Below, piece by piece: positions 1 to 44,116 of a stretch of DNA of 44,116 nucleotides (positions are counted from its first letter, which is position 1; the number at the start of each line of letters is the position of its first letter). Location of the stretch: the IMG/VR virus record IMGVR_UViG_3300045988_010956; one strand, written 5' to 3'. The notes beneath the pieces are model-generated. The model worked only from the letters and a program-made list of their open reading frames with translations, did not search any database and had not been told where the DNA came from. Source of the stretch: a virus. A program made the translations under genes and the position numbers.

Positions 1-99
1 ATTTTTTTTGCTTCCTCTTCGGTATATCCATAAAATTTCATCAAATAACGCCAAAATGCTACATGCCCGGAATTTACATAACTGTACCACGTCATCCTG
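1..99. repeat. Terminal direct repeat, copy 1 (identical to 44018..44116)
   Basis: ATTTTTTTTGCTTCCTCTTCGGTATATCC...GTACCACGTCATCCTG is found base-for-base at both window ends. Confidence 0.95.
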
Positions 100-1397
100 T
101 CTTCTTCTCTGTTGTATGTAAAATCACCAAAATCATAATTAACTATATACTGGACATATTTCTTTTTCTTTTCGTCGTAAATCCAGTTAGAATCTGGCGC
201 GATACCATACAAATCTGCAAATGTATTTAGGGCGTATATAGTGTCATTCAAACAACACTCTAGTTTATCTCTAACATCCTTAATCAGCTGGATTGTCCGT
301 CGGTCGTCTGCTTCTACCTGCGTAGCCGTCACCATGCCGGTTTTTTCATTAAAAGCAAAGTACCCGTTGGAGAATCCAATCTTGTACCCTAACTGGCTTA
401 AAATGGCGTTTATGCCGCTTATACGGGTATCTGTGTTGAGAATTGGATTGATTTCTTGATAAAACTCTTTCTCGTCCTGTCCGAATACATTCTTGACAAA
501 GTGCGGTAAGTTCATCTCATTACGTCTGTTCTCCATGCCCTGTGGTGACATGGTTGCTACAGGTGTACCGCTTGGCATCAGCAATCTGTCATCTGCCAGA
601 ACAATCTTCTGCGAATCAAAAATCTCTCCGACGTTTCTGCTGTATGCAATATCGAGGTCTTTTAACTCCTCAATGGCTTCGGCAAATATCGGAAGTCCAA
701 GTGGTGTGCTGATATCTACATTGTTCGCTTGTGGTGTCCGCAGCACTCCGTACAAAGCTCCGTCTAGCTTCTCACCGTTTGCCTTGAGTATCGGCGGCGT
801 ATCTGCCATAAGGTCAGCCCATTTGGTCTGTTTAAGATCAATTTTATCTCCGATTGACTGAGGGGATTTTGATACATAAGCTCTGTTGGAAACATAATAC
901 GGATAGGTTGTCACTCCGTCCACTATTGTCTCAACAAATCTGTGATATTCAAGCCTTGTGTAGTATTTCCGACCAACCGTATAAGAATCCTTGAATATAA
1001 TTCCTTTGATCTCCTGGTTGTCGTAATCTACAATCATCACATCTGCCGGAGTAAATACATCAAGGCTCTCGCCGTTTGGCTTAATAAATACTGTTCCGTA
1101 AGCACATCCATATTCCACCCAGTGACGGATCTGGAAATACGCCTTGTCTATCTGTTCCTGTAACCATGCTGCCCTTGCGGAACCGTCAATCTGAATGCCG
1201 ATCGCCAATGTTGCAAGTCTGGCAGTCTCAGAGCACACAGATTTAGCAAAATTAATCGTCTTGATGTTATTCTTATCATCTAACCATTCCGGAACTCCCC
1301 TGTAAATGTTCGCGCACCGGTTAATCAGTGATTCCATTTCTGGAAATTCTGCCGCCTGAATATTAAAGTCCTCTTCGGCTTGCTTTTTAAAAATCAT
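1..1397 (-). CDS. Portal protein (SPP1 Gp6-like), N-terminal ~465 codons; the ORF leaves the window at base 1 and continues at 44017..43963
   Basis: Own translation from ATG 1395..1397 (RBS AAGGTGG upstream): MIFKKQAEEDFNIQAAEFPEMESLINRCANIYRGVPEWLDDKNNIKTINFAKSV...WVEYGCAYGTVFIKPNGE... It is open to base 1. It is absent from the ORF track because it has no stop inside the window edge. It lies directly downstream of the terminase. Confidence 0.85.
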   Translation of the reverse strand, partial: MIFKKQAEEDFNIQAAEFPEMESLINRCANIYRGVPEWLDDKNNIKTINFAKSVCSETARLATLAIGIQIDGSARAAWLQEQIDKAYFQIRHWVEYGCAYGTVFIKPNGESLDVFTPADVMIVDYDNQEIKGIIFKDSYTVGRKYYTRLEYHRFVETIVDGVTTYPYYVSNRAYVSKSPQSIGDKIDLKQTKWADLMADTPPILKANGEKLDGALYGVLRTPQANNVDISTPLGLPIFAEAIEELKDLDIAYSRNVGEIFDSQKIVLADDRLLMPSGTPVATMSPQGMENRRNEMNLPHFVKNVFGQDEKEFYQEINPILNTDTRISGINAILSQLGYKIGFSNGYFAFNEKTGMVTATQVEADDRRTIQLIKDVRDKLECCLNDTIYALNTFADLYGIAPDSNWIYDEKKKKYVQYIVNYDFGDFTYNREEDRMTWYSYVNSGHVAFWRYLMKFYGYTEEEAKK

Positions 1398-1433
1398 ATT
1401 AAACCACCTTTTCAGTGTTGTTATAAGTCCCAT

Positions 1434-1622
1434 TTAATCACCTGAATTAGCTGATTTCAGCACATTTCTGATAAACTCTATGTCTTTATTGAAATTCTTT
1501 ATATCTTCGTTCTGTATCTCTACTGGTTTATCATTCCACAATTCTCTTCCGGCTCTTTGCCCTTGGAAGAATTGGAATTTGTCCAGAATTTCCAAACATT
1601 TAAATATTTCTTTGCTATTCAT
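1434..1622 (-). CDS. Hypothetical small protein between terminase and portal
   Basis: 62 aa starting MNSKEIFKCLEILDKFQFFQGQRAGRELW. Its ATG at 1620..1622 overlaps the terminase stop (TAATG). The track ORF extends to 1649, inside the terminase gene. Confidence 0.6.
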   Translation of the reverse strand: MNSKEIFKCLEILDKFQFFQGQRAGRELWNDKPVEIQNEDIKNFNKDIEFIRNVLKSANSGD

Positions 1623-3244
1623 TATGCACTGTGCCCCCTTCTTCTCCATAATGATTCTGTTGCATACCTACTTGCATCAATCAAATGGTTATCTTTGTCT
1701 GGATAACCACTAATGATATTTCCTTCCTTATCTCTTTCGTATTCATAATTAGAAAACTCTTTATAAGCGTTAGGCGTTCTCTTAGGGTCGATAACAATAG
1801 TTCTTGTTTGAAGCCATTTCATAGAATATGCTACACTTCCAGGTCCTTTTATTGCACCTACTGCTGGGAGTCCAAAATCTCTATAATCATTGATTGATTT
1901 AGGTTCGGCTGAATCGCAAGTAATAGTATAATCATTATATTTTCTTTTTAAAATCTCGTCCGCTGATTCTCTATTGCTCCATTTGTCTTCGTAAATTTCA
2001 TCAATGAAATATATTTTTTCGGTGTTGTGATTGTAATACAAACGGATAAAAGCATACGAATCAGGAAAAAAGCCCCAGTCGCACCCCTGAAATATTTTGT
2101 CCATGTGACCGATTTCTTCATCTGTGATATCTCTAATCTCCAGATATTCAAATACGTTTCCGCCGTTTCCATTCGCAATTCCCATGTACTCATGTTCATA
2201 AGCGTTTGGATTGACTTCTTTCAGATGCTCTGCTTCGTCAATAAATGGCTGCCCCAGCCATTTTTTTGGCACGTCCAAGTAAGTTGATGAGTGGACTATT
2301 CTGTTCTCTTTTGGTTCGAGAACATACTTATTAGCCCAGTTATTCATTGTTTTTGGTGGATTGAAGCTTTTAAATATCCATGCAAGGTTTCCACCACGGA
2401 TGGCGGACTGTTCAATCTTACGAATCTCCTCAGGTCCCGCGAATTGGTCTAACTCTTCGAACCAGAGAATGCCAATATATCCGAACTCAGGGTTAATGGA
2501 TTTAATCTTGTCAGGGTCATCAGCACCACGGAAATATATCTTTTGTCCGGTTGATTTCAGTGTAATCTCCATAGGTGATAACTTAGAATCAAATTCTTCT
2601 GTAAATTCCTGTTTTCCAATGGCCCATTTGATTTTGTTGTATACAGAATCCTTAATGGTGTTCCCGACCTTACGGCAAACCACAGCATGGATGTCATGAT
2701 TGTTCTTCATCAACTCTACTATAGTCATTCCAACAGTGGTTGATTTCGTGGAGCCACGTCCGCCCTTAAACACATACTCCAGATGTTCCTTATCTCGAAT
2801 ATCTCTAATAGCTTGGTGAAAGCGATCAGGAATGTTGTACAGATCCATATGATACGGCTTCGCATTTCTAGCAGCTTCCTCTGCTGCTTTTTTTTCTTCT
2901 TGCTCTTGCTTAATCTTTAATGCCTTTTCCAGATCATTCATGGATTTCAGCTGATCGGAGAAGTCCGGAGCAAAACCGAACGAATCTTTTAGCTCACCCC
3001 TTGCAATCATGGAGCGGCGCTGTTGGATTTCTGCCAGAGACATGATGTCAGTGCCTTTTTGTTTTTCGATGAGAGACTGTTTTTCGGCTATATATGCAGA
3101 AATATTAAGTTTTCTTAAGTTCTGTGCTCCTATTACTTCTGCGTTTTTCTCGGCATATCCAGCTTTTCTCGCGGCGTCAGATGCATTTCCGCCATTTTTT
3201 ATATATTCATCTGCAAACGCTTTCTGTTTAGGCGTTAAGTCCAT
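1622..3244 (-). CDS. Terminase: small-subunit domain fused in frame to a PBSX-type large subunit
   Basis: 540 aa. Residues ~1-130 (MDLTPKQKAFADEYIKNGGNASDAARKAGYAEKNAEVIGAQNLRKLNISAYI...) look like a Terminase_2/P27-type small subunit HTH. The rest carries the Walker A motif FKGGRGSTKSTT and the length and layout of a PBSX-family large terminase. Confidence 0.85.
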   Translation of the reverse strand: MDLTPKQKAFADEYIKNGGNASDAARKAGYAEKNAEVIGAQNLRKLNISAYIAEKQSLIEKQKGTDIMSLAEIQQRRSMIARGELKDSFGFAPDFSDQLKSMNDLEKALKIKQEQEEKKAAEEAARNAKPYHMDLYNIPDRFHQAIRDIRDKEHLEYVFKGGRGSTKSTTVGMTIVELMKNNHDIHAVVCRKVGNTIKDSVYNKIKWAIGKQEFTEEFDSKLSPMEITLKSTGQKIYFRGADDPDKIKSINPEFGYIGILWFEELDQFAGPEEIRKIEQSAIRGGNLAWIFKSFNPPKTMNNWANKYVLEPKENRIVHSSTYLDVPKKWLGQPFIDEAEHLKEVNPNAYEHEYMGIANGNGGNVFEYLEIRDITDEEIGHMDKIFQGCDWGFFPDSYAFIRLYYNHNTEKIYFIDEIYEDKWSNRESADEILKRKYNDYTITCDSAEPKSINDYRDFGLPAVGAIKGPGSVAYSMKWLQTRTIVIDPKRTPNAYKEFSNYEYERDKEGNIISGYPDKDNHLIDASRYATESLWRRRGHSA

Positions 3245-3264
3245 CTAATCACCTCTGTCTATCC

Positions 3265-3522
3265 TCATTTTCTGACTGCCTCCCATATTTCTTTTAGGCA
3301 CATGACTACATCGTACTGAGATGCAGTTCGTAATATTTCATAATCACAATCCTTCCATTCACCGCGCTTTGTTGGCCTGAACACTGGTGTTGATACGATT
3401 GTTACTGTAATCAATCGTTCTTGCTCATGACTATAGAATTGTGATGTTCCGATTTTTATGATTAATCCGGTGGACAATATAGCTTTTTGAAGTTTTCTTG
3501 TAACTGCTTTTAAGTTCGCCAT
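3265..3522 (-). CDS. Hypothetical protein, first gene of the late operon
   Basis: 85 aa; RBS GAGGTGA before the ATG; immediately downstream of promoter-like element A. Confidence 0.6.
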   Translation of the reverse strand: MANLKAVTRKLQKAILSTGLIIKIGTSQFYSHEQERLITVTIVSTPVFRPTKRGEWKDCDYEILRTASQYDVVMCLKEIWEAVRK

Positions 3523-3573
3523 ATTATCACCTCATTTCTGGCTATAAAATCCCATAGTAACACTTCTGAGTAT

Positions 3574-3612
3574 ATTCTATCACAGGTCAGTAGAAAAGTT
3601 GTGGTACATGTT
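3574..3612 (-). promoter_or_regulatory. Late-promoter-like element A: AACATGTACCACAACTTTT - 11 nt - TGA - TAGAAT
   Basis: The 19-bp core at 3594..3612 (plus strand AAAAGTTGTGGTACATGTT) is identical to cores at 36844..36862 and 41795..41813. The -10 TAGAAT lies at 3579..3574, preceded by TGN. The element is intergenic. Confidence 0.6.
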
Positions 3613-3661
3613 TGAGGAATTTTGTGCTAAAAAAGAGCCGGTAAATACCGACTCTCTAATT

Positions 3662-3886
3662 TTATTCATTGCTTTGTAATTTTCTGATCGTCTCGCCCTG
3701 ATCTCCTGGACACCCCATGAAACATTCCGGGCAATGTTCGTAAAACGTGCATCTGATGCAGTCATGTGGACTGATTGAGCTGCAATATTGATGTAGTACT
3801 GCGAATGCTGATATGGCGAGTTGCGGGGTTATGTCTGGTGTAAGTTTATCTGGTTTTGTTGCCTTTATCACATCTTTTACTTTCAT
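3662..3886 (-). CDS. Hypothetical Cys/His-rich small protein
   Basis: 74 aa with the cluster CIRCTFYEHCPECFMGC; co-directional and tightly packed. Confidence 0.55.
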   Translation of the reverse strand: MKVKDVIKATKPDKLTPDITPQLAISAFAVLHQYCSSISPHDCIRCTFYEHCPECFMGCPGDQGETIRKLQSNE

Positions 3887-4098
3887 TTCTTCATCTCCTC
3901 CAACTTCTTCTCTATCGGATTAATAATCTCTTCCAATACCTGTTGCTCATAATTTTCTTTCCAAAATTTCTCTCTTTTCCAAAACGGAACTTTTTTAACT
4001 TCGCCTATTAAATCAATACACGCCATTGCTTCCAGCATTCCCCAACATCCATCACATGCTCTTTCGTTGCACCAGTTTACAAATTCTTTAAATTTCAT
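3883..4098 (-). CDS. Hypothetical protein
   Basis: The likely start is MKFKEFVNWCNERACDGCWG at ATG 4096..4098, with RBS GGAGGAA. The track ORF extends to 4200 but overlaps the upstream gene. Confidence 0.55.
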   Translation of the reverse strand: MKFKEFVNWCNERACDGCWGMLEAMACIDLIGEVKKVPFWKREKFWKENYEQQVLEEIINPIEKKLEEMKK

Positions 4099-4498
4099 TC
4101 TTGAGTTCCTCCAACTTCTTCTCAGCTTCCTCGTGGGTGAGGAATACTGCTTTGCCAAGTTTGTTTCCTGAAAATCCGTCCAAGTTGGGATAGATTCCAC
4201 TGTTCAACATCCACCTGAAATAAGTGTCATGCATATCAACTGATATCATTACGATTCTCAATTCTGAAATAAAATTTCTTGTTGGAACATATACCGTATC
4301 TCCGACCTTACACGGCAATCTCACAAGCAAGCCCTGTTCTTCTAAGTCCTCGTAGTCGGCAAGTTTTTTAATCATATTCTTTATTGTTTCGCAATTTCCT
4401 GCGCCCTGTGAGCAGCTATCACAATATTCACCACATTCAATCTCTCGTTTTTCGTTATATGTGACACTACCATTTTCCCATTCAGTTAATCTTTCCAT
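4088..4498 (-). CDS. Hypothetical protein with N-terminal Cys cluster
   Basis: 136 aa; contains CGEYCDSCSQGAGNC; abuts the upstream gene. Confidence 0.6.
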   Translation of the reverse strand: MERLTEWENGSVTYNEKREIECGEYCDSCSQGAGNCETIKNMIKKLADYEDLEEQGLLVRLPCKVGDTVYVPTRNFISELRIVMISVDMHDTYFRWMLNSGIYPNLDGFSGNKLGKAVFLTHEEAEKKLEELKNEI

Positions 4499-4888
4499 CT
4501 ATTTCACCTCTTCCATTTGACTTTCTACAGTATCTGCAAGTAGCTTCAACGATTCAATAAATGAGTCCGTCAATGCTGTTCTGTCTGGGTATTTAGCGAA
4601 TGCTCTGACAAGATTTACTGCATCCTTGATTTCCTCTTCAGCTTCGACGATTTCAGATGCTTCATACAATGTCTTTTCTTTATTTCTGTAAGCAACGTTT
4701 TTGCCATCGTAAAAATTCAATACATTTGGAAATGGAATTTTGATAGGGATTAAATTGTTTTCTCTCACCCATGTGAATCCCTGAAACTTTGCCATTTTCA
4801 GAACGCTCAAATATTCTTCCTGCGTTTTTACGAATACGCTTTTTCCAGTTAAATCAATCATCTGCGTTTCCTCCCGTAATTGCATCAA
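4499..4888 (-). CDS. Hypothetical protein
   Basis: 129-aa ORF in the early operon; no recognised motif. Confidence 0.55.
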   Translation of the reverse strand: MMQLREETQMIDLTGKSVFVKTQEEYLSVLKMAKFQGFTWVRENNLIPIKIPFPNVLNFYDGKNVAYRNKEKTLYEASEIVEAEEEIKDAVNLVRAFAKYPDRTALTDSFIESLKLLADTVESQMEEVK

Positions 4889-5102
4889 TGCAATTATTCC
4901 AACCTGCTTTTATACTGTTCCAATGGTCTGTTACAGCTACTCTAGTTATTTTCTCCGGCAATGGCTTCAATGGACACCAATTAGGGATTACATCATTGTT
5001 CGGAACTCTCCTACCATCCATTGCTCTGCACCAAAATTCGCTTATAAATTTACATTTTTCGCAATTCTCCGGTGTATCAATCACCAATACTGATTTACTC
5101 AT
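4854..5102 (-). CDS. Hypothetical protein (CxxC-containing)
   Basis: 82 aa; contains PENCEKCKF and NWCPLKPLP. Confidence 0.55.
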   Translation of the reverse strand: MSKSVLVIDTPENCEKCKFISEFWCRAMDGRRVPNNDVIPNWCPLKPLPEKITRVAVTDHWNSIKAGWNNCIDAITGGNADD

Positions 5103-5359
5103 TCAGTTCCACCGCCTTTCACGATTTCGATTGCTAAAGCTATCGTCTGTTCTTTTTCAATGTATCTCAGTCTTTGCGTGCTGTCATTAGTTCCCAAACA
5201 TAGTTTAAATGCTCTCTTCTTTTCTTCTTCTAACCGCTCCACAACCTTATCCACATCAAAAACTGTCGGCTGTTCGTCAATAACTGCACCTATTGCAAAA
5301 TCCATATCCGAATTTCCAAGAGAGTCAATTATTTTGTCTGCATCAATCAGTCTGCTCAT
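5099..5359 (-). CDS. Hypothetical protein
   Basis: 86 aa; 4-nt overlap with the downstream gene. Confidence 0.55.
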   Translation of the reverse strand: MSRLIDADKIIDSLGNSDMDFAIGAVIDEQPTVFDVDKVVERLEEEKKRAFKLCLGTNDSTQRLRYIEKEQTIALAIEIVKGGGTE

Positions 5360-5582
5360 CTACTTCACCCTCTTTCTCGTCAAAAGCCAAATCAACTCTG
5401 ATTACATCCGTTCCTGTCGCGAAAAAACAATTTACTTCTAAGTCGTAAAATGGTTTCAGCAGCTTCGATCTGGCATTGAATGTATCGTAATTCTCCCGGT
5501 TTCTGCCCGGGTGACATATCTGTATTTTATTTTTACTTTCAGGATCGCCGCCAATTGCTGCTATTAAATCAATTAACTTCAT
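5343..5582 (-). CDS. Hypothetical protein
   Basis: 79 aa; abuts the upstream gene. Confidence 0.55.
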   Translation of the reverse strand: MKLIDLIAAIGGDPESKNKIQICHPGRNRENYDTFNARSKLLKPFYDLEVNCFFATGTDVIRVDLAFDEKEGEVDEQTD

Positions 5583-5897
5583 TTATTTTTCCTCCCACAC
5601 TCCCAACAACCGCATCCTCTCATACAGTACAGCGACGGTCTTGCGTCTGTATCCGTAGAAGTCTTTCGGATTCATTGGGATATATCTTTCTCTGCTGATT
5701 TTTCTGTAACTTTTCCGGTGTAAGATATTTTCAATAACCATATCCGCTATCACCGTGTTCTTCGGGCAAGCTGACAAGGCAGCACCGGAAAGCAGGTATC
5801 CGTACTCTGCCGGGAAGTCTTTCAGCATCGTATTCAGTTTTTCAATGTCCTCTGCCGGAATACCGTAGTCTTTCAGCTTTTTATTCCTTGTCAGCAT
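5583..5897 (-). CDS. Putative phage transcriptional regulator (ArpU/RinA-like late activator, tentative)
   Basis: The start MLTRNKKLKDYG at ATG 5895..5897 has RBS AAAGGAG. The C-terminal part SYRKISRERYIPMNPKDFYGYRRKTVAVLYERMRLLG resembles the sigma region-4-like HTH tail of phage late activators. The gene lies upstream of the packaging genes. Confidence 0.35.
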   Translation of the reverse strand: MLTRNKKLKDYGIPAEDIEKLNTMLKDFPAEYGYLLSGAALSACPKNTVIADMVIENILHRKSYRKISRERYIPMNPKDFYGYRRKTVAVLYERMRLLGVWEEK

Positions 5898-6008
5898 ACC
5901 GTTCTCCTTTCTATTTGTCTGAGTGGTGCTTATCGTACATGATCGCCACACATACAAGGCCAACCACTCCGACTATGACTCCAAGTGTAAGCCCTAACAA
6001 GAATGTAA

Positions 6009-6416
6009 TCATGGCTCGTCCTCCTTATATGGTTCTGGATAGTCCATCCATGCAACTACTGTTCCGCCTAAAACTTTTTTATCCGTTCTCCAAATTCCAT
6101 CAGTAGTATGTGCCTGCTCTACCAATACTGCTCCATCGTCAAATACAACTGTAGCAATCACATATTTAGATGTTTTTTCGAACATTCCTCTTTTCCAGTT
6201 ATCCGTTCCTTTAAACTTTGCAAATATGGAATCGTGTTCTTCCGGCATCCTCTCACTGACTGGAATCCAACCATTTTCTTTCTCGTCCTGTTCCAGATCA
6301 TCCTTAATCTGTTCTATCATTTCCAGAACATCGCTTGCCAAAACCATCTGGTGGTCATCCGCAAGTTTCTTCACAAAATCATGATAATCCGATAATCTGT
6401 CTTTGATATGGCTCAT
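6009..6416 (-). CDS. DUF551-like phage protein
   Basis: 135 aa; contains the GWIPVSERMPEE motif typical of DUF551. Confidence 0.5.
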   Translation of the reverse strand: MSHIKDRLSDYHDFVKKLADDHQMVLASDVLEMIEQIKDDLEQDEKENGWIPVSERMPEEHDSIFAKFKGTDNWKRGMFEKTSKYVIATVVFDDGAVLVEQAHTTDGIWRTDKKVLGGTVVAWMDYPEPYKEDEP

Positions 6417-6432
6417 ATTATTCCATCCTTTC

Positions 6433-6999
6433 TCAATTCCAGCTTCTTACCATGTGAAACAACAGTTCTGTCATGGATCTTTTTCTTGACCCATTGTGTC
6501 CACACTTCAAAATAACTGATAATCTCCATTTTTCCACATCTCCATCTAGTGGTGTTGGGTTTTCAAATTCTTCGGCAACATCTCTCTGATACGGAACTGC
6601 AACCATTACTCCCATGTTACCTATTTCCGCGTAACATTCTGGAAAATTCTCACGTATATGTTGGGCAAATTTTCCATTTTTTAAATCAGGTAAAATCTCT
6701 TTGTAGCACTCCATTGTTGTTACAAGATAGTTTTTTTCGCCAATAAAATTTAATCCATTTCCGCTGTAAATATCCTCTTTGCAGCTTTTGATTTCATAGC
6801 ATGTAAATATTCCTTTTTCGATTGATGAGATAGAACACTGGTTTTCCGGAATAAACTGCATGTAATTTACTCTTCTTGGCTTTCCTGCTGCGTAGCCATA
6901 ATCAAGGCTTACTTCTCTAGCCCAGTATTTACCTGGGCCGGAAAAACAGCTTTTTTCCATCAATTGACCAAGAAATTTTGTTGTTTCATATCTTTTCAT
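6433..6999 (-). CDS. PD-(D/E)XK-like (MmcB-like) protein, tentative
   Basis: 188 aa. The pattern WAREVSL...PRRVNYMQF...GIFTCYEIKSCKEDI resembles the restriction-endonuclease-fold core. Confidence 0.35.
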   Translation of the reverse strand: MKRYETTKFLGQLMEKSCFSGPGKYWAREVSLDYGYAAGKPRRVNYMQFIPENQCSISSIEKGIFTCYEIKSCKEDIYSGNGLNFIGEKNYLVTTMECYKEILPDLKNGKFAQHIRENFPECYAEIGNMGVMVAVPYQRDVAEEFENPTPLDGDVEKWRLSVILKCGHNGSRKRSMTELLFHMVRSWN

Positions 7000-7235
7000 A
7001 CTTCCACCTCTGAATCCTCTGGCATCTGATAATCAGCATGTCCATTTACATAGGCTTCCTGAATCATATCCAGTACCTTCATGGCTTTTGTTTCCGTTTC
7101 GTAATGTCCAAGAATTATATAGTCGCTATCTTCAATACCAGATATACCAAAGCAGATAACTTCGCTATCCATTACATAAAAGGTGATATTGTTAGTGCTT
7201 ACAAGATACTTTTTGTTCTGACTTCTGATTAACAT
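6996..7235 (-). CDS. Hypothetical protein
   Basis: 79 aa; start overlaps the stop of the upstream small ORF. Confidence 0.55.
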   Translation of the reverse strand: MLIRSQNKKYLVSTNNITFYVMDSEVICFGISGIEDSDYIILGHYETETKAMKVLDMIQEAYVNGHADYQMPEDSEVEV

Positions 7236-7393
7236 TTTGTATCCTCCTTGTCTTTCTCACAGAATCCTCTGTGTTCATGCGCTGAATACTCGATTCCGCA
7301 ACTGATTTTCATGTATGTGAGTTTTTCTCCTGTCAGTTCGCATTTGTGTTTTCTTACATTCAGATACTTACAGGTTCCGTCACAGTAGCTCAT
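7229..7393 (-). CDS. Small Cys-rich protein (54 aa, below the ORF-track cutoff)
   Basis: Own translation: MSYCDGTCKYLNVRKHKCELTGEKLTYMKISCGIEYSAHEHRGFCEKDKEDTKC. ATGA overlap with the upstream stop, and its stop overlaps the downstream start. Confidence 0.5.
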   Translation of the reverse strand: MSYCDGTCKYLNVRKHKCELTGEKLTYMKISCGIEYSAHEHRGFCEKDKEDTKC

Positions 7394-7746
7394 TTTACGT
7401 CCTCCTTCTTTTTAAATTCCATCTTCAAATCATAAACGAACTGGCAAAGTTTCTCTGCAATCTCGTCTGCATTCTCTACATTTGCAAGCTGTCTAACATA
7501 CTGCTTACCGCAGATAACACAAGTCAACTTTCTGATTGTTTCCCAGACCTGCCATGAGATAATGGAAGAATCGAAAGCTTCTGCCATAAGAGAATATCTT
7601 CCATTTCCATTCTCATCTCTGAACCATTTTTCTCTTGGTGCCTTTAATGTGGTTGCGACGTCTTCTCTGGTAAGGCAGCCTTTGTATTTCTCATCCATAC
7701 GTTTTTCCAGTTCGTCCAAAAGTTCCTTCTTTTCCTGCTCTGTCAT
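7390..7746 (-). CDS. Hypothetical protein
   Basis: 118-aa ORF in the early operon. Confidence 0.55.
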   Translation of the reverse strand: MTEQEKKELLDELEKRMDEKYKGCLTREDVATTLKAPREKWFRDENGNGRYSLMAEAFDSSIISWQVWETIRKLTCVICGKQYVRQLANVENADEIAEKLCQFVYDLKMEFKKKEDVK

Positions 7747-7758
7747 TACATCCTCCTG

Positions 7759-8043
7759 TTATCTATCAAATTCAATGTTGCTGTCTGAATAGAATCTGTA
7801 TGAATCCTCTCTGATTTTCTTAACTTCACGCATGATAATTTCTTTTGCTTTACTGACAGCTTCCTCAAAATCCTCTGTTCTGAGATCGTAGTTGTAAATA
7901 CCCAATGTACTACAGTTGAGAAACAGCGTATCTCCACAGCCGACGTATTTGTGAATAACGATTCTTAAAGAATTATCTTGCAATGTAAAAATACTCCCGG
8001 TTTTGGGTTCTCCTTTGTACTTCGCGTTACTTTTGAATTTCAT
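7759..8043 (-). CDS. Hypothetical protein
   Basis: 94 aa; 4-nt overlap with the upstream gene. Confidence 0.55.
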   Translation of the reverse strand: MKFKSNAKYKGEPKTGSIFTLQDNSLRIVIHKYVGCGDTLFLNCSTLGIYNYDLRTEDFEEAVSKAKEIIMREVKKIREDSYRFYSDSNIEFDR

Positions 8044-8513
8044 TTTGCGTCCTCCTTGTCCTCATAATTCATTACAATTGTAATCACCCGTACCAAAACT
8101 TTCTGAATCTGGTCGTAAATGTGATGATCGTCAGTTCCAAAATGAGAGCGCAATACTGCATTCTGTACGCCCGCAGAATAACAATCTGCCATAAAATCAG
8201 CACTGTACACATCGTCTTTATTGTCAAGCTGTCCGTATTCTCTCCACTGAGCGGTAATAAAATCTTCTACTTTTTCATCCACCACATCGTAGTTGTTTTT
8301 ATCTCCGTTAATATGTCTTACGCAACAGTCAATAAATCCTAATCTGTCGCAATCTCTATAATCTTTTGCTGTCTCCTGTGTGTATTCTCCAAATACACGA
8401 TTGATTTCTTCGTCAAAGTTATCTGGTAAATTAAAAATATCTACTTCCAGTCCTCTTGGAAGATTTATTGTGTAACTTCTCATTTTCCATCCTCGCTTTC
8501 CCCATGTAAGCAA
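8040..8513 (-). CDS. Hypothetical protein
   Basis: 157 aa; no recognised motif. Confidence 0.55.
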   Translation of the reverse strand: MLTWGKRGWKMRSYTINLPRGLEVDIFNLPDNFDEEINRVFGEYTQETAKDYRDCDRLGFIDCCVRHINGDKNNYDVVDEKVEDFITAQWREYGQLDNKDDVYSADFMADCYSAGVQNAVLRSHFGTDDHHIYDQIQKVLVRVITIVMNYEDKEDAK

Positions 8514-8545
8514 CTGACACGCTATTGTGCAATTGATACATGATT

Positions 8546-8929
8546 TTATACTCCCATCTTCTTAACCAGATTCTTATTCATCTCGTCAAATCTTACATCT
8601 GTGTTCTCTTCAATGTCCTGCATCATGCTCAGAACGCTTATTTCGCCCCTGTTTGCCATTTCAACATACCCATTGGCAGTTCTTACCACATCAAGCAATC
8701 GCTTCGTAGAAAAGCCATATAAACGCCTTAGAGCCATCATGGTTGTGACAGTGTTGATCGTATTGCTCCAATCCTCACCAATGGTAAAACCATCTTCATA
8801 GGCTTTCTGTTCCATGTCTTTAATTTGACTCTGGCAGTTCTGCATAGCTCGCCCGAACGCCTGAGCTGCCTGATTAGAAGTCTGAACAGGAAATCTGGTC
8901 TTTTTCTTGACTTTTAACTTGCTACTCAT
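8546..8929 (-). CDS. Hypothetical protein
   Basis: 127 aa; 4-nt overlap with the upstream gene. Confidence 0.55.
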   Translation of the reverse strand: MSSKLKVKKKTRFPVQTSNQAAQAFGRAMQNCQSQIKDMEQKAYEDGFTIGEDWSNTINTVTTMMALRRLYGFSTKRLLDVVRTANGYVEMANRGEISVLSMMQDIEENTDVRFDEMNKNLVKKMGV

Positions 8930-9189
8930 TTTTCCTTCACCTTTCTGAACTTATATCCTGTCACTCGATACGCTCGTGGCGTACCGGGGTTGTCTGTCGC
9001 AAGTAAACCACTTTCCAGTAATTCGCCGAAATGATTCTGCACGGTATGGCTAGATATGCTCAGACCTGCTGCGATTTCTGGAATGCTTGGCGGATAATTA
9101 TGTTCTTTCAAGTATCTTATGATGTATAGATATATGTCTTTCCTTGTCTGGATACCCTCATAGTACTTTCTTGCTGTGTTATATGGCAT
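8926..9189 (-). CDS. LexA-N-terminal-like winged-helix DNA-binding protein
   Basis: YIIRYLKEHNYPPSIPEIAAGLSISSHTVQNHFGELLESGLL resembles the LexA DNA-binding domain. There is no S24 peptidase part. The start MPYNTARKYY has RBS GAGGTGA; alternative ATGs lie at 9207 and 9243. Confidence 0.55.
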   Translation of the reverse strand: MPYNTARKYYEGIQTRKDIYLYIIRYLKEHNYPPSIPEIAAGLSISSHTVQNHFGELLESGLLATDNPGTPRAYRVTGYKFRKVKEK

Positions 9190-9203
9190 TTCTATCACCT
9201 CAT

Positions 9204-9431
9204 TCATACTTTGCATTTCCCCTTTGACGCATCTGCAGCCCATTTGTAAAAGGCCAAAGACAGATACCTTGCCAAACTGTCTGGATAGATTTCATATAAA
9301 TCCTCGATTTTTTTATGTAATGCATCAAAATATTCATCATCATTTTTAACATCGTAAAATTCTTTTATCGCCTTCCAGAACTCTGGCATGAACTTATGCA
9401 TGACCGGAATATCTTTAGCTTCTACTTTCAT
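9204..9431 (-). CDS. Hypothetical protein
   Basis: 75 aa; first gene downstream of the iteron region. Confidence 0.55.
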   Translation of the reverse strand: MKVEAKDIPVMHKFMPEFWKAIKEFYDVKNDDEYFDALHKKIEDLYEIYPDSLARYLSLAFYKWAADASKGKCKV

Positions 9432-9448
9432 TATTCACCTTCTTTATG

Positions 9449-9636
9449 AGTAACCTTCGTTAACCGAGAAGTAACCGAGCGAAAATCCGCAAACCCTTGA
9501 TTTTACTGGTAGGTAACCGAGTAACCGAGTAACCCTGACTTTCTCATATAGGGAAACTTTTATACTCAATATGTGCATATAAATACTCAAATATATATAT
9601 GCAGAATCAAAGGTTACCTAGGTTACCCGGTTACCT
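9449..9636. other. Putative replication origin: GTAACC(GAG) iterons flanking an AT-rich segment
   Basis: Direct copies at 9450, 9460 (TTAACC), 9471, 9513, 9521 and 9529. Inverted GGTTAC copies at 9612, 9621 and 9629. The AT-rich core between them includes ATATATATAT. The region is non-coding and next to the helicase gene. Confidence 0.6.
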
Positions 9637-9653
9637 TTTGGACGAATTGTTTA

Positions 9654-11561
9654 TCAATCAAATACAATATCGTCTGTAATCTCAAAATCATCATTACAAT
9701 TCACGAATCCTTTCGGAATTTCATCTACAATTTTCAAAAACACACATTTGGTAACAATTCCATCCAGTTTCTTTGCTTTGGTCGGATAACCTCTGCTGTC
9801 GGTTTCCACAAGCCCCTTCTTAACAGCCCATGACAAAAATGCTTTCCTGGAGAATCTTCCGATTTTGCATAAATCATCAAACGCTGCGCTATAGATTATT
9901 GCGGTTGACGTCTTCTCTGCCGGATCATTGTCAATAACTCCCCATCTTTCTGTCTTAACATCCGGGTTATCATCGAACTTAATTCCGTTCATAGCAATCT
10001 TATCAAGCACGAACCAGTAAGCGCGTTCGTTTTCAGATACCATTTCTTTCTCTGTCAGAAGATTCTTAGCTGTCTCAATGTCAATGTACTGGCCATCATG
10101 GAACAGGTGATCTGTTGCGATTTTATCTGCTGCCAAGATAATGCTCATTGATATACTCTGCTTCTGCATTTTATCATCATCCTGTATAAGGCTCTGAAAA
10201 TGCTTCTGCATGGCTTTTATATCGTCAATGGACATTTCCTTAACTACATTTACAAAATCAATTCCTGCGTACCCGTAGTTCTTCTTAAGGGTATCTGCGG
10301 TAAGCTGCGGATCATCAAATATCTTTTCAGAACACTCAATCTCAATAATTCGGTTGATCGCTCCACCCTGGCTGACATACCCGGCCAGTGGACGTTCACC
10401 GTTAGTAAGGATACAATTCTGCCAGCGATTCTCCCGGTTAACACCAAGTTCCTTGTTGGAACGGCTCTTTCCTTTTCCAGAACACAGGTCATATACAATT
10501 CCTTCGAAATTATCCCGGATTTTAGCCGATACTTTGGAAGTATCGTCCAGGATCAACGGTAAGTTGTTGAGCATATCAGACTTTGCTTCAAGGGCCACAT
10601 CGGTTGTTTTAAAATCTCCTATGTATCTGGATTCGCCAGGGTTCGCCCAGACAGAAGCTCCTAGCATAAGTGTTACAGTCTTACCACCCTCGGTTTCTCC
10701 CCAGAGGTCTACAAAAAATGGAAGGGCACCGACCAGTTTGATCAGAATACTGGCGAAGCTTGCGGCCAGCATGATTTTCGGCTCTATTCTTCCAGTAGCA
10801 CGAACATTCTTCACGTGCTCATACCATTCTGTCCTGCTGCCACCTACGCTGATACTTTCATACAGTTGTCGGAACCTCATGTCTCCATCGAACACAATAT
10901 CCTTGTCATAGGGAAGAAAATAATCCCTGATCCACCCGATTTTACTTGATGAATATTGAATATTGATATAATCGTCATTGGCATTCTCTACGTCTGACAG
11001 ATACCGGACAAGGAACTTCGCATTCTCAGAAGTCACTGAAATACCAAGCGCGGATAAACCAACAATTTTGCTCGCTGACGCAACCATGGTTTTTGGAACA
11101 ATAACCTCTGACCACTTATTATTCCTCTTATAGATTAGCTTTATCTGTTCTTCTCCGGTCTCCAGATTCTTCATTCTCTCTATTGGAAGTATAGGATGAT
11201 AACAAGCTATGATGTCCGGTGATCCTGGATTCGTATTTGATATTCTGATCCCATCATCATCTGCTACCCAGTTAAGGCACTTCATTCTGTCGTATTCGCA
11301 ATCAGAGAAATTAGTCCACTGGTCCAGCATCGAAACAGCCTTGCTACTTTTTTCTTTTTCAATCATCTGCTTCTGTACTTTCGTATAAGCCTTCAGCAAA
11401 TCTTCAAATTTTTTCTTTACGCCAAGCTCCTTGGCTCTGTCCAGAAGAGTCAGCGTAAGACGTGCCTTGTATATCTCGTCTTCCTGGCTGAATATCTCGT
11501 CAAACACTTCTTCGTCCAGAATAGAATCCTTCGTGAGCTTGTTTATCATTTCCACTTTCAA
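9654..11561 (-). CDS. Replicative helicase-like P-loop NTPase (DUF927/Cch-like)
   Basis: 635 aa; Walker A LWGETEGGKTVTL; Walker B-like LPLILDDTS; 4-nt overlap with the upstream CHC2 finger gene. Confidence 0.6.
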   Translation of the reverse strand: MKVEMINKLTKDSILDEEVFDEIFSQEDEIYKARLTLTLLDRAKELGVKKKFEDLLKAYTKVQKQMIEKEKSSKAVSMLDQWTNFSDCEYDRMKCLNWVADDDGIRISNTNPGSPDIIACYHPILPIERMKNLETGEEQIKLIYKRNNKWSEVIVPKTMVASASKIVGLSALGISVTSENAKFLVRYLSDVENANDDYINIQYSSSKIGWIRDYFLPYDKDIVFDGDMRFRQLYESISVGGSRTEWYEHVKNVRATGRIEPKIMLAASFASILIKLVGALPFFVDLWGETEGGKTVTLMLGASVWANPGESRYIGDFKTTDVALEAKSDMLNNLPLILDDTSKVSAKIRDNFEGIVYDLCSGKGKSRSNKELGVNRENRWQNCILTNGERPLAGYVSQGGAINRIIEIECSEKIFDDPQLTADTLKKNYGYAGIDFVNVVKEMSIDDIKAMQKHFQSLIQDDDKMQKQSISMSIILAADKIATDHLFHDGQYIDIETAKNLLTEKEMVSENERAYWFVLDKIAMNGIKFDDNPDVKTERWGVIDNDPAEKTSTAIIYSAAFDDLCKIGRFSRKAFLSWAVKKGLVETDSRGYPTKAKKLDGIVTKCVFLKIVDEIPKGFVNCNDDFEITDDIVFD

Positions 11562-12049
11562 TCACCTTCTTCCAGTCCTGTTATGAATCCATGGTGATAT
11601 AGCGCAAGTTGCAACCTGTTCCATGCTTCACACCATCCGTCAGATAATGGTTTTACCCTGCCAATGATAGCCCGGTAGAAATCTATATCAGACAAGCATT
11701 CTTGCAGTTCAGCCTTTTTCTTCTGTTCTTCCTTCTGTCGCATTTCCATCTGTTTCTGATGGCGGTATATTGCCATTCTGGAAGAGAAATCTGGTTTCTG
11801 GTAAGTTCCCCCAAGTATGGTAAAAGCTGTCTTAAAATCGCAATTATCCATATTCTGAACGAAAGTAAAAATATCTCCAGTCGCGCCACATCCGAAGCAA
11901 TAGTAGCTGTCTTTGTAAATTTTCATTGAAGCAGTACGGTCGCCGCTATGAAAGGGGCACTGTATAAAGCCGGCTCTGTTTGGAACCATGCCATATCTAT
12001 TCAGGACATCTCTCATACTGTTCTGCTGCTTAATTTCTTCTTTCGTCAT
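11558..12049 (-). CDS. CHC2 (DnaG-type) zinc-finger protein
   Basis: The sequence CPFHSGDRTASMKIYKDSYYCFGCGATGDIFTFV is the primase CHC2 finger. At 163 aa, no TOPRIM domain is visible. Confidence 0.7.
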   Translation of the reverse strand: MTKEEIKQQNSMRDVLNRYGMVPNRAGFIQCPFHSGDRTASMKIYKDSYYCFGCGATGDIFTFVQNMDNCDFKTAFTILGGTYQKPDFSSRMAIYRHQKQMEMRQKEEQKKKAELQECLSDIDFYRAIIGRVKPLSDGWCEAWNRLQLALYHHGFITGLEEGD

Positions 12050-12543
12050 GTCAGTAACTCCACGATTCGCCGTCCAGTCTCTTCTTTTGTACAGAATTCA
12101 AATCGGACGCCGTATTTATCTCTGATCGTGCAAAGAGATTTGTACAACTGGCAACCATCAACAGCCTTGTCCGATATTACAGTCTTAACCTTTTTACCGT
12201 TTACTGTCTTCCAGATAACTTTGTGCTTTCTTGGATTCTCCCAGAAATACACGTCACCTACACTCTTGATATCTGACCCATGTTCGCAAAGAATAATTAG
12301 CTGTATACCTGCTTCACGGGCCCTGATAAGCTCTGCCTTGAATCTTTCGTGTTGCTGGCAGACATTTCCACATAGCTCTTGTAAATCCTTTTTGCGGTCA
12401 ATACAGAGCTTTGCATTGTCCAAAGACTGATAATCTCCACAGTATAACTTTGATCGGAAATACTGTACTCCAAGGCTGTCAAACTGCTTTTGAATCCGTT
12501 CCCATTCCTTTTTGTGTTCACGTGTATCACATTGTACGACCAA
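12046..12543 (-). CDS. ERCC4/Mus81-type nuclease-like protein (putative junction resolvase)
   Basis: Pattern DTRE...CGDYQS...CIDRKKDLQEL, matching the GDxn(E/D)RKxxxD signature. Confidence 0.5.
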   Translation of the reverse strand: MVVQCDTREHKKEWERIQKQFDSLGVQYFRSKLYCGDYQSLDNAKLCIDRKKDLQELCGNVCQQHERFKAELIRAREAGIQLIILCEHGSDIKSVGDVYFWENPRKHKVIWKTVNGKKVKTVISDKAVDGCQLYKSLCTIRDKYGVRFEFCTKEETGRRIVELLT

Positions 12544-13164
12544 TCAGATCACATCCTTCTGGTATTTGTATTTTCCAAAGAATTCACTATACTGTTTTAT
12601 AATCTCCCAACGATTTTCGTAACGATTCCACTTACTATTCTCTCCTACTCCTATTTGCGTTTTTCCGAGGGTTGAACAGGAAGGGATTATTAATACCTTC
12701 CGACATGTTTCATCATCATTCAAACAATATAAAAGGAAGATGTCGCAAGTCGGATTTTTCTTTTCAAGGTTGAATGCAAATGCCTTTGAATTGCAATTGT
12801 TTGTAAATTCCTTAGATACTTTTACGTCTATTTTTACACTGTTATCAGTAAGCAAATCATAAGGGTGCCTTGAGCTTGTTTGTACACTATTCAATCCGAC
12901 ATTCTCGTAAATATCTGAAATTGCTTTTATTTCATATTTGTTTCCAAAAGTTGTATCAGAATATTTAAGAGGCAGTCCAAGTTTTTCAGCCCAATATACA
13001 GTCCCTTTATGCTTTGCAATCTTGCAAGCAAGGCTTTTGTTTCCAAAAACTTCTATCATTTCGGAATGAGTTGGAAAATGATCTAAATTCAATTTCTCAA
13101 CAACTATCATGATATTTTCTTTGATAAGATCGTCGTTCCATGGTATTCCATGTGTATATCCCAT
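12544..13164 (-). CDS. Free-standing PD-(D/E)XK-like endonuclease (possible homing endonuclease)
   Basis: 206 aa. PYDLL...VKIDVKVS fits the D...(D/E)xK motif. GC is clearly lower than in the neighbours. Confidence 0.4.
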   Translation of the reverse strand: MGYTHGIPWNDDLIKENIMIVVEKLNLDHFPTHSEMIEVFGNKSLACKIAKHKGTVYWAEKLGLPLKYSDTTFGNKYEIKAISDIYENVGLNSVQTSSRHPYDLLTDNSVKIDVKVSKEFTNNCNSKAFAFNLEKKNPTCDIFLLYCLNDDETCRKVLIIPSCSTLGKTQIGVGENSKWNRYENRWEIIKQYSEFFGKYKYQKDVI

Positions 13165-13179
13165 TAACTCACCTCTATA

Positions 13180-13791
13180 TTAATTGAACGGAAGGACATC
13201 ATCTGCTACGCTGTCTGGAATACTAATAAAGTCCGTACCTGCCGGATTCGCTCCCATGATAGCTTTTTCTTTCAGATGATCGTCATAGGCTTTTGTGGTG
13301 CGCTCTTCTGGAATATCTGCATCTTTGATTCCTTCCACGCTGCGGAACCATGCAAGCTTGTGGCGTTTCACTTCTTTATTGTCGTACCAGTCTTTCTCCA
13401 GACGGAAGATGCCACCGATCAGCTTGCCTTTGAACTGCTGTCCGAAGTTATCGCCCCACTTAACAGCAAATCCCGGATTTGACTTTTCTACACATGTAAT
13501 GAATGTTTTGAGATTACGAACACCATAATCTACACTCTCGTCAATAACCATGTAGTTTGTGCCTGCATTCGGGTATTTCTTGTCTGGGCGAATATCATTC
13601 TCAAACTGCTTCATAAAATAACCTGCCTGCTCGTCTCCATCTGCGAAATCAAACAGGACAACGATCATATTCAGTCCGCCCTGGGACTGACGTTCGGACA
13701 CCTGCTTAATAACCATTTTGTGACCACCAAGCTTAATTGGTTCAAATTCTCCTGCTGCCTGTGTTGTATCATAGCTATTTGGTTTCTGCAT
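13180..13791 (-). CDS. DUF669-like phage protein (ssDNA-binding/annealing module partner)
   Basis: 203 aa. It sits directly downstream of the AAA ATPase, as in many Firmicutes phages. The N-terminus has the form ...EFEPIKLGGHKMVIKQV. Confidence 0.45.
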   Translation of the reverse strand: MQKPNSYDTTQAAGEFEPIKLGGHKMVIKQVSERQSQGGLNMIVVLFDFADGDEQAGYFMKQFENDIRPDKKYPNAGTNYMVIDESVDYGVRNLKTFITCVEKSNPGFAVKWGDNFGQQFKGKLIGGIFRLEKDWYDNKEVKRHKLAWFRSVEGIKDADIPEERTTKAYDDHLKEKAIMGANPAGTDFISIPDSVADDVLPFN

Positions 13792-14431
13792 TGTCTGCTC
13801 CTCCTAATTCATAATAATCTCTGATAACCTTATCCACCTCTGCAAGGTCGTTATCAATAGTCAAACTGTCAAACATCCCAATCGGGGACTTGCTTACCGC
13901 TCCCTGACTGGACTGAGTGACAAATAAGTGTTTTCCGCTCTCTTCAATACAGCGAAGAACGATAGTAAACATGCCCTCGATACAAACCTTTTCGTCCAGA
14001 AGTTTACCAATTGTCTTAGGCTTTACTTCCCCGGAATCATCTTTTTCTTCATGCATCATAAGGTAAACAATTTTATTCTGCGGTACTTTTGTTACAATGA
14101 ACTGGATAAGATTCCAGAAATAGTCTCCAATATCATTGTACAGAGCAAACACTGCATTGCCTTTTCCAGCAGAAGCGTGTCCTTTCATGAAATGATTCGT
14201 AATAAGATAACCTGCATCATCAATTACAATTGACTCCGCTTTTGATGCGATCAGGCACTTCATTACCTGCTGGTAATCATCTGTAAACCATCCGTCAATC
14301 TTTCCTTTGAACGGAAGCGGCTTGTTCAATACTCTGATAAGGTTCCAGTCAGAATTCTGGCAGTTTCTCAAACTGGTGCTTTTACCGGAACCAGATTTTC
14401 CAATAATCAATACTGGTGTTGCCATTGTCAT
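13775..14431 (-). CDS. AAA/P-loop ATPase (phage nucleotide-binding, Sak4-like)
   Basis: Walker A IIGKSGSGKSTS; Walker B-like SIVIDDAGY. Confidence 0.65.
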   Translation of the reverse strand: MTMATPVLIIGKSGSGKSTSLRNCQNSDWNLIRVLNKPLPFKGKIDGWFTDDYQQVMKCLIASKAESIVIDDAGYLITNHFMKGHASAGKGNAVFALYNDIGDYFWNLIQFIVTKVPQNKIVYLMMHEEKDDSGEVKPKTIGKLLDEKVCIEGMFTIVLRCIEESGKHLFVTQSSQGAVSKSPIGMFDSLTIDNDLAEVDKVIRDYYELGGADNAETK

Positions 14432-14628
14432 TCCTCCTTGTCATAAACCACATGTTTGCTGCCCTCAACGATCAGCAAGCTTGCGATATCTTTCATTGAT
14501 AAGGTCGATTCGTTATAGATTTCAACCAGTGCGTTGTATGCGTCTGGCGAAACTTTTACAGCCGGGTTATCCTTATCAGTTGCAGGCTGTTTCTTTCTCG
14601 CCGGAATACGGATTTCAAACTCGCTCAT
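14428..14628 (-). CDS. Hypothetical protein
   Basis: 66 aa; 4-nt overlap with the downstream gene. Confidence 0.55.
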   Translation of the reverse strand: MSEFEIRIPARKKQPATDKDNPAVKVSPDAYNALVEIYNESTLSMKDIASLLIVEGSKHVVYDKEE

Positions 14629-14756
14629 TGATACTTTCCTCCTTGTAAGATTTCTGAGCCGCTAAAAGCCCATTTAGAGCTTGTGTGTAACTCGCTAATG
14701 TTCTCGCCTTATACTGCTCCTCTATTGGATTATCTGGAGCAATTGCAAGCTGAACA

Positions 14757-15035
14757 TCAATCAGTCTCAAGACTTCTTGTATTCTTTCGTTCATAGACTG
14801 GCTCCTTTAACTGCTTAAAAAAACAATAGATCGCGTCTGACTTATCTCCCATGCCCGGAACCGTCTTACCGTTCTGAATGGAATCAGTGGCGTGATATTC
14901 GAGATGGTCGATAAACATATCTGGATTTTCCCAATCAACAATAGGCACATTTCGCTTGTTCAGTTCCTCCAAGAGGACATTCACTGCAAGTACCATATCC
15001 CATTTTGGAAGAAGCCTTAATTTTTCAAGATTCAT
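14757..15035 (-). CDS. Hypothetical protein
   Basis: 92-aa ORF. Confidence 0.55.
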   Translation of the reverse strand: MNLEKLRLLPKWDMVLAVNVLLEELNKRNVPIVDWENPDMFIDHLEYHATDSIQNGKTVPGMGDKSDAIYCFFKQLKEPVYERKNTRSLETD

Positions 15036-15291
15036 TTAACGGACACCTCCCATTGATAAGCAGTCCCAGAAGACATTTCTTTGCATTTTCGTAATTCTGA
15101 GATTCGGACTCAAAGTCGTGAAACTGGCATAATATAAAATGCCTTATAATTTCCCCGGAATTATTAAAAATATAGATGACAACTACAGACATGTCATCAT
15201 GCGCCGTATAGTCAAAATTCACATGCGCCGTTGTTTCACTTGAAATTCTCAGACACAATTCAAATAATTCTTTAATTTTCTCCTCGTTCAT
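15025..15291 (-). CDS. Hypothetical protein
   Basis: 88-aa ORF. Confidence 0.55.
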   Translation of the reverse strand: MNEEKIKELFELCLRISSETTAHVNFDYTAHDDMSVVVIYIFNNSGEIIRHFILCQFHDFESESQNYENAKKCLLGLLINGRCPLNES

Positions 15292-15309
15292 TGTTCATTT
15301 TTTCTCCTT

Positions 15310-15456
15310 TCATAAATTTCCTATCAGAATCAGACTTATAACTGCCGCTGTCAGAATCCGATCAAGTCCGTTTGTCCACTCCCATACTGGAAGAAATGTT
15401 GAAAGGATCCCGATTACTATTGACATCAGAACTTCTCGTTTACGATATTTCTTCAT
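15310..15456 (-). CDS. Small membrane protein (48 aa, below the track cutoff)
   Basis: Own translation: MKKYRKREVLMSIVIGILSTFLPVWEWTNGLDRILTAAVISLILIGNL. RBS AAAGGAGG. Confidence 0.5.
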   Translation of the reverse strand: MKKYRKREVLMSIVIGILSTFLPVWEWTNGLDRILTAAVISLILIGNL

Positions 15457-15468
15457 TTATGCCTCCTT

Positions 15469-15657
15469 TTATCTAAGAAATACCCACGCTGCATTTGAAA
15501 GAATCAATGCTGCCATGGTAATTCCCCATGCACAGAACCATTTCTGTGTCTGTTTCTTGGCTTCTCTTACGACTTCTACTGCGTAGAAGTTTTCAAAATC
15601 TTCAAAGCTTGTTATCTTTGCACTGTCCATTGTGCTTTTACCCTCGGTTTTCTTCAT
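15469..15657 (-). CDS. Small membrane protein
   Basis: 62 aa; C-terminal TM segment WFCAWGITMAALILSNAAWVFL. Confidence 0.55.
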   Translation of the reverse strand: MKKTEGKSTMDSAKITSFEDFENFYAVEVVREAKKQTQKWFCAWGITMAALILSNAAWVFLR

Positions 15658-15779
15658 AAAAAATCCTCCTGTTCTCTTGCGAAATACAGGAAGAAATGAT
15701 ATGATTGTCCTGTAATCCGCTAAGGTTGGTTTAGTGGTTTACGGCTCCGGGGTGGAGGTGTCGACTCCCTCCGGGGCGC

Positions 15780-15938
15780 TTACGTCAAATTTGCTTCTTT
15801 TCTTCGATAGTAGCTCAAGATGATTCTTGAACACTCATCTACAATTCTCTGATTGTCTTCCGGTGTGTTATCCTTGCAGTAATCATCATGTATCCTGATT
15901 ACCCCAGACCCTTTTTTGATTGTTTTGATTACTGCCAT
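15780..15938 (-). CDS. Small hypothetical protein (52 aa, below the track cutoff)
   Basis: Own translation: MAVIKTIKKGSGVIRIHDDYCKDNTPEDNQRIVDECSRIILSYYRRKEANLT. RBS GGAGAG. Confidence 0.45.
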   Translation of the reverse strand: MAVIKTIKKGSGVIRIHDDYCKDNTPEDNQRIVDECSRIILSYYRRKEANLT

Positions 15939-15953
15939 TACAAACTCTCCTTT

Positions 15954-16148
15954 CTACAATAGATTATGATATTTGGCTTCAAGATCAGAGACTCTTTCTT
16001 CAAGTGATTTAGGCTCATTGTTAAGAACACCCACAACCTTGTCCCAGAGACCTGTTTCAAGTAATCTATTCCAGTCTTTTGTTGTTGTGTTTATTACAAC
16101 CGTCATTCGTCCGAGAATGTCTTTGCGTTCTATACAATCAAACATCAT
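15954..16148 (-). CDS. Hypothetical protein
   Basis: 64-aa ORF. Confidence 0.5.
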   Translation of the reverse strand: MMFDCIERKDILGRMTVVINTTTKDWNRLLETGLWDKVVGVLNNEPKSLEERVSDLEAKYHNLL

Positions 16149-16156
16149 TTACTCCT

Positions 16157-16310
16157 TTATGAACTTTCTTTCTGTGCCTTATCAGAATCATCTGGCTTAT
16201 TCTCGGAAAAACTTTCCGTCTTACCGAGAATGTATCCCTTGTCAAATTCCGACATATTAGGAATCGCGTCTTTCAGCTTTTCAACGATTCTTTTTTTCTT
16301 TTTCTGACAT
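16157..16310 (-). CDS. Small acidic protein; the SD-linked ATG is out of frame with the ORF body at an A7 run
   Basis: AAAGGAG - 7 nt - ATG at 16308..16310 reads MSEKEKKNR*. The long frame (track ORF 16157..16378) continues ...RIVEKLKDAIPNMSEFDKGYILG... One fewer A would join the two frames. Confidence 0.4.
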
Positions 16311-16360
16311 GTGCTCACTCCTTTCTTGTGATATACTCCCTGTAGATGGGAGGTGATTAA

Positions 16361-16648
16361 ATGATAACTGGGAAACAATATCGGCTAATGAGGTCCGTTC
16401 TTAAAAATAACGGAACCACTGCACAAGATACCGAGAATCACGAAATGTATAGATACTTAGCATCTAAAGGATTCTTGCACAAGCAACCCGTGCGTGGGTA
16501 TGAGGGCTATGTGGTCACTCAAGACGGTGAAGTTGAAATGAAAATATACAGAGAAGATACTTACCGTTTTAAAGTGACTACTGCAATCTCATTCATTGCT
16601 CTTATCACAAGTATCGTTTCCGCAATTTTGAAATTCTGTATCAAGTAG
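16361..16648 (+). CDS. Plus-strand tail-anchored membrane protein embedded antisense in the early operon
   Basis: 95 aa; strong RBS GGAGGTG before the ATG; TGATATACT extended -10 at 16328..16336; C-terminal TM segment ISFIALITSIVSAILKF. It fills a gap that is otherwise non-coding on the minus strand. Confidence 0.6.
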   Translation: MITGKQYRLMRSVLKNNGTTAQDTENHEMYRYLASKGFLHKQPVRGYEGYVVTQDGEVEMKIYREDTYRFKVTTAISFIALITSIVSAILKFCIK

Positions 16649-16819
16649 ATCGTCTGCAAGATGTCCGAGTGGTATTCTTTTGCCGGGTTCCAGATGGATA
16701 GGATTTGGAAGCTCTAATCCATTCGCTTCCCCGGTAAGAATCGCCACTTTTAACTGATTTACCTGTTTCTGCAAATCTCTTACATAATCAAATAGATACT
16801 GAATATCTGATTTGTTCAA
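16589..16819 (-). CDS. Hypothetical protein (TTG start)
   Basis: 76 aa; first ORF after the cro-like gene. Its last ~20 codons overlap the convergent plus-strand gene. Confidence 0.45.
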   Translation of the reverse strand: MNKSDIQYLFDYVRDLQKQVNQLKVAILTGEANGLELPNPIHLEPGKRIPLGHLADDLLDTEFQNCGNDTCDKSNE

Positions 16820-16838
16820 TTATTAACTGCTCCCTTCT

Positions 16839-16857
16839 AATTCAATTTAATTGAAGT
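16839..16857. promoter_or_regulatory. Operator-like near-palindrome AATTCAA-N5-TTGAAGT
   Basis: Same half-site and spacing as the two operators in the switch region. It overlaps the stop codon of the cro-like gene. Confidence 0.4.
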
Positions 16858-17050
16858 TATTTGGCACAAAAATAAAGTCCATAGGAATTCCAGAAAGCTC
16901 ACTCATTTTTCTGAGCTGTGATAATGTCGGCTCTGTTTTTCCTTTTTCCCAATTAACTACAGTTACATTGGAAATACCGAATATTTCAGCCCATTCTTTC
17001 TGATTGTATCCTGCGTTCACTCGAACAGCTTCTAATGAAATTTTTGGCAT
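16847..17050 (-). CDS. Cro-like XRE-family HTH regulator
   Basis: 67 aa; NQKEWAEIFGISNVTVVNWEKGKTEPTLSQLRKMSEL is a typical HTH_XRE. It is divergent from the repressor gene. Confidence 0.8.
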   Translation of the reverse strand: MPKISLEAVRVNAGYNQKEWAEIFGISNVTVVNWEKGKTEPTLSQLRKMSELSGIPMDFIFVPNNFN

Positions 17051-17081
17051 TTGCTCATCTCCTTTCTTAACTTCTGAGCTT

Positions 17082-17169
17082 ATTATAATTCAACTGTATT
17101 GAATTGTCAACACCAAAATTCAAAATAATTGAATTAACTATTGAATTTTTTATAAATATGATGTACAAT
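17082..17169. promoter_or_regulatory. Divergent lysis/lysogeny switch: two promoters and two palindromic operators
   Basis: Minus strand: TTGACA (17110..17105) - 17 nt - TATAAT (17087..17082). Plus strand: TTGAAT (17141..17146) - 17 nt - TACAAT (17164..17169). Operators AATTCAA-N5-TTGAATT lie at 17087..17105 and 17117..17135. Confidence 0.7.
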
Positions 17170-17194
17170 ACAAAATGTAAGGAGGAAAAGAATC

Positions 17195-17572
17195 ATGACA
17201 ACCATGACAACTGAAGAGCAGAAAAAGATCTTCTCGAACAATCTTAATAAGTACATTTCAAGAAGTGGTAAGCAGCAAAAGGAAATCGCTGAAGCCATTG
17301 GAACAAACGCATCTACATTTAATATGTGGTGCAAAGGTAATTCGATGCCGGGAACCGGAAAGATTAGAGCCTTAGCCGATTATTTCCGAATAAGAATGTC
17401 AGATTTGACAGATTTAAAAGAGAATCAAGACCCTGATATTGAATTTGGAGATGTAGTTACAAAAATCGAGCAGTCAGACCCTCGTTTCAAAAGAATCATT
17501 CTTGAATACGATAACCTGCCGCCCGATAAAAAAGATTTGTTATGTGATTTTTTTGAGAAGTTTATTTTCTAA
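17195..17572 (+). CDS. CI-like XRE-family repressor without a peptidase S24 domain
   Basis: 125 aa; IFSNNLNKYISRSGKQQKEIAEAIGTNASTFNMWCKGNSMP is an HTH_XRE; RBS AAGGAGG. Confidence 0.8.
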   Translation: MTTMTTEEQKKIFSNNLNKYISRSGKQQKEIAEAIGTNASTFNMWCKGNSMPGTGKIRALADYFRIRMSDLTDLKENQDPDIEFGDVVTKIEQSDPRFKRIILEYDNLPPDKKDLLCDFFEKFIF

Positions 17573-17577
17573 AGCAC

Positions 17578-17604
17578 AAGGGTAGGAATCATTTTCCTGC
17601 CCTT
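17578..17604. terminator. Hairpin terminator after the repressor gene
   Basis: AAGGGTAGGAA-TCATT-TTCCTGCCCTT, followed by TCTTCC. Confidence 0.45.
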
Positions 17605-17674
17605 TCTTCCTTATAAGCCCTTTTTACGCACCCGTAAATAAATTTTATCATTGATTCACTATGTATTTTCTGTA

Positions 17675-18109
17675 TCATCTCAATAATCTCCTTCTTATAA
17701 TCCATAAATAACCCTCCCTATTGCAATTACCACCTACATTACAGTATATGTGCGGTTTGTGGGAAATATAACCGAACATTCGTTCATTTTTTGCTATTAT
17801 ATCGCTAATGTTTGCCCTTGGAAACTGCCAGATATACACCGATATGTTTATGATTGCATAGAAATTATTCGTAATATCAAAGATATAGTCTTTTCTGTTT
17901 AGCGGCAGGGCGAATAAAAATGGCGGCATGGTCTGCTTTATTTCATGGGCGCTATTCTTATGTAGGGTAGAAGATCTGTACGCATTTTGGACAGAATACA
18001 CTTCTGACTCTTCGCGGATATAATCGTCTACGCACATTGGTAAATAAACAATGTAATTAAGCAAAAGCACAGCTCCTATTATAATTAGTATATTTTTGAT
18101 TATTTTCAT
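17675..18109 (-). CDS. Hypothetical membrane-anchored protein (lysogeny-island moron)
   Basis: The start MKIIKNILIIIGAVLLLNYIV has RBS AGGTGA. It has an N-terminal TM segment, lies in a very AT-rich stretch, and runs opposite to its neighbours. Confidence 0.55.
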   Translation of the reverse strand: MKIIKNILIIIGAVLLLNYIVYLPMCVDDYIREESEVYSVQNAYRSSTLHKNSAHEIKQTMPPFLFALPLNRKDYIFDITNNFYAIINISVYIWQFPRANISDIIAKNERMFGYISHKPHIYCNVGGNCNREGYLWIIRRRLLR

Positions 18110-18134
18110 TTTATAAATCACCTAAAAACGTCTA

Positions 18135-18163
18135 TTTACAACTAAATTTAACGATGCTATAAT
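18135..18163 (+). promoter_or_regulatory. Sigma-A-type promoter for the response-regulator operon
   Basis: TTTACA - 17 nt - TATAAT. It overlaps the inverted repeat ATGCTAT-N7-ATAGCAT. Confidence 0.6.
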
Positions 18164-18231
18164 AAAAATAGCATATTTAAACACTTTTTTTTGCAAATGG
18201 CGAAAACAACGCCCATAAGGGAATGATTTGA

Positions 18232-18936
18232 ATGAAAATTGCGATTTGTGACGATGATAATTTACGAATTGAGATTTTCAAAAGTAGCATTGACCGATAT
18301 CTAAAAGAGCATGGTGATGGTGGATATACAATAACCACCTACACCAGCGGAAAGCCTTTGATCGACGATGCTTCAGATGGTGAATGGTATGACATAATAA
18401 TTCTTGATGTATCCATTAACGGAGAAAATGGCATAGAGATTGCCAAAAGATTAAGAAAAATCGGATACTATGGAAATATCACTTTTTGGACAGAGCGCAA
18501 AGAATATGTATTTGATGCGCTTGATGTGCTGCCGGTTCATTACATCATTAAAGGCTCTGAGCATGGAAGAATGTATTCAGTTGTTGAGCAGACTCTCGAA
18601 AATATCCGTGAAAAAACGCTTACCATCAAGAACAAGGACTACTTTCACAGAGCTGAATTCCGGCATATTGAATACATCGAAAGCCAGAACAAATACATAA
18701 TGATCCATTGCACGTGCGGAATATCACACAAGGAACGAGGAAAGCTCAATGATATCGAAAAGAGTCTTGACGGAAGATTTTTGCGCTGCCACCAGAGCTA
18801 TATTGTTAATATGGACGAGGTAAGCGAAGTAAGCCATTTTTTTACGATGGTATCTGGTGCGATCGTCCCGATCAGGCAAAGAGAACTTGCAAAAATAAGA
18901 GAAAAATATGAAAACTACGTCATTGGAGGGAGATAA
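18232..18936 (+). CDS. LytTR/AgrA-family response regulator (REC + LytTR)
   Basis: MKIAICDDD...YDIIILDVSINGENGIEIAKRL is the receiver domain. FRHIEYIESQNKYIMIH...FLRCHQSYIVNMDEV is the LytTR domain. Confidence 0.85.
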   Translation: MKIAICDDDNLRIEIFKSSIDRYLKEHGDGGYTITTYTSGKPLIDDASDGEWYDIIILDVSINGENGIEIAKRLRKIGYYGNITFWTERKEYVFDALDVLPVHYIIKGSEHGRMYSVVEQTLENIREKTLTIKNKDYFHRAEFRHIEYIESQNKYIMIHCTCGISHKERGKLNDIEKSLDGRFLRCHQSYIVNMDEVSEVSHFFTMVSGAIVPIRQRELAKIREKYENYVIGGR

Positions 18937-18939
18937 AGC

Positions 18940-19509
18940 ATGAGCGAAGAAAAAACCAAGAAGTGCAAACATTGTAAGATGGACATTCCAAAAGATGCAA
19001 AAATATGTCCACATTGTAGAAAGAAACAAAAAAGTGGAATATTAAAATGGGTTGTATTAATACTTATCATAGGAGTGGTTATCGGTGCTGTCACGGGCGA
19101 AAGTGATTCGGGATCAGATAAAAACACAGCAGCCACTACTTCTACAGAAAAGAAAGAAGCTGCTACCAAACAAAAAGAAGAAGCTACACCAATCGAGTAC
19201 ACTACTGTTTCCGTGAATGACATGATGGATGCCCTTAATAATAACGCTATGGGAGCGTCTGACAAATATAAAGGTAAATACCTTGAGATTACCGGAAAGC
19301 TCACAAACATTGATGCAGCCGGAAAATATATTGATCTTATGGCTGATGGAGATTTTGAGATTATTGGAGTTCAGTGTTACATCAAAAACGACGACCAGAA
19401 AGCTAAAATAGCATCTATGTCAAAAGGCGACACTGTTACATTGAAAGGAAAATGTACGGATGTCGGAGAAGTACTTGGATATTCTCTTGATATTGATGAA
19501 ATAGAATAA
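18940..19509 (+). CDS. Zinc-ribbon / single-TM / extracellular OB-fold (tRNA_anti-like) protein
   Basis: CKHCKMDIPKDAKICPHCRKK is the zinc ribbon. WVVLILIIGVVIGAV is the TM segment. DKYKGKYLEITGKLTNID...IGVQCYIKNDD...GDTVTLKGKCTDV is the OB-fold domain. RBS GGAGGGAG, 3 nt after the regulator stop. Confidence 0.75.
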   Translation: MSEEKTKKCKHCKMDIPKDAKICPHCRKKQKSGILKWVVLILIIGVVIGAVTGESDSGSDKNTAATTSTEKKEAATKQKEEATPIEYTTVSVNDMMDALNNNAMGASDKYKGKYLEITGKLTNIDAAGKYIDLMADGDFEIIGVQCYIKNDDQKAKIASMSKGDTVTLKGKCTDVGEVLGYSLDIDEIE

Positions 19510-19520
19510 ATGATAAAAAA

Positions 19521-19555
19521 AACCGGCTCTCGCTACCAACGAGGACCGGTTTTTA
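19521..19555 (+). terminator. Rho-independent terminator
   Basis: AACCGGCTCTCG-CTACCAA-CGAGGACCGGTT followed by TTTT. Confidence 0.6.
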
Positions 19556-19647
19556 AAAATAAGACAATTCCAGAGAAAAATCTTACCTGCACATTAAGTA
19601 TATCATCTCCGGGATTGCCATACAAGTGTAAAAAGGAGAATGATAAA

Positions 19648-21222
19648 ATGAATGAATCAGTATGCATCTATTTGAGGAAATCCAGAGCCGACCGGGAAGC
19701 TGAGGCGCATGGGGAGGGTGAAACTCTTGCCAGACACGAACATATCTTGCTGGACCTTGCAAAAAGACAAGGCTATAGCATTGGTGCCATCTACAGAGAA
19801 GTGGTTTCCGGCGAAACAATCTCCGCGCGTCCAGTCATGCAAAAACTTCTCCACGAAGTAGAATCCGGGCTGTGGGACGGTGTTCTGGTTGTCGAAGTAG
19901 AACGTCTTGCCAGAGGTGACACTATCGACCAAGGCGTTGTGTCCAGAGCTTTTCAGTACTCTGACACGAAGATTATCACTCCTACAAAAATATACGATCC
20001 AAACAATGAATTTGACGAAGAGTATTTTGAGTTTGGACTTTTTATGAGCCGTAGAGAGTATAAGACCATCAAGCGTCGATTGAATAATGGTAGAATCTCA
20101 TCCGTAAAAGAAGGTAAATACTGTGGCAACAAGCCACCTTACGGATACGAAAGAGTAAAACTCGAAAAAGAAAAAGGTTATACCCTCAGACCCGTTCCAG
20201 CTCAAGCCGAGATCGTAAAGATGATTTACACTTGGTATGCCGGTGATGGCTGCGAGCAAATTGGGGTTGCGAAGATTGTGCGAAAATTAAATGAAATGGG
20301 AATAGAGTCTGCACTAGGCGGTGACTGGACTCCTGCTAGTATACAGGGAATTCTAACAAATCCGGTATACATCGGGAAAATACGATGGAACGGGAGAAAA
20401 ACAGTAAAGGCTATACAGAACGGACAAGTGGTCAAGACGCGTCCACGATCTAAGGATGTCCTTATCTGCGAAGGATTACATCCGGCTATTATATCAGACG
20501 ATCTGTATAATTCTGTGCAAGAGATACGTCAAAAGAATCCGTATCGTCCGATCAGCATAAAAAACACAGTTCGCAATCCGCTTGCCGGAATTGTCTATTG
20601 CAATAAATGTGGGCGAGCTATGGTCCGACGCCCTTATCAAAAACGTGGGCAGGAAGATACTCTCATGTGTCCATATACGTCTTGCTCTACAGTGAGCAGC
20701 AAATTATCTCTAGTTGAAAAAGCTGTGATTGATGGAATTAGGGAGATTGCGGAGGAATATAAGTTAAACAATGATATTAATGTTCCGTCTAACACTATTG
20801 ATTCCGGTATAACATCCAAACAAAATCTTATACGCGAAAAAGAAAGTGAGCTGGAAAGCTTAAATTCCCAAAAAGCAAAACAATATGATCTGCTTGAGCA
20901 AGGAATCTACACCACAGAAGTCTTCCTTGAACGATCCAAAACTATATCCGCATCTATACAATCATGCTCTGATACTATTGCGAACTTGAGAGAAGAAATC
21001 GAACACGATGAGAATATTAAGGCACAACAGTCGGATTTTGTTCCACGTTGCGAAGAATTACTTAATAACTATTGGAACCTTAACATGGAATCACGAAATA
21101 GAATGCTCAAGAGTCTGGTTGAAAAAGTCGTCTACTCAAAAAACATTAAAAATACTTACGGCAAAGGTAATGAAATCAATTTTGAGCTAGACATTTTCCC
21201 AAAAATTCAAAAAAATGATTAA
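19648..21222 (+). CDS. int: Large serine recombinase (integrase)
   Basis: The start MNESVCIYLRKSRADREAE has RBS AAGGAG. It has a resolvase catalytic Ser motif, VVEVERLARGD, a recombinase domain, a zinc-ribbon region CNKCGRAM...CPYTSC and a coiled coil. The track ORF start at 19510 reads through the terminator. Confidence 0.85.
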   Translation: MNESVCIYLRKSRADREAEAHGEGETLARHEHILLDLAKRQGYSIGAIYREVVSGETISARPVMQKLLHEVESGLWDGVLVVEVERLARGDTIDQGVVSRAFQYSDTKIITPTKIYDPNNEFDEEYFEFGLFMSRREYKTIKRRLNNGRISSVKEGKYCGNKPPYGYERVKLEKEKGYTLRPVPAQAEIVKMIYTWYAGDGCEQIGVAKIVRKLNEMGIESALGGDWTPASIQGILTNPVYIGKIRWNGRKTVKAIQNGQVVKTRPRSKDVLICEGLHPAIISDDLYNSVQEIRQKNPYRPISIKNTVRNPLAGIVYCNKCGRAMVRRPYQKRGQEDTLMCPYTSCSTVSSKLSLVEKAVIDGIREIAEEYKLNNDINVPSNTIDSGITSKQNLIREKESELESLNSQKAKQYDLLEQGIYTTEVFLERSKTISASIQSCSDTIANLREEIEHDENIKAQQSDFVPRCEELLNNYWNLNMESRNRMLKSLVEKVVYSKNIKNTYGKGNEINFELDIFPKIQKND

Positions 21223-21284
21223 TGATAACATCAATGAGCCAGTTCGTCAGTACATAGAAGATATCATTAATTTCAAAAAGAAAC

Positions 21285-21306
21285 TCCCGGGGAATTAACC
21301 CCGGGA
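21285..21306. terminator. Bidirectional terminator between integrase and endolysin
   Basis: TCCCGGGG-AATTAA-CCCCGGGA, flanked by A-rich and T-rich runs. Confidence 0.7.
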
Positions 21307-21312
21307 TATTTT

Positions 21313-22986
21313 TTATACTTTTTTAATGTATTTGGAAGATACGAAACCATAGTATTTATTTTTCATTCTAATGTAGTACCATGGAGTTCCATCTTTTGCT
21401 TTCTGAGTATAGTTCATGACTTCGATCGGAGCACCATATTTCAGATATGGAATCTTCTTGAGTGTCGGATATTCTTTTCCGGCCCAAGTACGTACATACA
21501 AAGTAGGCTTTGCTGTAACCTGTCCGTCAAAGAGCTTCTGTGTCTTATCCTGTTTATTGGTGATTACTGTTGCAGTTGCATTTTCTGTTCCATCAACCTT
21601 AAGATATTTGGTAGCAGCCCAACCAACGCCAATGTTGGCAACTTTGACTTTCGTCCACATTCCAGACTTTTCACCATTGATTTCAACACGATTGCCTTTA
21701 TTGATCTGTCCGAGAACATATCCGTTCGGTGTCTCGCGGATGTACAGGTCGTCAACCGTGGATGTTGCTGTGCCTGTTGCTTTCCATGTTTCTGCGACAG
21801 TTTTCTCTTCTCCCCAGTCAATCCAAACATAACCATCGATTGCCGGATCGCTGCGAAGATAGCGTTTATTTCGGCAGGATCCGCCGTTTGCAATGACTCC
21901 TGCTGCACTTGAAGTGTTTCCTTCGTTGGTGTAGATGTACGTATTGCTATAAGAGCGGACAGATCCGATGTGAGAGCCATCACGGAAGATAACAAGTGCT
22001 CCGTCTTTTGGTGTGCTGTGCCATGTTCCATTGGATTTAGCGTGGTTTGTAACACTCTTGCAGTTGTAGAATCCACCACCCATGATCTGCAATGCTTTTG
22101 TAATACCTAAGACTTTCGCCAACTTCCAGAACTGATACTCTGCGCACCAAGGTTGTGCCTGACACCCCGGTTGCCCCCAGGAATTTACGTCACGGGCAAA
22201 TTTGGTGTAATTGTTATATCCGGCATTTTTCTGGAAATCATCAAGATAAGCGTTTGTGCGTTTTTCCAGATACGGTTTATTGCCGCCATTGTTTGCGTAA
22301 TAATCACCGAGTTCTGTGAATTTTTGTAATTTTGTTTTCGTCACTGGTGTTGCCTCCTTTTTTGCATATACCCGAATCATCTCGATGACTTTCTTCTGTC
22401 TCGTCGTGTAATCACCGACCTGATTCGGTCTCGGGTCTGCTGGATCTGTACACAATGCTGCATAAATGGTTTCTGAAGTATAAGGCTTTTTGACCTTACT
22501 CAGGATCCTCTGTAATGCAGATGCGCCGCCCTGATGAATAATGTTGATGCATTCCATCATGGCATCGTCCGGCATGGTTCCGTATTTCTTCGTGATACTT
22601 TCAGAATATTCGGCAATCTGTTCTTCCATCAGCTCATCCTGACATTTGATGCCGAGATCGGAACTGATGATAGAAATGATACATTTTGCTTTTGCGGATG
22701 ACGGGGAAATCGCATAGGTAGACCAGTTCTTTTTCAACAGGTCGGATTCAAGCCCCTGAGTGTCCATTTTTTTGAATAGTGCCGGATTTCCTCTCTGTAT
22801 TTTCTGCAAGAGCCGTTTGGCTTCGCCTGCATACCACTGACCAGCTCCGATAGTGATTGCTTTTTCGTTCGGAGTGTTTGCACCGGCACCAATGAACGCA
22901 TTGTAACGTTGTTTTCCATATACCTGTCCACCGGTTTCAACCGCATACAGGATTTTTCTGAGTACTGCGATATTTTCTTTGAGCAT
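21313..22986 (-). CDS. Endolysin: N-terminal lysozyme-like(?) domain + CHAP + two SH3-like domains
   Basis: 557 aa. The CHAP-like motif is GQPGCQAQPWCAEYQFW...DGALVIFRDGSHIGSV. The SH3-like motifs are LYIRETPNGYVLGQINKGNRVEINGE and LYVRTWAGKEYP...PWYYIRM. It is the last gene of the late operon. Confidence 0.75.
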   Translation of the reverse strand: MLKENIAVLRKILYAVETGGQVYGKQRYNAFIGAGANTPNEKAITIGAGQWYAGEAKRLLQKIQRGNPALFKKMDTQGLESDLLKKNWSTYAISPSSAKAKCIISIISSDLGIKCQDELMEEQIAEYSESITKKYGTMPDDAMMECINIIHQGGASALQRILSKVKKPYTSETIYAALCTDPADPRPNQVGDYTTRQKKVIEMIRVYAKKEATPVTKTKLQKFTELGDYYANNGGNKPYLEKRTNAYLDDFQKNAGYNNYTKFARDVNSWGQPGCQAQPWCAEYQFWKLAKVLGITKALQIMGGGFYNCKSVTNHAKSNGTWHSTPKDGALVIFRDGSHIGSVRSYSNTYIYTNEGNTSSAAGVIANGGSCRNKRYLRSDPAIDGYVWIDWGEEKTVAETWKATGTATSTVDDLYIRETPNGYVLGQINKGNRVEINGEKSGMWTKVKVANIGVGWAATKYLKVDGTENATATVITNKQDKTQKLFDGQVTAKPTLYVRTWAGKEYPTLKKIPYLKYGAPIEVMNYTQKAKDGTPWYYIRMKNKYYGFVSSKYIKKV

Positions 22987-23003
22987 TCTTTTGTCCTCTC
23001 TTT

Positions 23004-23423
23004 CTAAAATTCAGCAAATTGTAAAACAAGAAATGTTGCATCGGTACTATGTACTGCGGTTGTGGCATTGATGAAACTTACATTGAGTTTGCCAGCAACA
23101 GCCGAACAGCTTGCGGGTGTAAGCCATCCGCTCGCAAGGTATATCGGGACAAATACAGTGGCCCCATCGGCAACGTTAAATGCTGTGGTTATGGTTCCTG
23201 TAGATGCTCCGCTTGCAGTAGATGGAGCTTTAAATTTGACTGTTGTGACTTCCAATAATTTCAGTCCGGAATTGACGCCAAACAATTCTTTTGCCTGCGC
23301 AACGGTTGTTTTCTTTGCCACATCTCCCGTAGCTGTCAAGAAACAATCTGTATCTGCCGGTGCCGTGTTGTCTGAGAATGCGCTGATTTTCTTTACATTT
23401 AATGCATCTGTCATATTATTCAC
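23004..23423 (-). CDS. Hypothetical tail-associated protein
   Basis: 139 aa; overlaps the stop of the tail fibre gene; Ala/Thr/Ser-rich composition suggesting beta structure. Confidence 0.5.
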   Translation of the reverse strand: MNNMTDALNVKKISAFSDNTAPADTDCFLTATGDVAKKTTVAQAKELFGVNSGLKLLEVTTVKFKAPSTASGASTGTITTAFNVADGATVFVPIYLASGWLTPASCSAVAGKLNVSFINATTAVHSTDATFLVLQFAEF

Positions 23424-26400
23424 CTCTCATTTCTTTTATATTTTTTCTCAGTTCTTTGATATCCTCTTTTAGGTTGTCTATTTCGGATTTTTGCTGTTTA
23501 ATCATTGCAAACATTGCCGGGATCATCATACGGTAGTTCCAGTCTTCTATCTGATTGTTCACATGTGTAGCTGCCTGTGGAAAATGTTCTTCTACATCCT
23601 CCGCAATGAACATAGGCAGATAGCGTCCCTCGTTTTCGTCGCCTTCCGCAAGATAACCGTCTTTGTATTTCGCCCAGACTGGTTCTATTTTGTACCATTC
23701 TTCGATTTCGGATGGAATTATGGATCCACCGATATCCTTGTAACGTTTGGATGAGGATGATCGCTTAAATACCATTCCCGAAGAACTGACAATTAACGCT
23801 GCACCATCTGTGGCAGATTGGAGATTTGTTAATTTCAAACTTTTAAGAGATGCTGTGCCTGAAATACTTCCTATAACATCTCCTTCAAGTCTTGAATTTG
23901 TAATTACTACATTTTTTAGATTAGTGATTACGGCATTTGTAATCGTTGCATCTTTGATTTCCGCAGAATCAGTTTTAACACTTTCGAGTTTTGCATTTCC
24001 ACCGTTGCAAGAAAAATCATTGCAATCAAATTCATATGCATATAAGATACTAAATTCTGCGTCAAAGATAGGACTGCCATCGTCACTTACATACCTACCA
24101 TAAAATATTCCGTCGGTATCAATTTCAATAATCTCGTCGTCATCAATTAAATTTGTTGTTCCATCTACTGGTTTGATTGATGCTCCATTAAAAAGAAGTC
24201 CCGAGTATTTTTGTGATGTTGTAGTGTCAGGATTTAATGGTGTATCATAGACAACAAGTCCATTGTAATTTAATGTTGCTTTGACCCTGCCGTAGGTATC
24301 GTAAATATGCAAAACACCATTTCCATTGTTTTTTCCTCCCAGCTTCAACAAACCGCCCATTGCGGCGCTGAACGAAATGTACAGTTCCCCATCCGCACCC
24401 CTGTAAACGCCTTTCCATTCTCCATCATTGGTCAGGAGTTTCAAAATATCTTCCTGCGTCAGAGCCGTGACTTCTGTGATAACATCAAGCTTGACTGTGT
24501 CAATCAGATTCGTGGTTCCACCCGATGCGTACAAGCTGCACCGTAATCCTACGATATCTTTTGAACGGGCACCAATCAGTGAACCGTCGCTGTCTGCAAC
24601 CAATACTCCATCAGAATCCGCAAAAACGTAATCTGCATAGTAGTTAACGCTGGTCTCATCTGCTACACTCGAATAAGCTGTCTTCCATGTCTTTCCATCG
24701 GACGTTTCCTCAATAACAAATCTTCCGGCATAATCTGTTCTACCTGTGTTCTCACCATCACGGTAGTACGCGCTAAATATCACAACATTCGGTGTTATGC
24801 TGTTTTCGCTTTCTCTTTTCAGAATTGTAGTAGATGATTCCAACACGTAAGTTCTTCCGGGAGTACCAGATTTCTGTTTAGAGACGCTGAATCTTTTGGT
24901 TATGGTGAGAGCATTCAGATACACTGCTTTGATGTCAACCCATACATTGTCTGCCGTAACTTCGCTAACAGTATAAGTGTGCGTAGGTTTATCCCAGATT
25001 CCGGTCACATTTTCAGATTCCGTGATCGTATAACTGCAATCGTCCGTTACATCCATCGTTCCGTACATTACCTGTGCGGTGGTCTGCACCTGTGGAAACT
25101 CTCCGGGGATATTTCCGTTCTCATCAGTAGAAATCGCCTGATACTCATTTGAAAGTGTCATGGTCATGTTCTTAGCTGCGGCAACATTTTCATCCAATTC
25201 TTTAATTTTGTCAGACAGGCTCACGTCTCCAATCATCAGATATTCCGGGTTGATGTACACAGAATTTGTGTCCATGTTGACGGAAAATATTATATTTCCT
25301 TGTTCGTCCTTAATAGTAAGTGCACCGGCGTTAATAAAATCCGCATTAATTCCCTCTGCGTATAACAATTTTGTTATCATGGTTCCGGTTAATTGGAAAC
25401 CAAACGGATATGTTTTACCACCATCATTTGATACGCCGATTGCCTCAGATGTGATTTTGATCACATTTTTTGATTCTTCCAGAGTGCCCTTGTCGTGAAA
25501 ATATGAGATTGTGCTTCCATCTTCTTGCTGAACATAAGTCGCAAAGAGTCCACTTCCGACAGAAAGAGATTCCTGCAACTTTTCGATTGCTAGCTCTCTG
25601 GCGTTTTTTTCTTTCTCAACAAGCCGACGTGCTGCAACGATTGCTTTTGTGACTCCAGAATAGTATAGACTCATTCCTCTGATCGGATCGTCAGCCTGTG
25701 TTTTTAGAGTAGTTTTCCCGTTAATTGTGTACGATACATCTGTTAGAGGAGTAACGTATTGGTTAAGATTACGATCATAGGTATAAGCCACGTCACCAAA
25801 TTCTAACAGCGGATTGAACGCCATATCTCCTTGGAGATTTCTGAATTTTGCACCGATAATGGAATCACCAATCTGTGCTGCCACTGTTGCAAGATCGGAT
25901 TCACCCACAAGATTGTTCTCCATGGACAAAATGTAACCGGAAGTTCCATATGTTTCAGAATTATCACCGCTTATTATATTGATTCCAGTTATCACTATGT
26001 CGTCGCTTGATACTGTCGGCATACTGATATAATCTTTGAGTTCAATGTTCGGAACAGCATCCAGATTCCATCTGACAAACTGCAAGCTTCCGTTGCTGTC
26101 AAGACGTGCGTTCGCGGTATCAAGCATGGCAGCCCATCCGAAAAGTTGACGATATGTCATATCTTTTGGGAGTTCATTGACAATCAGATTGCCATGCGCC
26201 ATCTTCGAAAAACCAGCTGTGATACCAAGAGTACTGCATGCATCCCTCACCAGACTCTCAACCGTCTGTGGAAGAACCAGCTTTGTTGAGTGTACGGCAT
26301 TGGTCTTGTACATATCATCCAAGGCGGTAAGATTAAGGATTTCACCGTACTGTTCTGGCGTTGTAACTGTATATACGCCTTTATCGATAGTCTCAATAGT

Positions 26401-26739
26401 ATCGGCATCAATCTGCATTTTAAGATACGCATGGACTTTTGCCATATAGAAATAATAATCTTTCCACTGATCAGAAGTGTTATCTAACTCAAGCGTCATG
26501 GATTTGCAGATTACACATCCGATTGGAAAGCTGCTGCTTTCTGCACAATCAGAAAATGAGTTGTTACCACTCATAATTTCATCTTTTACGGTTTTTGCAG
26601 TTCCGTCAGGGAAAGTGATTTCCACTTCCTGCCAGACTTTTTCTCCGTTCTGTAGTTTTTGCTTAAATGCGTCTGATACATTAATCAAGCGGATCCACCC
26701 CCTGCATGTTACAAGATATCTTGGAATAGTATTCTTCAC
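23416..26739 (-). CDS. Tail-tip/tail fibre protein with a C-terminal Peptidase_S74 intramolecular chaperone domain
   Basis: 1107 aa. The C-terminus SSSSKRYKDIGG...WNYRMMIPAMFAMIKQQKSEIDNLKE matches the auto-cleaving chaperone of tail spikes. A TTG at 26688 with RBS GGGGGTGG is a likely alternative start. Confidence 0.75.
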   Translation of the reverse strand: MKNTIPRYLVTCRGWIRLINVSDAFKQKLQNGEKVWQEVEITFPDGTAKTVKDEIMSGNNSFSDCAESSSFPIGCVICKSMTLELDNTSDQWKDYYFYMAKVHAYLKMQIDADTIETIDKGVYTVTTPEQYGEILNLTALDDMYKTNAVHSTKLVLPQTVESLVRDACSTLGITAGFSKMAHGNLIVNELPKDMTYRQLFGWAAMLDTANARLDSNGSLQFVRWNLDAVPNIELKDYISMPTVSSDDIVITGINIISGDNSETYGTSGYILSMENNLVGESDLATVAAQIGDSIIGAKFRNLQGDMAFNPLLEFGDVAYTYDRNLNQYVTPLTDVSYTINGKTTLKTQADDPIRGMSLYYSGVTKAIVAARRLVEKEKNARELAIEKLQESLSVGSGLFATYVQQEDGSTISYFHDKGTLEESKNVIKITSEAIGVSNDGGKTYPFGFQLTGTMITKLLYAEGINADFINAGALTIKDEQGNIIFSVNMDTNSVYINPEYLMIGDVSLSDKIKELDENVAAAKNMTMTLSNEYQAISTDENGNIPGEFPQVQTTAQVMYGTMDVTDDCSYTITESENVTGIWDKPTHTYTVSEVTADNVWVDIKAVYLNALTITKRFSVSKQKSGTPGRTYVLESSTTILKRESENSITPNVVIFSAYYRDGENTGRTDYAGRFVIEETSDGKTWKTAYSSVADETSVNYYADYVFADSDGVLVADSDGSLIGARSKDIVGLRCSLYASGGTTNLIDTVKLDVITEVTALTQEDILKLLTNDGEWKGVYRGADGELYISFSAAMGGLLKLGGKNNGNGVLHIYDTYGRVKATLNYNGLVVYDTPLNPDTTTSQKYSGLLFNGASIKPVDGTTNLIDDDEIIEIDTDGIFYGRYVSDDGSPIFDAEFSILYAYEFDCNDFSCNGGNAKLESVKTDSAEIKDATITNAVITNLKNVVITNSRLEGDVIGSISGTASLKSLKLTNLQSATDGAALIVSSSGMVFKRSSSSKRYKDIGGSIIPSEIEEWYKIEPVWAKYKDGYLAEGDENEGRYLPMFIAEDVEEHFPQAATHVNNQIEDWNYRMMIPAMFAMIKQQKSEIDNLKEDIKELRKNIKEMRGE

Positions 26740-27085
26740 CAGGTGCTACACAAGCTATGGAAAACGTTCCCTTTCCAACATAGAATGATTCTGTACGCCA
26801 ATCATGGTGCCTTATGGAGTAGTGATACAAATTAAAAGGTTTCCCATGTATTATTGCGTTTATAAGTTCTTCTGCTTCACTCACTGGTATATTGCTAGCC
26901 TCATAGCTGTACTGAACAACCGTAAATAATGGAACTAATATAGCTTTTCCAAATTGCGTACGATCGCTTCCTTCGGAGTAAGTTGTTTCAAAATTACACG
27001 CCATATCCTTGTCTGGCTGAGGCATGTGCTTGCCATTTATCTTATACCTATCCGTTATAGATTTGCTCAATAATATAGATGCCAT
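26681..27085 (-). CDS. Hypothetical tail protein in the distal-tail-protein position
   Basis: 134 aa; located between the tape measure and tail-tip genes; short for a Dit. Confidence 0.45.
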   Translation of the reverse strand: MASILLSKSITDRYKINGKHMPQPDKDMACNFETTYSEGSDRTQFGKAILVPLFTVVQYSYEASNIPVSEAEELINAIIHGKPFNLYHYSIRHHDWRTESFYVGKGTFSIACVAPGEEYYSKISCNMQGVDPLD

Positions 27086-27096
27086 GCACTCGCCTC

Positions 27097-29928
27097 CTAT
27101 GCCAGCTCAAACGGATTTCTGCCGCTTGTATCACGTCTCAACCTTGCTTCTTCAATGATTTCGTCAAATACTGTTCTTCGGTTAATCTGAGCGATAAAAC
27201 GATAATTTCCACCGCTCTGCTGTCCACCAGATTCCTCACGAACAATCTTTCTAAGCAGTGCTTCTGGTGTTTCAATGTTATTACCCTGTTTCTGGTCACC
27301 AAGGACAGCCAGAAATTCGCTTCTAGGTGGTATGACCGCACCTTTTGCCAGATATGGAATAGTTCCAATATTTGGAATATTGAATCCGTTAAATCCCCAC
27401 CACGAGCCGCCAATTTTGGGAACCCAATCAGGAACTGTTATCTTGAAACTAATTCCATTAATTTTGTTAATCAAACTATTAATAATGCCTAATATGGCAT
27501 TGAATCCACCAATAATTGCATTCAACGGAGATTTTACGATGGAAGCAAGACCTTGCCATACTCCAGAAAAAATCTGCTTAACGCCTTCCCACGCTCTCTT
27601 CCAATCACCTGTGAAGACTCCAACGATCAAATTAATCAAACCATCGAAAACCTTCCTAATACTATTCACAATATTTTTCACATTTCGAAAGAAAGCATTG
27701 AGGACGTTCCCGAAGACTCCAAATTGTTTCGTCCAGTCATTGGAAAATGCAGATTTTAGCCAATTTCCAAAAAGCACAAATACTTTTTTGATTTCTGACC
27801 AGATTCCTGTAGCGGTTTGCAAAATATCTTTGAAGCAAGCAGCGATACCGGCTGCCATAACCTTAAAAAAGCCAACAACCGCAGTCCATACATCTTTAGC
27901 CACGGCTTTGATGGTGTCCCAGTTTTTATACAGAAGTACACCGGCGGCAATAACTGCGCCGATTGCAATTACTACAAGCCCACCTGGTCCAATAGCCGTC
28001 GCAATCGCAGACAATCCACCCATGATTCCGCCTGAACCAGTCATTAATGCTATAAAACCAACTATTCCATCTTTTAGGATTCCGACAAAGCCCATTATGC
28101 TTGTTATTGCTTCACCGATTTTGGCTGCCGCAAAAGCCCCAATCAGAGCTGCACCGAATGCTTCGATGATTGATTGGTGATCCGCAAAAAATCCTGTCAA
28201 ATCAGACACTAGATTGATTACTGTCGGGAGTCCTACCTCAATGACCCATTTCAGCATCGGGAGAACGATATTGTTATAAATCCGTTCAAGAACATTTCCG
28301 AAAGATTCCAGATTTGCTGCATACGCACTGGTTAAATTGCTAATAGATTCCAGTAACGGATAGAAATCCAAATTCGCCGCCCACTTAGCCGTAGCTGACG
28401 CAATCTTTTCAACAAACTGCATAACCACCACAAGAGCATCTGCAATGTTCTGAATAATCTGCGTCCCGACATTGTTCTTGTTCCATGCATCCGCAAAACC
28501 GGATGTGATATTTCCGATAGTTTTAAGCACATTCTTAGCAATCCTCAGCATGGTCGTAAGCATCGTTGTGCCTGTGCCATTTGTCCAGACCTCTACAAGA
28601 CTCTTGCCTACACTCTTAGCGAGCTTCGCAATTCCCGACAAAGCAATGTTTGCCGCATCAATGGTGTTCTTGCCCTCTTTTTTCCATGCGTCCTGAAATG
28701 GCTTCCAGAGCTTCTTGAGCAGATCAGCAAGTTTCTTTGCAGAATCACTAATCTTGTCAAGTGCAGTTTCACCCTCTGCAAGATTGCCGTAGTCCACATT
28801 TCCTACTGAACTCGGAAGGCCACTGTTACCTGCTCCACCACTTCCGCCAGATGGAGATAGCGTGGACGATGAGTTGCTACCTGTAGATGTGGCTTTGTGT
28901 ATTTCGTCCAATGAAGAAAGATAATTTTTTGTTTCTTTATTTGCTTTTTTCGTGGCTGTTGCATTATCTTTATTGGCATCCGCCAATTTCTCTGCATTGT
29001 CTGCCGCCTGTCCATACTGATCTGCTGTATTTGCGATCGCGTCTGTTCCGGCAAGCCCTGCTCCACTTCCACTTGTCTGACCTGATGATTTCTTGCCAGT
29101 AATAAGCTCCGTAAATGACTTGAAGGCATTCGCCAGAGTCGCCAGTTTACCGAGCAAGATATTAATAACTTTCAGAACAGGTGTGAAAATATTAATCAAT
29201 CCCTGTCCGACTGTTGCCTTGAGAGACTGCAACTGCAATTGCATCACTCTGACCTGGTTCGCCCAGCTATCCGATGTTCGAATAAAATCCCCAGATGCAG
29301 CGGATAACTGTTTCTGTACAAAAGCCAGACGCAGAGCTACTTTCTCCTGCTCGGTCATGGCGGATGTGGTTTTACCATAACCGTTCGCCAGTGCGTACTG
29401 GTCTAGTGCCGACTGGGTCATTACCACGCCAAGATCCTTGAGCGTTTCCGTTTCGCCCGTAAACACTGATTTCAGTTTGATATAAGCTAGGTCTTGCGAA
29501 ATGTTATAGAATGATGCCACATCACCAGTTAGCTGTGTCAGAGCTGTTGACATATCATAAGCCTGTGCTTCTGAGAATCCGAACGACTTTGACATTGCTC
29601 CGAATGTACCGACATACCTTTTTGCCATCGTTTCTGACAAACCAGCTGAGGTCATGGCGTTCTTTGCGAATTCATTAACCTTATCCGACATGGTGGTAAA
29701 TGTAACATCAACCACGTTCTGTACTTCTGTGAGGTCAGAGCCGAGTTCCACACACTCTTTTCCGAACTGTACTAACTTGCCAACTGCAAAAGCCCCACCA
29801 ATCAGCAGGCCAATTTTTTTTACAGCACTTCCAAGGCCGTTAAATGACTGTTTTATAGCTGATACGCCATTTTGGACACCTGACGTGTCCATTCTAGTAT
29901 CAATAATGACTGAGCCATCAGCAGCCAT
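27097..29928 (-). CDS. Tape measure protein
   Basis: 943 aa; Gly/Ala-rich TM-like central block; located downstream of the chaperone pair. Confidence 0.85.
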   Translation of the reverse strand: MAADGSVIIDTRMDTSGVQNGVSAIKQSFNGLGSAVKKIGLLIGGAFAVGKLVQFGKECVELGSDLTEVQNVVDVTFTTMSDKVNEFAKNAMTSAGLSETMAKRYVGTFGAMSKSFGFSEAQAYDMSTALTQLTGDVASFYNISQDLAYIKLKSVFTGETETLKDLGVVMTQSALDQYALANGYGKTTSAMTEQEKVALRLAFVQKQLSAASGDFIRTSDSWANQVRVMQLQLQSLKATVGQGLINIFTPVLKVINILLGKLATLANAFKSFTELITGKKSSGQTSGSGAGLAGTDAIANTADQYGQAADNAEKLADANKDNATATKKANKETKNYLSSLDEIHKATSTGSNSSSTLSPSGGSGGAGNSGLPSSVGNVDYGNLAEGETALDKISDSAKKLADLLKKLWKPFQDAWKKEGKNTIDAANIALSGIAKLAKSVGKSLVEVWTNGTGTTMLTTMLRIAKNVLKTIGNITSGFADAWNKNNVGTQIIQNIADALVVVMQFVEKIASATAKWAANLDFYPLLESISNLTSAYAANLESFGNVLERIYNNIVLPMLKWVIEVGLPTVINLVSDLTGFFADHQSIIEAFGAALIGAFAAAKIGEAITSIMGFVGILKDGIVGFIALMTGSGGIMGGLSAIATAIGPGGLVVIAIGAVIAAGVLLYKNWDTIKAVAKDVWTAVVGFFKVMAAGIAACFKDILQTATGIWSEIKKVFVLFGNWLKSAFSNDWTKQFGVFGNVLNAFFRNVKNIVNSIRKVFDGLINLIVGVFTGDWKRAWEGVKQIFSGVWQGLASIVKSPLNAIIGGFNAILGIINSLINKINGISFKITVPDWVPKIGGSWWGFNGFNIPNIGTIPYLAKGAVIPPRSEFLAVLGDQKQGNNIETPEALLRKIVREESGGQQSGGNYRFIAQINRRTVFDEIIEEARLRRDTSGRNPFELA

Positions 29929-29943
29929 GTGTCCACCTCCTAA

Positions 29944-30516
29944 CTATTTGAGGTTTAACATCTCATTCAGCGCATCCTTGTACGCTTGCTCCTCTTCGCT
30001 GAGACGTGTTTTTATATCAATAATGTTCTTATTCTCTTGATAGAATTTCTTTTCCCATTTATCGAGCTTTTCGCCCTTCGCCTTTTTAGAACGAATTCCA
30101 ACAACTGTATTAAACAGGCACTCGCCGGATTCCATAAAATATCCAAAGAACGTCCACCAGTGCATATACGGTACGGCCCTGATTTCTTTTCCGGCAACTT
30201 TATTTACAGCCGGTACAATCATATCTCCATCCTGTTCCCAGTCCATCAAACGGGGCTTTGGGTGGTTTGGATTATCGTCCGACTGTCCGCAGTCGATGAA
30301 CTCCGATGCTTTCTGGCAGGCCTCGTCCAAGCACTCAGCCGGTATACTTTGCCAGTCTTCAAACAAAATCTGTAACATAACTACCGCTTTCGCCTGTTCG
30401 TCCAGCTCCGGGTCATTCATGGCAATTAGAATGTCAATAATCGCGCGAAAATCCGTTCTGATAGAAAAATCCACCCCACTGATGTTGAGTGAGGTGGGAA
30501 GCTCATAGGCGGTCAT
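29944..30516 (-). CDS. Gp15-family tail assembly protein
   Basis: MTAYELPTSLNISGVDFSIRTDFRAIIDILIAMNDPELDEQAK matches the bacteriophage Gp15 family pattern. Confidence 0.65.
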   Translation of the reverse strand: MTAYELPTSLNISGVDFSIRTDFRAIIDILIAMNDPELDEQAKAVVMLQILFEDWQSIPAECLDEACQKASEFIDCGQSDDNPNHPKPRLMDWEQDGDMIVPAVNKVAGKEIRAVPYMHWWTFFGYFMESGECLFNTVVGIRSKKAKGEKLDKWEKKFYQENKNIIDIKTRLSEEEQAYKDALNEMLNLK

Positions 30517-30938
30517 TTTGTATACTTCTCCGTATACTTATTGACTGCTGCCTGCATTTTCTTTTTTCTCTTTTCGATTTCCGGTTTTATCGCATCGCTG
30601 ATTTTATCCAAAACGATATAAGCAAACACCTGACCATTGCCGAATACAGTGGTTGCTGTGATTGGCTCTTTAAACAGGTCTTTTGATGCTTCGTATCCGA
30701 GCAGATAGTTGATTTTGTCCTCGATCTGTTTATTGAGTTCAGCCATTTCTTTGCCGGAAGTGACTTTCTGGATAGAATCTTTGAGCTGTTCAAAGTATTC
30801 TGTCAGTTCCTCGGCACGTGCTGCTACATTAATGTCTGTCGGGTTTAACTTAAAAGAAGAAAAGATTTCGTCTTCGTTGTTTGTGAATGTAAAGATGAGA
30901 ATTCCATCATCAATTTTGGTGTTAATTATTTTTGCCAT
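30513..30938 (-). CDS. Tail assembly chaperone-like protein
   Basis: 141 aa, acidic; located between the major tail gene and Gp15; 4-nt overlap. Confidence 0.5.
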   Translation of the reverse strand: MAKIINTKIDDGILIFTFTNNEDEIFSSFKLNPTDINVAARAEELTEYFEQLKDSIQKVTSGKEMAELNKQIEDKINYLLGYEASKDLFKEPITATTVFGNGQVFAYIVLDKISDAIKPEIEKRKKKMQAAVNKYTEKYTK

Positions 30939-30964
30939 TTAGCGTGCCCTCCTTTTATATGTGC

Positions 30965-31465
30965 TTATTCGCTGTCAGCTGTGAATGTACCGGAACTGAT
31001 ATCAAATTTTCCTTTTACACGTTCTCCAACATAGTTCACGGTAAATGGAATCTGATAGCCAGATGTGTCACCGCCGTAGGAGGTCGGCACAACGTAGCAA
31101 TCCTGCTGATATGCTTCATACTTGCCTGCTGTGGCTTCTATCCAGAGATGAACCTCAACTGCTTTTGTCTTGAGGTTGTCGTCTTTGTATCTGTTGTCTA
31201 CGATTTTCTGTAATGCTGTGAATAGATCAGAAGTAGTGTCTGCATAGAATGGATCAGCGTCAGAAGAAGCTTCATAGCCATTATGTTTAAATGTGGATTC
31301 TCCGATAATGTTTTTAGATGTTTCAGTGTCTGGATTGAGTTCAACATTGTACTCTTCCAGATCTTTTCCTTGACGCTCATATTTCGGTGTCAGTCCTCCA
31401 CAGAGGGAACCTGCATCGATGTAATGTGCCATATATTTACGGTCAATCTTGCCTGTAACTGCCAT
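30965..31465 (-). CDS. Major tail protein
   Basis: Start MAVTGKIDRKYMAHYIDAGS. Called from its position upstream of the chaperones and tape measure. The track ORF begins at a TTG at 31525. Confidence 0.6.
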   Translation of the reverse strand: MAVTGKIDRKYMAHYIDAGSLCGGLTPKYERQGKDLEEYNVELNPDTETSKNIIGESTFKHNGYEASSDADPFYADTTSDLFTALQKIVDNRYKDDNLKTKAVEVHLWIEATAGKYEAYQQDCYVVPTSYGGDTSGYQIPFTVNYVGERVKGKFDISSGTFTADSE

Positions 31466-31557
31466 AGAAATGTCCTTTCTGCCTATAACTTTTAAAAGGC
31501 TGTGTAGGTTAGTGACTATCTCCAACTGATAGCCGGTTGTTATTCGTTATATTACTT

Positions 31558-32067
31558 TTATATTACTTCATAAGTGTTTTCGTAGCGTACTGACAATGGC
31601 AATAACCAATCCTGCACACCACTCTCCTGCGGCTCTAATCCGTAGGAATTATCACGAGTGATACGTTTTATTACTCTTCCTTGTGAAAGCTCTGGAAAAG
31701 CAGATAAGCGTGTCTCAGCGCCGTTTATGACAACTGGTTCCCGACATATCCATTTACCGAGATTATCCAGGAACTTCTGAACAGATAACTTCTGCCGTTC
31801 CTTGTCGGATGCCGTGCGGTAAACCACATAGAATGGATACTGGCATACCTGATGCATTACTCCGCATACATCTTCTTTTTCTGAATAAATCAAGGCGCCG
31901 TTATCTGCCGAGAACGCAATTCCGGAATCTTTGCCGAGTTCCTCGAATTTGATTGTTTCATTTTCATACAGTCCCGGATACTGGTTCAGAAGTGCTTTCA
32001 TGGCATCTGTCAGAATCTCATATCCGGTTGCATCTTTGCCAATTGGCTTATCTGCCATGTCGTCCAC
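31558..32067 (-). CDS. Neck/tail-completion protein ('minor capsid' family, tentative)
   Basis: 169 aa; called from synteny. Confidence 0.45.
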   Translation of the reverse strand: MDDMADKPIGKDATGYEILTDAMKALLNQYPGLYENETIKFEELGKDSGIAFSADNGALIYSEKEDVCGVMHQVCQYPFYVVYRTASDKERQKLSVQKFLDNLGKWICREPVVINGAETRLSAFPELSQGRVIKRITRDNSYGLEPQESGVQDWLLPLSVRYENTYEVI

Positions 32068-32560
32068 CTCCTGCCTGTGCTTTTACTTTGCGAAGCCATG
32101 TACTGCCGTATTTTCGTTTAGCGGCATCGAACCATTCAGCTTGTACCTGAGTATGCGGTGATTTTGTATATTGAAGATTCTCCTTTGCGTTTGTCTTGCC
32201 AGAATACTGACTCACAAGAACCTTTTCCGCATCGCGTCTTGCCCAGGTGCTACCTGTTGCGGGGTCGACCATGGTCTTTCCAAAATAAAGAAAACGTCCA
32301 TATGGTTCTGCCGCTGCACATACAAATCCAGTCCCTTGCATCGATGTACTTTTGGCTCTTGTTCGGTCAATAAAATCTCCCGAAATCATTGGCATAAACT
32401 CTATCATGCTGTCCATAACCATTCCGTCAAGGAGATACTGAGCTTCTTGATACTGTCTGGAGAACCTGTCCATATTCAGTTTGATTTTCATATCTCCATC
32501 GACTACGGAGAATCCTTTGAAATGATGAATTTTGCTCATATTACTTACCCAGAATCTCAA
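32048..32560 (-). CDS. Neck protein ('minor capsid' family, tentative)
   Basis: 170 aa; contains EPYGRFLYFGK; called from synteny. Confidence 0.45.
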   Translation of the reverse strand: MRFWVSNMSKIHHFKGFSVVDGDMKIKLNMDRFSRQYQEAQYLLDGMVMDSMIEFMPMISGDFIDRTRAKSTSMQGTGFVCAAAEPYGRFLYFGKTMVDPATGSTWARRDAEKVLVSQYSGKTNAKENLQYTKSPHTQVQAEWFDAAKRKYGSTWLRKVKAQAGGGRHGR

Positions 32561-33002
32561 AATGTGGAATCAGTGTATACGGACCGCCTACACTGGTAAT
32601 CTTGAACACGTTGTCCCTGTTCTCATTCATGTACTGGTAGAATCCATTCCGATAATCACTGTCAATTACCGTTCCGCCAGTCCACTCACCCTCCCAGAAG
32701 AACGATTCATCCGAAAATGTGATAGTGTCTTCCAGAGCGTTATTAATCTGCCTTTTCCACTCTTTAGGCGGCACCCATGGAAGAATCTTGCCGTCTTTAT
32801 CGATAATGGTTATATCGTCGTTCTGGACGGTATATCGAACATGTAACTGTGCGTTGTCAGTTGCGTCTGGTCCGTACTTTTTAAGGATTGCTCCCTTGTC
32901 GGTAATGAGGTCAACGCCAGATAAAACATGAGGATACCAGTACGAATCTCTTGTTGTCGGGCTCTCATAATAATTGAAAATCGTCACCGTTTTTTCGTAC
33001 AT
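32541..33002 (-). CDS. Neck/head-closure protein (tentative)
   Basis: 153 aa; called from synteny. Confidence 0.45.
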   Translation of the reverse strand: MYEKTVTIFNYYESPTTRDSYWYPHVLSGVDLITDKGAILKKYGPDATDNAQLHVRYTVQNDDITIIDKDGKILPWVPPKEWKRQINNALEDTITFSDESFFWEGEWTGGTVIDSDYRNGFYQYMNENRDNVFKITSVGGPYTLIPHFEILGK

Positions 33003-33018
33003 GATACCCTCTCCTTAA

Positions 33019-33291
33019 TTATTCTTTCTGCGCTGTCTGCTTAATAATCTGATTCACACCAGTAGCCGACAATCCGTTAAACATACCGACCGCAACTGCC
33101 GTGATATAATCCGTTGCCGGAAAATCCGGGATAACTCCCATCCCGACTGCTCCGAGAACACCACCAATAACCGCCATGATTACTGGAATCCATTCATCAG
33201 AGATTCCTTTTGATGCTTTGCAGCCCATTCCTACGATGTAGCAGATCATAACGATTGCTATACATGAGCCTAATGTTGAAATGTCCATCAT
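33019..33291 (-). CDS. Holin (phi LC3 / LL-H-like family)
   Basis: 90 aa. TM segments are LGSCIAIVMICYIVGMGC and WIPVIMAVIGGVLGAVGMGVI. The C-terminus ITAVAVGMFNGLSATGVNQIIKQ is typical of this holin family. Confidence 0.65.
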   Translation of the reverse strand: MMDISTLGSCIAIVMICYIVGMGCKASKGISDEWIPVIMAVIGGVLGAVGMGVIPDFPATDYITAVAVGMFNGLSATGVNQIIKQTAQKE

Positions 33292-33584
33292 TCAGATACC
33301 TCCTCATAAGTTTTTTCAAAAATATTTGGTTTACACGGATATAATTCTCCGTTTACACCCTGGATAACATAATCACCAATAGATACATGATGATTGCCTT
33401 CCAGAGTTTTGATATACAATTCTGGAATATCAGATGGTTTCGTCCTTGGAATAATATAATACATTGTTCCTTCTTTAAAGGCTTTTACTGCCCAGTCCGG
33501 CACATAATACTCGCCGTCCCTATCTTTCAAATCGCCATCATACTGAAATGCTTCAATTACAACTGGTTTCTTTCTAAATTTCAT
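33288..33584 (-). CDS. Hypothetical small phage protein
   Basis: 98 aa; the pattern MKFRKKPVVIEAFQYDG...GDYVIQGVNGELYPCKPNIFEKTYE recurs in small phage proteins. Confidence 0.55.
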   Translation of the reverse strand: MKFRKKPVVIEAFQYDGDLKDRDGEYYVPDWAVKAFKEGTMYYIIPRTKPSDIPELYIKTLEGNHHVSIGDYVIQGVNGELYPCKPNIFEKTYEEVSE

Positions 33585-33601
33585 TGATATACCTCACACA
33601 A

Positions 33602-33955
33602 TTACATCAAATCATATTCGTTGAACACTTTAAAAATCTTCGGTGACTGAATAGCAAACCAGTCGACCATTTCTTCGTTCACAGCCCAACTGTCAGCACT
33701 GTTCGAATTGGAATCAAGTCCAGATTCAAGCAGAAATGCATGAATGATTTCGTGTCTAACAACCTGTTTCTGATAGCTTTCAAGGTCTGCTTTTGCTCCA
33801 ATCTGTCCCTGTGATGCCTCCATATCATCAACCACAATTTCCCGTGTTGATAAATCAGTATATCCATCTACATTTGTCAGATTCGGATATTCTTTCTCGT
33901 TCCCGAACTTCACGCTCCATTCAGAGCCTAAGATATTAACCTTGAAATCCTGCAT
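33602..33955 (-). CDS. Putative zinc metallopeptidase (HExxH)
   Basis: Contains VVRHEIIHAFLLESG. The ATG at 33955 (MQDFKVNILG) overlaps the connector gene 3' end; the track start is 33976. Confidence 0.5.
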   Translation of the reverse strand: MQDFKVNILGSEWSVKFGNEKEYPNLTNVDGYTDLSTREIVVDDMEASQGQIGAKADLESYQKQVVRHEIIHAFLLESGLDSNSNSADSWAVNEEMVDWFAIQSPKIFKVFNEYDLM

Positions 33956-34436
33956 ATAAAATCGGTATCCCTTCATTCGTTCTTACTCCCATCAGAAGCG
34001 GTAAAGCTGCCTTAAGAAGTAAGTCGTTCGTTTTCTGTACGTCCCCGGCGGCGGCATACACAGCGCTCCATTCCTTTGCGCTTGCTCCAATCTGCTGAGG
34101 AGTTGCGTAAGAGATGGATTCGCTGCCGGATGATACAGAGGTTACAATGCCTGTTGAGATGTTCCCGACATTTATGTCGGTTACATTTGCCGATGCCTGA
34201 TTGATAGCATTCTTTTCAGCAAGCTCAATCTGATACATTAATTCAGCCAGTGAGCAGACCGCCTTTTTGATACGCTTCTGTGAGCGTTCATTTTCTGGCA
34301 GTCCATCCACCAGTCTGTCAAACGTCATTGTGTCCACAAAATCACTGGCTCTTTCTGCCAGTCGTGGAAAGTCGGCTTCTGGCACAACTGAACCGAAATA
34401 TGAAGTTGTGTAAAATTCATAATCTGCATAAGCCAT
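33936..34436 (-). CDS. Head-tail connector (gp6-like)
   Basis: The N-terminus MAYADYEFYTTSYFGSVVPEADFPRLAERASDFVD is typical of this family. It lies directly after the capsid gene. Confidence 0.65.
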   Translation of the reverse strand: MAYADYEFYTTSYFGSVVPEADFPRLAERASDFVDTMTFDRLVDGLPENERSQKRIKKAVCSLAELMYQIELAEKNAINQASANVTDINVGNISTGIVTSVSSGSESISYATPQQIGASAKEWSAVYAAAGDVQKTNDLLLKAALPLLMGVRTNEGIPILYAGFQG

Positions 34437-34457
34437 GCCAGTTACCTCCTGCGTTTA

Positions 34458-35624
34458 TCATTTTGCTGTTACAGTCGCGTGTCCTGCACTCAGTGCCTTA
34501 TAGGTGCTGTCACACTCAACTACCGTGATAACCTGCCCTGTTGTTGCGGTAATGTCAGATTCGCCATCCCACGCGCTCCAGTTCTTCACATTCTGTCCGT
34601 AGTCTACGGCAGTCTCAGAAGATGCAACTTTGTACTTGTACACATTGTTAGCGTTTTCTTTAGCCGGGTTTACAGTGATTTTTGTATCACCAGTTGCTGT
34701 TCCTGCCGCAGATGTTACTGTCAGAGTGCCAAGCGTTGGTGTCTCATCAATGGTAATTACTGCGATTGCATCAATGTACTCCGCAAAAAGAGTCAGTCCC
34801 ATAACTGCGAACGCTTCGGAAACTGCTGTGTGGTAGTTGCCCTGAGTGTGGAATCCGATCAGGTTTGTCTCGCCAGATACGGTGTATACAAGCCCTGCTC
34901 TTGCGAAGTCAGATTCGTTCGGGTCAACATAATACAGAACGATGTTCTCGACAGGTGTTGCAATAACCTGTCCTCTCGGGATTTCGCTGTCAGACAGTAA
35001 AAAGATTGTGTTGAATCCCATAAAGTCTTTCATGTACTGGAATCCGAACTGGTTCTGAATAGTAATTTCAGCTGCTCCGAGGTATTCATATACGTCCAGA
35101 ATGTTGACAAATCCAGCGACGCCAGTCACATTTCTGTGCATCTGCTTGAATTTGTTCTCAACACGACCCTTAGCCATTGCCAGAGCCATCTGGAATGTAG
35201 TTTCTGTGGAAGTAAGTGTACCGGTTTTCAGATAGTCATAGAATCTTCCGGTAACATCAGTCTGAAGCTGGAAAAGGAACTCATCGTCAGTCATCTGAAC
35301 AGCGTTCTCATAACCGTGATCCTTGATTGCTTCGATAGATACAGCCTTTGCGTACTTTTCGATAGTCATTTCCGCATAGTCTTTTTCTTTCACAACGAAT
35401 TTGCTATAAGGGATTTCCTCACCCTCTGCCACTTTTCCGCTCTGCAAAGTACCCTCTGCGTATTTAGACTTGAGTACAGCACCCGGCTGCTTTTTGATAG
35501 GTCTCATGATACCCAGAATCTCACGCAAGTGTTCCCAGTTTCTTTCGAATCTGGTTACAAAGTCAATCTCACGTGCTGCTACCTGGACATCATCTGTCAT
35601 AATAAGATTAGCTTTTGCTGCCAT
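34458..35624 (-). CDS. Major capsid protein with a C-terminal Ig-like extension
   Basis: 388 aa; follows the scaffold gene; C-terminus TLTVTSAAGTATGDTKITVNPA...TVVECDS. Confidence 0.8.
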   Translation of the reverse strand: MAAKANLIMTDDVQVAAREIDFVTRFERNWEHLREILGIMRPIKKQPGAVLKSKYAEGTLQSGKVAEGEEIPYSKFVVKEKDYAEMTIEKYAKAVSIEAIKDHGYENAVQMTDDEFLFQLQTDVTGRFYDYLKTGTLTSTETTFQMALAMAKGRVENKFKQMHRNVTGVAGFVNILDVYEYLGAAEITIQNQFGFQYMKDFMGFNTIFLLSDSEIPRGQVIATPVENIVLYYVDPNESDFARAGLVYTVSGETNLIGFHTQGNYHTAVSEAFAVMGLTLFAEYIDAIAVITIDETPTLGTLTVTSAAGTATGDTKITVNPAKENANNVYKYKVASSETAVDYGQNVKNWSAWDGESDITATTGQVITVVECDSTYKALSAGHATVTAK

Positions 35625-35705
35625 ATAAAAAAATCCTTTCTACCCATAACTATTAAGGTATTGGGTTAGCGGCTATACTCTGGTGTATAGCCGGTGTAAA
35701 AAAAA

Positions 35706-36347
35706 TCACTGGAATAACTGGATGTTCTGAGCGATCGCCGCCTGTCTTTCGGACGGGTCTTTGATTGCTTCGATATCTTTCTTTGTCATGTTTCCCGGTG
35801 TCTGCTGATGTCCAATCCGCGCTGTTGCAAATCTCGCCTGTTGCTGCTGGGCCTGCTGCTGACTTTCATCTACAAATGTATCAGGTTCATCCTGTTTCAT
35901 CTGTTCAAGCAGATCATTAAGTCCAAGAATCTTTCCGTCCTTAAGCTTAAGACCAGCTGATTTGATATCAGCGGTAACAGATCTTTTAGCTGCTGGAGAT
36001 GAAAAATTAACATTTTCCAATGCAGTTTTAAGAGCATCGTCAAAATCTCTTTCGTAGATCTTCGCATTGAATTCTTTCTCTGCGTCCTCCGCTTTTTTCT
36101 TCCATCCAGCAAGCTCTGTCTGAATGTTCGCCGGGTCGATACCGTCAAAACCTTTCAGAGTCTCTTCTGCTGTCTCGGCACGTTCTTTCCAGTCATCACG
36201 TTCTCCCTCGACTTTTGACAGAGTTTTCGCTACTTCTTTGGCATTTTTATAATGCTCAGAGAGCGCTTTCTTGATATCTGCCTGCTTGTCTTCCGGGATT
36301 TCAATTCCAAATGATTTTAATGTGTCAATAAGTTTCTGCATATACAT
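35706..36347 (-). CDS. Scaffolding protein (DUF4355-like)
   Basis: 213 aa; highly charged coiled coil; starts MQKLIDTLKSFGIEIPEDKQADIKKALSEHY. Confidence 0.75.
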   Translation of the reverse strand: MYMQKLIDTLKSFGIEIPEDKQADIKKALSEHYKNAKEVAKTLSKVEGERDDWKERAETAEETLKGFDGIDPANIQTELAGWKKKAEDAEKEFNAKIYERDFDDALKTALENVNFSSPAAKRSVTADIKSAGLKLKDGKILGLNDLLEQMKQDEPDTFVDESQQQAQQQQARFATARIGHQQTPGNMTKKDIEAIKDPSERQAAIAQNIQLFQ

Positions 36348-36419
36348 CCTCCTGGTCGTGTTTATTGACCTGCCGCCGCAGGTAAATGGATTAAGCCAGT
36401 TAGACCACTGGCAGGGTAA

Positions 36420-36492
36420 CTGGAATAACAGGAATCGAACCTGTGACGCTCTGATTAACAGTCAGATGCTCTACCAACTGAGCTATATCCCA
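36420..36492 (-). tRNA. tRNA-Asn (anticodon GUU)
   Basis: Manual cloverleaf fold. Acceptor UGGGAUA/UAUUCCA (one G-U pair). D arm GCUC-AGUUGGUA-GAGC. Anticodon arm UCUGA-CUGUUAA-UCAGA. T arm ACAGG-UUCGAUU-CCUGU. U1:A72 and discriminator G73, as in bacterial tRNA-Asn. No encoded CCA. Confidence 0.9.
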
Positions 36493-36823
36493 TTAACCCG
36501 GATTCCCGGGTTAGCAAGGTATTTTACGTGCTATGCCTAAACACGAGACGTTTCGGGCTACGTCAACACCGCCTATACGGTCGCGCACCTCTGCACGGGT
36601 TGGATTCCACTGTTCAGTTATACGCTCTCACAAGGAGGTATGCCGCCATGCACTAGCGACAATGGTACGTGCCGGAAATTGCATCCGCTTTTCAACCTCA
36701 TGCATCTTGTGTTGTCCAAACACTGCATTTTCTATTAAGGACACGCACCCAAGAAAGGAGGAGTCAATGAAAAATGTCTATGTCAAGTGGTTGCAGCCAC
36801 TTACAAATCTTCCTTATAAATAC
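36493..36823 (-). ncRNA. Candidate structured leader/ncRNA co-transcribed with tRNA-Asn
   Basis: About 330 nt with no credible ORF, between promoter-like element B and the tRNA. It has a local GC spike and hairpins at 36785..36802, 36547..36564 and 36495..36512. Confidence 0.35.
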
Positions 36824-36862
36824 ATTTTACCACAGAACCTTCCAAAAGTTGTGGTACATGTT
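36824..36862 (-). promoter_or_regulatory. Late-promoter-like element B: AACATGTACCACAACTTTT - 11 nt - TGG - TAAAAT
   Basis: Core at 36844..36862; -10 at 36829..36824; same geometry as elements A and C. Confidence 0.6.
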
Positions 36863-36870
36863 TTAGCTAA

Positions 36871-37425
36871 TTAGAGCATATCCCGGAGTTTTTCCACGTA
36901 TCTTTTAACAAGATCGCGTTCCTCCCGGCACTCTGCGTCCTTGGACATATCACTCATTTCTGTAGTAAGCTCGTCAAGATGTTCTTCCAGAGCGGCAAGC
37001 ATCTTTCTTTTACAGTCTTCAGACTTGCCGGAACGATAGCTTTGCTTCTGCGTCATGTAATCGTCATAAGCATCCCGTCCATCAGAGCGACTGTAATGCC
37101 CTCTGACATAATGTTCACCACGTCTGGCATAAGAATTGCCCCTGTCGTAATCTGGCATCATTCTGCCATCATTTGCGCTGTATCTCCCCATGCTGTCACG
37201 TTTTCTTCCACGTTCGCTGTAATCGTCATTGTAGCCACCACGCATCTCATCAAGGACAGCGTTATAGTACTCCACTTTCTTATCCCAGTACTGTGTGTTC
37301 TTGATATCTTTGTACATATCAATCAGTTTGTATGTCACTTCCAGAGTTCCAGTGGTTAATCCATTATCAGCGATTTTGGACAGTTCGTCTTCGATTCTTG
37401 CGCATAAGTCTTTAATATCTCTCAT
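36871..37425 (-). CDS. Hypothetical protein with an R/D/Y/G-rich low-complexity centre
   Basis: The start MRDIKDLCARIEDEL has RBS GGAGG. The centre is RGGYNDDYSERGRKRDSMGRYSANDGRMMPDYDRGNSYARRGEHYVRGHYSRSDGRDAYDDY, flanked by helical ends. Confidence 0.65.
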   Translation of the reverse strand: MRDIKDLCARIEDELSKIADNGLTTGTLEVTYKLIDMYKDIKNTQYWDKKVEYYNAVLDEMRGGYNDDYSERGRKRDSMGRYSANDGRMMPDYDRGNSYARRGEHYVRGHYSRSDGRDAYDDYMTQKQSYRSGKSEDCKRKMLAALEEHLDELTTEMSDMSKDAECREERDLVKRYVEKLRDML

Positions 37426-37436
37426 AATCATACCTC

Positions 37437-37859
37437 CTACGCTTCTCTGGTTACGACAATATTTGCGTTCGCAACAGAAACAGCCTGATCGCTTGTGTTC
37501 TCTACTGCAATATTAACGCAACATCCGCGAGGTACATCAATATAAATACCAGAGGATACATTGTTGTACTGATCTACTGCCGCCGGTGTGGAAATCATCT
37601 GAGAAGAAAGAACCGGTTCACCAGAGATTGCAATAGCCAGGGAAATGGCTCCGACAGTACCGCCTGTTGGAATTGCGATATTGCCAGAGAAATCCACGAA
37701 GAATCTTGCTTTGCACTGATTTGTCAGTCCTCTCAGCGTAATAATTCCGCTTCCCTCTCTGTGCTGAATACAGTTAGAACCTTTAACTGCTGTATTTGAA
37801 AATACTACGTTTCCATTTGCTGCTACAGTCTGAGCAGCCACATTTGTAAATTCTGCCAT
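37437..37859 (-). CDS. TNF/C1q-like jelly-roll protein resembling exosporium BclA-C-terminal/BxpB-type domains (tentative)
   Basis: 140 aa. The strand pattern ...VVFSNTAVKGSN...GIITLRG...ARFFVDFSGNIA...ISLAIAISGEPV...IAVENTSDQAVSVANANIVVTREA resembles those domains. RBS AAAGGAG. Confidence 0.4.
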   Translation of the reverse strand: MAEFTNVAAQTVAANGNVVFSNTAVKGSNCIQHREGSGIITLRGLTNQCKARFFVDFSGNIAIPTGGTVGAISLAIAISGEPVLSSQMISTPAAVDQYNNVSSGIYIDVPRGCCVNIAVENTSDQAVSVANANIVVTREA

Positions 37860-37881
37860 AAAAATACTCCTTTCATATCAC

Positions 37882-37906
37882 AAAAGGACAGGTTTCAGCC
37901 TGCCCC
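37882..37906 (-). terminator. Rho-independent terminator inside the cargo island
   Basis: Minus-strand RNA GGGGCAGG-CUGAAA-CCUGUCC followed by UUUUGUG. Confidence 0.55.
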
Positions 37907-37970
37907 TCTGTGTAATACGGCATAAGCCGACATCCGAAATCAATCGAAAGATACTCTCGATATGAAGTTA

Positions 37971-38747
37971 TCAGCAATTGCATCCGGTGTTACATCCACA
38001 TCCGTAATATGTGTTCGGGTTAGGAACCTGATATGCCGGGATCGGTGCCGGATTGATTGCATTGATTAATCGCTGCGCCTGTGCATTCATTTCAGTTGTA
38101 ATCAGTGCGGACTGGCGATCCTGAGATGCAGCACGCTTCAGATCAGAATTTTCTGCTTGTAATGTTGCAATCTTGTCCTGAGTCAGGAAGTCAAGAATGG
38201 CGCGAGTATTGTTGTTCTGATTTTCCAGAATATCTCTGGTGTTGTTGTTCATTGTGTTCTGAAGAGCACAAGTGCTGGTAGCTAAATTGTAGTTGATGCC
38301 CTGTATAGCTTCTCTTGTTTCACAGCAACACTGAGCTAACTGAGACTGCAATGCGTTTGTGTTCTGCATATTAGCCACTGTATCAGCGTTAATAGCCTGA
38401 TGAATGCCAAAGCCAGTCTGCATGATGTTGGTGTTAATTCCGTTAAAACCGGTAAGCATACCGTTGTTCACTGCGTAGAATCCATCACAGAGACCGTTGT
38501 TGATTCCGTCAAGCTTGCTGATTACTGCGGAATTGTCAAATCCTCTCTGAATATCTGCCTGAGTAGCTGCTGTAGCTGTGTATCCACCGCCGTTGCCGTT
38601 ATTGCCCCAGCCATTGTTTCCCCATCCGCAGAGTGTGAAGATAAATAAAAAGATAAGCGGCCAAATACCATCTCCGCCAAACATTCCATCATTCCTGTTG
38701 TTCCCAGTTAAAAGAGCAACATCTGATGCTGTTAAATTTCCATCCAT
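37971..38747 (-). CDS. Asn/Gly/Gln/Cys-rich membrane-anchored protein of unknown family
   Basis: 258 aa. TM segment IWPLIFLFIFTLCGWG. Also contains GWGNNGWGNNGNGGG, the tandem repeat NNNTRDILEN/NNNTRAILDF, CCC at mid-protein and the C-terminus YYGCGCNTGCNC. RBS AAGGAG. Confidence 0.7.
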   Translation of the reverse strand: MDGNLTASDVALLTGNNRNDGMFGGDGIWPLIFLFIFTLCGWGNNGWGNNGNGGGYTATAATQADIQRGFDNSAVISKLDGINNGLCDGFYAVNNGMLTGFNGINTNIMQTGFGIHQAINADTVANMQNTNALQSQLAQCCCETREAIQGINYNLATSTCALQNTMNNNTRDILENQNNNTRAILDFLTQDKIATLQAENSDLKRAASQDRQSALITTEMNAQAQRLINAINPAPIPAYQVPNPNTYYGCGCNTGCNC

Positions 38748-38777
38748 AGTTATAATCTCCTTTTTGTGTATTTACAT

Positions 38778-38793
38778 CAATCTGGCCAGATTG
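38778..38793. promoter_or_regulatory. Perfect 16-bp palindrome CAATCTGGCCAGATTG upstream of the Asn-rich gene
   Basis: Seen directly in the sequence, in the 53-nt intergenic spacer. Confidence 0.4.
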
Positions 38794-38800
38794 TAATGTA

Positions 38801-39022
38801 CTATTTCATATTCTTCAGCAGATTCTGAAACTGTCTTGCCATCTGTTGGACCTGATTAAGCTGTTGCTGAGAAATCTGTCCAGACTGTAATATTTTCTCA
38901 ACTTCTGCTTTCGGGTCTCCCTTAAAATTCTGTTTAAACTGCATAAACTGTTGTATCATCTGCATTGGTCCGTTCCCCTGTGGCATCCCACCACCGAGGG
39001 CATTAAATAATGAATTACTCAT
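38801..39022 (-). CDS. Gln-rich small protein
   Basis: MSNSLFNALGGGMPQGNGPMQMIQQFMQFKQNF...QQLNQVQQMARQFQNLLKNMK. RBS GGAGG, 8 nt before the ATG at 39022. Confidence 0.6.
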   Translation of the reverse strand: MSNSLFNALGGGMPQGNGPMQMIQQFMQFKQNFKGDPKAEVEKILQSGQISQQQLNQVQQMARQFQNLLKNMK

Positions 39023-39485
39023 TTGCATTTCCTCCATTGACTGCTGATTCCTGTACGGTATTAGCTCTAACAGGTTCAGAAAAAGAATTTAATCGGTTTA
39101 TGATAGCTTCGTATTTGCCCTTTAAATCGTCATATTCATGTCTAGTGACGTATTTACTGTCCATGTTCTGAACAGGCTGTTTAGGCGGCATCTGAGTGCC
39201 TACCTCGTGGTATTCAAATGTCCGCAGTGGCTGTGGCATGCCGGAAACATCTGTGGATTTTATGTAGAACTTTTCACTTTCACTATCCATCAGCAAAACG
39301 CTCGTCCCGGGTGCTACCAGATAGGATTTCGCGCCGACTTCGCCGGATACCCACAGAATACCGCTATTATTTTGCTGTGGTTGCTGTACTGGTTGAGTTG
39401 GAATCTGGACAGGCTGTTGCTGGAACTGATTCATCTGTCCCGGAACGCCAAAACTATATTGATAAGGATTGTTATATAATGCCAT
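39015..39485 (-). CDS. Gln/Pro-rich N-terminus plus small beta-rich core, unknown family
   Basis: The start MALYNNPYQYSFGVPGQMNQFQQQPVQIPTQPVQQPQQNN has RBS AAAGGTGG. The core is ILWVSGEVGAKSYLVAPGTSVLLMDSESEKFYIKSTD. Confidence 0.6.
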   Translation of the reverse strand: MALYNNPYQYSFGVPGQMNQFQQQPVQIPTQPVQQPQQNNSGILWVSGEVGAKSYLVAPGTSVLLMDSESEKFYIKSTDVSGMPQPLRTFEYHEVGTQMPPKQPVQNMDSKYVTRHEYDDLKGKYEAIINRLNSFSEPVRANTVQESAVNGGNANE

Positions 39486-39519
39486 CTTATGCACCACCTT
39501 TCTGATTATATTTTTGCAT

Positions 39520-39553
39520 AAAAAAAGAACCGGAAACAGGTCGTTTCTGGCTC
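39520..39553 (-). terminator. Rho-independent terminator after the small HTH gene
   Basis: Minus-strand RNA GAGCCAGAAACG-ACC-UGUUUCCGGUUC followed by UUUUUUU. Confidence 0.65.
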
Positions 39554-39573
39554 TAATTAGTATCCAAAAAGTA

Positions 39574-39774
39574 TCAGCACACTTTGATTATTTTATTATT
39601 TACCCGGCGACTCAACCGTTTCGCCGTGGATATGCTCACGTTCATCTGTTCAGCGCAGTATTCAAGCGTGTGTTCCTGACATCTCAGCCGGAACAATCTT
39701 TCTTCATCCGGTGTAAAATTACACTCTGTCAAGAACCTATCTATATCTTTCTTAGTGAATACATATAACTTCAT
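39574..39774 (-). CDS. Small sigma-70 region-4-like HTH protein
   Basis: 66 aa. FTPDEERLFRLRCQEHTLEYCAEQMNVSISTAKRLSRRVNNKI has the layout of a region-4/LuxR-type HTH. Confidence 0.55.
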   Translation of the reverse strand: MKLYVFTKKDIDRFLTECNFTPDEERLFRLRCQEHTLEYCAEQMNVSISTAKRLSRRVNNKIIKVC

Positions 39775-39797
39775 GAGCATACCCCTTATTAATGCAA

Positions 39798-40103
39798 TTA
39801 ACGTTGATTCTGTGCAAGATAATTTGTAAGTTTCTGTTTTGTTTTTTTTAATTCTTCTACATTATTCCCACTAATCTGACTGTCCAGCATGGTTGATAAC
39901 ACTTCCAGAATTAATGAATCACGCTCTGCAATCCTCCGAAGACTTTCATAATCTCGCCTATCATGTTCTTCCAGTGTCTCTACTCGCTTGTTGAGTCGAA
40001 ATGCCGGAGTAATCCACTTAAAGATTACAGCCGCTGCCCCTCCGACAATGGACACCCCTCCGCAAAACGAGAGGAAAATCTGTACAAATTCTGATATGCT
40101 CAT
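39798..40103 (-). CDS. N-terminally membrane-anchored coiled-coil protein
   Basis: 101 aa; TM segment FVQIFLSFCGGVSIVGGAAAVIF; RBS AAAGGAG. Confidence 0.6.
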   Translation of the reverse strand: MSISEFVQIFLSFCGGVSIVGGAAAVIFKWITPAFRLNKRVETLEEHDRRDYESLRRIAERDSLILEVLSTMLDSQISGNNVEELKKTKQKLTNYLAQNQR

Positions 40104-40107
40104 TTAG

Positions 40108-40488
40108 CTACTCCTTTTCCCAGTAATATACCGGGATCTCATTACCGCTATCCCATGTATCGAAATATTTGCCCTCTTGTACTGTCACCACATGACCATC
40201 TATGCAGAGGATATACGTACCTGTCGGATGGTCTGTGCAAAAATCATTGACTGTATAGATATACCGTTCTGACTGCTCAATCAGTTTGCGCCTGTACCCG
40301 TGTTTGTAGAGGTACGCTCCCCAAACGTAATTAGCTGATGGCATATCTGACAGAGCGCATGCCTGTATCATTAATCCGGCAAATACTGTTTCCCAGTCGA
40401 AGCCGGTTGCTTTACATATTGCCCGGACAGCACAATCTCCGACTCGATTCCCAGCAGGATTCGGGTTGTAATACTTCCATCTATCCAT
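40108..40488 (-). CDS. Papain-fold cysteine-peptidase-like protein coupled to the MuF gene
   Basis: 126 aa. YNPNPAGNRVGDCAVRAICKA holds the candidate catalytic Cys, and ILCIDGHVVTV the candidate His. The start overlaps the MuF stop. Confidence 0.45.
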   Translation of the reverse strand: MDRWKYYNPNPAGNRVGDCAVRAICKATGFDWETVFAGLMIQACALSDMPSANYVWGAYLYKHGYRRKLIEQSERYIYTVNDFCTDHPTGTYILCIDGHVVTVQEGKYFDTWDSGNEIPVYYWEKE

Positions 40489-41774
40489 CAGTCAATCCCC
40501 TTTGCTGTTTTATATCTCTTTGCCGCTCCTCTGGCTTTTGCGGCGTTCTGGCGATTCCACTTAGCAATCATGAGCCGGTCTTTCAGTTCCCTCAGATCGT
40601 TCTGCTTGCAGTAAGCCTTGTATGCAGCATTTTGTTTCTGCAAAAGATAAGACTTCCGGTCAAGGTCTTGTTGTAATGCGAATTTCGCCTTTTCGTTCGG
40701 TGCATTGTCAACTCCTGCTTGTAGTCCAAGAACCTCTCTCTTTGTTTTGCGAATTCTCCGCTCATAAGTACGTTGTCGTTGTTCTTTTTCGTACTGTTTA
40801 CCTTTGTTGGCTTTGTCCTGTGCTGATAATCCTGCATAAGGATTCGGCATTCCTTCCACCCAAACTGAAAAATGATGTCTGCAATTTACTCCACATATTC
40901 CATCGGCTTCGCCATAATGACAGTTTTCAATAAAATCTGGATATTGACTTGCTTTTTGTTCCGACATTCTACGATATTCTGGCGTATCTCGTTCCCGAAA
41001 AAACTCCGGCTTGATTTCTTTTAATTTTTCCCAGTCTATGGAAAATACCTGTCCTTGCCATACTTCATGGCTTGGGCGGCTTCCTATATGTGCCGATGTC
41101 AGTACTAGACCGTATCCCATTTCTTTCATTCTTGTCAACTGAATATCGGCACACGCCTGAGCCACGCCAGTTCTAACAGAACGTGCTACTGCTGTTTCAA
41201 TCGTGTCTTTTCTGCCAGATGGATACGTGACAGTAACGCCATCACTCACAACGTTATTAACCGCCTCTTTGATGGCTTGCGTATACCCAACCGCTCCAGT
41301 CATTACATGATTATATGCAAGGTCGCATTGCTCGATATAGAGCCTCTGAGCGGTACTTGCGGTGGTTCGTGTGAAGTTCTTCCACTCGCCCATAGTCGTA
41401 AGCATATTTCGCTCCATGAGCCTTATCATAGCTGGCGACTGTTCTAATGGGACTGGACTGAGTCCTGCCGCCTTATATACCTTATCATCATAGTTCATTG
41501 CAGTGATTCCGGCATCTTCAAACGCTTCAAGAAGTTCCTGCTGTTCACGTTTGGTGTATTTGGATAATTCTGCCAGAATGTCTTCTAATAGTTCACCAGA
41601 TTCTTGTAGTGTTCTGATTCTCCACGCATCGGCGTTGGTCAGGATATAATCCTCACCTCTGCCAATTCTTGCCATCATTCTTGACACGATCTCAGAGATG
41701 ATATACTGATGCAGTTCTTCTGCAATCTGTTCACTGCCCTCTGTTATCCGGCGTAAATATTCTGGACTAAGCAT
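40488..41774 (-). CDS. Minor head / head-morphogenesis protein (SPP1 gp7 / Mu F-like)
   Basis: 428 aa. Contains SAHIGSRPSHEVWQGQVF and CHYGEADGICGVNCRHHF, both typical of the family. The C-terminal tail is a basic coiled coil. Confidence 0.8.
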   Translation of the reverse strand: MLSPEYLRRITEGSEQIAEELHQYIISEIVSRMMARIGRGEDYILTNADAWRIRTLQESGELLEDILAELSKYTKREQQELLEAFEDAGITAMNYDDKVYKAAGLSPVPLEQSPAMIRLMERNMLTTMGEWKNFTRTTASTAQRLYIEQCDLAYNHVMTGAVGYTQAIKEAVNNVVSDGVTVTYPSGRKDTIETAVARSVRTGVAQACADIQLTRMKEMGYGLVLTSAHIGSRPSHEVWQGQVFSIDWEKLKEIKPEFFRERDTPEYRRMSEQKASQYPDFIENCHYGEADGICGVNCRHHFSVWVEGMPNPYAGLSAQDKANKGKQYEKEQRQRTYERRIRKTKREVLGLQAGVDNAPNEKAKFALQQDLDRKSYLLQKQNAAYKAYCKQNDLRELKDRLMIAKWNRQNAAKARGAAKRYKTAKGID

Positions 41775-41813
41775 AGTATATCACCTCTTTCGACAAAAGT
41801 TGTGGTACATGTT
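41775..41813 (-). promoter_or_regulatory. Late-promoter-like element C: AACATGTACCACAACTTTT - 11 nt - TGA - TATACT
   Basis: Core at 41795..41813; -10 at 41780..41775, abutting the MuF ATG. The MuF RBS lies in the spacer. Confidence 0.5.
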
Positions 41814-41940
41814 AGTACTCTTCTCCGGTGATCTGCTTATACTGCTCTGGGGTGATTACACCCTTGTCACAAAACTGTCTGATCTGTTTCTTCGTGTACA
41901 GTTTCAGATTGAAAAATCTCCTGATCTTCTCGAACATCAT
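41812..41940 (-). CDS. XkdX-family small protein (42 aa, below the track cutoff)
   Basis: Own translation: MMFEKIRRFFNLKLYTKKQIRQFCDKGVITPEQYKQITGEEY. The ...ITxEQYKxITGEEY ending is the XkdX signature. ATGA overlap with the upstream stop. Confidence 0.65.
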   Translation of the reverse strand: MMFEKIRRFFNLKLYTKKQIRQFCDKGVITPEQYKQITGEEY

Positions 41941-42239
41941 GCTTCCTCGCTTTCTTCAAGTAATGTGTCTGTCATCAGTGCCGTATACATAACCTGTGCC
42001 TCGATACGATCTTGCTGAGTTGGTTGTTCTTCTGGGAGTTCCGTCTGAATCTTCTCCAGTTCGGCAATTTCTTCGGGCGTCATATCTCTGTAGACCATTC
42101 CCATCACTGGTACTTCACGGGTACGGGTCTCTTCATGTTCCTCGGAGATGAGGTTATTTTCTTCGTCGTACTCGGCTGGAACGGTTACTGTGTAGGATTC
42201 TGTACGGGTTCCTGTTTGTTTGTATTCTGCTATTTTCAT
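41937..42239 (-). CDS. Acidic small protein in the XkdW position
   Basis: 100 aa; translationally coupled on both sides. Confidence 0.5.
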   Translation of the reverse strand: MKIAEYKQTGTRTESYTVTVPAEYDEENNLISEEHEETRTREVPVMGMVYRDMTPEEIAELEKIQTELPEEQPTQQDRIEAQVMYTALMTDTLLEESEEA

Positions 42240-43897
42240 CAGTTACCGAGCCTCCTAGAATATATCTTTATATTTGTTCCAACTGGAAATTTTTCTCCAT
42301 TAACAAGGTATATGTTAATCCTATTAATGATACTTATAACATCGGGATTTTTAATGCCATAAGCTTGATGGCGCAGATATTCAGAATTTGTCGCGCTAGC
42401 CGGATTAATTGCTGCGAAAGTATTATTTTCTCCAATCCATAGGCCCCCAATATCCCTCATTTTGCCTATATAATACTTATAATCTTTTGCCATAAATATA
42501 TTATTATATATTTTGTCATTATTAAATGAAATCCATCCGTTTGTATTTTTTGTTGCCGCATTCGGAAGTTCAATGTAAACAATAATATCTTTTTCATTTA
42601 AAGCATTACCATTGTCTTTTTGTGTATACGTAATACTTACTGTTTCTTCTTCCAGTGTGGTACTGATAATTACAGCGTAATCACCAACCCCCATCCTCTC
42701 CCTAGCTGCCGCCTGTTCCTCTGCTATCCATGCAGCACCTTTTCCATCACACATGGCGGCTTTGACGGCGTAGTCAAGAGAGTAGTTAGGCACAATCGGA
42801 CAAAATGAATTATTCCTTGCATCAATGTTTGATTTTGATGCTGCTTGTATTCTGATAAGTCCCGTACTCGCATCAGCTTTTACAATGCCACCTCTTGTCA
42901 CATATTTATCTATAGTTACTAATCCTGCCTTTTCTGTTTTCGTAGCAAGCGGTATCTCCGCCACACCATCTTGCACGATACTCTCACCATTAATCTGGAC
43001 GTCTAAGTTGCTTCCACCATCATCCGCCCACTCGCAGACGAATGTGCCGTCTTCGTTGACGGACTTGATTTTGAGGATTTTACCAACTTCGGGAGTTGGG
43101 GGAGAATCAAGAAATCCGCTGTCATTTTCTAGCTCAGATGTCTTTGTTGGAATCTTTGTATTATCTGGTAATGCACCAACTTCTTCCGCAGTATATGTCG
43201 GTTTTTCTGGTTGTTTCGCCCAGTCTGGAACTGTTGGGTCGGTCTCTTCAAACGGGTGTTCTTGCATATACGCGCCGACAGCTTCTTTGATTTCTTCCGT
43301 AGACGCACCGCCTGTCATGTCCTTCGCTTCGAAATCTGTCGGTTTGCCGTCTGTACCGACTTCTTTTACTGCTATTACCTGTCCAACCTTTGCGGACTGC
43401 GGTCGAGTGATTTTCTCTGACAGGTCAAGATTCAGATTGTCACGTATTTGCTCCGTATCTTTCGCTGCTTTTTCTGCCCGATCAGCCGCGTTATTGACCG
43501 CTGTAACCGTTTCATGGAAAATATTCGGTTCCGGTGCTGGATCTACGCTTGGATTCTCTGGCTTTGGTCGACTGTACACCGGAATAGTAATTCTGTACTC
43601 TGTATTGCCGGATTCCTCATCAGCCACATATATGAATGCATAGATGGAAAAATCACCAGACTTTCCATTGTTTTTCAGTAATTCGTCTGGAATCTTAACA
43701 GTTGTCACGCCATCCATTGTTGTTCCAACTCTTGACAGTGTGCTTCCGCCTCTTATATCGAGGCTAAAATGTACCTCCGTAGCTGTTGGAAGATTCTGTC
43801 CCGTGATGCTCAATATCTGACCGTAGTCGTATTGCCAGATTTTACGGGTTGTCACGAATCTATAATCTAATTGTACTGGTATGATATTAGTGTCCAT
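42239..43897 (-). CDS. Tail-fibre-like protein (BppU-N-like N-terminus)
   Basis: The start MDTNIIPVQLDYRFVTTRKIWQYDYGQILSITGQNLP has RBS GGAGAGGAG. It contains the fibre-type motif TKTSELENDSGFL and an AT-rich C-terminal domain. The track ORF starts at 43963. Confidence 0.6.
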   Translation of the reverse strand: MDTNIIPVQLDYRFVTTRKIWQYDYGQILSITGQNLPTATEVHFSLDIRGGSTLSRVGTTMDGVTTVKIPDELLKNNGKSGDFSIYAFIYVADEESGNTEYRITIPVYSRPKPENPSVDPAPEPNIFHETVTAVNNAADRAEKAAKDTEQIRDNLNLDLSEKITRPQSAKVGQVIAVKEVGTDGKPTDFEAKDMTGGASTEEIKEAVGAYMQEHPFEETDPTVPDWAKQPEKPTYTAEEVGALPDNTKIPTKTSELENDSGFLDSPPTPEVGKILKIKSVNEDGTFVCEWADDGGSNLDVQINGESIVQDGVAEIPLATKTEKAGLVTIDKYVTRGGIVKADASTGLIRIQAASKSNIDARNNSFCPIVPNYSLDYAVKAAMCDGKGAAWIAEEQAAARERMGVGDYAVIISTTLEEETVSITYTQKDNGNALNEKDIIVYIELPNAATKNTNGWISFNNDKIYNNIFMAKDYKYYIGKMRDIGGLWIGENNTFAAINPASATNSEYLRHQAYGIKNPDVISIINRINIYLVNGEKFPVGTNIKIYSRRLGN

Positions 43898-43962
43898 CTT
43901 ACTCCTCTCCGAATAATGTTGGTTCGTCTGGCTAAGCTTCTTTAACCATTGTTCTAATCTCA

Positions 43963-44116
43963 TTACTCTTCTTCAAAAAAATCTCTCGTTTTGTTTTCCT
44001 CTTTGGCTTCTTGTGAAATTTTTTTTGCTTCCTCTTCGGTATATCCATAAAATTTCATCAAATAACGCCAAAATGCTACATGCCCGGAATTTACATAACT
44101 GTACCACGTCATCCTG
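43963..44116 (-). CDS. Portal protein C-terminal end (continuation of 1..1397 across the junction)
   Basis: In the same frame across the 99-bp overlap: ...FYGYTEEEAKKISQEAKEENKTRDFFEEE, then TAA at 43963..43965. Confidence 0.8.
   Translation of the reverse strand, partial: RMTWYSYVNSGHVAFWRYLMKFYGYTEEEAKKISQEAKEENKTRDFFEEE
44018..44116. repeat. Terminal direct repeat, copy 2
   Basis: Identical to 1..99. Confidence 0.95.

Follow-up and report, generated by a model that had tools for sequence, protein, structure and literature searches.

The window analyzed here, i.e., the whole 44,116-nt stretch of viral DNA, comes from a prophage that is common in human gut Blautia, with B. obeum and B. fusiformis as carriers. 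Between its cI-like repressor gene and its large serine integrase gene lie two genes, one encoding a response regulator (RR) with receiver (REC) and LytTR domains and the other a membrane protein with an OB fold (OB protein); a small membrane-protein gene, gene m, is divergent from the RR gene (Table 1). An initial annotation of this DNA had placed a self-contained phage operon at 18135-19555, between repressor and integrase, and all of the elements that it listed were recovered there. Its near-consensus sigma-A promoter (TTTACA-17-TATAAT) matched at 11 of 12 positions in a promoter scan, was the second-best site within 16500-20000, and is kept in RR classes A and B. Since the promoter is near-consensus, no activator should be needed, and it looks strong and constitutive. 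The RR stop codon (TAA, 18934-18936) is followed after a 3-nt gap by the ATG of the OB gene at 18940, whose RBS, GGAGGGAG, lies inside the 3' end of the RR gene, in agreement with the proposed translational coupling. The terminator, a hairpin and T-run after the OB gene, corresponds to inverted repeat I3, with 15-nt arms that are 87% complementary. These features support the RR-OB unit as a self-contained transcription unit within the lysogeny module.

Table 1. Features of the repressor-integrase region (window coordinates).
Feature	Coordinates	Strand	Description and basis
Genetic switch	17082..17149	.	Consensus leftward promoter and palindromic operators
cI-like repressor gene	17195..17572	+	125 aa, HTH only; Pfam HTH_3, HTH_19, HTH_26
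Repressor's own terminator	17578-17604		Terminator scan
Gene m	17675..18109	-	Small membrane protein, 144 aa; divergent from RR; RBS AGGTGA upstream of ATG 18109
RR operon promoter	18135..18163	+	TTTACA-17-TGcTATAAT; promoter scan, 11/12 positions, TG extension
Inferred extended -10 of m promoter	18165..18173	-	TGcTATTTT, read by eye; back-to-back with RR -10
Conserved box	18198..18206	+	TGGCGAAAA (TTTTCGCCA on minus strand); candidate LytTR half-site
Orphan RR gene	18232..18936	+	REC + LytTR, 234 aa; ORF, Pfam
OB-protein gene	18940..19509	+	189 aa; ORF, Pfam
Operon intrinsic terminator	19518..19554	+	Hairpin 19518-19532/19540-19554, then T-run; terminator scan
Large serine integrase gene	19648..21222	+	524 aa; Pfam Resolvase + Recombinase + Zn_ribbon_recom

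The repressor belongs to PHROG transcriptional regulator/repressor families and, as the initial annotation had noted, lacks a cleavage domain, S24 included; its Pfam matches are confined to the HTH families in Table 1. In the switch, the leftward promoter (TTGACA-17-TATAAT at 17110-17082) is accompanied by 19-bp palindromic operators, AATTCAA-N5-TTGAATT, at 17087 and 17117 and by a partial copy at 17141; read as sequences, these operators are HTH-type, not LytTR-type. The listed ORF at 19510-21222 is over-extended, with 19648 as the most likely start of the integrase, and prophages inserted in a cotJC-like gene carry an integrase 92% identical to this one.

Both domains of the RR scored above the Pfam gathering threshold (Response_reg, residues 3-117, E = 3e-10; LytTR, residues 139-225, E = 2e-15, 57 bits vs. 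a cut-off of 22.6), bearing out the complete receiver, with D59 as the acceptor, and the LytTR domain described earlier. Residues D7, D8, D59, T87, and K107 were invariant or nearly so in an alignment of 23 sequences extending down to 23% identity, and the acceptor Asp, T, and K align to the receiver-domain entry 6m8o (deposited as "DNA-binding response regulator"). The acidic pocket, whose loss the initial annotation had counted against its own reading, was intact. Among 64 distinct alleles, dN/dS was 0.13 overall (REC 0.10; LytTR 0.18), values that place the RR under purifying selection; several frameshifted RR copies were also found. The RR looks phosphorylation-competent.

To all appearances, the phage does not supply a kinase for this receiver. 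A Pfam scan of ten ORFs of the window, a set without five ORFs of at least 250 aa (including the two longest and 42239-43963), returned no kinase domain, and a six-frame translation of the window compared with three AgrC-like kinases (tblastn and HMM) and with AgrB yielded nothing. The earlier claim that no histidine kinase is encoded thus stood in every one of these searches. No AgrC-type kinase was found within ~4 kb in any of 103 phage-family loci, whereas one directly adjoins the RR gene, on the same strand, in 67 of 78 cellular relatives at 26-36% identity; these adjoining kinases are of the HATPase_c_5 type. Judged from these comparisons, the RR is a true orphan. Since no kinase is phage-encoded, the RR would have to be phosphorylated by a host kinase, and because of the contrast between phage loci (0/103) and cellular relatives (67/78), phosphorylation by an Agr/Com-type kinase of the host is the most economical assumption. 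No cellular or host RR is more than ~40% identical to the phage RR, so there is no pointer to a cognate kinase. The genomic contexts of the nearest cellular relatives, P0047 and P0056, were uninformative.

Like the AgrA/AgrC systems of Firmicutes, which join an HPK10 kinase to a LytTR regulator, the phage RR shows REC + LytTR architecture and the conserved D, D, T, K pocket, and its cellular relatives adjoin HATPase_c_5 kinases. However, the phage lacks a kinase, AgrB, and a peptide gene; the RR falls far below the NCBIfam equivalog cut-offs for AgrA (41 vs. 400), LytR (57.9 vs. 375), and BtsR (34.4 vs. 246); and there is no AgrA-type repeat pair upstream of its own promoter. Another orphan LytTR regulator is CdtR of the C. 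difficile binary-toxin locus, which requires Asp61 and whose kinase is unknown (PMC6699598). Both are orphan REC + LytTR regulators on an accessory locus, but CdtR controls the adjacent toxin genes, whereas in the phage an apparently activator-independent promoter drives RR and cargo together and the RR's candidate target, gene m, is divergent and encodes a small membrane protein. No close homology was detected between the two, and the Clostridioides matches listed were LIBA phages only.

As the initial annotation had stated, the second gene of the operon does not encode a kinase. The OB protein matched Pfam tRNA_anti-like at residues 35-175 (E = 4e-20), with weak zinc-ribbon matches at residues 7-31, where the four Cys of a CxxC-N10-CxxC motif are invariant in 16 homologues. 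In its AlphaFold2 model, residues 34-50 form a helix and residues 85-189 a confidently modelled OB domain, giving a layout of zinc ribbon (1-33), single TM helix (34-50), low-complexity linker (~51-84), and OB fold (85-189). The predicted topology places the zinc ribbon in the cytoplasm and the OB fold outside the cell. Purifying selection on the OB domain is strong (dN/dS 0.054). A PDB sequence search with the protein was empty, and Foldseek with the model returned generic OB folds only (aaRS anticodon domains and the 3F1Z lipoprotein).

The initial annotation had offered, as one reading, that regulator and membrane protein work together like the HdrRM/BrsRM LytTR regulatory systems of Streptococcus mutans, in which case the membrane protein would sequester or inhibit the regulator and its release would lead to positive autoregulation of the operon. 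The gene order is the same, with a LytTR regulator gene followed in one operon by a translationally coupled membrane-protein gene, and allele and downstream gene co-vary. RR class A (RR-A) occurred with the OB gene in 79 of 80 IMG/VR loci, and RR-B, 70% identical, with a SHOCT membrane protein in 8 of 8, including L003, a locus in which the repressor is 100% and the integrase 92% identical. However, a co-occurrence survey went against a fixed gene pair: four downstream arrangements were seen (OB, SHOCT, TM-Mrr_cat, and none). RR-A is also found with a TM-Mrr nuclease gene (TM-Mrr_cat) downstream, RR-C (62-67% identical) and a 52% identical relative are followed by nothing except a convergent endolysin gene, with no partner gene in RR-C or L196, and the OB gene occurs without an RR in L001, L149, and L150. 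The two genes also have different histories, as indicated by dS values tenfold apart in the same contigs (0.076 for RR vs. 0.83 for OB). Because the RR is found with various cargo or with none and OB is found in RR-less prophages, the reading as a pair fails; judged by sequence and arrangement, the genes are co-transcribed but are neither a sensor-regulator pair nor obligate partners. Furthermore, the described LytTR regulatory systems consist of a LytTR regulator and a membrane inhibitor (PMC6193735), whereas the phage RR has a full, conserved receiver; its operon promoter appears to need no activator; and no direct repeats beyond chance were found 4-11 bp upstream of the operon -35, where positive autoregulation would place them. 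An HdrRM/BrsRM-like mechanism therefore did not hold up, and we consider it highly improbable. All three non-empty cargo types (OB, SHOCT, and TM-Mrr) are membrane proteins, on which basis a functional RR-cargo link may exist; the three are mutually unrelated, which argues against such a mechanism.

The OB protein makes better sense as a cargo of a superinfection-exclusion slot, which PHROG annotation and synteny make most likely. It matched phrog_8545, "superinfection exclusion Sie-like" (E = 1.6e-18), and it combines a membrane anchor, an ectodomain, a position in the repressor-integrase slot, and an operon with its own promoter and terminator, from which expression in the lysogen would be expected. 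The R. gnavus phage protein gp22 (phiRg507T2_3) occupies the same cI-X-int slot, and its zinc-ribbon anchor is 76% identical to that of the OB protein over residues 6-30. Among the Ltp-type exclusion proteins (Ltp of TP-J34 and gp22), the OB protein resembles gp22 in its slot and zinc-ribbon + TM anchor, in addition to having the "Sie-like" annotation, but it differs in its ectodomain, a tRNA_anti-like OB fold where gp22 has Ltp repeats (PF07553, E = 1e-50), and exclusion is for OB a candidate role only. PADLOC, run on the RR, OB, m, and SHOCT proteins, returned no defence-system match.

LytTR regulators normally bind two repeats. The initial annotation had looked to LytTR-type direct repeats upstream of the phage promoters, but no such repeats were found at these promoters, the switch included. 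There were no direct 10-mer repeats (≥9/10 identical, spacing 19-23) in 16600-19700. In the whole window, 9-mer repeats (≥8/9, spacing 20-22) numbered 35 vs. ~21 expected, none of them at a convincing promoter. Upstream of the operon -35 (18075-18134), no 9-mers matched at ≥7/9 with 20-22 nt spacing, and weaker matches were at chance level. One repeat, at 9561-9590, was considered as a LytTR promoter site and rejected, the region being iteron-rich and origin-like. A palindrome at 18147-18181 was likewise dropped as an operator, since the -10 of the RR promoter and that inferred for m stand back-to-back there and these two extended -10 elements explain it better.

The one candidate site lies in the RR leader. 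The box in Table 1 is the most conserved intergenic block across RR classes A, B, and C and is located at ~+28 to +36 of the RR transcript and at ~-48 to -40 of the inferred m promoter. This promoter was missed by the consensus promoter scan, and its -35 position reads CAAAAA, a poor match. The distance from the box to the minus-strand TGnTAnnnT is 27 nt (26-28) in all three classes, with exceptions in 3 of 171 loci, a count that includes duplicate contigs; the intervening spacer is only ~37% identical between classes, and the -10 hexamers differ. In class C, two 9-bp boxes with a 12-bp spacer (21-nt phasing) end 4 nt from the -35 position, a LytTR geometry of the kind described in PMC6193735. 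With its extended -10, this arrangement resembles that of HdrRM/BrsRM, but on the opposite strand. A clean pair of 9-bp repeats beside the m promoter occurs in class C relatives only; the window has a single candidate box, and the position of a second repeat matches at 3 of 9 nt. A box-pair search allowing 3 mismatches gave two matches in the window, 5035-5064 (inside a small ORF) and 33508-33537, which is about the chance expectation, and the single 9-mer showed no enrichment across it. A hairpin around the box in the 5'-UTR was also considered as an RNA element, and since by eye it is present in class A only and is not kept in B and C, the RNA-structure reading was dropped. The comparative geometry suggests that the RR could activate the divergent gene m through the box. 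A TGGCGAAT-like box is also found in the leader of the RR-less OB genes of L149 and L150 and in L196, which lacks m, so the box could instead belong to the leader and have nothing to do with the RR.

Relatives of gene m encode proteins of 91-155 aa that are conserved at 25-40% identity, with a hydrophobic N-terminus and a conserved motif, VYxWQxPR, and dN/dS is 0.36 in frame vs. 1.7 and 0.8 out of frame. The m protein had no match in Pfam, PHROG, or PADLOC, and its AF2 model was unusable (pLDDT 43). Gene m is also found in prophages that lack the RR.

Taken together, a transcription factor gene, a small ORF transcribed away from it, and an activator-type box at -48 to -40 of the small ORF's promoter, which lacks a -35, raise the possibility that induction of the prophage is quorum-controlled, i.e., that the host-phosphorylated RR activates m, and the product of m or of another RR target tips lysogeny toward lysis. 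Divergent transcription factor-small ORF (TF-smORF) logic of this kind has been described (PMC10432266), the repressor has no cleavage domain, and an unsystematic look revealed no evident antirepressor-sized ORF beside cro in the window. However, the same RR and m alleles occur with at least eight unrelated repressor families, whereas the smORF antirepressors described so far act on their own cI alone (PMC10432266). RR-A in particular (alleles ≥90% identical) is linked to at least eight unrelated repressor families and three integrase types, which implies that it cannot act through a specific repressor or its operators. The hydrophobic N-terminus of m and its presence in RR-less prophages, the constitutive-looking RR promoter within a lysogeny-oriented gene block, and the lack of LytTR-type repeats at the switch or other phage promoters also argue against control of induction. 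We consider this explanation unlikely, and a link of the operon to the lysis-lysogeny decision, for which the initial annotation had made it a candidate input, is unproven.

Independence from immunity and integrase type, together with an intact pocket in an orphan RR and a strong, constitutive-looking promoter, would fit an RR that acts mainly on the host. As a form of lysogenic conversion, the RR might bind host promoters that a LytTR regulator of the host usually controls, or as a decoy it might drain phosphate from a host AgrC-type kinase, and either would rewire quorum-regulated host behaviour (bacteriocins, sporulation, or defence, for instance) in favour of the lysogen; we regard this as conceivable though rather doubtful. 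Related prophages are located in or beside sporulation genes, and in gut metagenomes the RR is found very widely, with cluster P0001 comprising 1512 member sequences and 1556 blocks indexing P0006. On the other hand, with identity to cellular RRs never exceeding 40%, there is no sign that the RR imitates one particular host regulator, and a pure phosphate sink would not be expected to keep its LytTR domain conserved (dN/dS 0.18).

On balance, we favor as somewhat probable the reading that the locus is a lysogen-expressed accessory cassette of Blautia prophages, in which a host-phosphorylated orphan RR switches m and OB is a separable, exclusion-type cargo. The cassette would constitute a "moron" unit with two separable modules in one transcript. 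The first would be the orphan REC + LytTR RR of the AgrA/LytR family, phosphorylated at D59 by a host kinase that is most plausibly of the AgrC/ComD type (HATPase_c_5). The box just upstream of the m -35 position is its sole identifiable candidate DNA target, where RR~P would switch on m and, to go by the comparative geometry, may simultaneously occupy its own leader. The second module, the zinc-ribbon/TM/OB protein, would be an interchangeable cargo of the repressor-integrase slot, most likely acting in a superinfection-exclusion-type role at the cell surface, as its family annotation and position suggest. The placement of OB in an exclusion/cargo slot removes the tempting, unsupported reading of a "new sensor pair." The more specific proposition that Blautia prophages read an AgrC-type peptide-quorum kinase of the host via the RR, activating m through a LytTR box, is in our estimation quite improbable.

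Known examples of phages that hear the quorum signals of bacteria mostly involve one-component receptors of the Vibrio type or peptide systems of Bacillus. The locus shares with VqmA-Phi/Qtip of vibriophage VP882 and other TF-smORF modules a signal-responsive phage transcription factor beside a divergent small gene (PMC10432266). However, those factors are one-component receptors, whereas the RR needs a kinase, and those smORFs inactivate their own cI, whereas the product of m is a membrane protein and the module does not depend on the type of repressor. If it does read AgrC, the RR-m module would be a Gram-positive, phosphorelay-based counterpart of TF-smORF/VqmA-Phi and would couple prophage induction, exclusion, or control of host lysis to the cell density of an abundant commensal of the human gut. 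It has been proposed that phage-borne LytTR genes might serve as listeners (PMC3901668), and our literature search found none that has been characterised. The RR cassette provides an abundant, sequence-defined case of a kinase-less regulator that crosses immunity types, integrases, and cargo genes, and it may allow the phage to use host signalling. Phage-borne Agr-type signalling parts occur elsewhere in gut Clostridia: the agr3 locus of phiCDHM1 has agrB, agrD, and agrC and no regulator (PMC3901668), of which the Blautia phage, carrying the regulator only, is the mirror image, and a cassette in the Ruminococcus phage NatCom_29429 comprises AgrB, a 42-aa ORF, an RR, and a kinase. In contrast to these cassettes, the Blautia RR resides in the lysogeny module of a ~44-kb temperate phage.

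The window is a temperate phage genome of ~44 kb with genes mostly on the minus strand. The initial annotation described a self-contained two-gene operon at 18135-19555, and this anatomy was fully borne out (ORFs, promoter, terminator, and Pfam domains), the sole correction being the integrase start, which is most likely 19648 and not 19510. Both genes belong to the plus-strand lysogeny block, which extends from the repressor to the integrase. The 189-aa ORF (OB, for its OB fold) begins 3 nt past the stop codon of the 234-aa response regulator gene (RR), and its RBS lies within RR.

Features of the window and of related loci (L numbers)
Locus	Feature	Coordinates	Strand	Remarks
Window	540-aa ORF	1622-3244	-	Terminase_2 at residues 3-110, Terminase_3, Terminase_3C
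Window	GGTTAC / CGGTTAC(T/C) repeat cluster	~9450-9640		with AT-rich stretch
Window	DUF927 primase-like gene	9654-11561
Window	95-aa ORF	16361-16648	+
Window	HTH-only repressor	17195-17572	+	lysogeny block
Window	Repressor terminator	17578-17604
Window	Small ORF (gene m)	17675-18109	-	between repressor and RR
Window	RR-operon promoter	18135-18163	+	TTTACA-17-TGcTATAAT
Window	Palindrome over RR -10	18147-18181
Window	Extended -10, TGcTATTTT	18173-18165	-	points at gene m
Window	Conserved 9-bp block (box)	18198-18206
Window	234-aa ORF (RR)	18232-18936	+	Pfam Response_reg plus LytTR
Window	189-aa ORF (OB)	18940-19509	+	Pfam tRNA_anti-like, weak zinc-ribbon matches
Window	Hairpin terminator	19518-19554		3' of OB
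Window	Large serine integrase	19648-21222	+
L098	Membrane-anchored Mrr_cat protein	4193-4894		downstream of RR
L002/L003	SHOCT-domain protein	6726-7622		downstream of RR
L003	72-aa fragment	9327-9545		beside prophage
L011	Insertion-site ORF	6887-7216		beside prophage
L183	Agr-type genes	4190-7078		AgrB on minus strand

The receiver domain of RR is complete, as initially annotated: across 23 aligned homologues (identity down to 23%), the acidic-pocket residues were kept, with D8, D59, and K107 invariant and D7 and T87 nearly so. The best PDB match was a receiver-domain entry deposited as 'DNA-binding response regulator' (6m8o), whose acceptor Asp, Thr, and Lys align with D59, T87, and K107. IMG/VR contigs yielded 64 distinct alleles, over which dN/dS was 0.13 (REC, 0.10; LytTR, 0.18). 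The regulator also proved to be an orphan. No kinase domain was found in the window by Pfam (ten ORFs scanned, with five further ORFs of ≥250 aa outside the scan), by an HMM built from three AgrC-like kinases, or by tblastn with these kinases plus AgrB. An AgrC-type (HATPase_c_5) kinase directly adjoins the RR relative on the same strand in 67 of 78 distant cellular relatives, versus 0 of 103 phage-family loci (within about 4 kb). Since RR also scored far under the NCBIfam equivalog cut-offs for LytR, AgrA, and BtsR, it belongs to a separate clade of AgrA/LytR-type regulators that is restricted to phages and whose kinase was lost or never carried. Among species-representative genomes, a close copy (97%) occurred only in Blautia fusiformis and a 52% copy in one Ruminococcaceae MAG, all other matches being ≤36% identical. 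The clade abounds in human gut data: a single 90% cluster holds 1512 member sequences, and 1556 blocks are indexed for a 70% relative named "Blautia obeum DNA-binding response regulator". Five homologous entries (P0033, P0039, P0043, P0045, and P0048) carry frameshifts at differing points, all leading into one alternative frame that ends ...SRTRTTFTELNSGILNTSKARTNT; either gene decay or sequencing error accounts for them. The nearest non-phage relatives (P0047, P0051, and P0068; 38-40% identity, 359-365 aa) consist of REC, LytTR, and a C-terminal extension, for one of which an Hpt domain (PF01627) is recorded; REC-LytTR-Hpt is an unusual architecture. P0051 represents 1604 member sequences.

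The initial annotation proposed, as one of two readings, that RR and OB form a pair in which the membrane protein controls the regulator (HdrRM/BrsRM-type). In related Blautia prophages, however, the common slot, repressor - m(-) - [cassette] - integrase, was filled in five ways: class A RR with OB (the window, L010-L017, and 79 of the 80 best IMG/VR RR loci); class A RR with a membrane-anchored Mrr_cat protein (L098); class B RR (70% identical) with a two-TM SHOCT protein (L002-L009); class C RR (62-67%) or a 52% relative with no cargo and only a convergent endolysin downstream (L187-L191, L196); and OB without any RR (MT835739 [L001], L149, and L150). Locus L003 shares a 100% identical repressor and a 92% identical integrase with the window, yet carries RR-B with SHOCT, so the cassette has been exchanged between matching flanks. 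Synonymous divergence in the same contig set was 0.076 for RR vs. 0.83 for OB, climbing across the OB start, which indicates that a near-clonal RR allele was joined by recombination to OB alleles that are old and diverse. The RR-A allele also co-occurs with three types of integrase and with at least eight families of repressor. RR and OB are not an obligate pair, which refutes the pair hypothesis by the initial annotation's own standard, and the membrane-partner model fails, while the orphan-regulator part of the original interpretation stands. Compared with LytTR regulatory systems as defined in PMC6193735, RR differs in carrying a receiver domain; furthermore, direct repeats upstream of the operon -35 did not exceed chance, and the near-consensus promoter of the operon has no need of an activator. 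The Mrr_cat protein has a restriction-endonuclease fold and its start overlaps the RR stop; the SHOCT protein has a glycine zipper. The position downstream of RR suggests a cargo or defence hotspot.

OB itself has a ribbon with four invariant cysteines (CxxC-N10-CxxC), a TM helix at 34-50 just preceded by basic residues, a low-complexity, fast-evolving linker (dN/dS 0.64), and a strongly constrained C-terminal OB domain (dN/dS 0.054; pLDDT 82-93). Foldseek returned only generic relatives, namely aaRS anticodon-binding OB folds and 3F1Z, a Klebsiella "putative nucleic-acid-binding lipoprotein", and PADLOC gave no match. The best PHROG was phrog_8545, "superinfection exclusion Sie-like" (E 1.6e-18). 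In Ruminococcus gnavus phages, gp22, annotated as a superinfection-exclusion protein, is the X of an identical cro / cI / X / int / endolysin layout. Its zinc ribbon, at the N-terminus, shares 76% identity with OB residues 6-30, but its ectodomain differs, being made up of a pair of Ltp repeats (PF07553, E 1e-50). Based on these annotations and on genomic position, OB is most likely interchangeable surface cargo of an exclusion/defence slot.

A candidate target of RR lies on its other side. The palindrome over the RR -10 is best read as a pair of extended -10 elements placed back to back; the plus-strand one, TGcTATAAT, belongs to the RR operon, and its minus-strand counterpart is a putative promoter of gene m. 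This gene has a strong RBS, is preserved at the protein level among relatives as distant as 25-40% identity, and showed dN/dS of 0.36 in frame vs. 1.7 and 0.8 out of frame. Its product received no family assignment; it has a hydrophobic N-terminus, an invariant VYxWQxPR motif, and a C-terminal tail, KNE.MFG.ISHKPDIYCNVGGSCDREGYLWII, kept even among relatives just 40% identical, and some copies end at 106-109 aa. The best-conserved block of the entire m-RR intergenic region (classes A, B, and C) is the box, AAATGGCGAAA. On the minus strand it reads WWTWCGCCW and lies 27 nt (26-28) upstream of TGnTAnnnT in every RR class, while the -10 hexamers vary (TATTTT, TATAGT, and TACAAT) and the 27-nt spacers are just ~37% identical. 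Only 4 nt separate the end of the box from the -35 position, which is itself poor in sequence (CAAAAA or CTGTGT). Class C has two boxes, AATTCGCCA-N12-ATTTCGCCA, the same geometry as documented LytTR regulator sites, in which a 9-bp repeat with a 12-bp spacer lies 4-11 bp from the -35 of an extended -10 promoter (PMC6193735); the distance from box to RR promoter is not kept in this class. The window has a single box, the second position matching at 3 of 9. Sequences resembling the box are present, too, in the leaders of OB genes without an RR and in the m-less locus L196, and m is also found without RR. The simplest reading of these sequences would be that RR activates gene m, to which we give somewhat less than an even chance.

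The initial annotation also considered the operon a candidate input to the choice between lysis and lysogeny. Pfam confirmed that the repressor lacks a cleavage domain. The LytTR-type repeats looked for at the switch and other phage promoters were absent, and the operators of the switch are HTH sites of palindromic form. Qtip and smORFs act by a repressor-specific mechanism (PMC10432266); such a mechanism is unlikely for RR and m since the same alleles of both accompany many unrelated repressors. Alternatively, RR may have a generic effect on induction, via m or via host genes.

Phage phiCDHM1 carries agrB, agrD, and agrC with the regulator absent, and it was suggested that the few phage genes with LytTR domains "may listen in" (Hargreaves et al., PMC3901668), an idea restated in a 2025 review without functional data. 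Ruminococcus phage NatCom_29429 (L183, PV036441; a 74-kb gut phage) has AgrB, a 42-aa ORF, a REC+LytTR regulator, and a HATPase_c_5 kinase together, all annotated hypothetical, in what looks like a complete Agr-type set, whereas the window phage has the regulator only. Among C. difficile phages, LIBA2945 encodes an RR that seems to be an orphan and lies next to antirepressor genes, and CdtR of C. difficile is an orphan LytTR regulator that depends on its acceptor Asp and whose kinase is unidentified (PMC6699598). Our literature search found no paper on a kinase-less AgrA-type regulator as a mobile lysogeny-region module in gut prophages. What is new here is that such a regulator forms a mobile module within the lysogeny region, and does so in gut prophages that are abundant; mechanistically nothing about the case is unprecedented, yet it is prevalent, clean, and open to direct testing.

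Insertion sites of the relatives look sporulation-gene-associated. Prophages with the window-type serine integrase adjoin a 72-aa fragment downstream of cotJA-cotJB; since it matches only residues 1-69 of an Mn-catalase (CotJC-like) protein, the prophage appears to split cotJC. For the tyrosine-integrase relatives, the neighbour is a short SpoIIIAG-like ORF that closes the spoIIIA operon. Elsewhere in the window, the 540-aa ORF appears to be a fused TerS-TerL, and the repeats between the DUF927 gene and the next small ORF look like replication-origin iterons. The 95-aa ORF, which has a hydrophobic C-terminus and no PHROG match, lies inside the leftward early-gene block, overlapping the end of a minus-strand ORF, and could be another accessory gene or spurious.

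Follow-up and report, generated by a model that had tools for sequence, protein, structure and literature searches.

The interval between the genes for the MuF-like minor head protein and the head scaffolding protein of the temperate gut phage IMGVR_UViG_3300045988_010956 holds mobile cargo and not a core head accessory. The conserved element within it is a collinear six-gene cassette, P-A-B-C-D-E, which starts with the 126-aa gene P; as a gene set it is well kept and transposable in position. We tentatively favor the reading, to which we give slightly less than an even chance, that this is a horizontally mobile accessory cassette lodged in a head operon and that its products are not virion parts but a membrane-anchored C-D complex with low-complexity partners, processed by P.

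In the window (the whole 44,116-nt stretch of DNA that was analyzed), the insertion is bounded upstream by the MuF-like gene (40488..41774, minus strand; PF06152, 3e-79) and downstream by the scaffold gene (35706..36347, minus strand; PF06810, 6e-22). Between them, also on the minus strand, lie the seven ORFs G, F, A, B, C, D, and E, together with P, a tRNA-Asn gene, a RAGATH-21 element, and two hairpins. This agrees with the original prediction that seven ORFs, a tRNA, and an RNA-like region part MuF from scaffold, and each feature was found where it had been placed. A, B, C, D, and E each matched a PHROG family of unknown function (E values from 6e-25 to 2e-63); since five of the seven ORFs have such matches, we regard them as genes and not as chance ORFs. 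The endolysin (21313-22986) and holin (33019-33291) genes of the window are 4 to 15 kb away from the island.

The same cassette also turned up at different sites elsewhere, within prophage-like regions in the genomes of at least 80 gut bacterial species. With one genome scanned per species, there were 178 matches and 80 loci. These loci were found with D as the query, so that the co-occurrence counts are conditional on the presence of D: all six cassette families were together in 51 of the 80 species-level loci, and the gene order was kept in 79. Within the lineage of the window, 64 of 80 IMG/VR loci showed the full order, the remainder being mostly truncated at contig ends, and the median identity to the window was 82 to 99% for the island proteins versus 91% for the capsid protein. 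Homologous MuF and scaffold genes flanked the cassette in only 6 of the species loci. In most, it followed lysis genes, the upstream neighbors being NlpC/P60 and GH25-like lysins and holins, and an integrase gene on the opposite strand was among the downstream neighbors in 12. The cassette is located between lysin and integrase in Dulem virus 33, after an integrase, within the replication region, in Dulem virus 39, between antirepressor and Gam/Erf genes in the early region of XP41-N3, and, in full, 3' of the lysin in Butyrivibrio virus Ceridwen. Furthermore, it is common to phages with unrelated head and tail (morphogenesis) modules. Cargo inserted into the head module had been proposed, with a check of the MuF/scaffold junction in relatives. 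There, in Streptococcus phage Taco and fecal contig MT837048, both relatives that share the capsid family, a single small ORF separates MuF from scaffold, and the island is missing. We conclude from the shifting genome position and from this absence that the island is mobile cargo, as proposed.

These data also bear on a virion role, in which C would form a trimeric coiled-coil fiber with a D trimer as its tip or cap (a head fiber, decoration, or spike), with A, B, and E as assembly chaperones or cement and P as a maturation peptidase. Such a role would suit the position in the window, on the late strand of a structural operon between MuF and scaffold with P overlapping the MuF stop codon, and the high conservation of the cassette proteins. 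However, the cassette is often outside morphogenesis modules (after the lysin, next to an integrase, or in the replication and early regions named above), unrelated head and tail modules carry it, and relatives that share the capsid assemble in its absence. Moreover, it comes with internal terminators and a regulator of its own. We consider a virion role unlikely, and the suggestion of capsid decoration or fiber proteins in the original prediction is disfavored.

P (40108..40488, minus strand; phrog_3754, 2e-35) opens the cassette. The start of P overlaps the stop codon of MuF, the two genes are translationally coupled in the window, and P had been assigned to MuF as a peptidase-like partner. 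A peptidase-like character is predicted here too, but the unit with MuF was not upheld: in loci without MuF, P is contiguous with A to E. Across 62 homologues, C19 and D110 never vary, and H99 is kept in at least 90%. In the AF2 model (pLDDT 93), this papain-like Cys19-His99-Asp110 set has the Cys at a helix N terminus and the His and Asp on successive strands, as in papain-like cysteine peptidases (C39, Josephin) and transglutaminases. P is smaller than those domains, without a Pfam match or a PDB fold match at an E value of ≤1e-3; the best TM score was that to Josephin-2 (0.48). In BFVD, there were 22 phage matches at ≤1e-3, and a C39-domain protein followed at 6e-3, so that the fold matches to Josephin-2 and the phage C39-domain protein are weak. 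The likeness to the C39 bacteriocin-processing domain lies in triad and topology, and a double-glycine substrate would be hypothetical for P. The three conserved residues suggest that P is an enzyme. According to BFVD, P belongs to a phage-wide group of uncharacterized small proteins.

A, B, and E are the low-complexity proteins of the cassette. A (39015..39497, minus strand; likely start, 39485; approximately 156 aa; phrog_21718, 1e-38) has a Q/P/Y-rich N-terminal tail, a conserved beta-rich core (WV.GE.GAK.Y.V....V.L.DSE; invariant residues are visible in alignment A6), and a C-terminal helix, to which homologues often add a K-rich tail. B (38801..39037, minus strand; likely start, 39022; approximately 73 aa; phrog_22984, 6e-25) is Q/M-rich and helical, and its start, as read from the sequence, overlaps the stop codon of A. 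E (36871..37431, minus strand; likely start, 37425; approximately 184 aa; phrog_28802, 2e-63) consists of helical N- and C-terminal segments around an R/D/Y/G/S-rich low-complexity region with a conserved HYVRGHYSR (alignment A7). Neither A nor E had a PDB or Pfam match. The families of A, B, and E were found in 69, 56, and 73 of the 80 species loci, respectively. The predicted bias toward Q, N, G, C, and Y was borne out by the counted compositions of A (10.6% Q, 8.1% P), B (21.8% Q, 11.5% M), C (15.1% N, 10.5% G, 3.9% C), and E (10.8% R, 12.9% D, 8.6% Y), the background being 3.7% Q, 5.5% N, 0.9% C, and 4.3% Y.

C (37971..38747, minus strand; phrog_16490, 2e-57) is a predicted membrane protein of 258 aa. 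Along the chain it has, in this order, a G(M/F)FGGDG.WW motif, a Trp-flanked hydrophobic helix, and a Gly-rich linker; a long N/Q-rich helical region follows, with an invariant QCCC, P.P.PAY, and a GCGC-type C-terminal Cys tail (invariant residues are visible in alignment A5). By KD19 hydropathy, hydrophobic segments in the island proteins were limited to C (1.72, residues 22 to 40) and G. The strongly hydrophobic, Trp-flanked, membrane-type helix argues against C as a virion fiber; it has no flanking positive charges, which leaves the topology ambiguous. Sequence searches of PDB and Pfam gave no match, and homologues of C formed 1,741 clusters at 50% identity (E ≤1e-3). Among close relatives, C is the most variable cassette protein (median identity, 82%). 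The family reaches crAss-like and Bacteroides phages (HMM E values from 1e-34 to 1e-40) and predicted Methanomassiliicoccales viruses.

In crAss-like phages, the C homologue has structural and lysis genes around it and carries GenBank annotations such as "spike protein/glycoprotein," "spike protein/viral fiber," and "outer capsid protein/viral fiber." These genes are true homologues of C, with the membrane helix, Gly-rich linker, QCCC, PxPAY, and C-terminal CxC tail in common, and their neighbors have no detectable homology to D, A, E, or P (hhalign probability, <5%). Neighborhood and names would fit a virion role, but the names are annotation labels for which the GenBank records gave no experimental support; our guess is that they stem from distant hits to coiled-coil proteins. 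In Suoliviridae crAss-like phages, holin, LysB-like protein, sigma/R-D-Y-rich protein, and C homologue follow one another in this order, and in the Bacteroides-type contig L172 the C homologue comes after a lysozyme and a spanin-like gene.

D (37437..37859, minus strand; phrog_20016, 2e-61) is a stand-alone protein of 140 aa with at least 7,962 homologues and invariant C49, C113, and C114. Pfam and PDB sequence searches gave no match. The AF2 model (pLDDT 95.0) confidently predicts a TNF/C1q-type jelly roll, with Bacillus exosporium proteins as best structural matches. Foldseek against PDB found the F-BclA C-terminal domain (9h38; E value, 8e-8; TM score, 0.72 to 0.77), BxpB (8d02), BclA (1wck), ExsFA (7r1m), EDA-A1, and C1q, and the TM scores to ExsF/BxpB, BclA, and F-BclA were 0.68 to 0.77 at probability 1.0. 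D is close in size to stand-alone ExsFA/BxpB chains (148 to 156 residues in the matched PDB chains), and the original assignment to a BclA-C-terminal/BxpB-like jelly roll agrees with the model. A cyanophage tail-fiber domain (8ke9) was also among the matches, and TNF-like folds in phage fibers, receptor-binding proteins, and spikes could speak for a virion role of D. Unlike ExsF and BclA, D is phage encoded, has the Cys trio, and shares just 10 to 14% identity with them; its sequence has no signal peptide, collagen repeats, or exosporium leader.

The exosporium-like fold raises the possibility of spore-coat or exosporium mimicry, in which a sporulating lysogen would produce the proteins in its mother cell and place them on the spore surface. 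The Cys-rich C, the Tyr-rich E, the Gln-rich A and B, and the papain- or transglutaminase-type triad of P recall ExsY/CotY, CotG/CotC, GerQ, and Tgl. With the exception of C and G, the proteins have no hydrophobic N-terminal segment to serve as a signal peptide, as expected of mother-cell cytoplasmic coat proteins, and many carrier genomes in the species scan are Clostridia. However, the complete cassette, and D with it, occurs in Ceridwen, and the host of this phage, Butyrivibrio fibrisolvens, is a non-spore-former. Homologues of C in Bacteroides, crAss-like, and predicted archaeal viruses point the same way. The likeness to coat and exosporium families is at the level of fold and composition, with no relation detected by Pfam or PDB sequence searches, and D lacks both collagen stalk and leader. 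A spore-specific role, as originally suggested, is disfavored, and we hold mimicry to be very improbable.

ExsF-type trimers bind the N-terminal leader peptides of partner proteins at subunit interfaces (PMC12357932). By analogy, such peptide docking is a plausible working model for D. The D fold is also that of C1q and of TNF-family ligands (type II membrane proteins, e.g., EDA-A1 and 4-1BBL), and C plus D would mimic the architecture of such a ligand, with N-terminal membrane anchor, stalk, and trimeric TNF head. Unlike in TNF ligands, anchor-stalk and head are encoded by separate genes with a terminator between them, and there is no sequence relation. In the accessory-cassette reading that we favor, the single N-terminal helix of C would fix it in the cytoplasmic membrane, and C would extend a long helical stalk with Cys clusters, while D would form an ExsF/BclA-like trimer that docks on partner peptides, for which the Cys-rich C terminus of C and the tails of low complexity in A, B, and E are candidates. 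P, as a minimal papain-like Cys-His-Asp enzyme, may trim or cross-link these partners. Assembly would take place in the infected or lysogenic cell.

The two predicted rho-independent terminators both folded well. A strong terminator-like hairpin is located in the C/D gap (37882..37906, minus strand; dG, −22.6 kcal/mol; z, −5.7), and another follows F (39520..39553, minus strand; dG, −12.7 kcal/mol; z, −3.3) and is continued by U7. A simple consensus terminator scan listed neither. A hairpin with a T-run was present between C and D in 28 of 44 other loci with a C-D gap of at least 30 nt; in the loci scanned, there were none between A and B or between D and E. Thus, a putative internal terminator or attenuator between C and D is a conserved cassette feature, which may set different expression levels for the two cassette halves. 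Similar hairpins, mostly upstream of A, were seen in the P-to-A interval of loci L092, L103, L110, and L157.

F (39574..39780, minus strand; likely start, 39774) encodes 68 aa with a sigma-70 region-4-like helix-turn-helix. Its matches to Pfam Sigma70_r4 (E value, 0.007) and TIGR02937 (2e-4) are both below the cutoff, and it matches phrog_1190, "sigma factor" (5e-6). The family was found in 24 of the 80 species loci, in most cases directly before P or in the P-to-A interval, and F is probably a cassette-associated regulator. This recurrence and that of the internal terminator were counted as signs of autonomy, in favor of a mobile unit. G (39798..40103, minus strand; 101 aa) has an N-terminal transmembrane helix (maximum KD19 hydropathy, 2.12, residues 9 to 27) and a coiled coil; no Pfam or PHROG family was found for it. 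The G family HMM matched in 9 of the 80 species loci, in several of them 1.3 to 4 kb upstream of the cassette. Both G and F are passengers that vary between lineages, and P is one of the cassette's own genes. Of the three units proposed for the island, the subdivision by terminators was therefore upheld, but the membership was not.

Low-complexity proteins without annotated families could also be unrelated ORFans and decaying sequence piled up in a permissive intergenic site. To this we assign next to no probability: it is already contradicted by the order kept in nearly all of the diverse loci, by homologues in the thousands, by invariant residues across 40 to 60% identity, and by the two high-confidence predicted folds (P and D).

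As the commonest upstream neighbors are lysins and holins, we considered a lysis or egress module, in which C, G, and their partners would join holin and endolysin at the envelope, for example to time lysis, disrupt the envelope, or mask receptors on debris. The crAss-like and L172 gene orders given above support it. The G family adjoins lysis genes in other phages (it precedes the lysin in Ceridwen) and matches the crAss "lysis regulatory protein/holin" (E value, 3e-5; hhalign probability, 71%, via coiled-coil columns). However, the end of the late operon is a generic landing site of morons, which makes adjacency weak evidence, and the endolysin and holin of the window are remote from the island. 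No cassette protein resembled a known lysis protein in Pfam, PHROG, and TIGR searches. Further, both monoderm and diderm hosts are served, and no post-holin step common to both is known. A dedicated lysis module is thus rather improbable.

The mobile accessory cassette resembles phage morons and lysogenic-conversion cassettes at the lysis-integrase junction in its patchy distribution among relatives, its variable site, most often after lysis genes and sometimes next to an integrase, its own terminators, and its small regulator. Unlike morons, it comprises six co-inherited genes in strict order, is embedded in the head operon in the window lineage, and has in C a member that also occurs in virulent crAss-like phages. 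Its location at the lysis-proximal end of the late operon in most other phages suggests a cell-envelope role late in infection. In the window lineage, P-A-B-C-D-E would have been inserted into the head operon, often with F and here also with G, and in the window phage it would be read with the late genes.

The E-to-scaffold spacer contains the RAGATH-21 element (36664..36749, minus strand; Rfam RF03097; 82.1 bits, gathering score 70.3). Dulem virus 35 and L110 have this element in the corresponding position, and it was absent from L114, the sole cassette locus scanned outside the MuF-scaffold setting. By these sequence matches, it goes with the scaffold-upstream region of the window lineage and not with the mobile cassette. 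The tRNA-Asn(GTT) gene detected by ARAGORN (36420..36492, minus strand) occupies a "tRNA slot" of varying content ahead of the scaffold gene; relatives have Tyr, Gln, Thr, Gly, or Ile tRNAs there instead.

The window covers the whole genome, circularly permuted, of a temperate siphovirus of the human gut. The portal ORF crosses the window ends (1-1600 and 43963-44116), and about 33 of its residues are doubled (RMTWYSYVNSG...EEAKKI), which indicates that a circular genome was assembled in full, with approximately 100 nt overlapping at the termini. The closest records, from human faeces, are unannotated "Bacteriophage sp." contigs, the top one with 84% query coverage and 87% nucleotide identity. 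The genome encodes a large terminase (1622-3244), a primase/helicase (9654-11561), a plus-strand serine integrase (19510-21222), and an endolysin (21313-22986) followed by the tail genes. On the minus strand, MuF (40488-41774; PF06152, 3e-79) is followed by the 126-aa gene P (40108-40488), whose start codon region overlaps the MuF stop codon, the membrane/coiled-coil gene G (39798-40103), the HTH gene F (39574-39780), a hairpin, A (39015-39497), B (38801-39037), C (37971-38747), a second hairpin, D (37437-37859), and E (36871-37431). Then come a RAGATH-21 RNA (36664-36749; RF03097) inside a 378-nt spacer 3' of E, a tRNA-Asn(GTT) gene (36420-36492), and the scaffold gene (35706-36347; PF06810, 6e-22), all on the same strand. 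The capsid gene is located at 34458-35624.

Related loci were collected by tblastn against GenBank phages, by an IMG/VR scan, by a scan of one genome per species, and with an iterated HMM for each protein. Among 80 species-level loci with a D protein 42 to 81% identical to that of the window, all six families P, A, B, C, D, and E were found in 51, and the cassette was collinear in 79; since the loci were ascertained through D, these co-occurrence counts depend on its presence. P accompanied A to E across the loci and is thus the first gene of a conserved cassette, not a companion of MuF as in the original prediction. The F family was present in 24 of the 80 loci, mostly directly before P or between P and A. 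G, detected in nine, is an occasional passenger. All six cassette proteins matched PHROG families (E values of 6e-25 to 2e-63), each catalogued solely as of unknown function; no PHROG or Pfam family was found for G. Furthermore, neither Pfam nor NCBIfam yielded a match above threshold with any of the proteins P, A, B, C, D, E, and G, and PADLOC defence models did not match the eight island proteins or two neighbours at an E value of ≤0.01. A family of approximately 109 aa (e.g., MLSEHDLLSEIDKYNAKADLTPNEC...; locus L002, 11350-11676) lies 3' of E, in the same orientation, in 24 of the 80 loci and in Butyrivibrio phage Ceridwen. The window lacks this family, for which neither Pfam nor PHROG gave a match; it may be a seventh cassette member.

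Two rho-independent terminators had been proposed to subdivide the island, and both indeed fold well. The hairpin after F has a free energy of -12.7 kcal/mol (z -3.3) and is followed by U7, and that between C and D reaches -22.6 kcal/mol (z -5.7); a crude consensus terminator scan listed neither. Of 44 loci with a C-D gap of at least 30 nt, 28 had a terminator-like hairpin with a T-run at this place; the A-B and D-E intervals had none. We conclude that a two-part layout is a conserved feature of the cassette's design. A consensus scan of the window yielded no promoter; by eye, a TATAAT box is visible 20 nt ahead of A.

Homologous MuF and scaffold genes flank the cassette in just six of the 80 species-level loci. 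Elsewhere, its upstream neighbours include lysins (NlpC/P60 with PG_binding, or GH25-like) and holins, and downstream neighbours are an opposite-strand integrase (12 loci), the 109-aa family (24 loci), a phrog_1233 HExxH protein (11 loci), or a dUTPase (8 loci). In Dulem virus 33 the cassette is located between lysin and integrase, in Dulem virus 39 it lies 3' of an integrase in the replication region, and in Ceridwen it is placed 3' of the lysin (gene order: G, lysin, f?, P, A, B, C, D, x, E, H). The Clostridium perfringens phage XP41-N3 carries A, a B-like protein, and C between antirepressor and Gam/Erf genes. Within the window's own lineage, 64 of 80 IMG/VR loci showed the full order and most of the others ended at contig ends, so the island is fixed there. 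In line with this, Dulem virus 35, with an 84% identical capsid protein, has it at the same MuF-scaffold junction.

More distant relatives, recovered by a search with the capsid protein, lack the island. In Streptococcus phage Taco (35% capsid identity) and in the faecal contig MT837048 (43% capsid identity), a single small ORF separates MuF from scaffold, and the cassette HMMs did not match MT837048. By the test set with the original prediction, the genes are thus not ordinary head accessories, since not every relative has them; they are present or absent among relatives and inserted between otherwise adjacent core genes. The cassette is cargo and not a core part of the head: a phage accessory, moron-type set built from divergent versions of known folds. 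The changing and often nonstructural location of the genes, their internal terminators, the regulator that accompanies them, and the membrane helix of C speak against a role in the virion, for example as a fibre; we regard it as unlikely.

The portal-MuF junction is variable, too. The window has a second insertion there, with a 574-aa protein (phrog_16164, function unknown; 42239-43963, minus strand) and a 100-aa acidic protein (41937-42239, minus strand), a pair found in just one of 80 otherwise near-identical loci (coverage of ≥50%). In Dulem virus 35, a 498-aa hypothetical gene occupies this junction. In addition, a holin (33019-33291; phrog_1129, 1e-20), a 98-aa protein (33288-33584), and a phrog_1233 HExxH metallopeptidase-like protein (33602-33976), all on the minus strand, lie among the head-tail connector genes, approximately 10 kb from the endolysin. 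Holins and the phrog_1233 family flank the P-A-B-C-D-E cassette elsewhere, which gives the impression that a lysis-proximal accessory region has been dispersed through the structural operon of the window phage.

The D protein (140 aa) was modelled with AF2 at a pLDDT of 95.0 using 70 diverse homologues. Foldseek revealed 110 PDB matches at an E value of ≤1e-3, the best of which was the F-BclA C-terminal domain (9h38; E = 8e-8, TM 0.72-0.77). The leading matches 9h38, BxpB (8d02), the BclA C-terminal domain (1wck), and ExsFA (7r1m) spanned E values of 8e-8 to 8e-6 and TM scores of 0.68 to 0.77, and they were followed by the TNF ligand EDA-A1 and by C1q. D therefore has a TNF/C1q-type jelly-roll fold, and its description as similar to the BclA C-terminal domain and BxpB was correct. 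The likeness is one of fold: identity to BclA/ExsF in the structural alignments was just 10 to 14%, no Pfam (E ≤1) or NCBIfam family was found, and a PDB sequence-profile search returned nothing relevant. Moreover, proteins of the BclA type have a collagen-like GXX stalk and an N-terminal exosporium leader, neither of which is visible in D, which consists of the domain only. C49, C113, and C114 are invariant in D. At the position of D, XP41-N3 (locus L005, 7676-8053) encodes a different protein of 125 aa, unrelated to D, which is beta-rich and has a Cys-rich N terminus (MTCNRRCNCCNRR...). A Pfam scan gave no match for it, and a passing idea that it is Ena-like is unsupported.

For P, the AF2 model (pLDDT of 93.2) places C19 at the N terminus of a helix that starts at this residue, and H99 and D110 in two consecutive strands (99-104 and 107-110). 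Among the homologues, C19 and D110 do not vary, and at least 90% conserve H99. This predicted arrangement, in both triad and topology, is papain-like. P has no Pfam match, and Foldseek detected no PDB structure at an E value of ≤1e-3, the top match being Josephin-2 (TM 0.48, probability 0.33). In BFVD, 22 uncharacterised phage proteins shared the fold at an E value of ≤1e-3, and weak matches to a C39-domain protein (6e-3) and a Josephin domain (0.13) were seen. A P homologue (P0154) is encoded by a prophage of Enterocloster clostridioformis 90A6.

C belongs to a well-defined family with, in this order, a GMFGGDG.WW motif, a hydrophobic helix flanked by Trp, a Gly-rich linker, and an extended N/Q-rich helical region in which a QCCC motif is invariant; further features are ASQ.AQ, P.P.PAY, and a C-terminal GCGC tail. 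Membrane-type hydrophobic segments occur in no island proteins other than C and G. Among close relatives, C also varies more than any other cassette protein, with a median identity of 82% versus 91% for the capsid protein and 99% for D. True homologues (HMM E values of 1e-34 to 1e-40) were found in crAss-like Steigviridae and Suoliviridae, in the Bacteroides uniformis phage C3_41T2LP, and in predicted Methanomassiliicoccales viruses. In the Suoliviridae, the genes follow the order holin, LysB-like, "sigma/ubiquitin-like" protein with an R/D/Y-rich tail, C homologue, and two hypothetical genes, which echoes the order G-F-...-C-D-E of the window. The neighbours of C in Bacteroides and crAss-like phages were tried as homologues of D, A, E, and P and rejected at hhalign probabilities below 5%, and their Pfam scans were empty. 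Therefore, only C is demonstrably shared, and we claim no whole cassette for these phages. Beside the C homologue, several of them encode proteins with Arg/Asp/Tyr/Glu-rich tails of E-like composition (L169 2596-3201, L168 7672-7905, and L172 5112-5405; examples from Bacteroides/crAss-type phages are ...YGRRREYDREYDERDYEKER... and ...EYDRDYDRDYDRED...). No homology of these proteins to E was detectable; the likeness could reflect convergence or divergence beyond detection.

The compositional biases noted originally for A, B, C, and E are large. Measured values were 10.6% Gln and 8.1% Pro in A; 21.8% Gln and 11.5% Met in B; 15.1% Asn, 10.5% Gly, and 3.9% Cys in C; and 10.8% Arg, 12.9% Asp, and 8.6% Tyr in E. 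A, B, and E had no Pfam match, and member-wise Pfam scans of diverse A and E proteins were also empty. PDB sequence-profile searches with D, P, C, A, and E gave chance-level matches only. Many A homologues have a Gln-rich N terminus and a Lys-rich C-terminal tail; speculatively, these two ends might be what a transglutaminase-type enzyme would need. A double-glycine leader was considered for B and C and rejected upon reading the sequences: GG occurs in no more than approximately 13 of 22 diverse B proteins, and its spacing in C misfits the class II leader consensus. F resembles sigma-70 region 4 below the curated cutoffs (PF04545, 16.2 bits versus 24.1; TIGR02937, 21.1 versus 42.9) and matches phrog_1190 at 5e-6.

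The D fold and the compositions bear out the observation that the island recalls exosporium proteins. The cassette proteins mostly lack hydrophobic, signal-peptide-like N termini, as expected for products of the mother-cell cytoplasm, and this also fits the exosporium analogy. From this likeness it had been proposed that the phage modifies the spore surface. Butyrivibrio fibrisolvens, the host of Ceridwen, is not known to sporulate. A complete cassette in Ceridwen and the C family in Bacteroidota and archaeal viruses are hard to reconcile with a spore-specific role, and remodelling of the spore surface is thus very improbable.

The combination of an ExsF/BclA-like D, a Cys-cluster protein C, three low-complexity proteins, and a minimal Cys-His-Asp enzyme suggests a self-assembling or cross-linked structure, which would be an unusual cargo for a phage. 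As a general model, the cassette may be a self-contained accessory module that assembles in the cell. We give this model as a whole slightly less than an even chance; its mobile-accessory part is likely, and the details of assembly are tentative. In the window phage, the module would be read together with the late genes, and C would sit in the cytoplasmic membrane. ExsF docks leader peptides at its subunit interfaces (PMC12357932), and by analogy D could be an ExsF/BclA-like trimer that binds a partner peptide, perhaps the Cys-rich end of C (its C terminus) or one of the low-complexity tails in A, B, or E. The partner proteins would then be substrates of P, to be trimmed or cross-linked.

The cassette frequently lies next to holins and lysins, in phages of monoderm as well as diderm hosts, which gives a hint of a function connected with the envelope at a late stage of infection. 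That the cassette is an accessory dedicated to lysis seems rather improbable to us. We would give a similarly low chance to a full coat-building system, in which the minimal papain-like enzyme P trims or covalently cross-links proteins of cytoplasmic origin, namely ExsF/BclA-like D trimers, the Cys-rich membrane anchor C, prion-like, Q-rich A and B, and Arg/Tyr-rich E, to yield an exosporium-like layer or a condensate on a host membrane. If this were true, phages of gut anaerobes would be exchanging, by horizontal transfer, viral accessory machinery of a new class, and in sporulating hosts its product might reach the spore surface. Knowledge of the role of the cassette could bring to light a novel means by which temperate gut phages modify the envelope of the host or influence what becomes of the infected cell.

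The cassette is common. At least 7962 D homologues were present in the protein collection, the IMG/VR scan gave at least 600 candidate stretches (591 among the 600 listed were confirmed as D relatives), and the scan of one genome per species gave 178 matches. For C, a search with the single window sequence returned 1741 clusters at 50% identity. Carriers are mostly phages of Lachnospiraceae, Oscillospiraceae, and other gut Clostridia, with most host names taken from MAG bins. Cultured carriers are Ceridwen, with the whole cassette; XP41-N3, with A, the B-like protein, and C; and C3_41T2LP, with the C family only. Bacteroidales, Methanobrevibacter, and other taxa named as hosts of D-bearing MAG contigs were not trusted, since at least one such contig is a phage-sized concatemer. 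This 46.7-kb contig (CAVEPP010000001.1; loci L093 and L095), binned as Alloprevotella, has two D copies 37 kb apart, as expected from concatemer assembly of a circular phage of approximately 37 kb, which makes such host names unreliable. Searches of the literature on C3_41T2LP, RAGATH-21, BclA in prophages, and TNF-like phage proteins turned up no account of the cassette and no proteomic analysis of any carrier phage. Being common, made of six proteins without assigned function, and without a description found, the cassette counts, for phages of the human gut, as one of the more widespread gene sets that still lack an explanation.

The spacer between E and scaffold contains a tRNA slot (36420-36492 in the window; L001 1097-1188, L157 11240-11313, L158 10984-11059, L159 11046-11119, and L164 11119-11194) whose occupant differs among relatives: Asn(GTT) in the window, Tyr(GTA) in the 87% identical MT835739, and Gln, Thr, Gly, or Ile in others. 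Four of these six identities (N, Y, Q, and G) are amino acids overrepresented in cassette proteins. Furthermore, AAC makes up 64% of the Asn codons in C versus 40% in the remaining genome (post hoc P of ~0.04), and a link of the slot and codon usage to cassette composition is suggestive only. The RAGATH-21 RNA in the same region scored 82.1 bits against a gathering score of 70.3 over model positions 1-76 and is thus a member of RF03097. It is not part of the cassette, since it tracks the position upstream of scaffold in the MuF/scaffold lineage and was missing from the one locus scanned in another context. The main text of the 2017 structured-RNA paper does not mention RAGATH. Counterparts lie at the equivalent place in Dulem virus 35 (L003 10008-10084) and in L110 (12409-12477). 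The RNA may serve the scaffold-capsid mRNA as a leader or in its processing.
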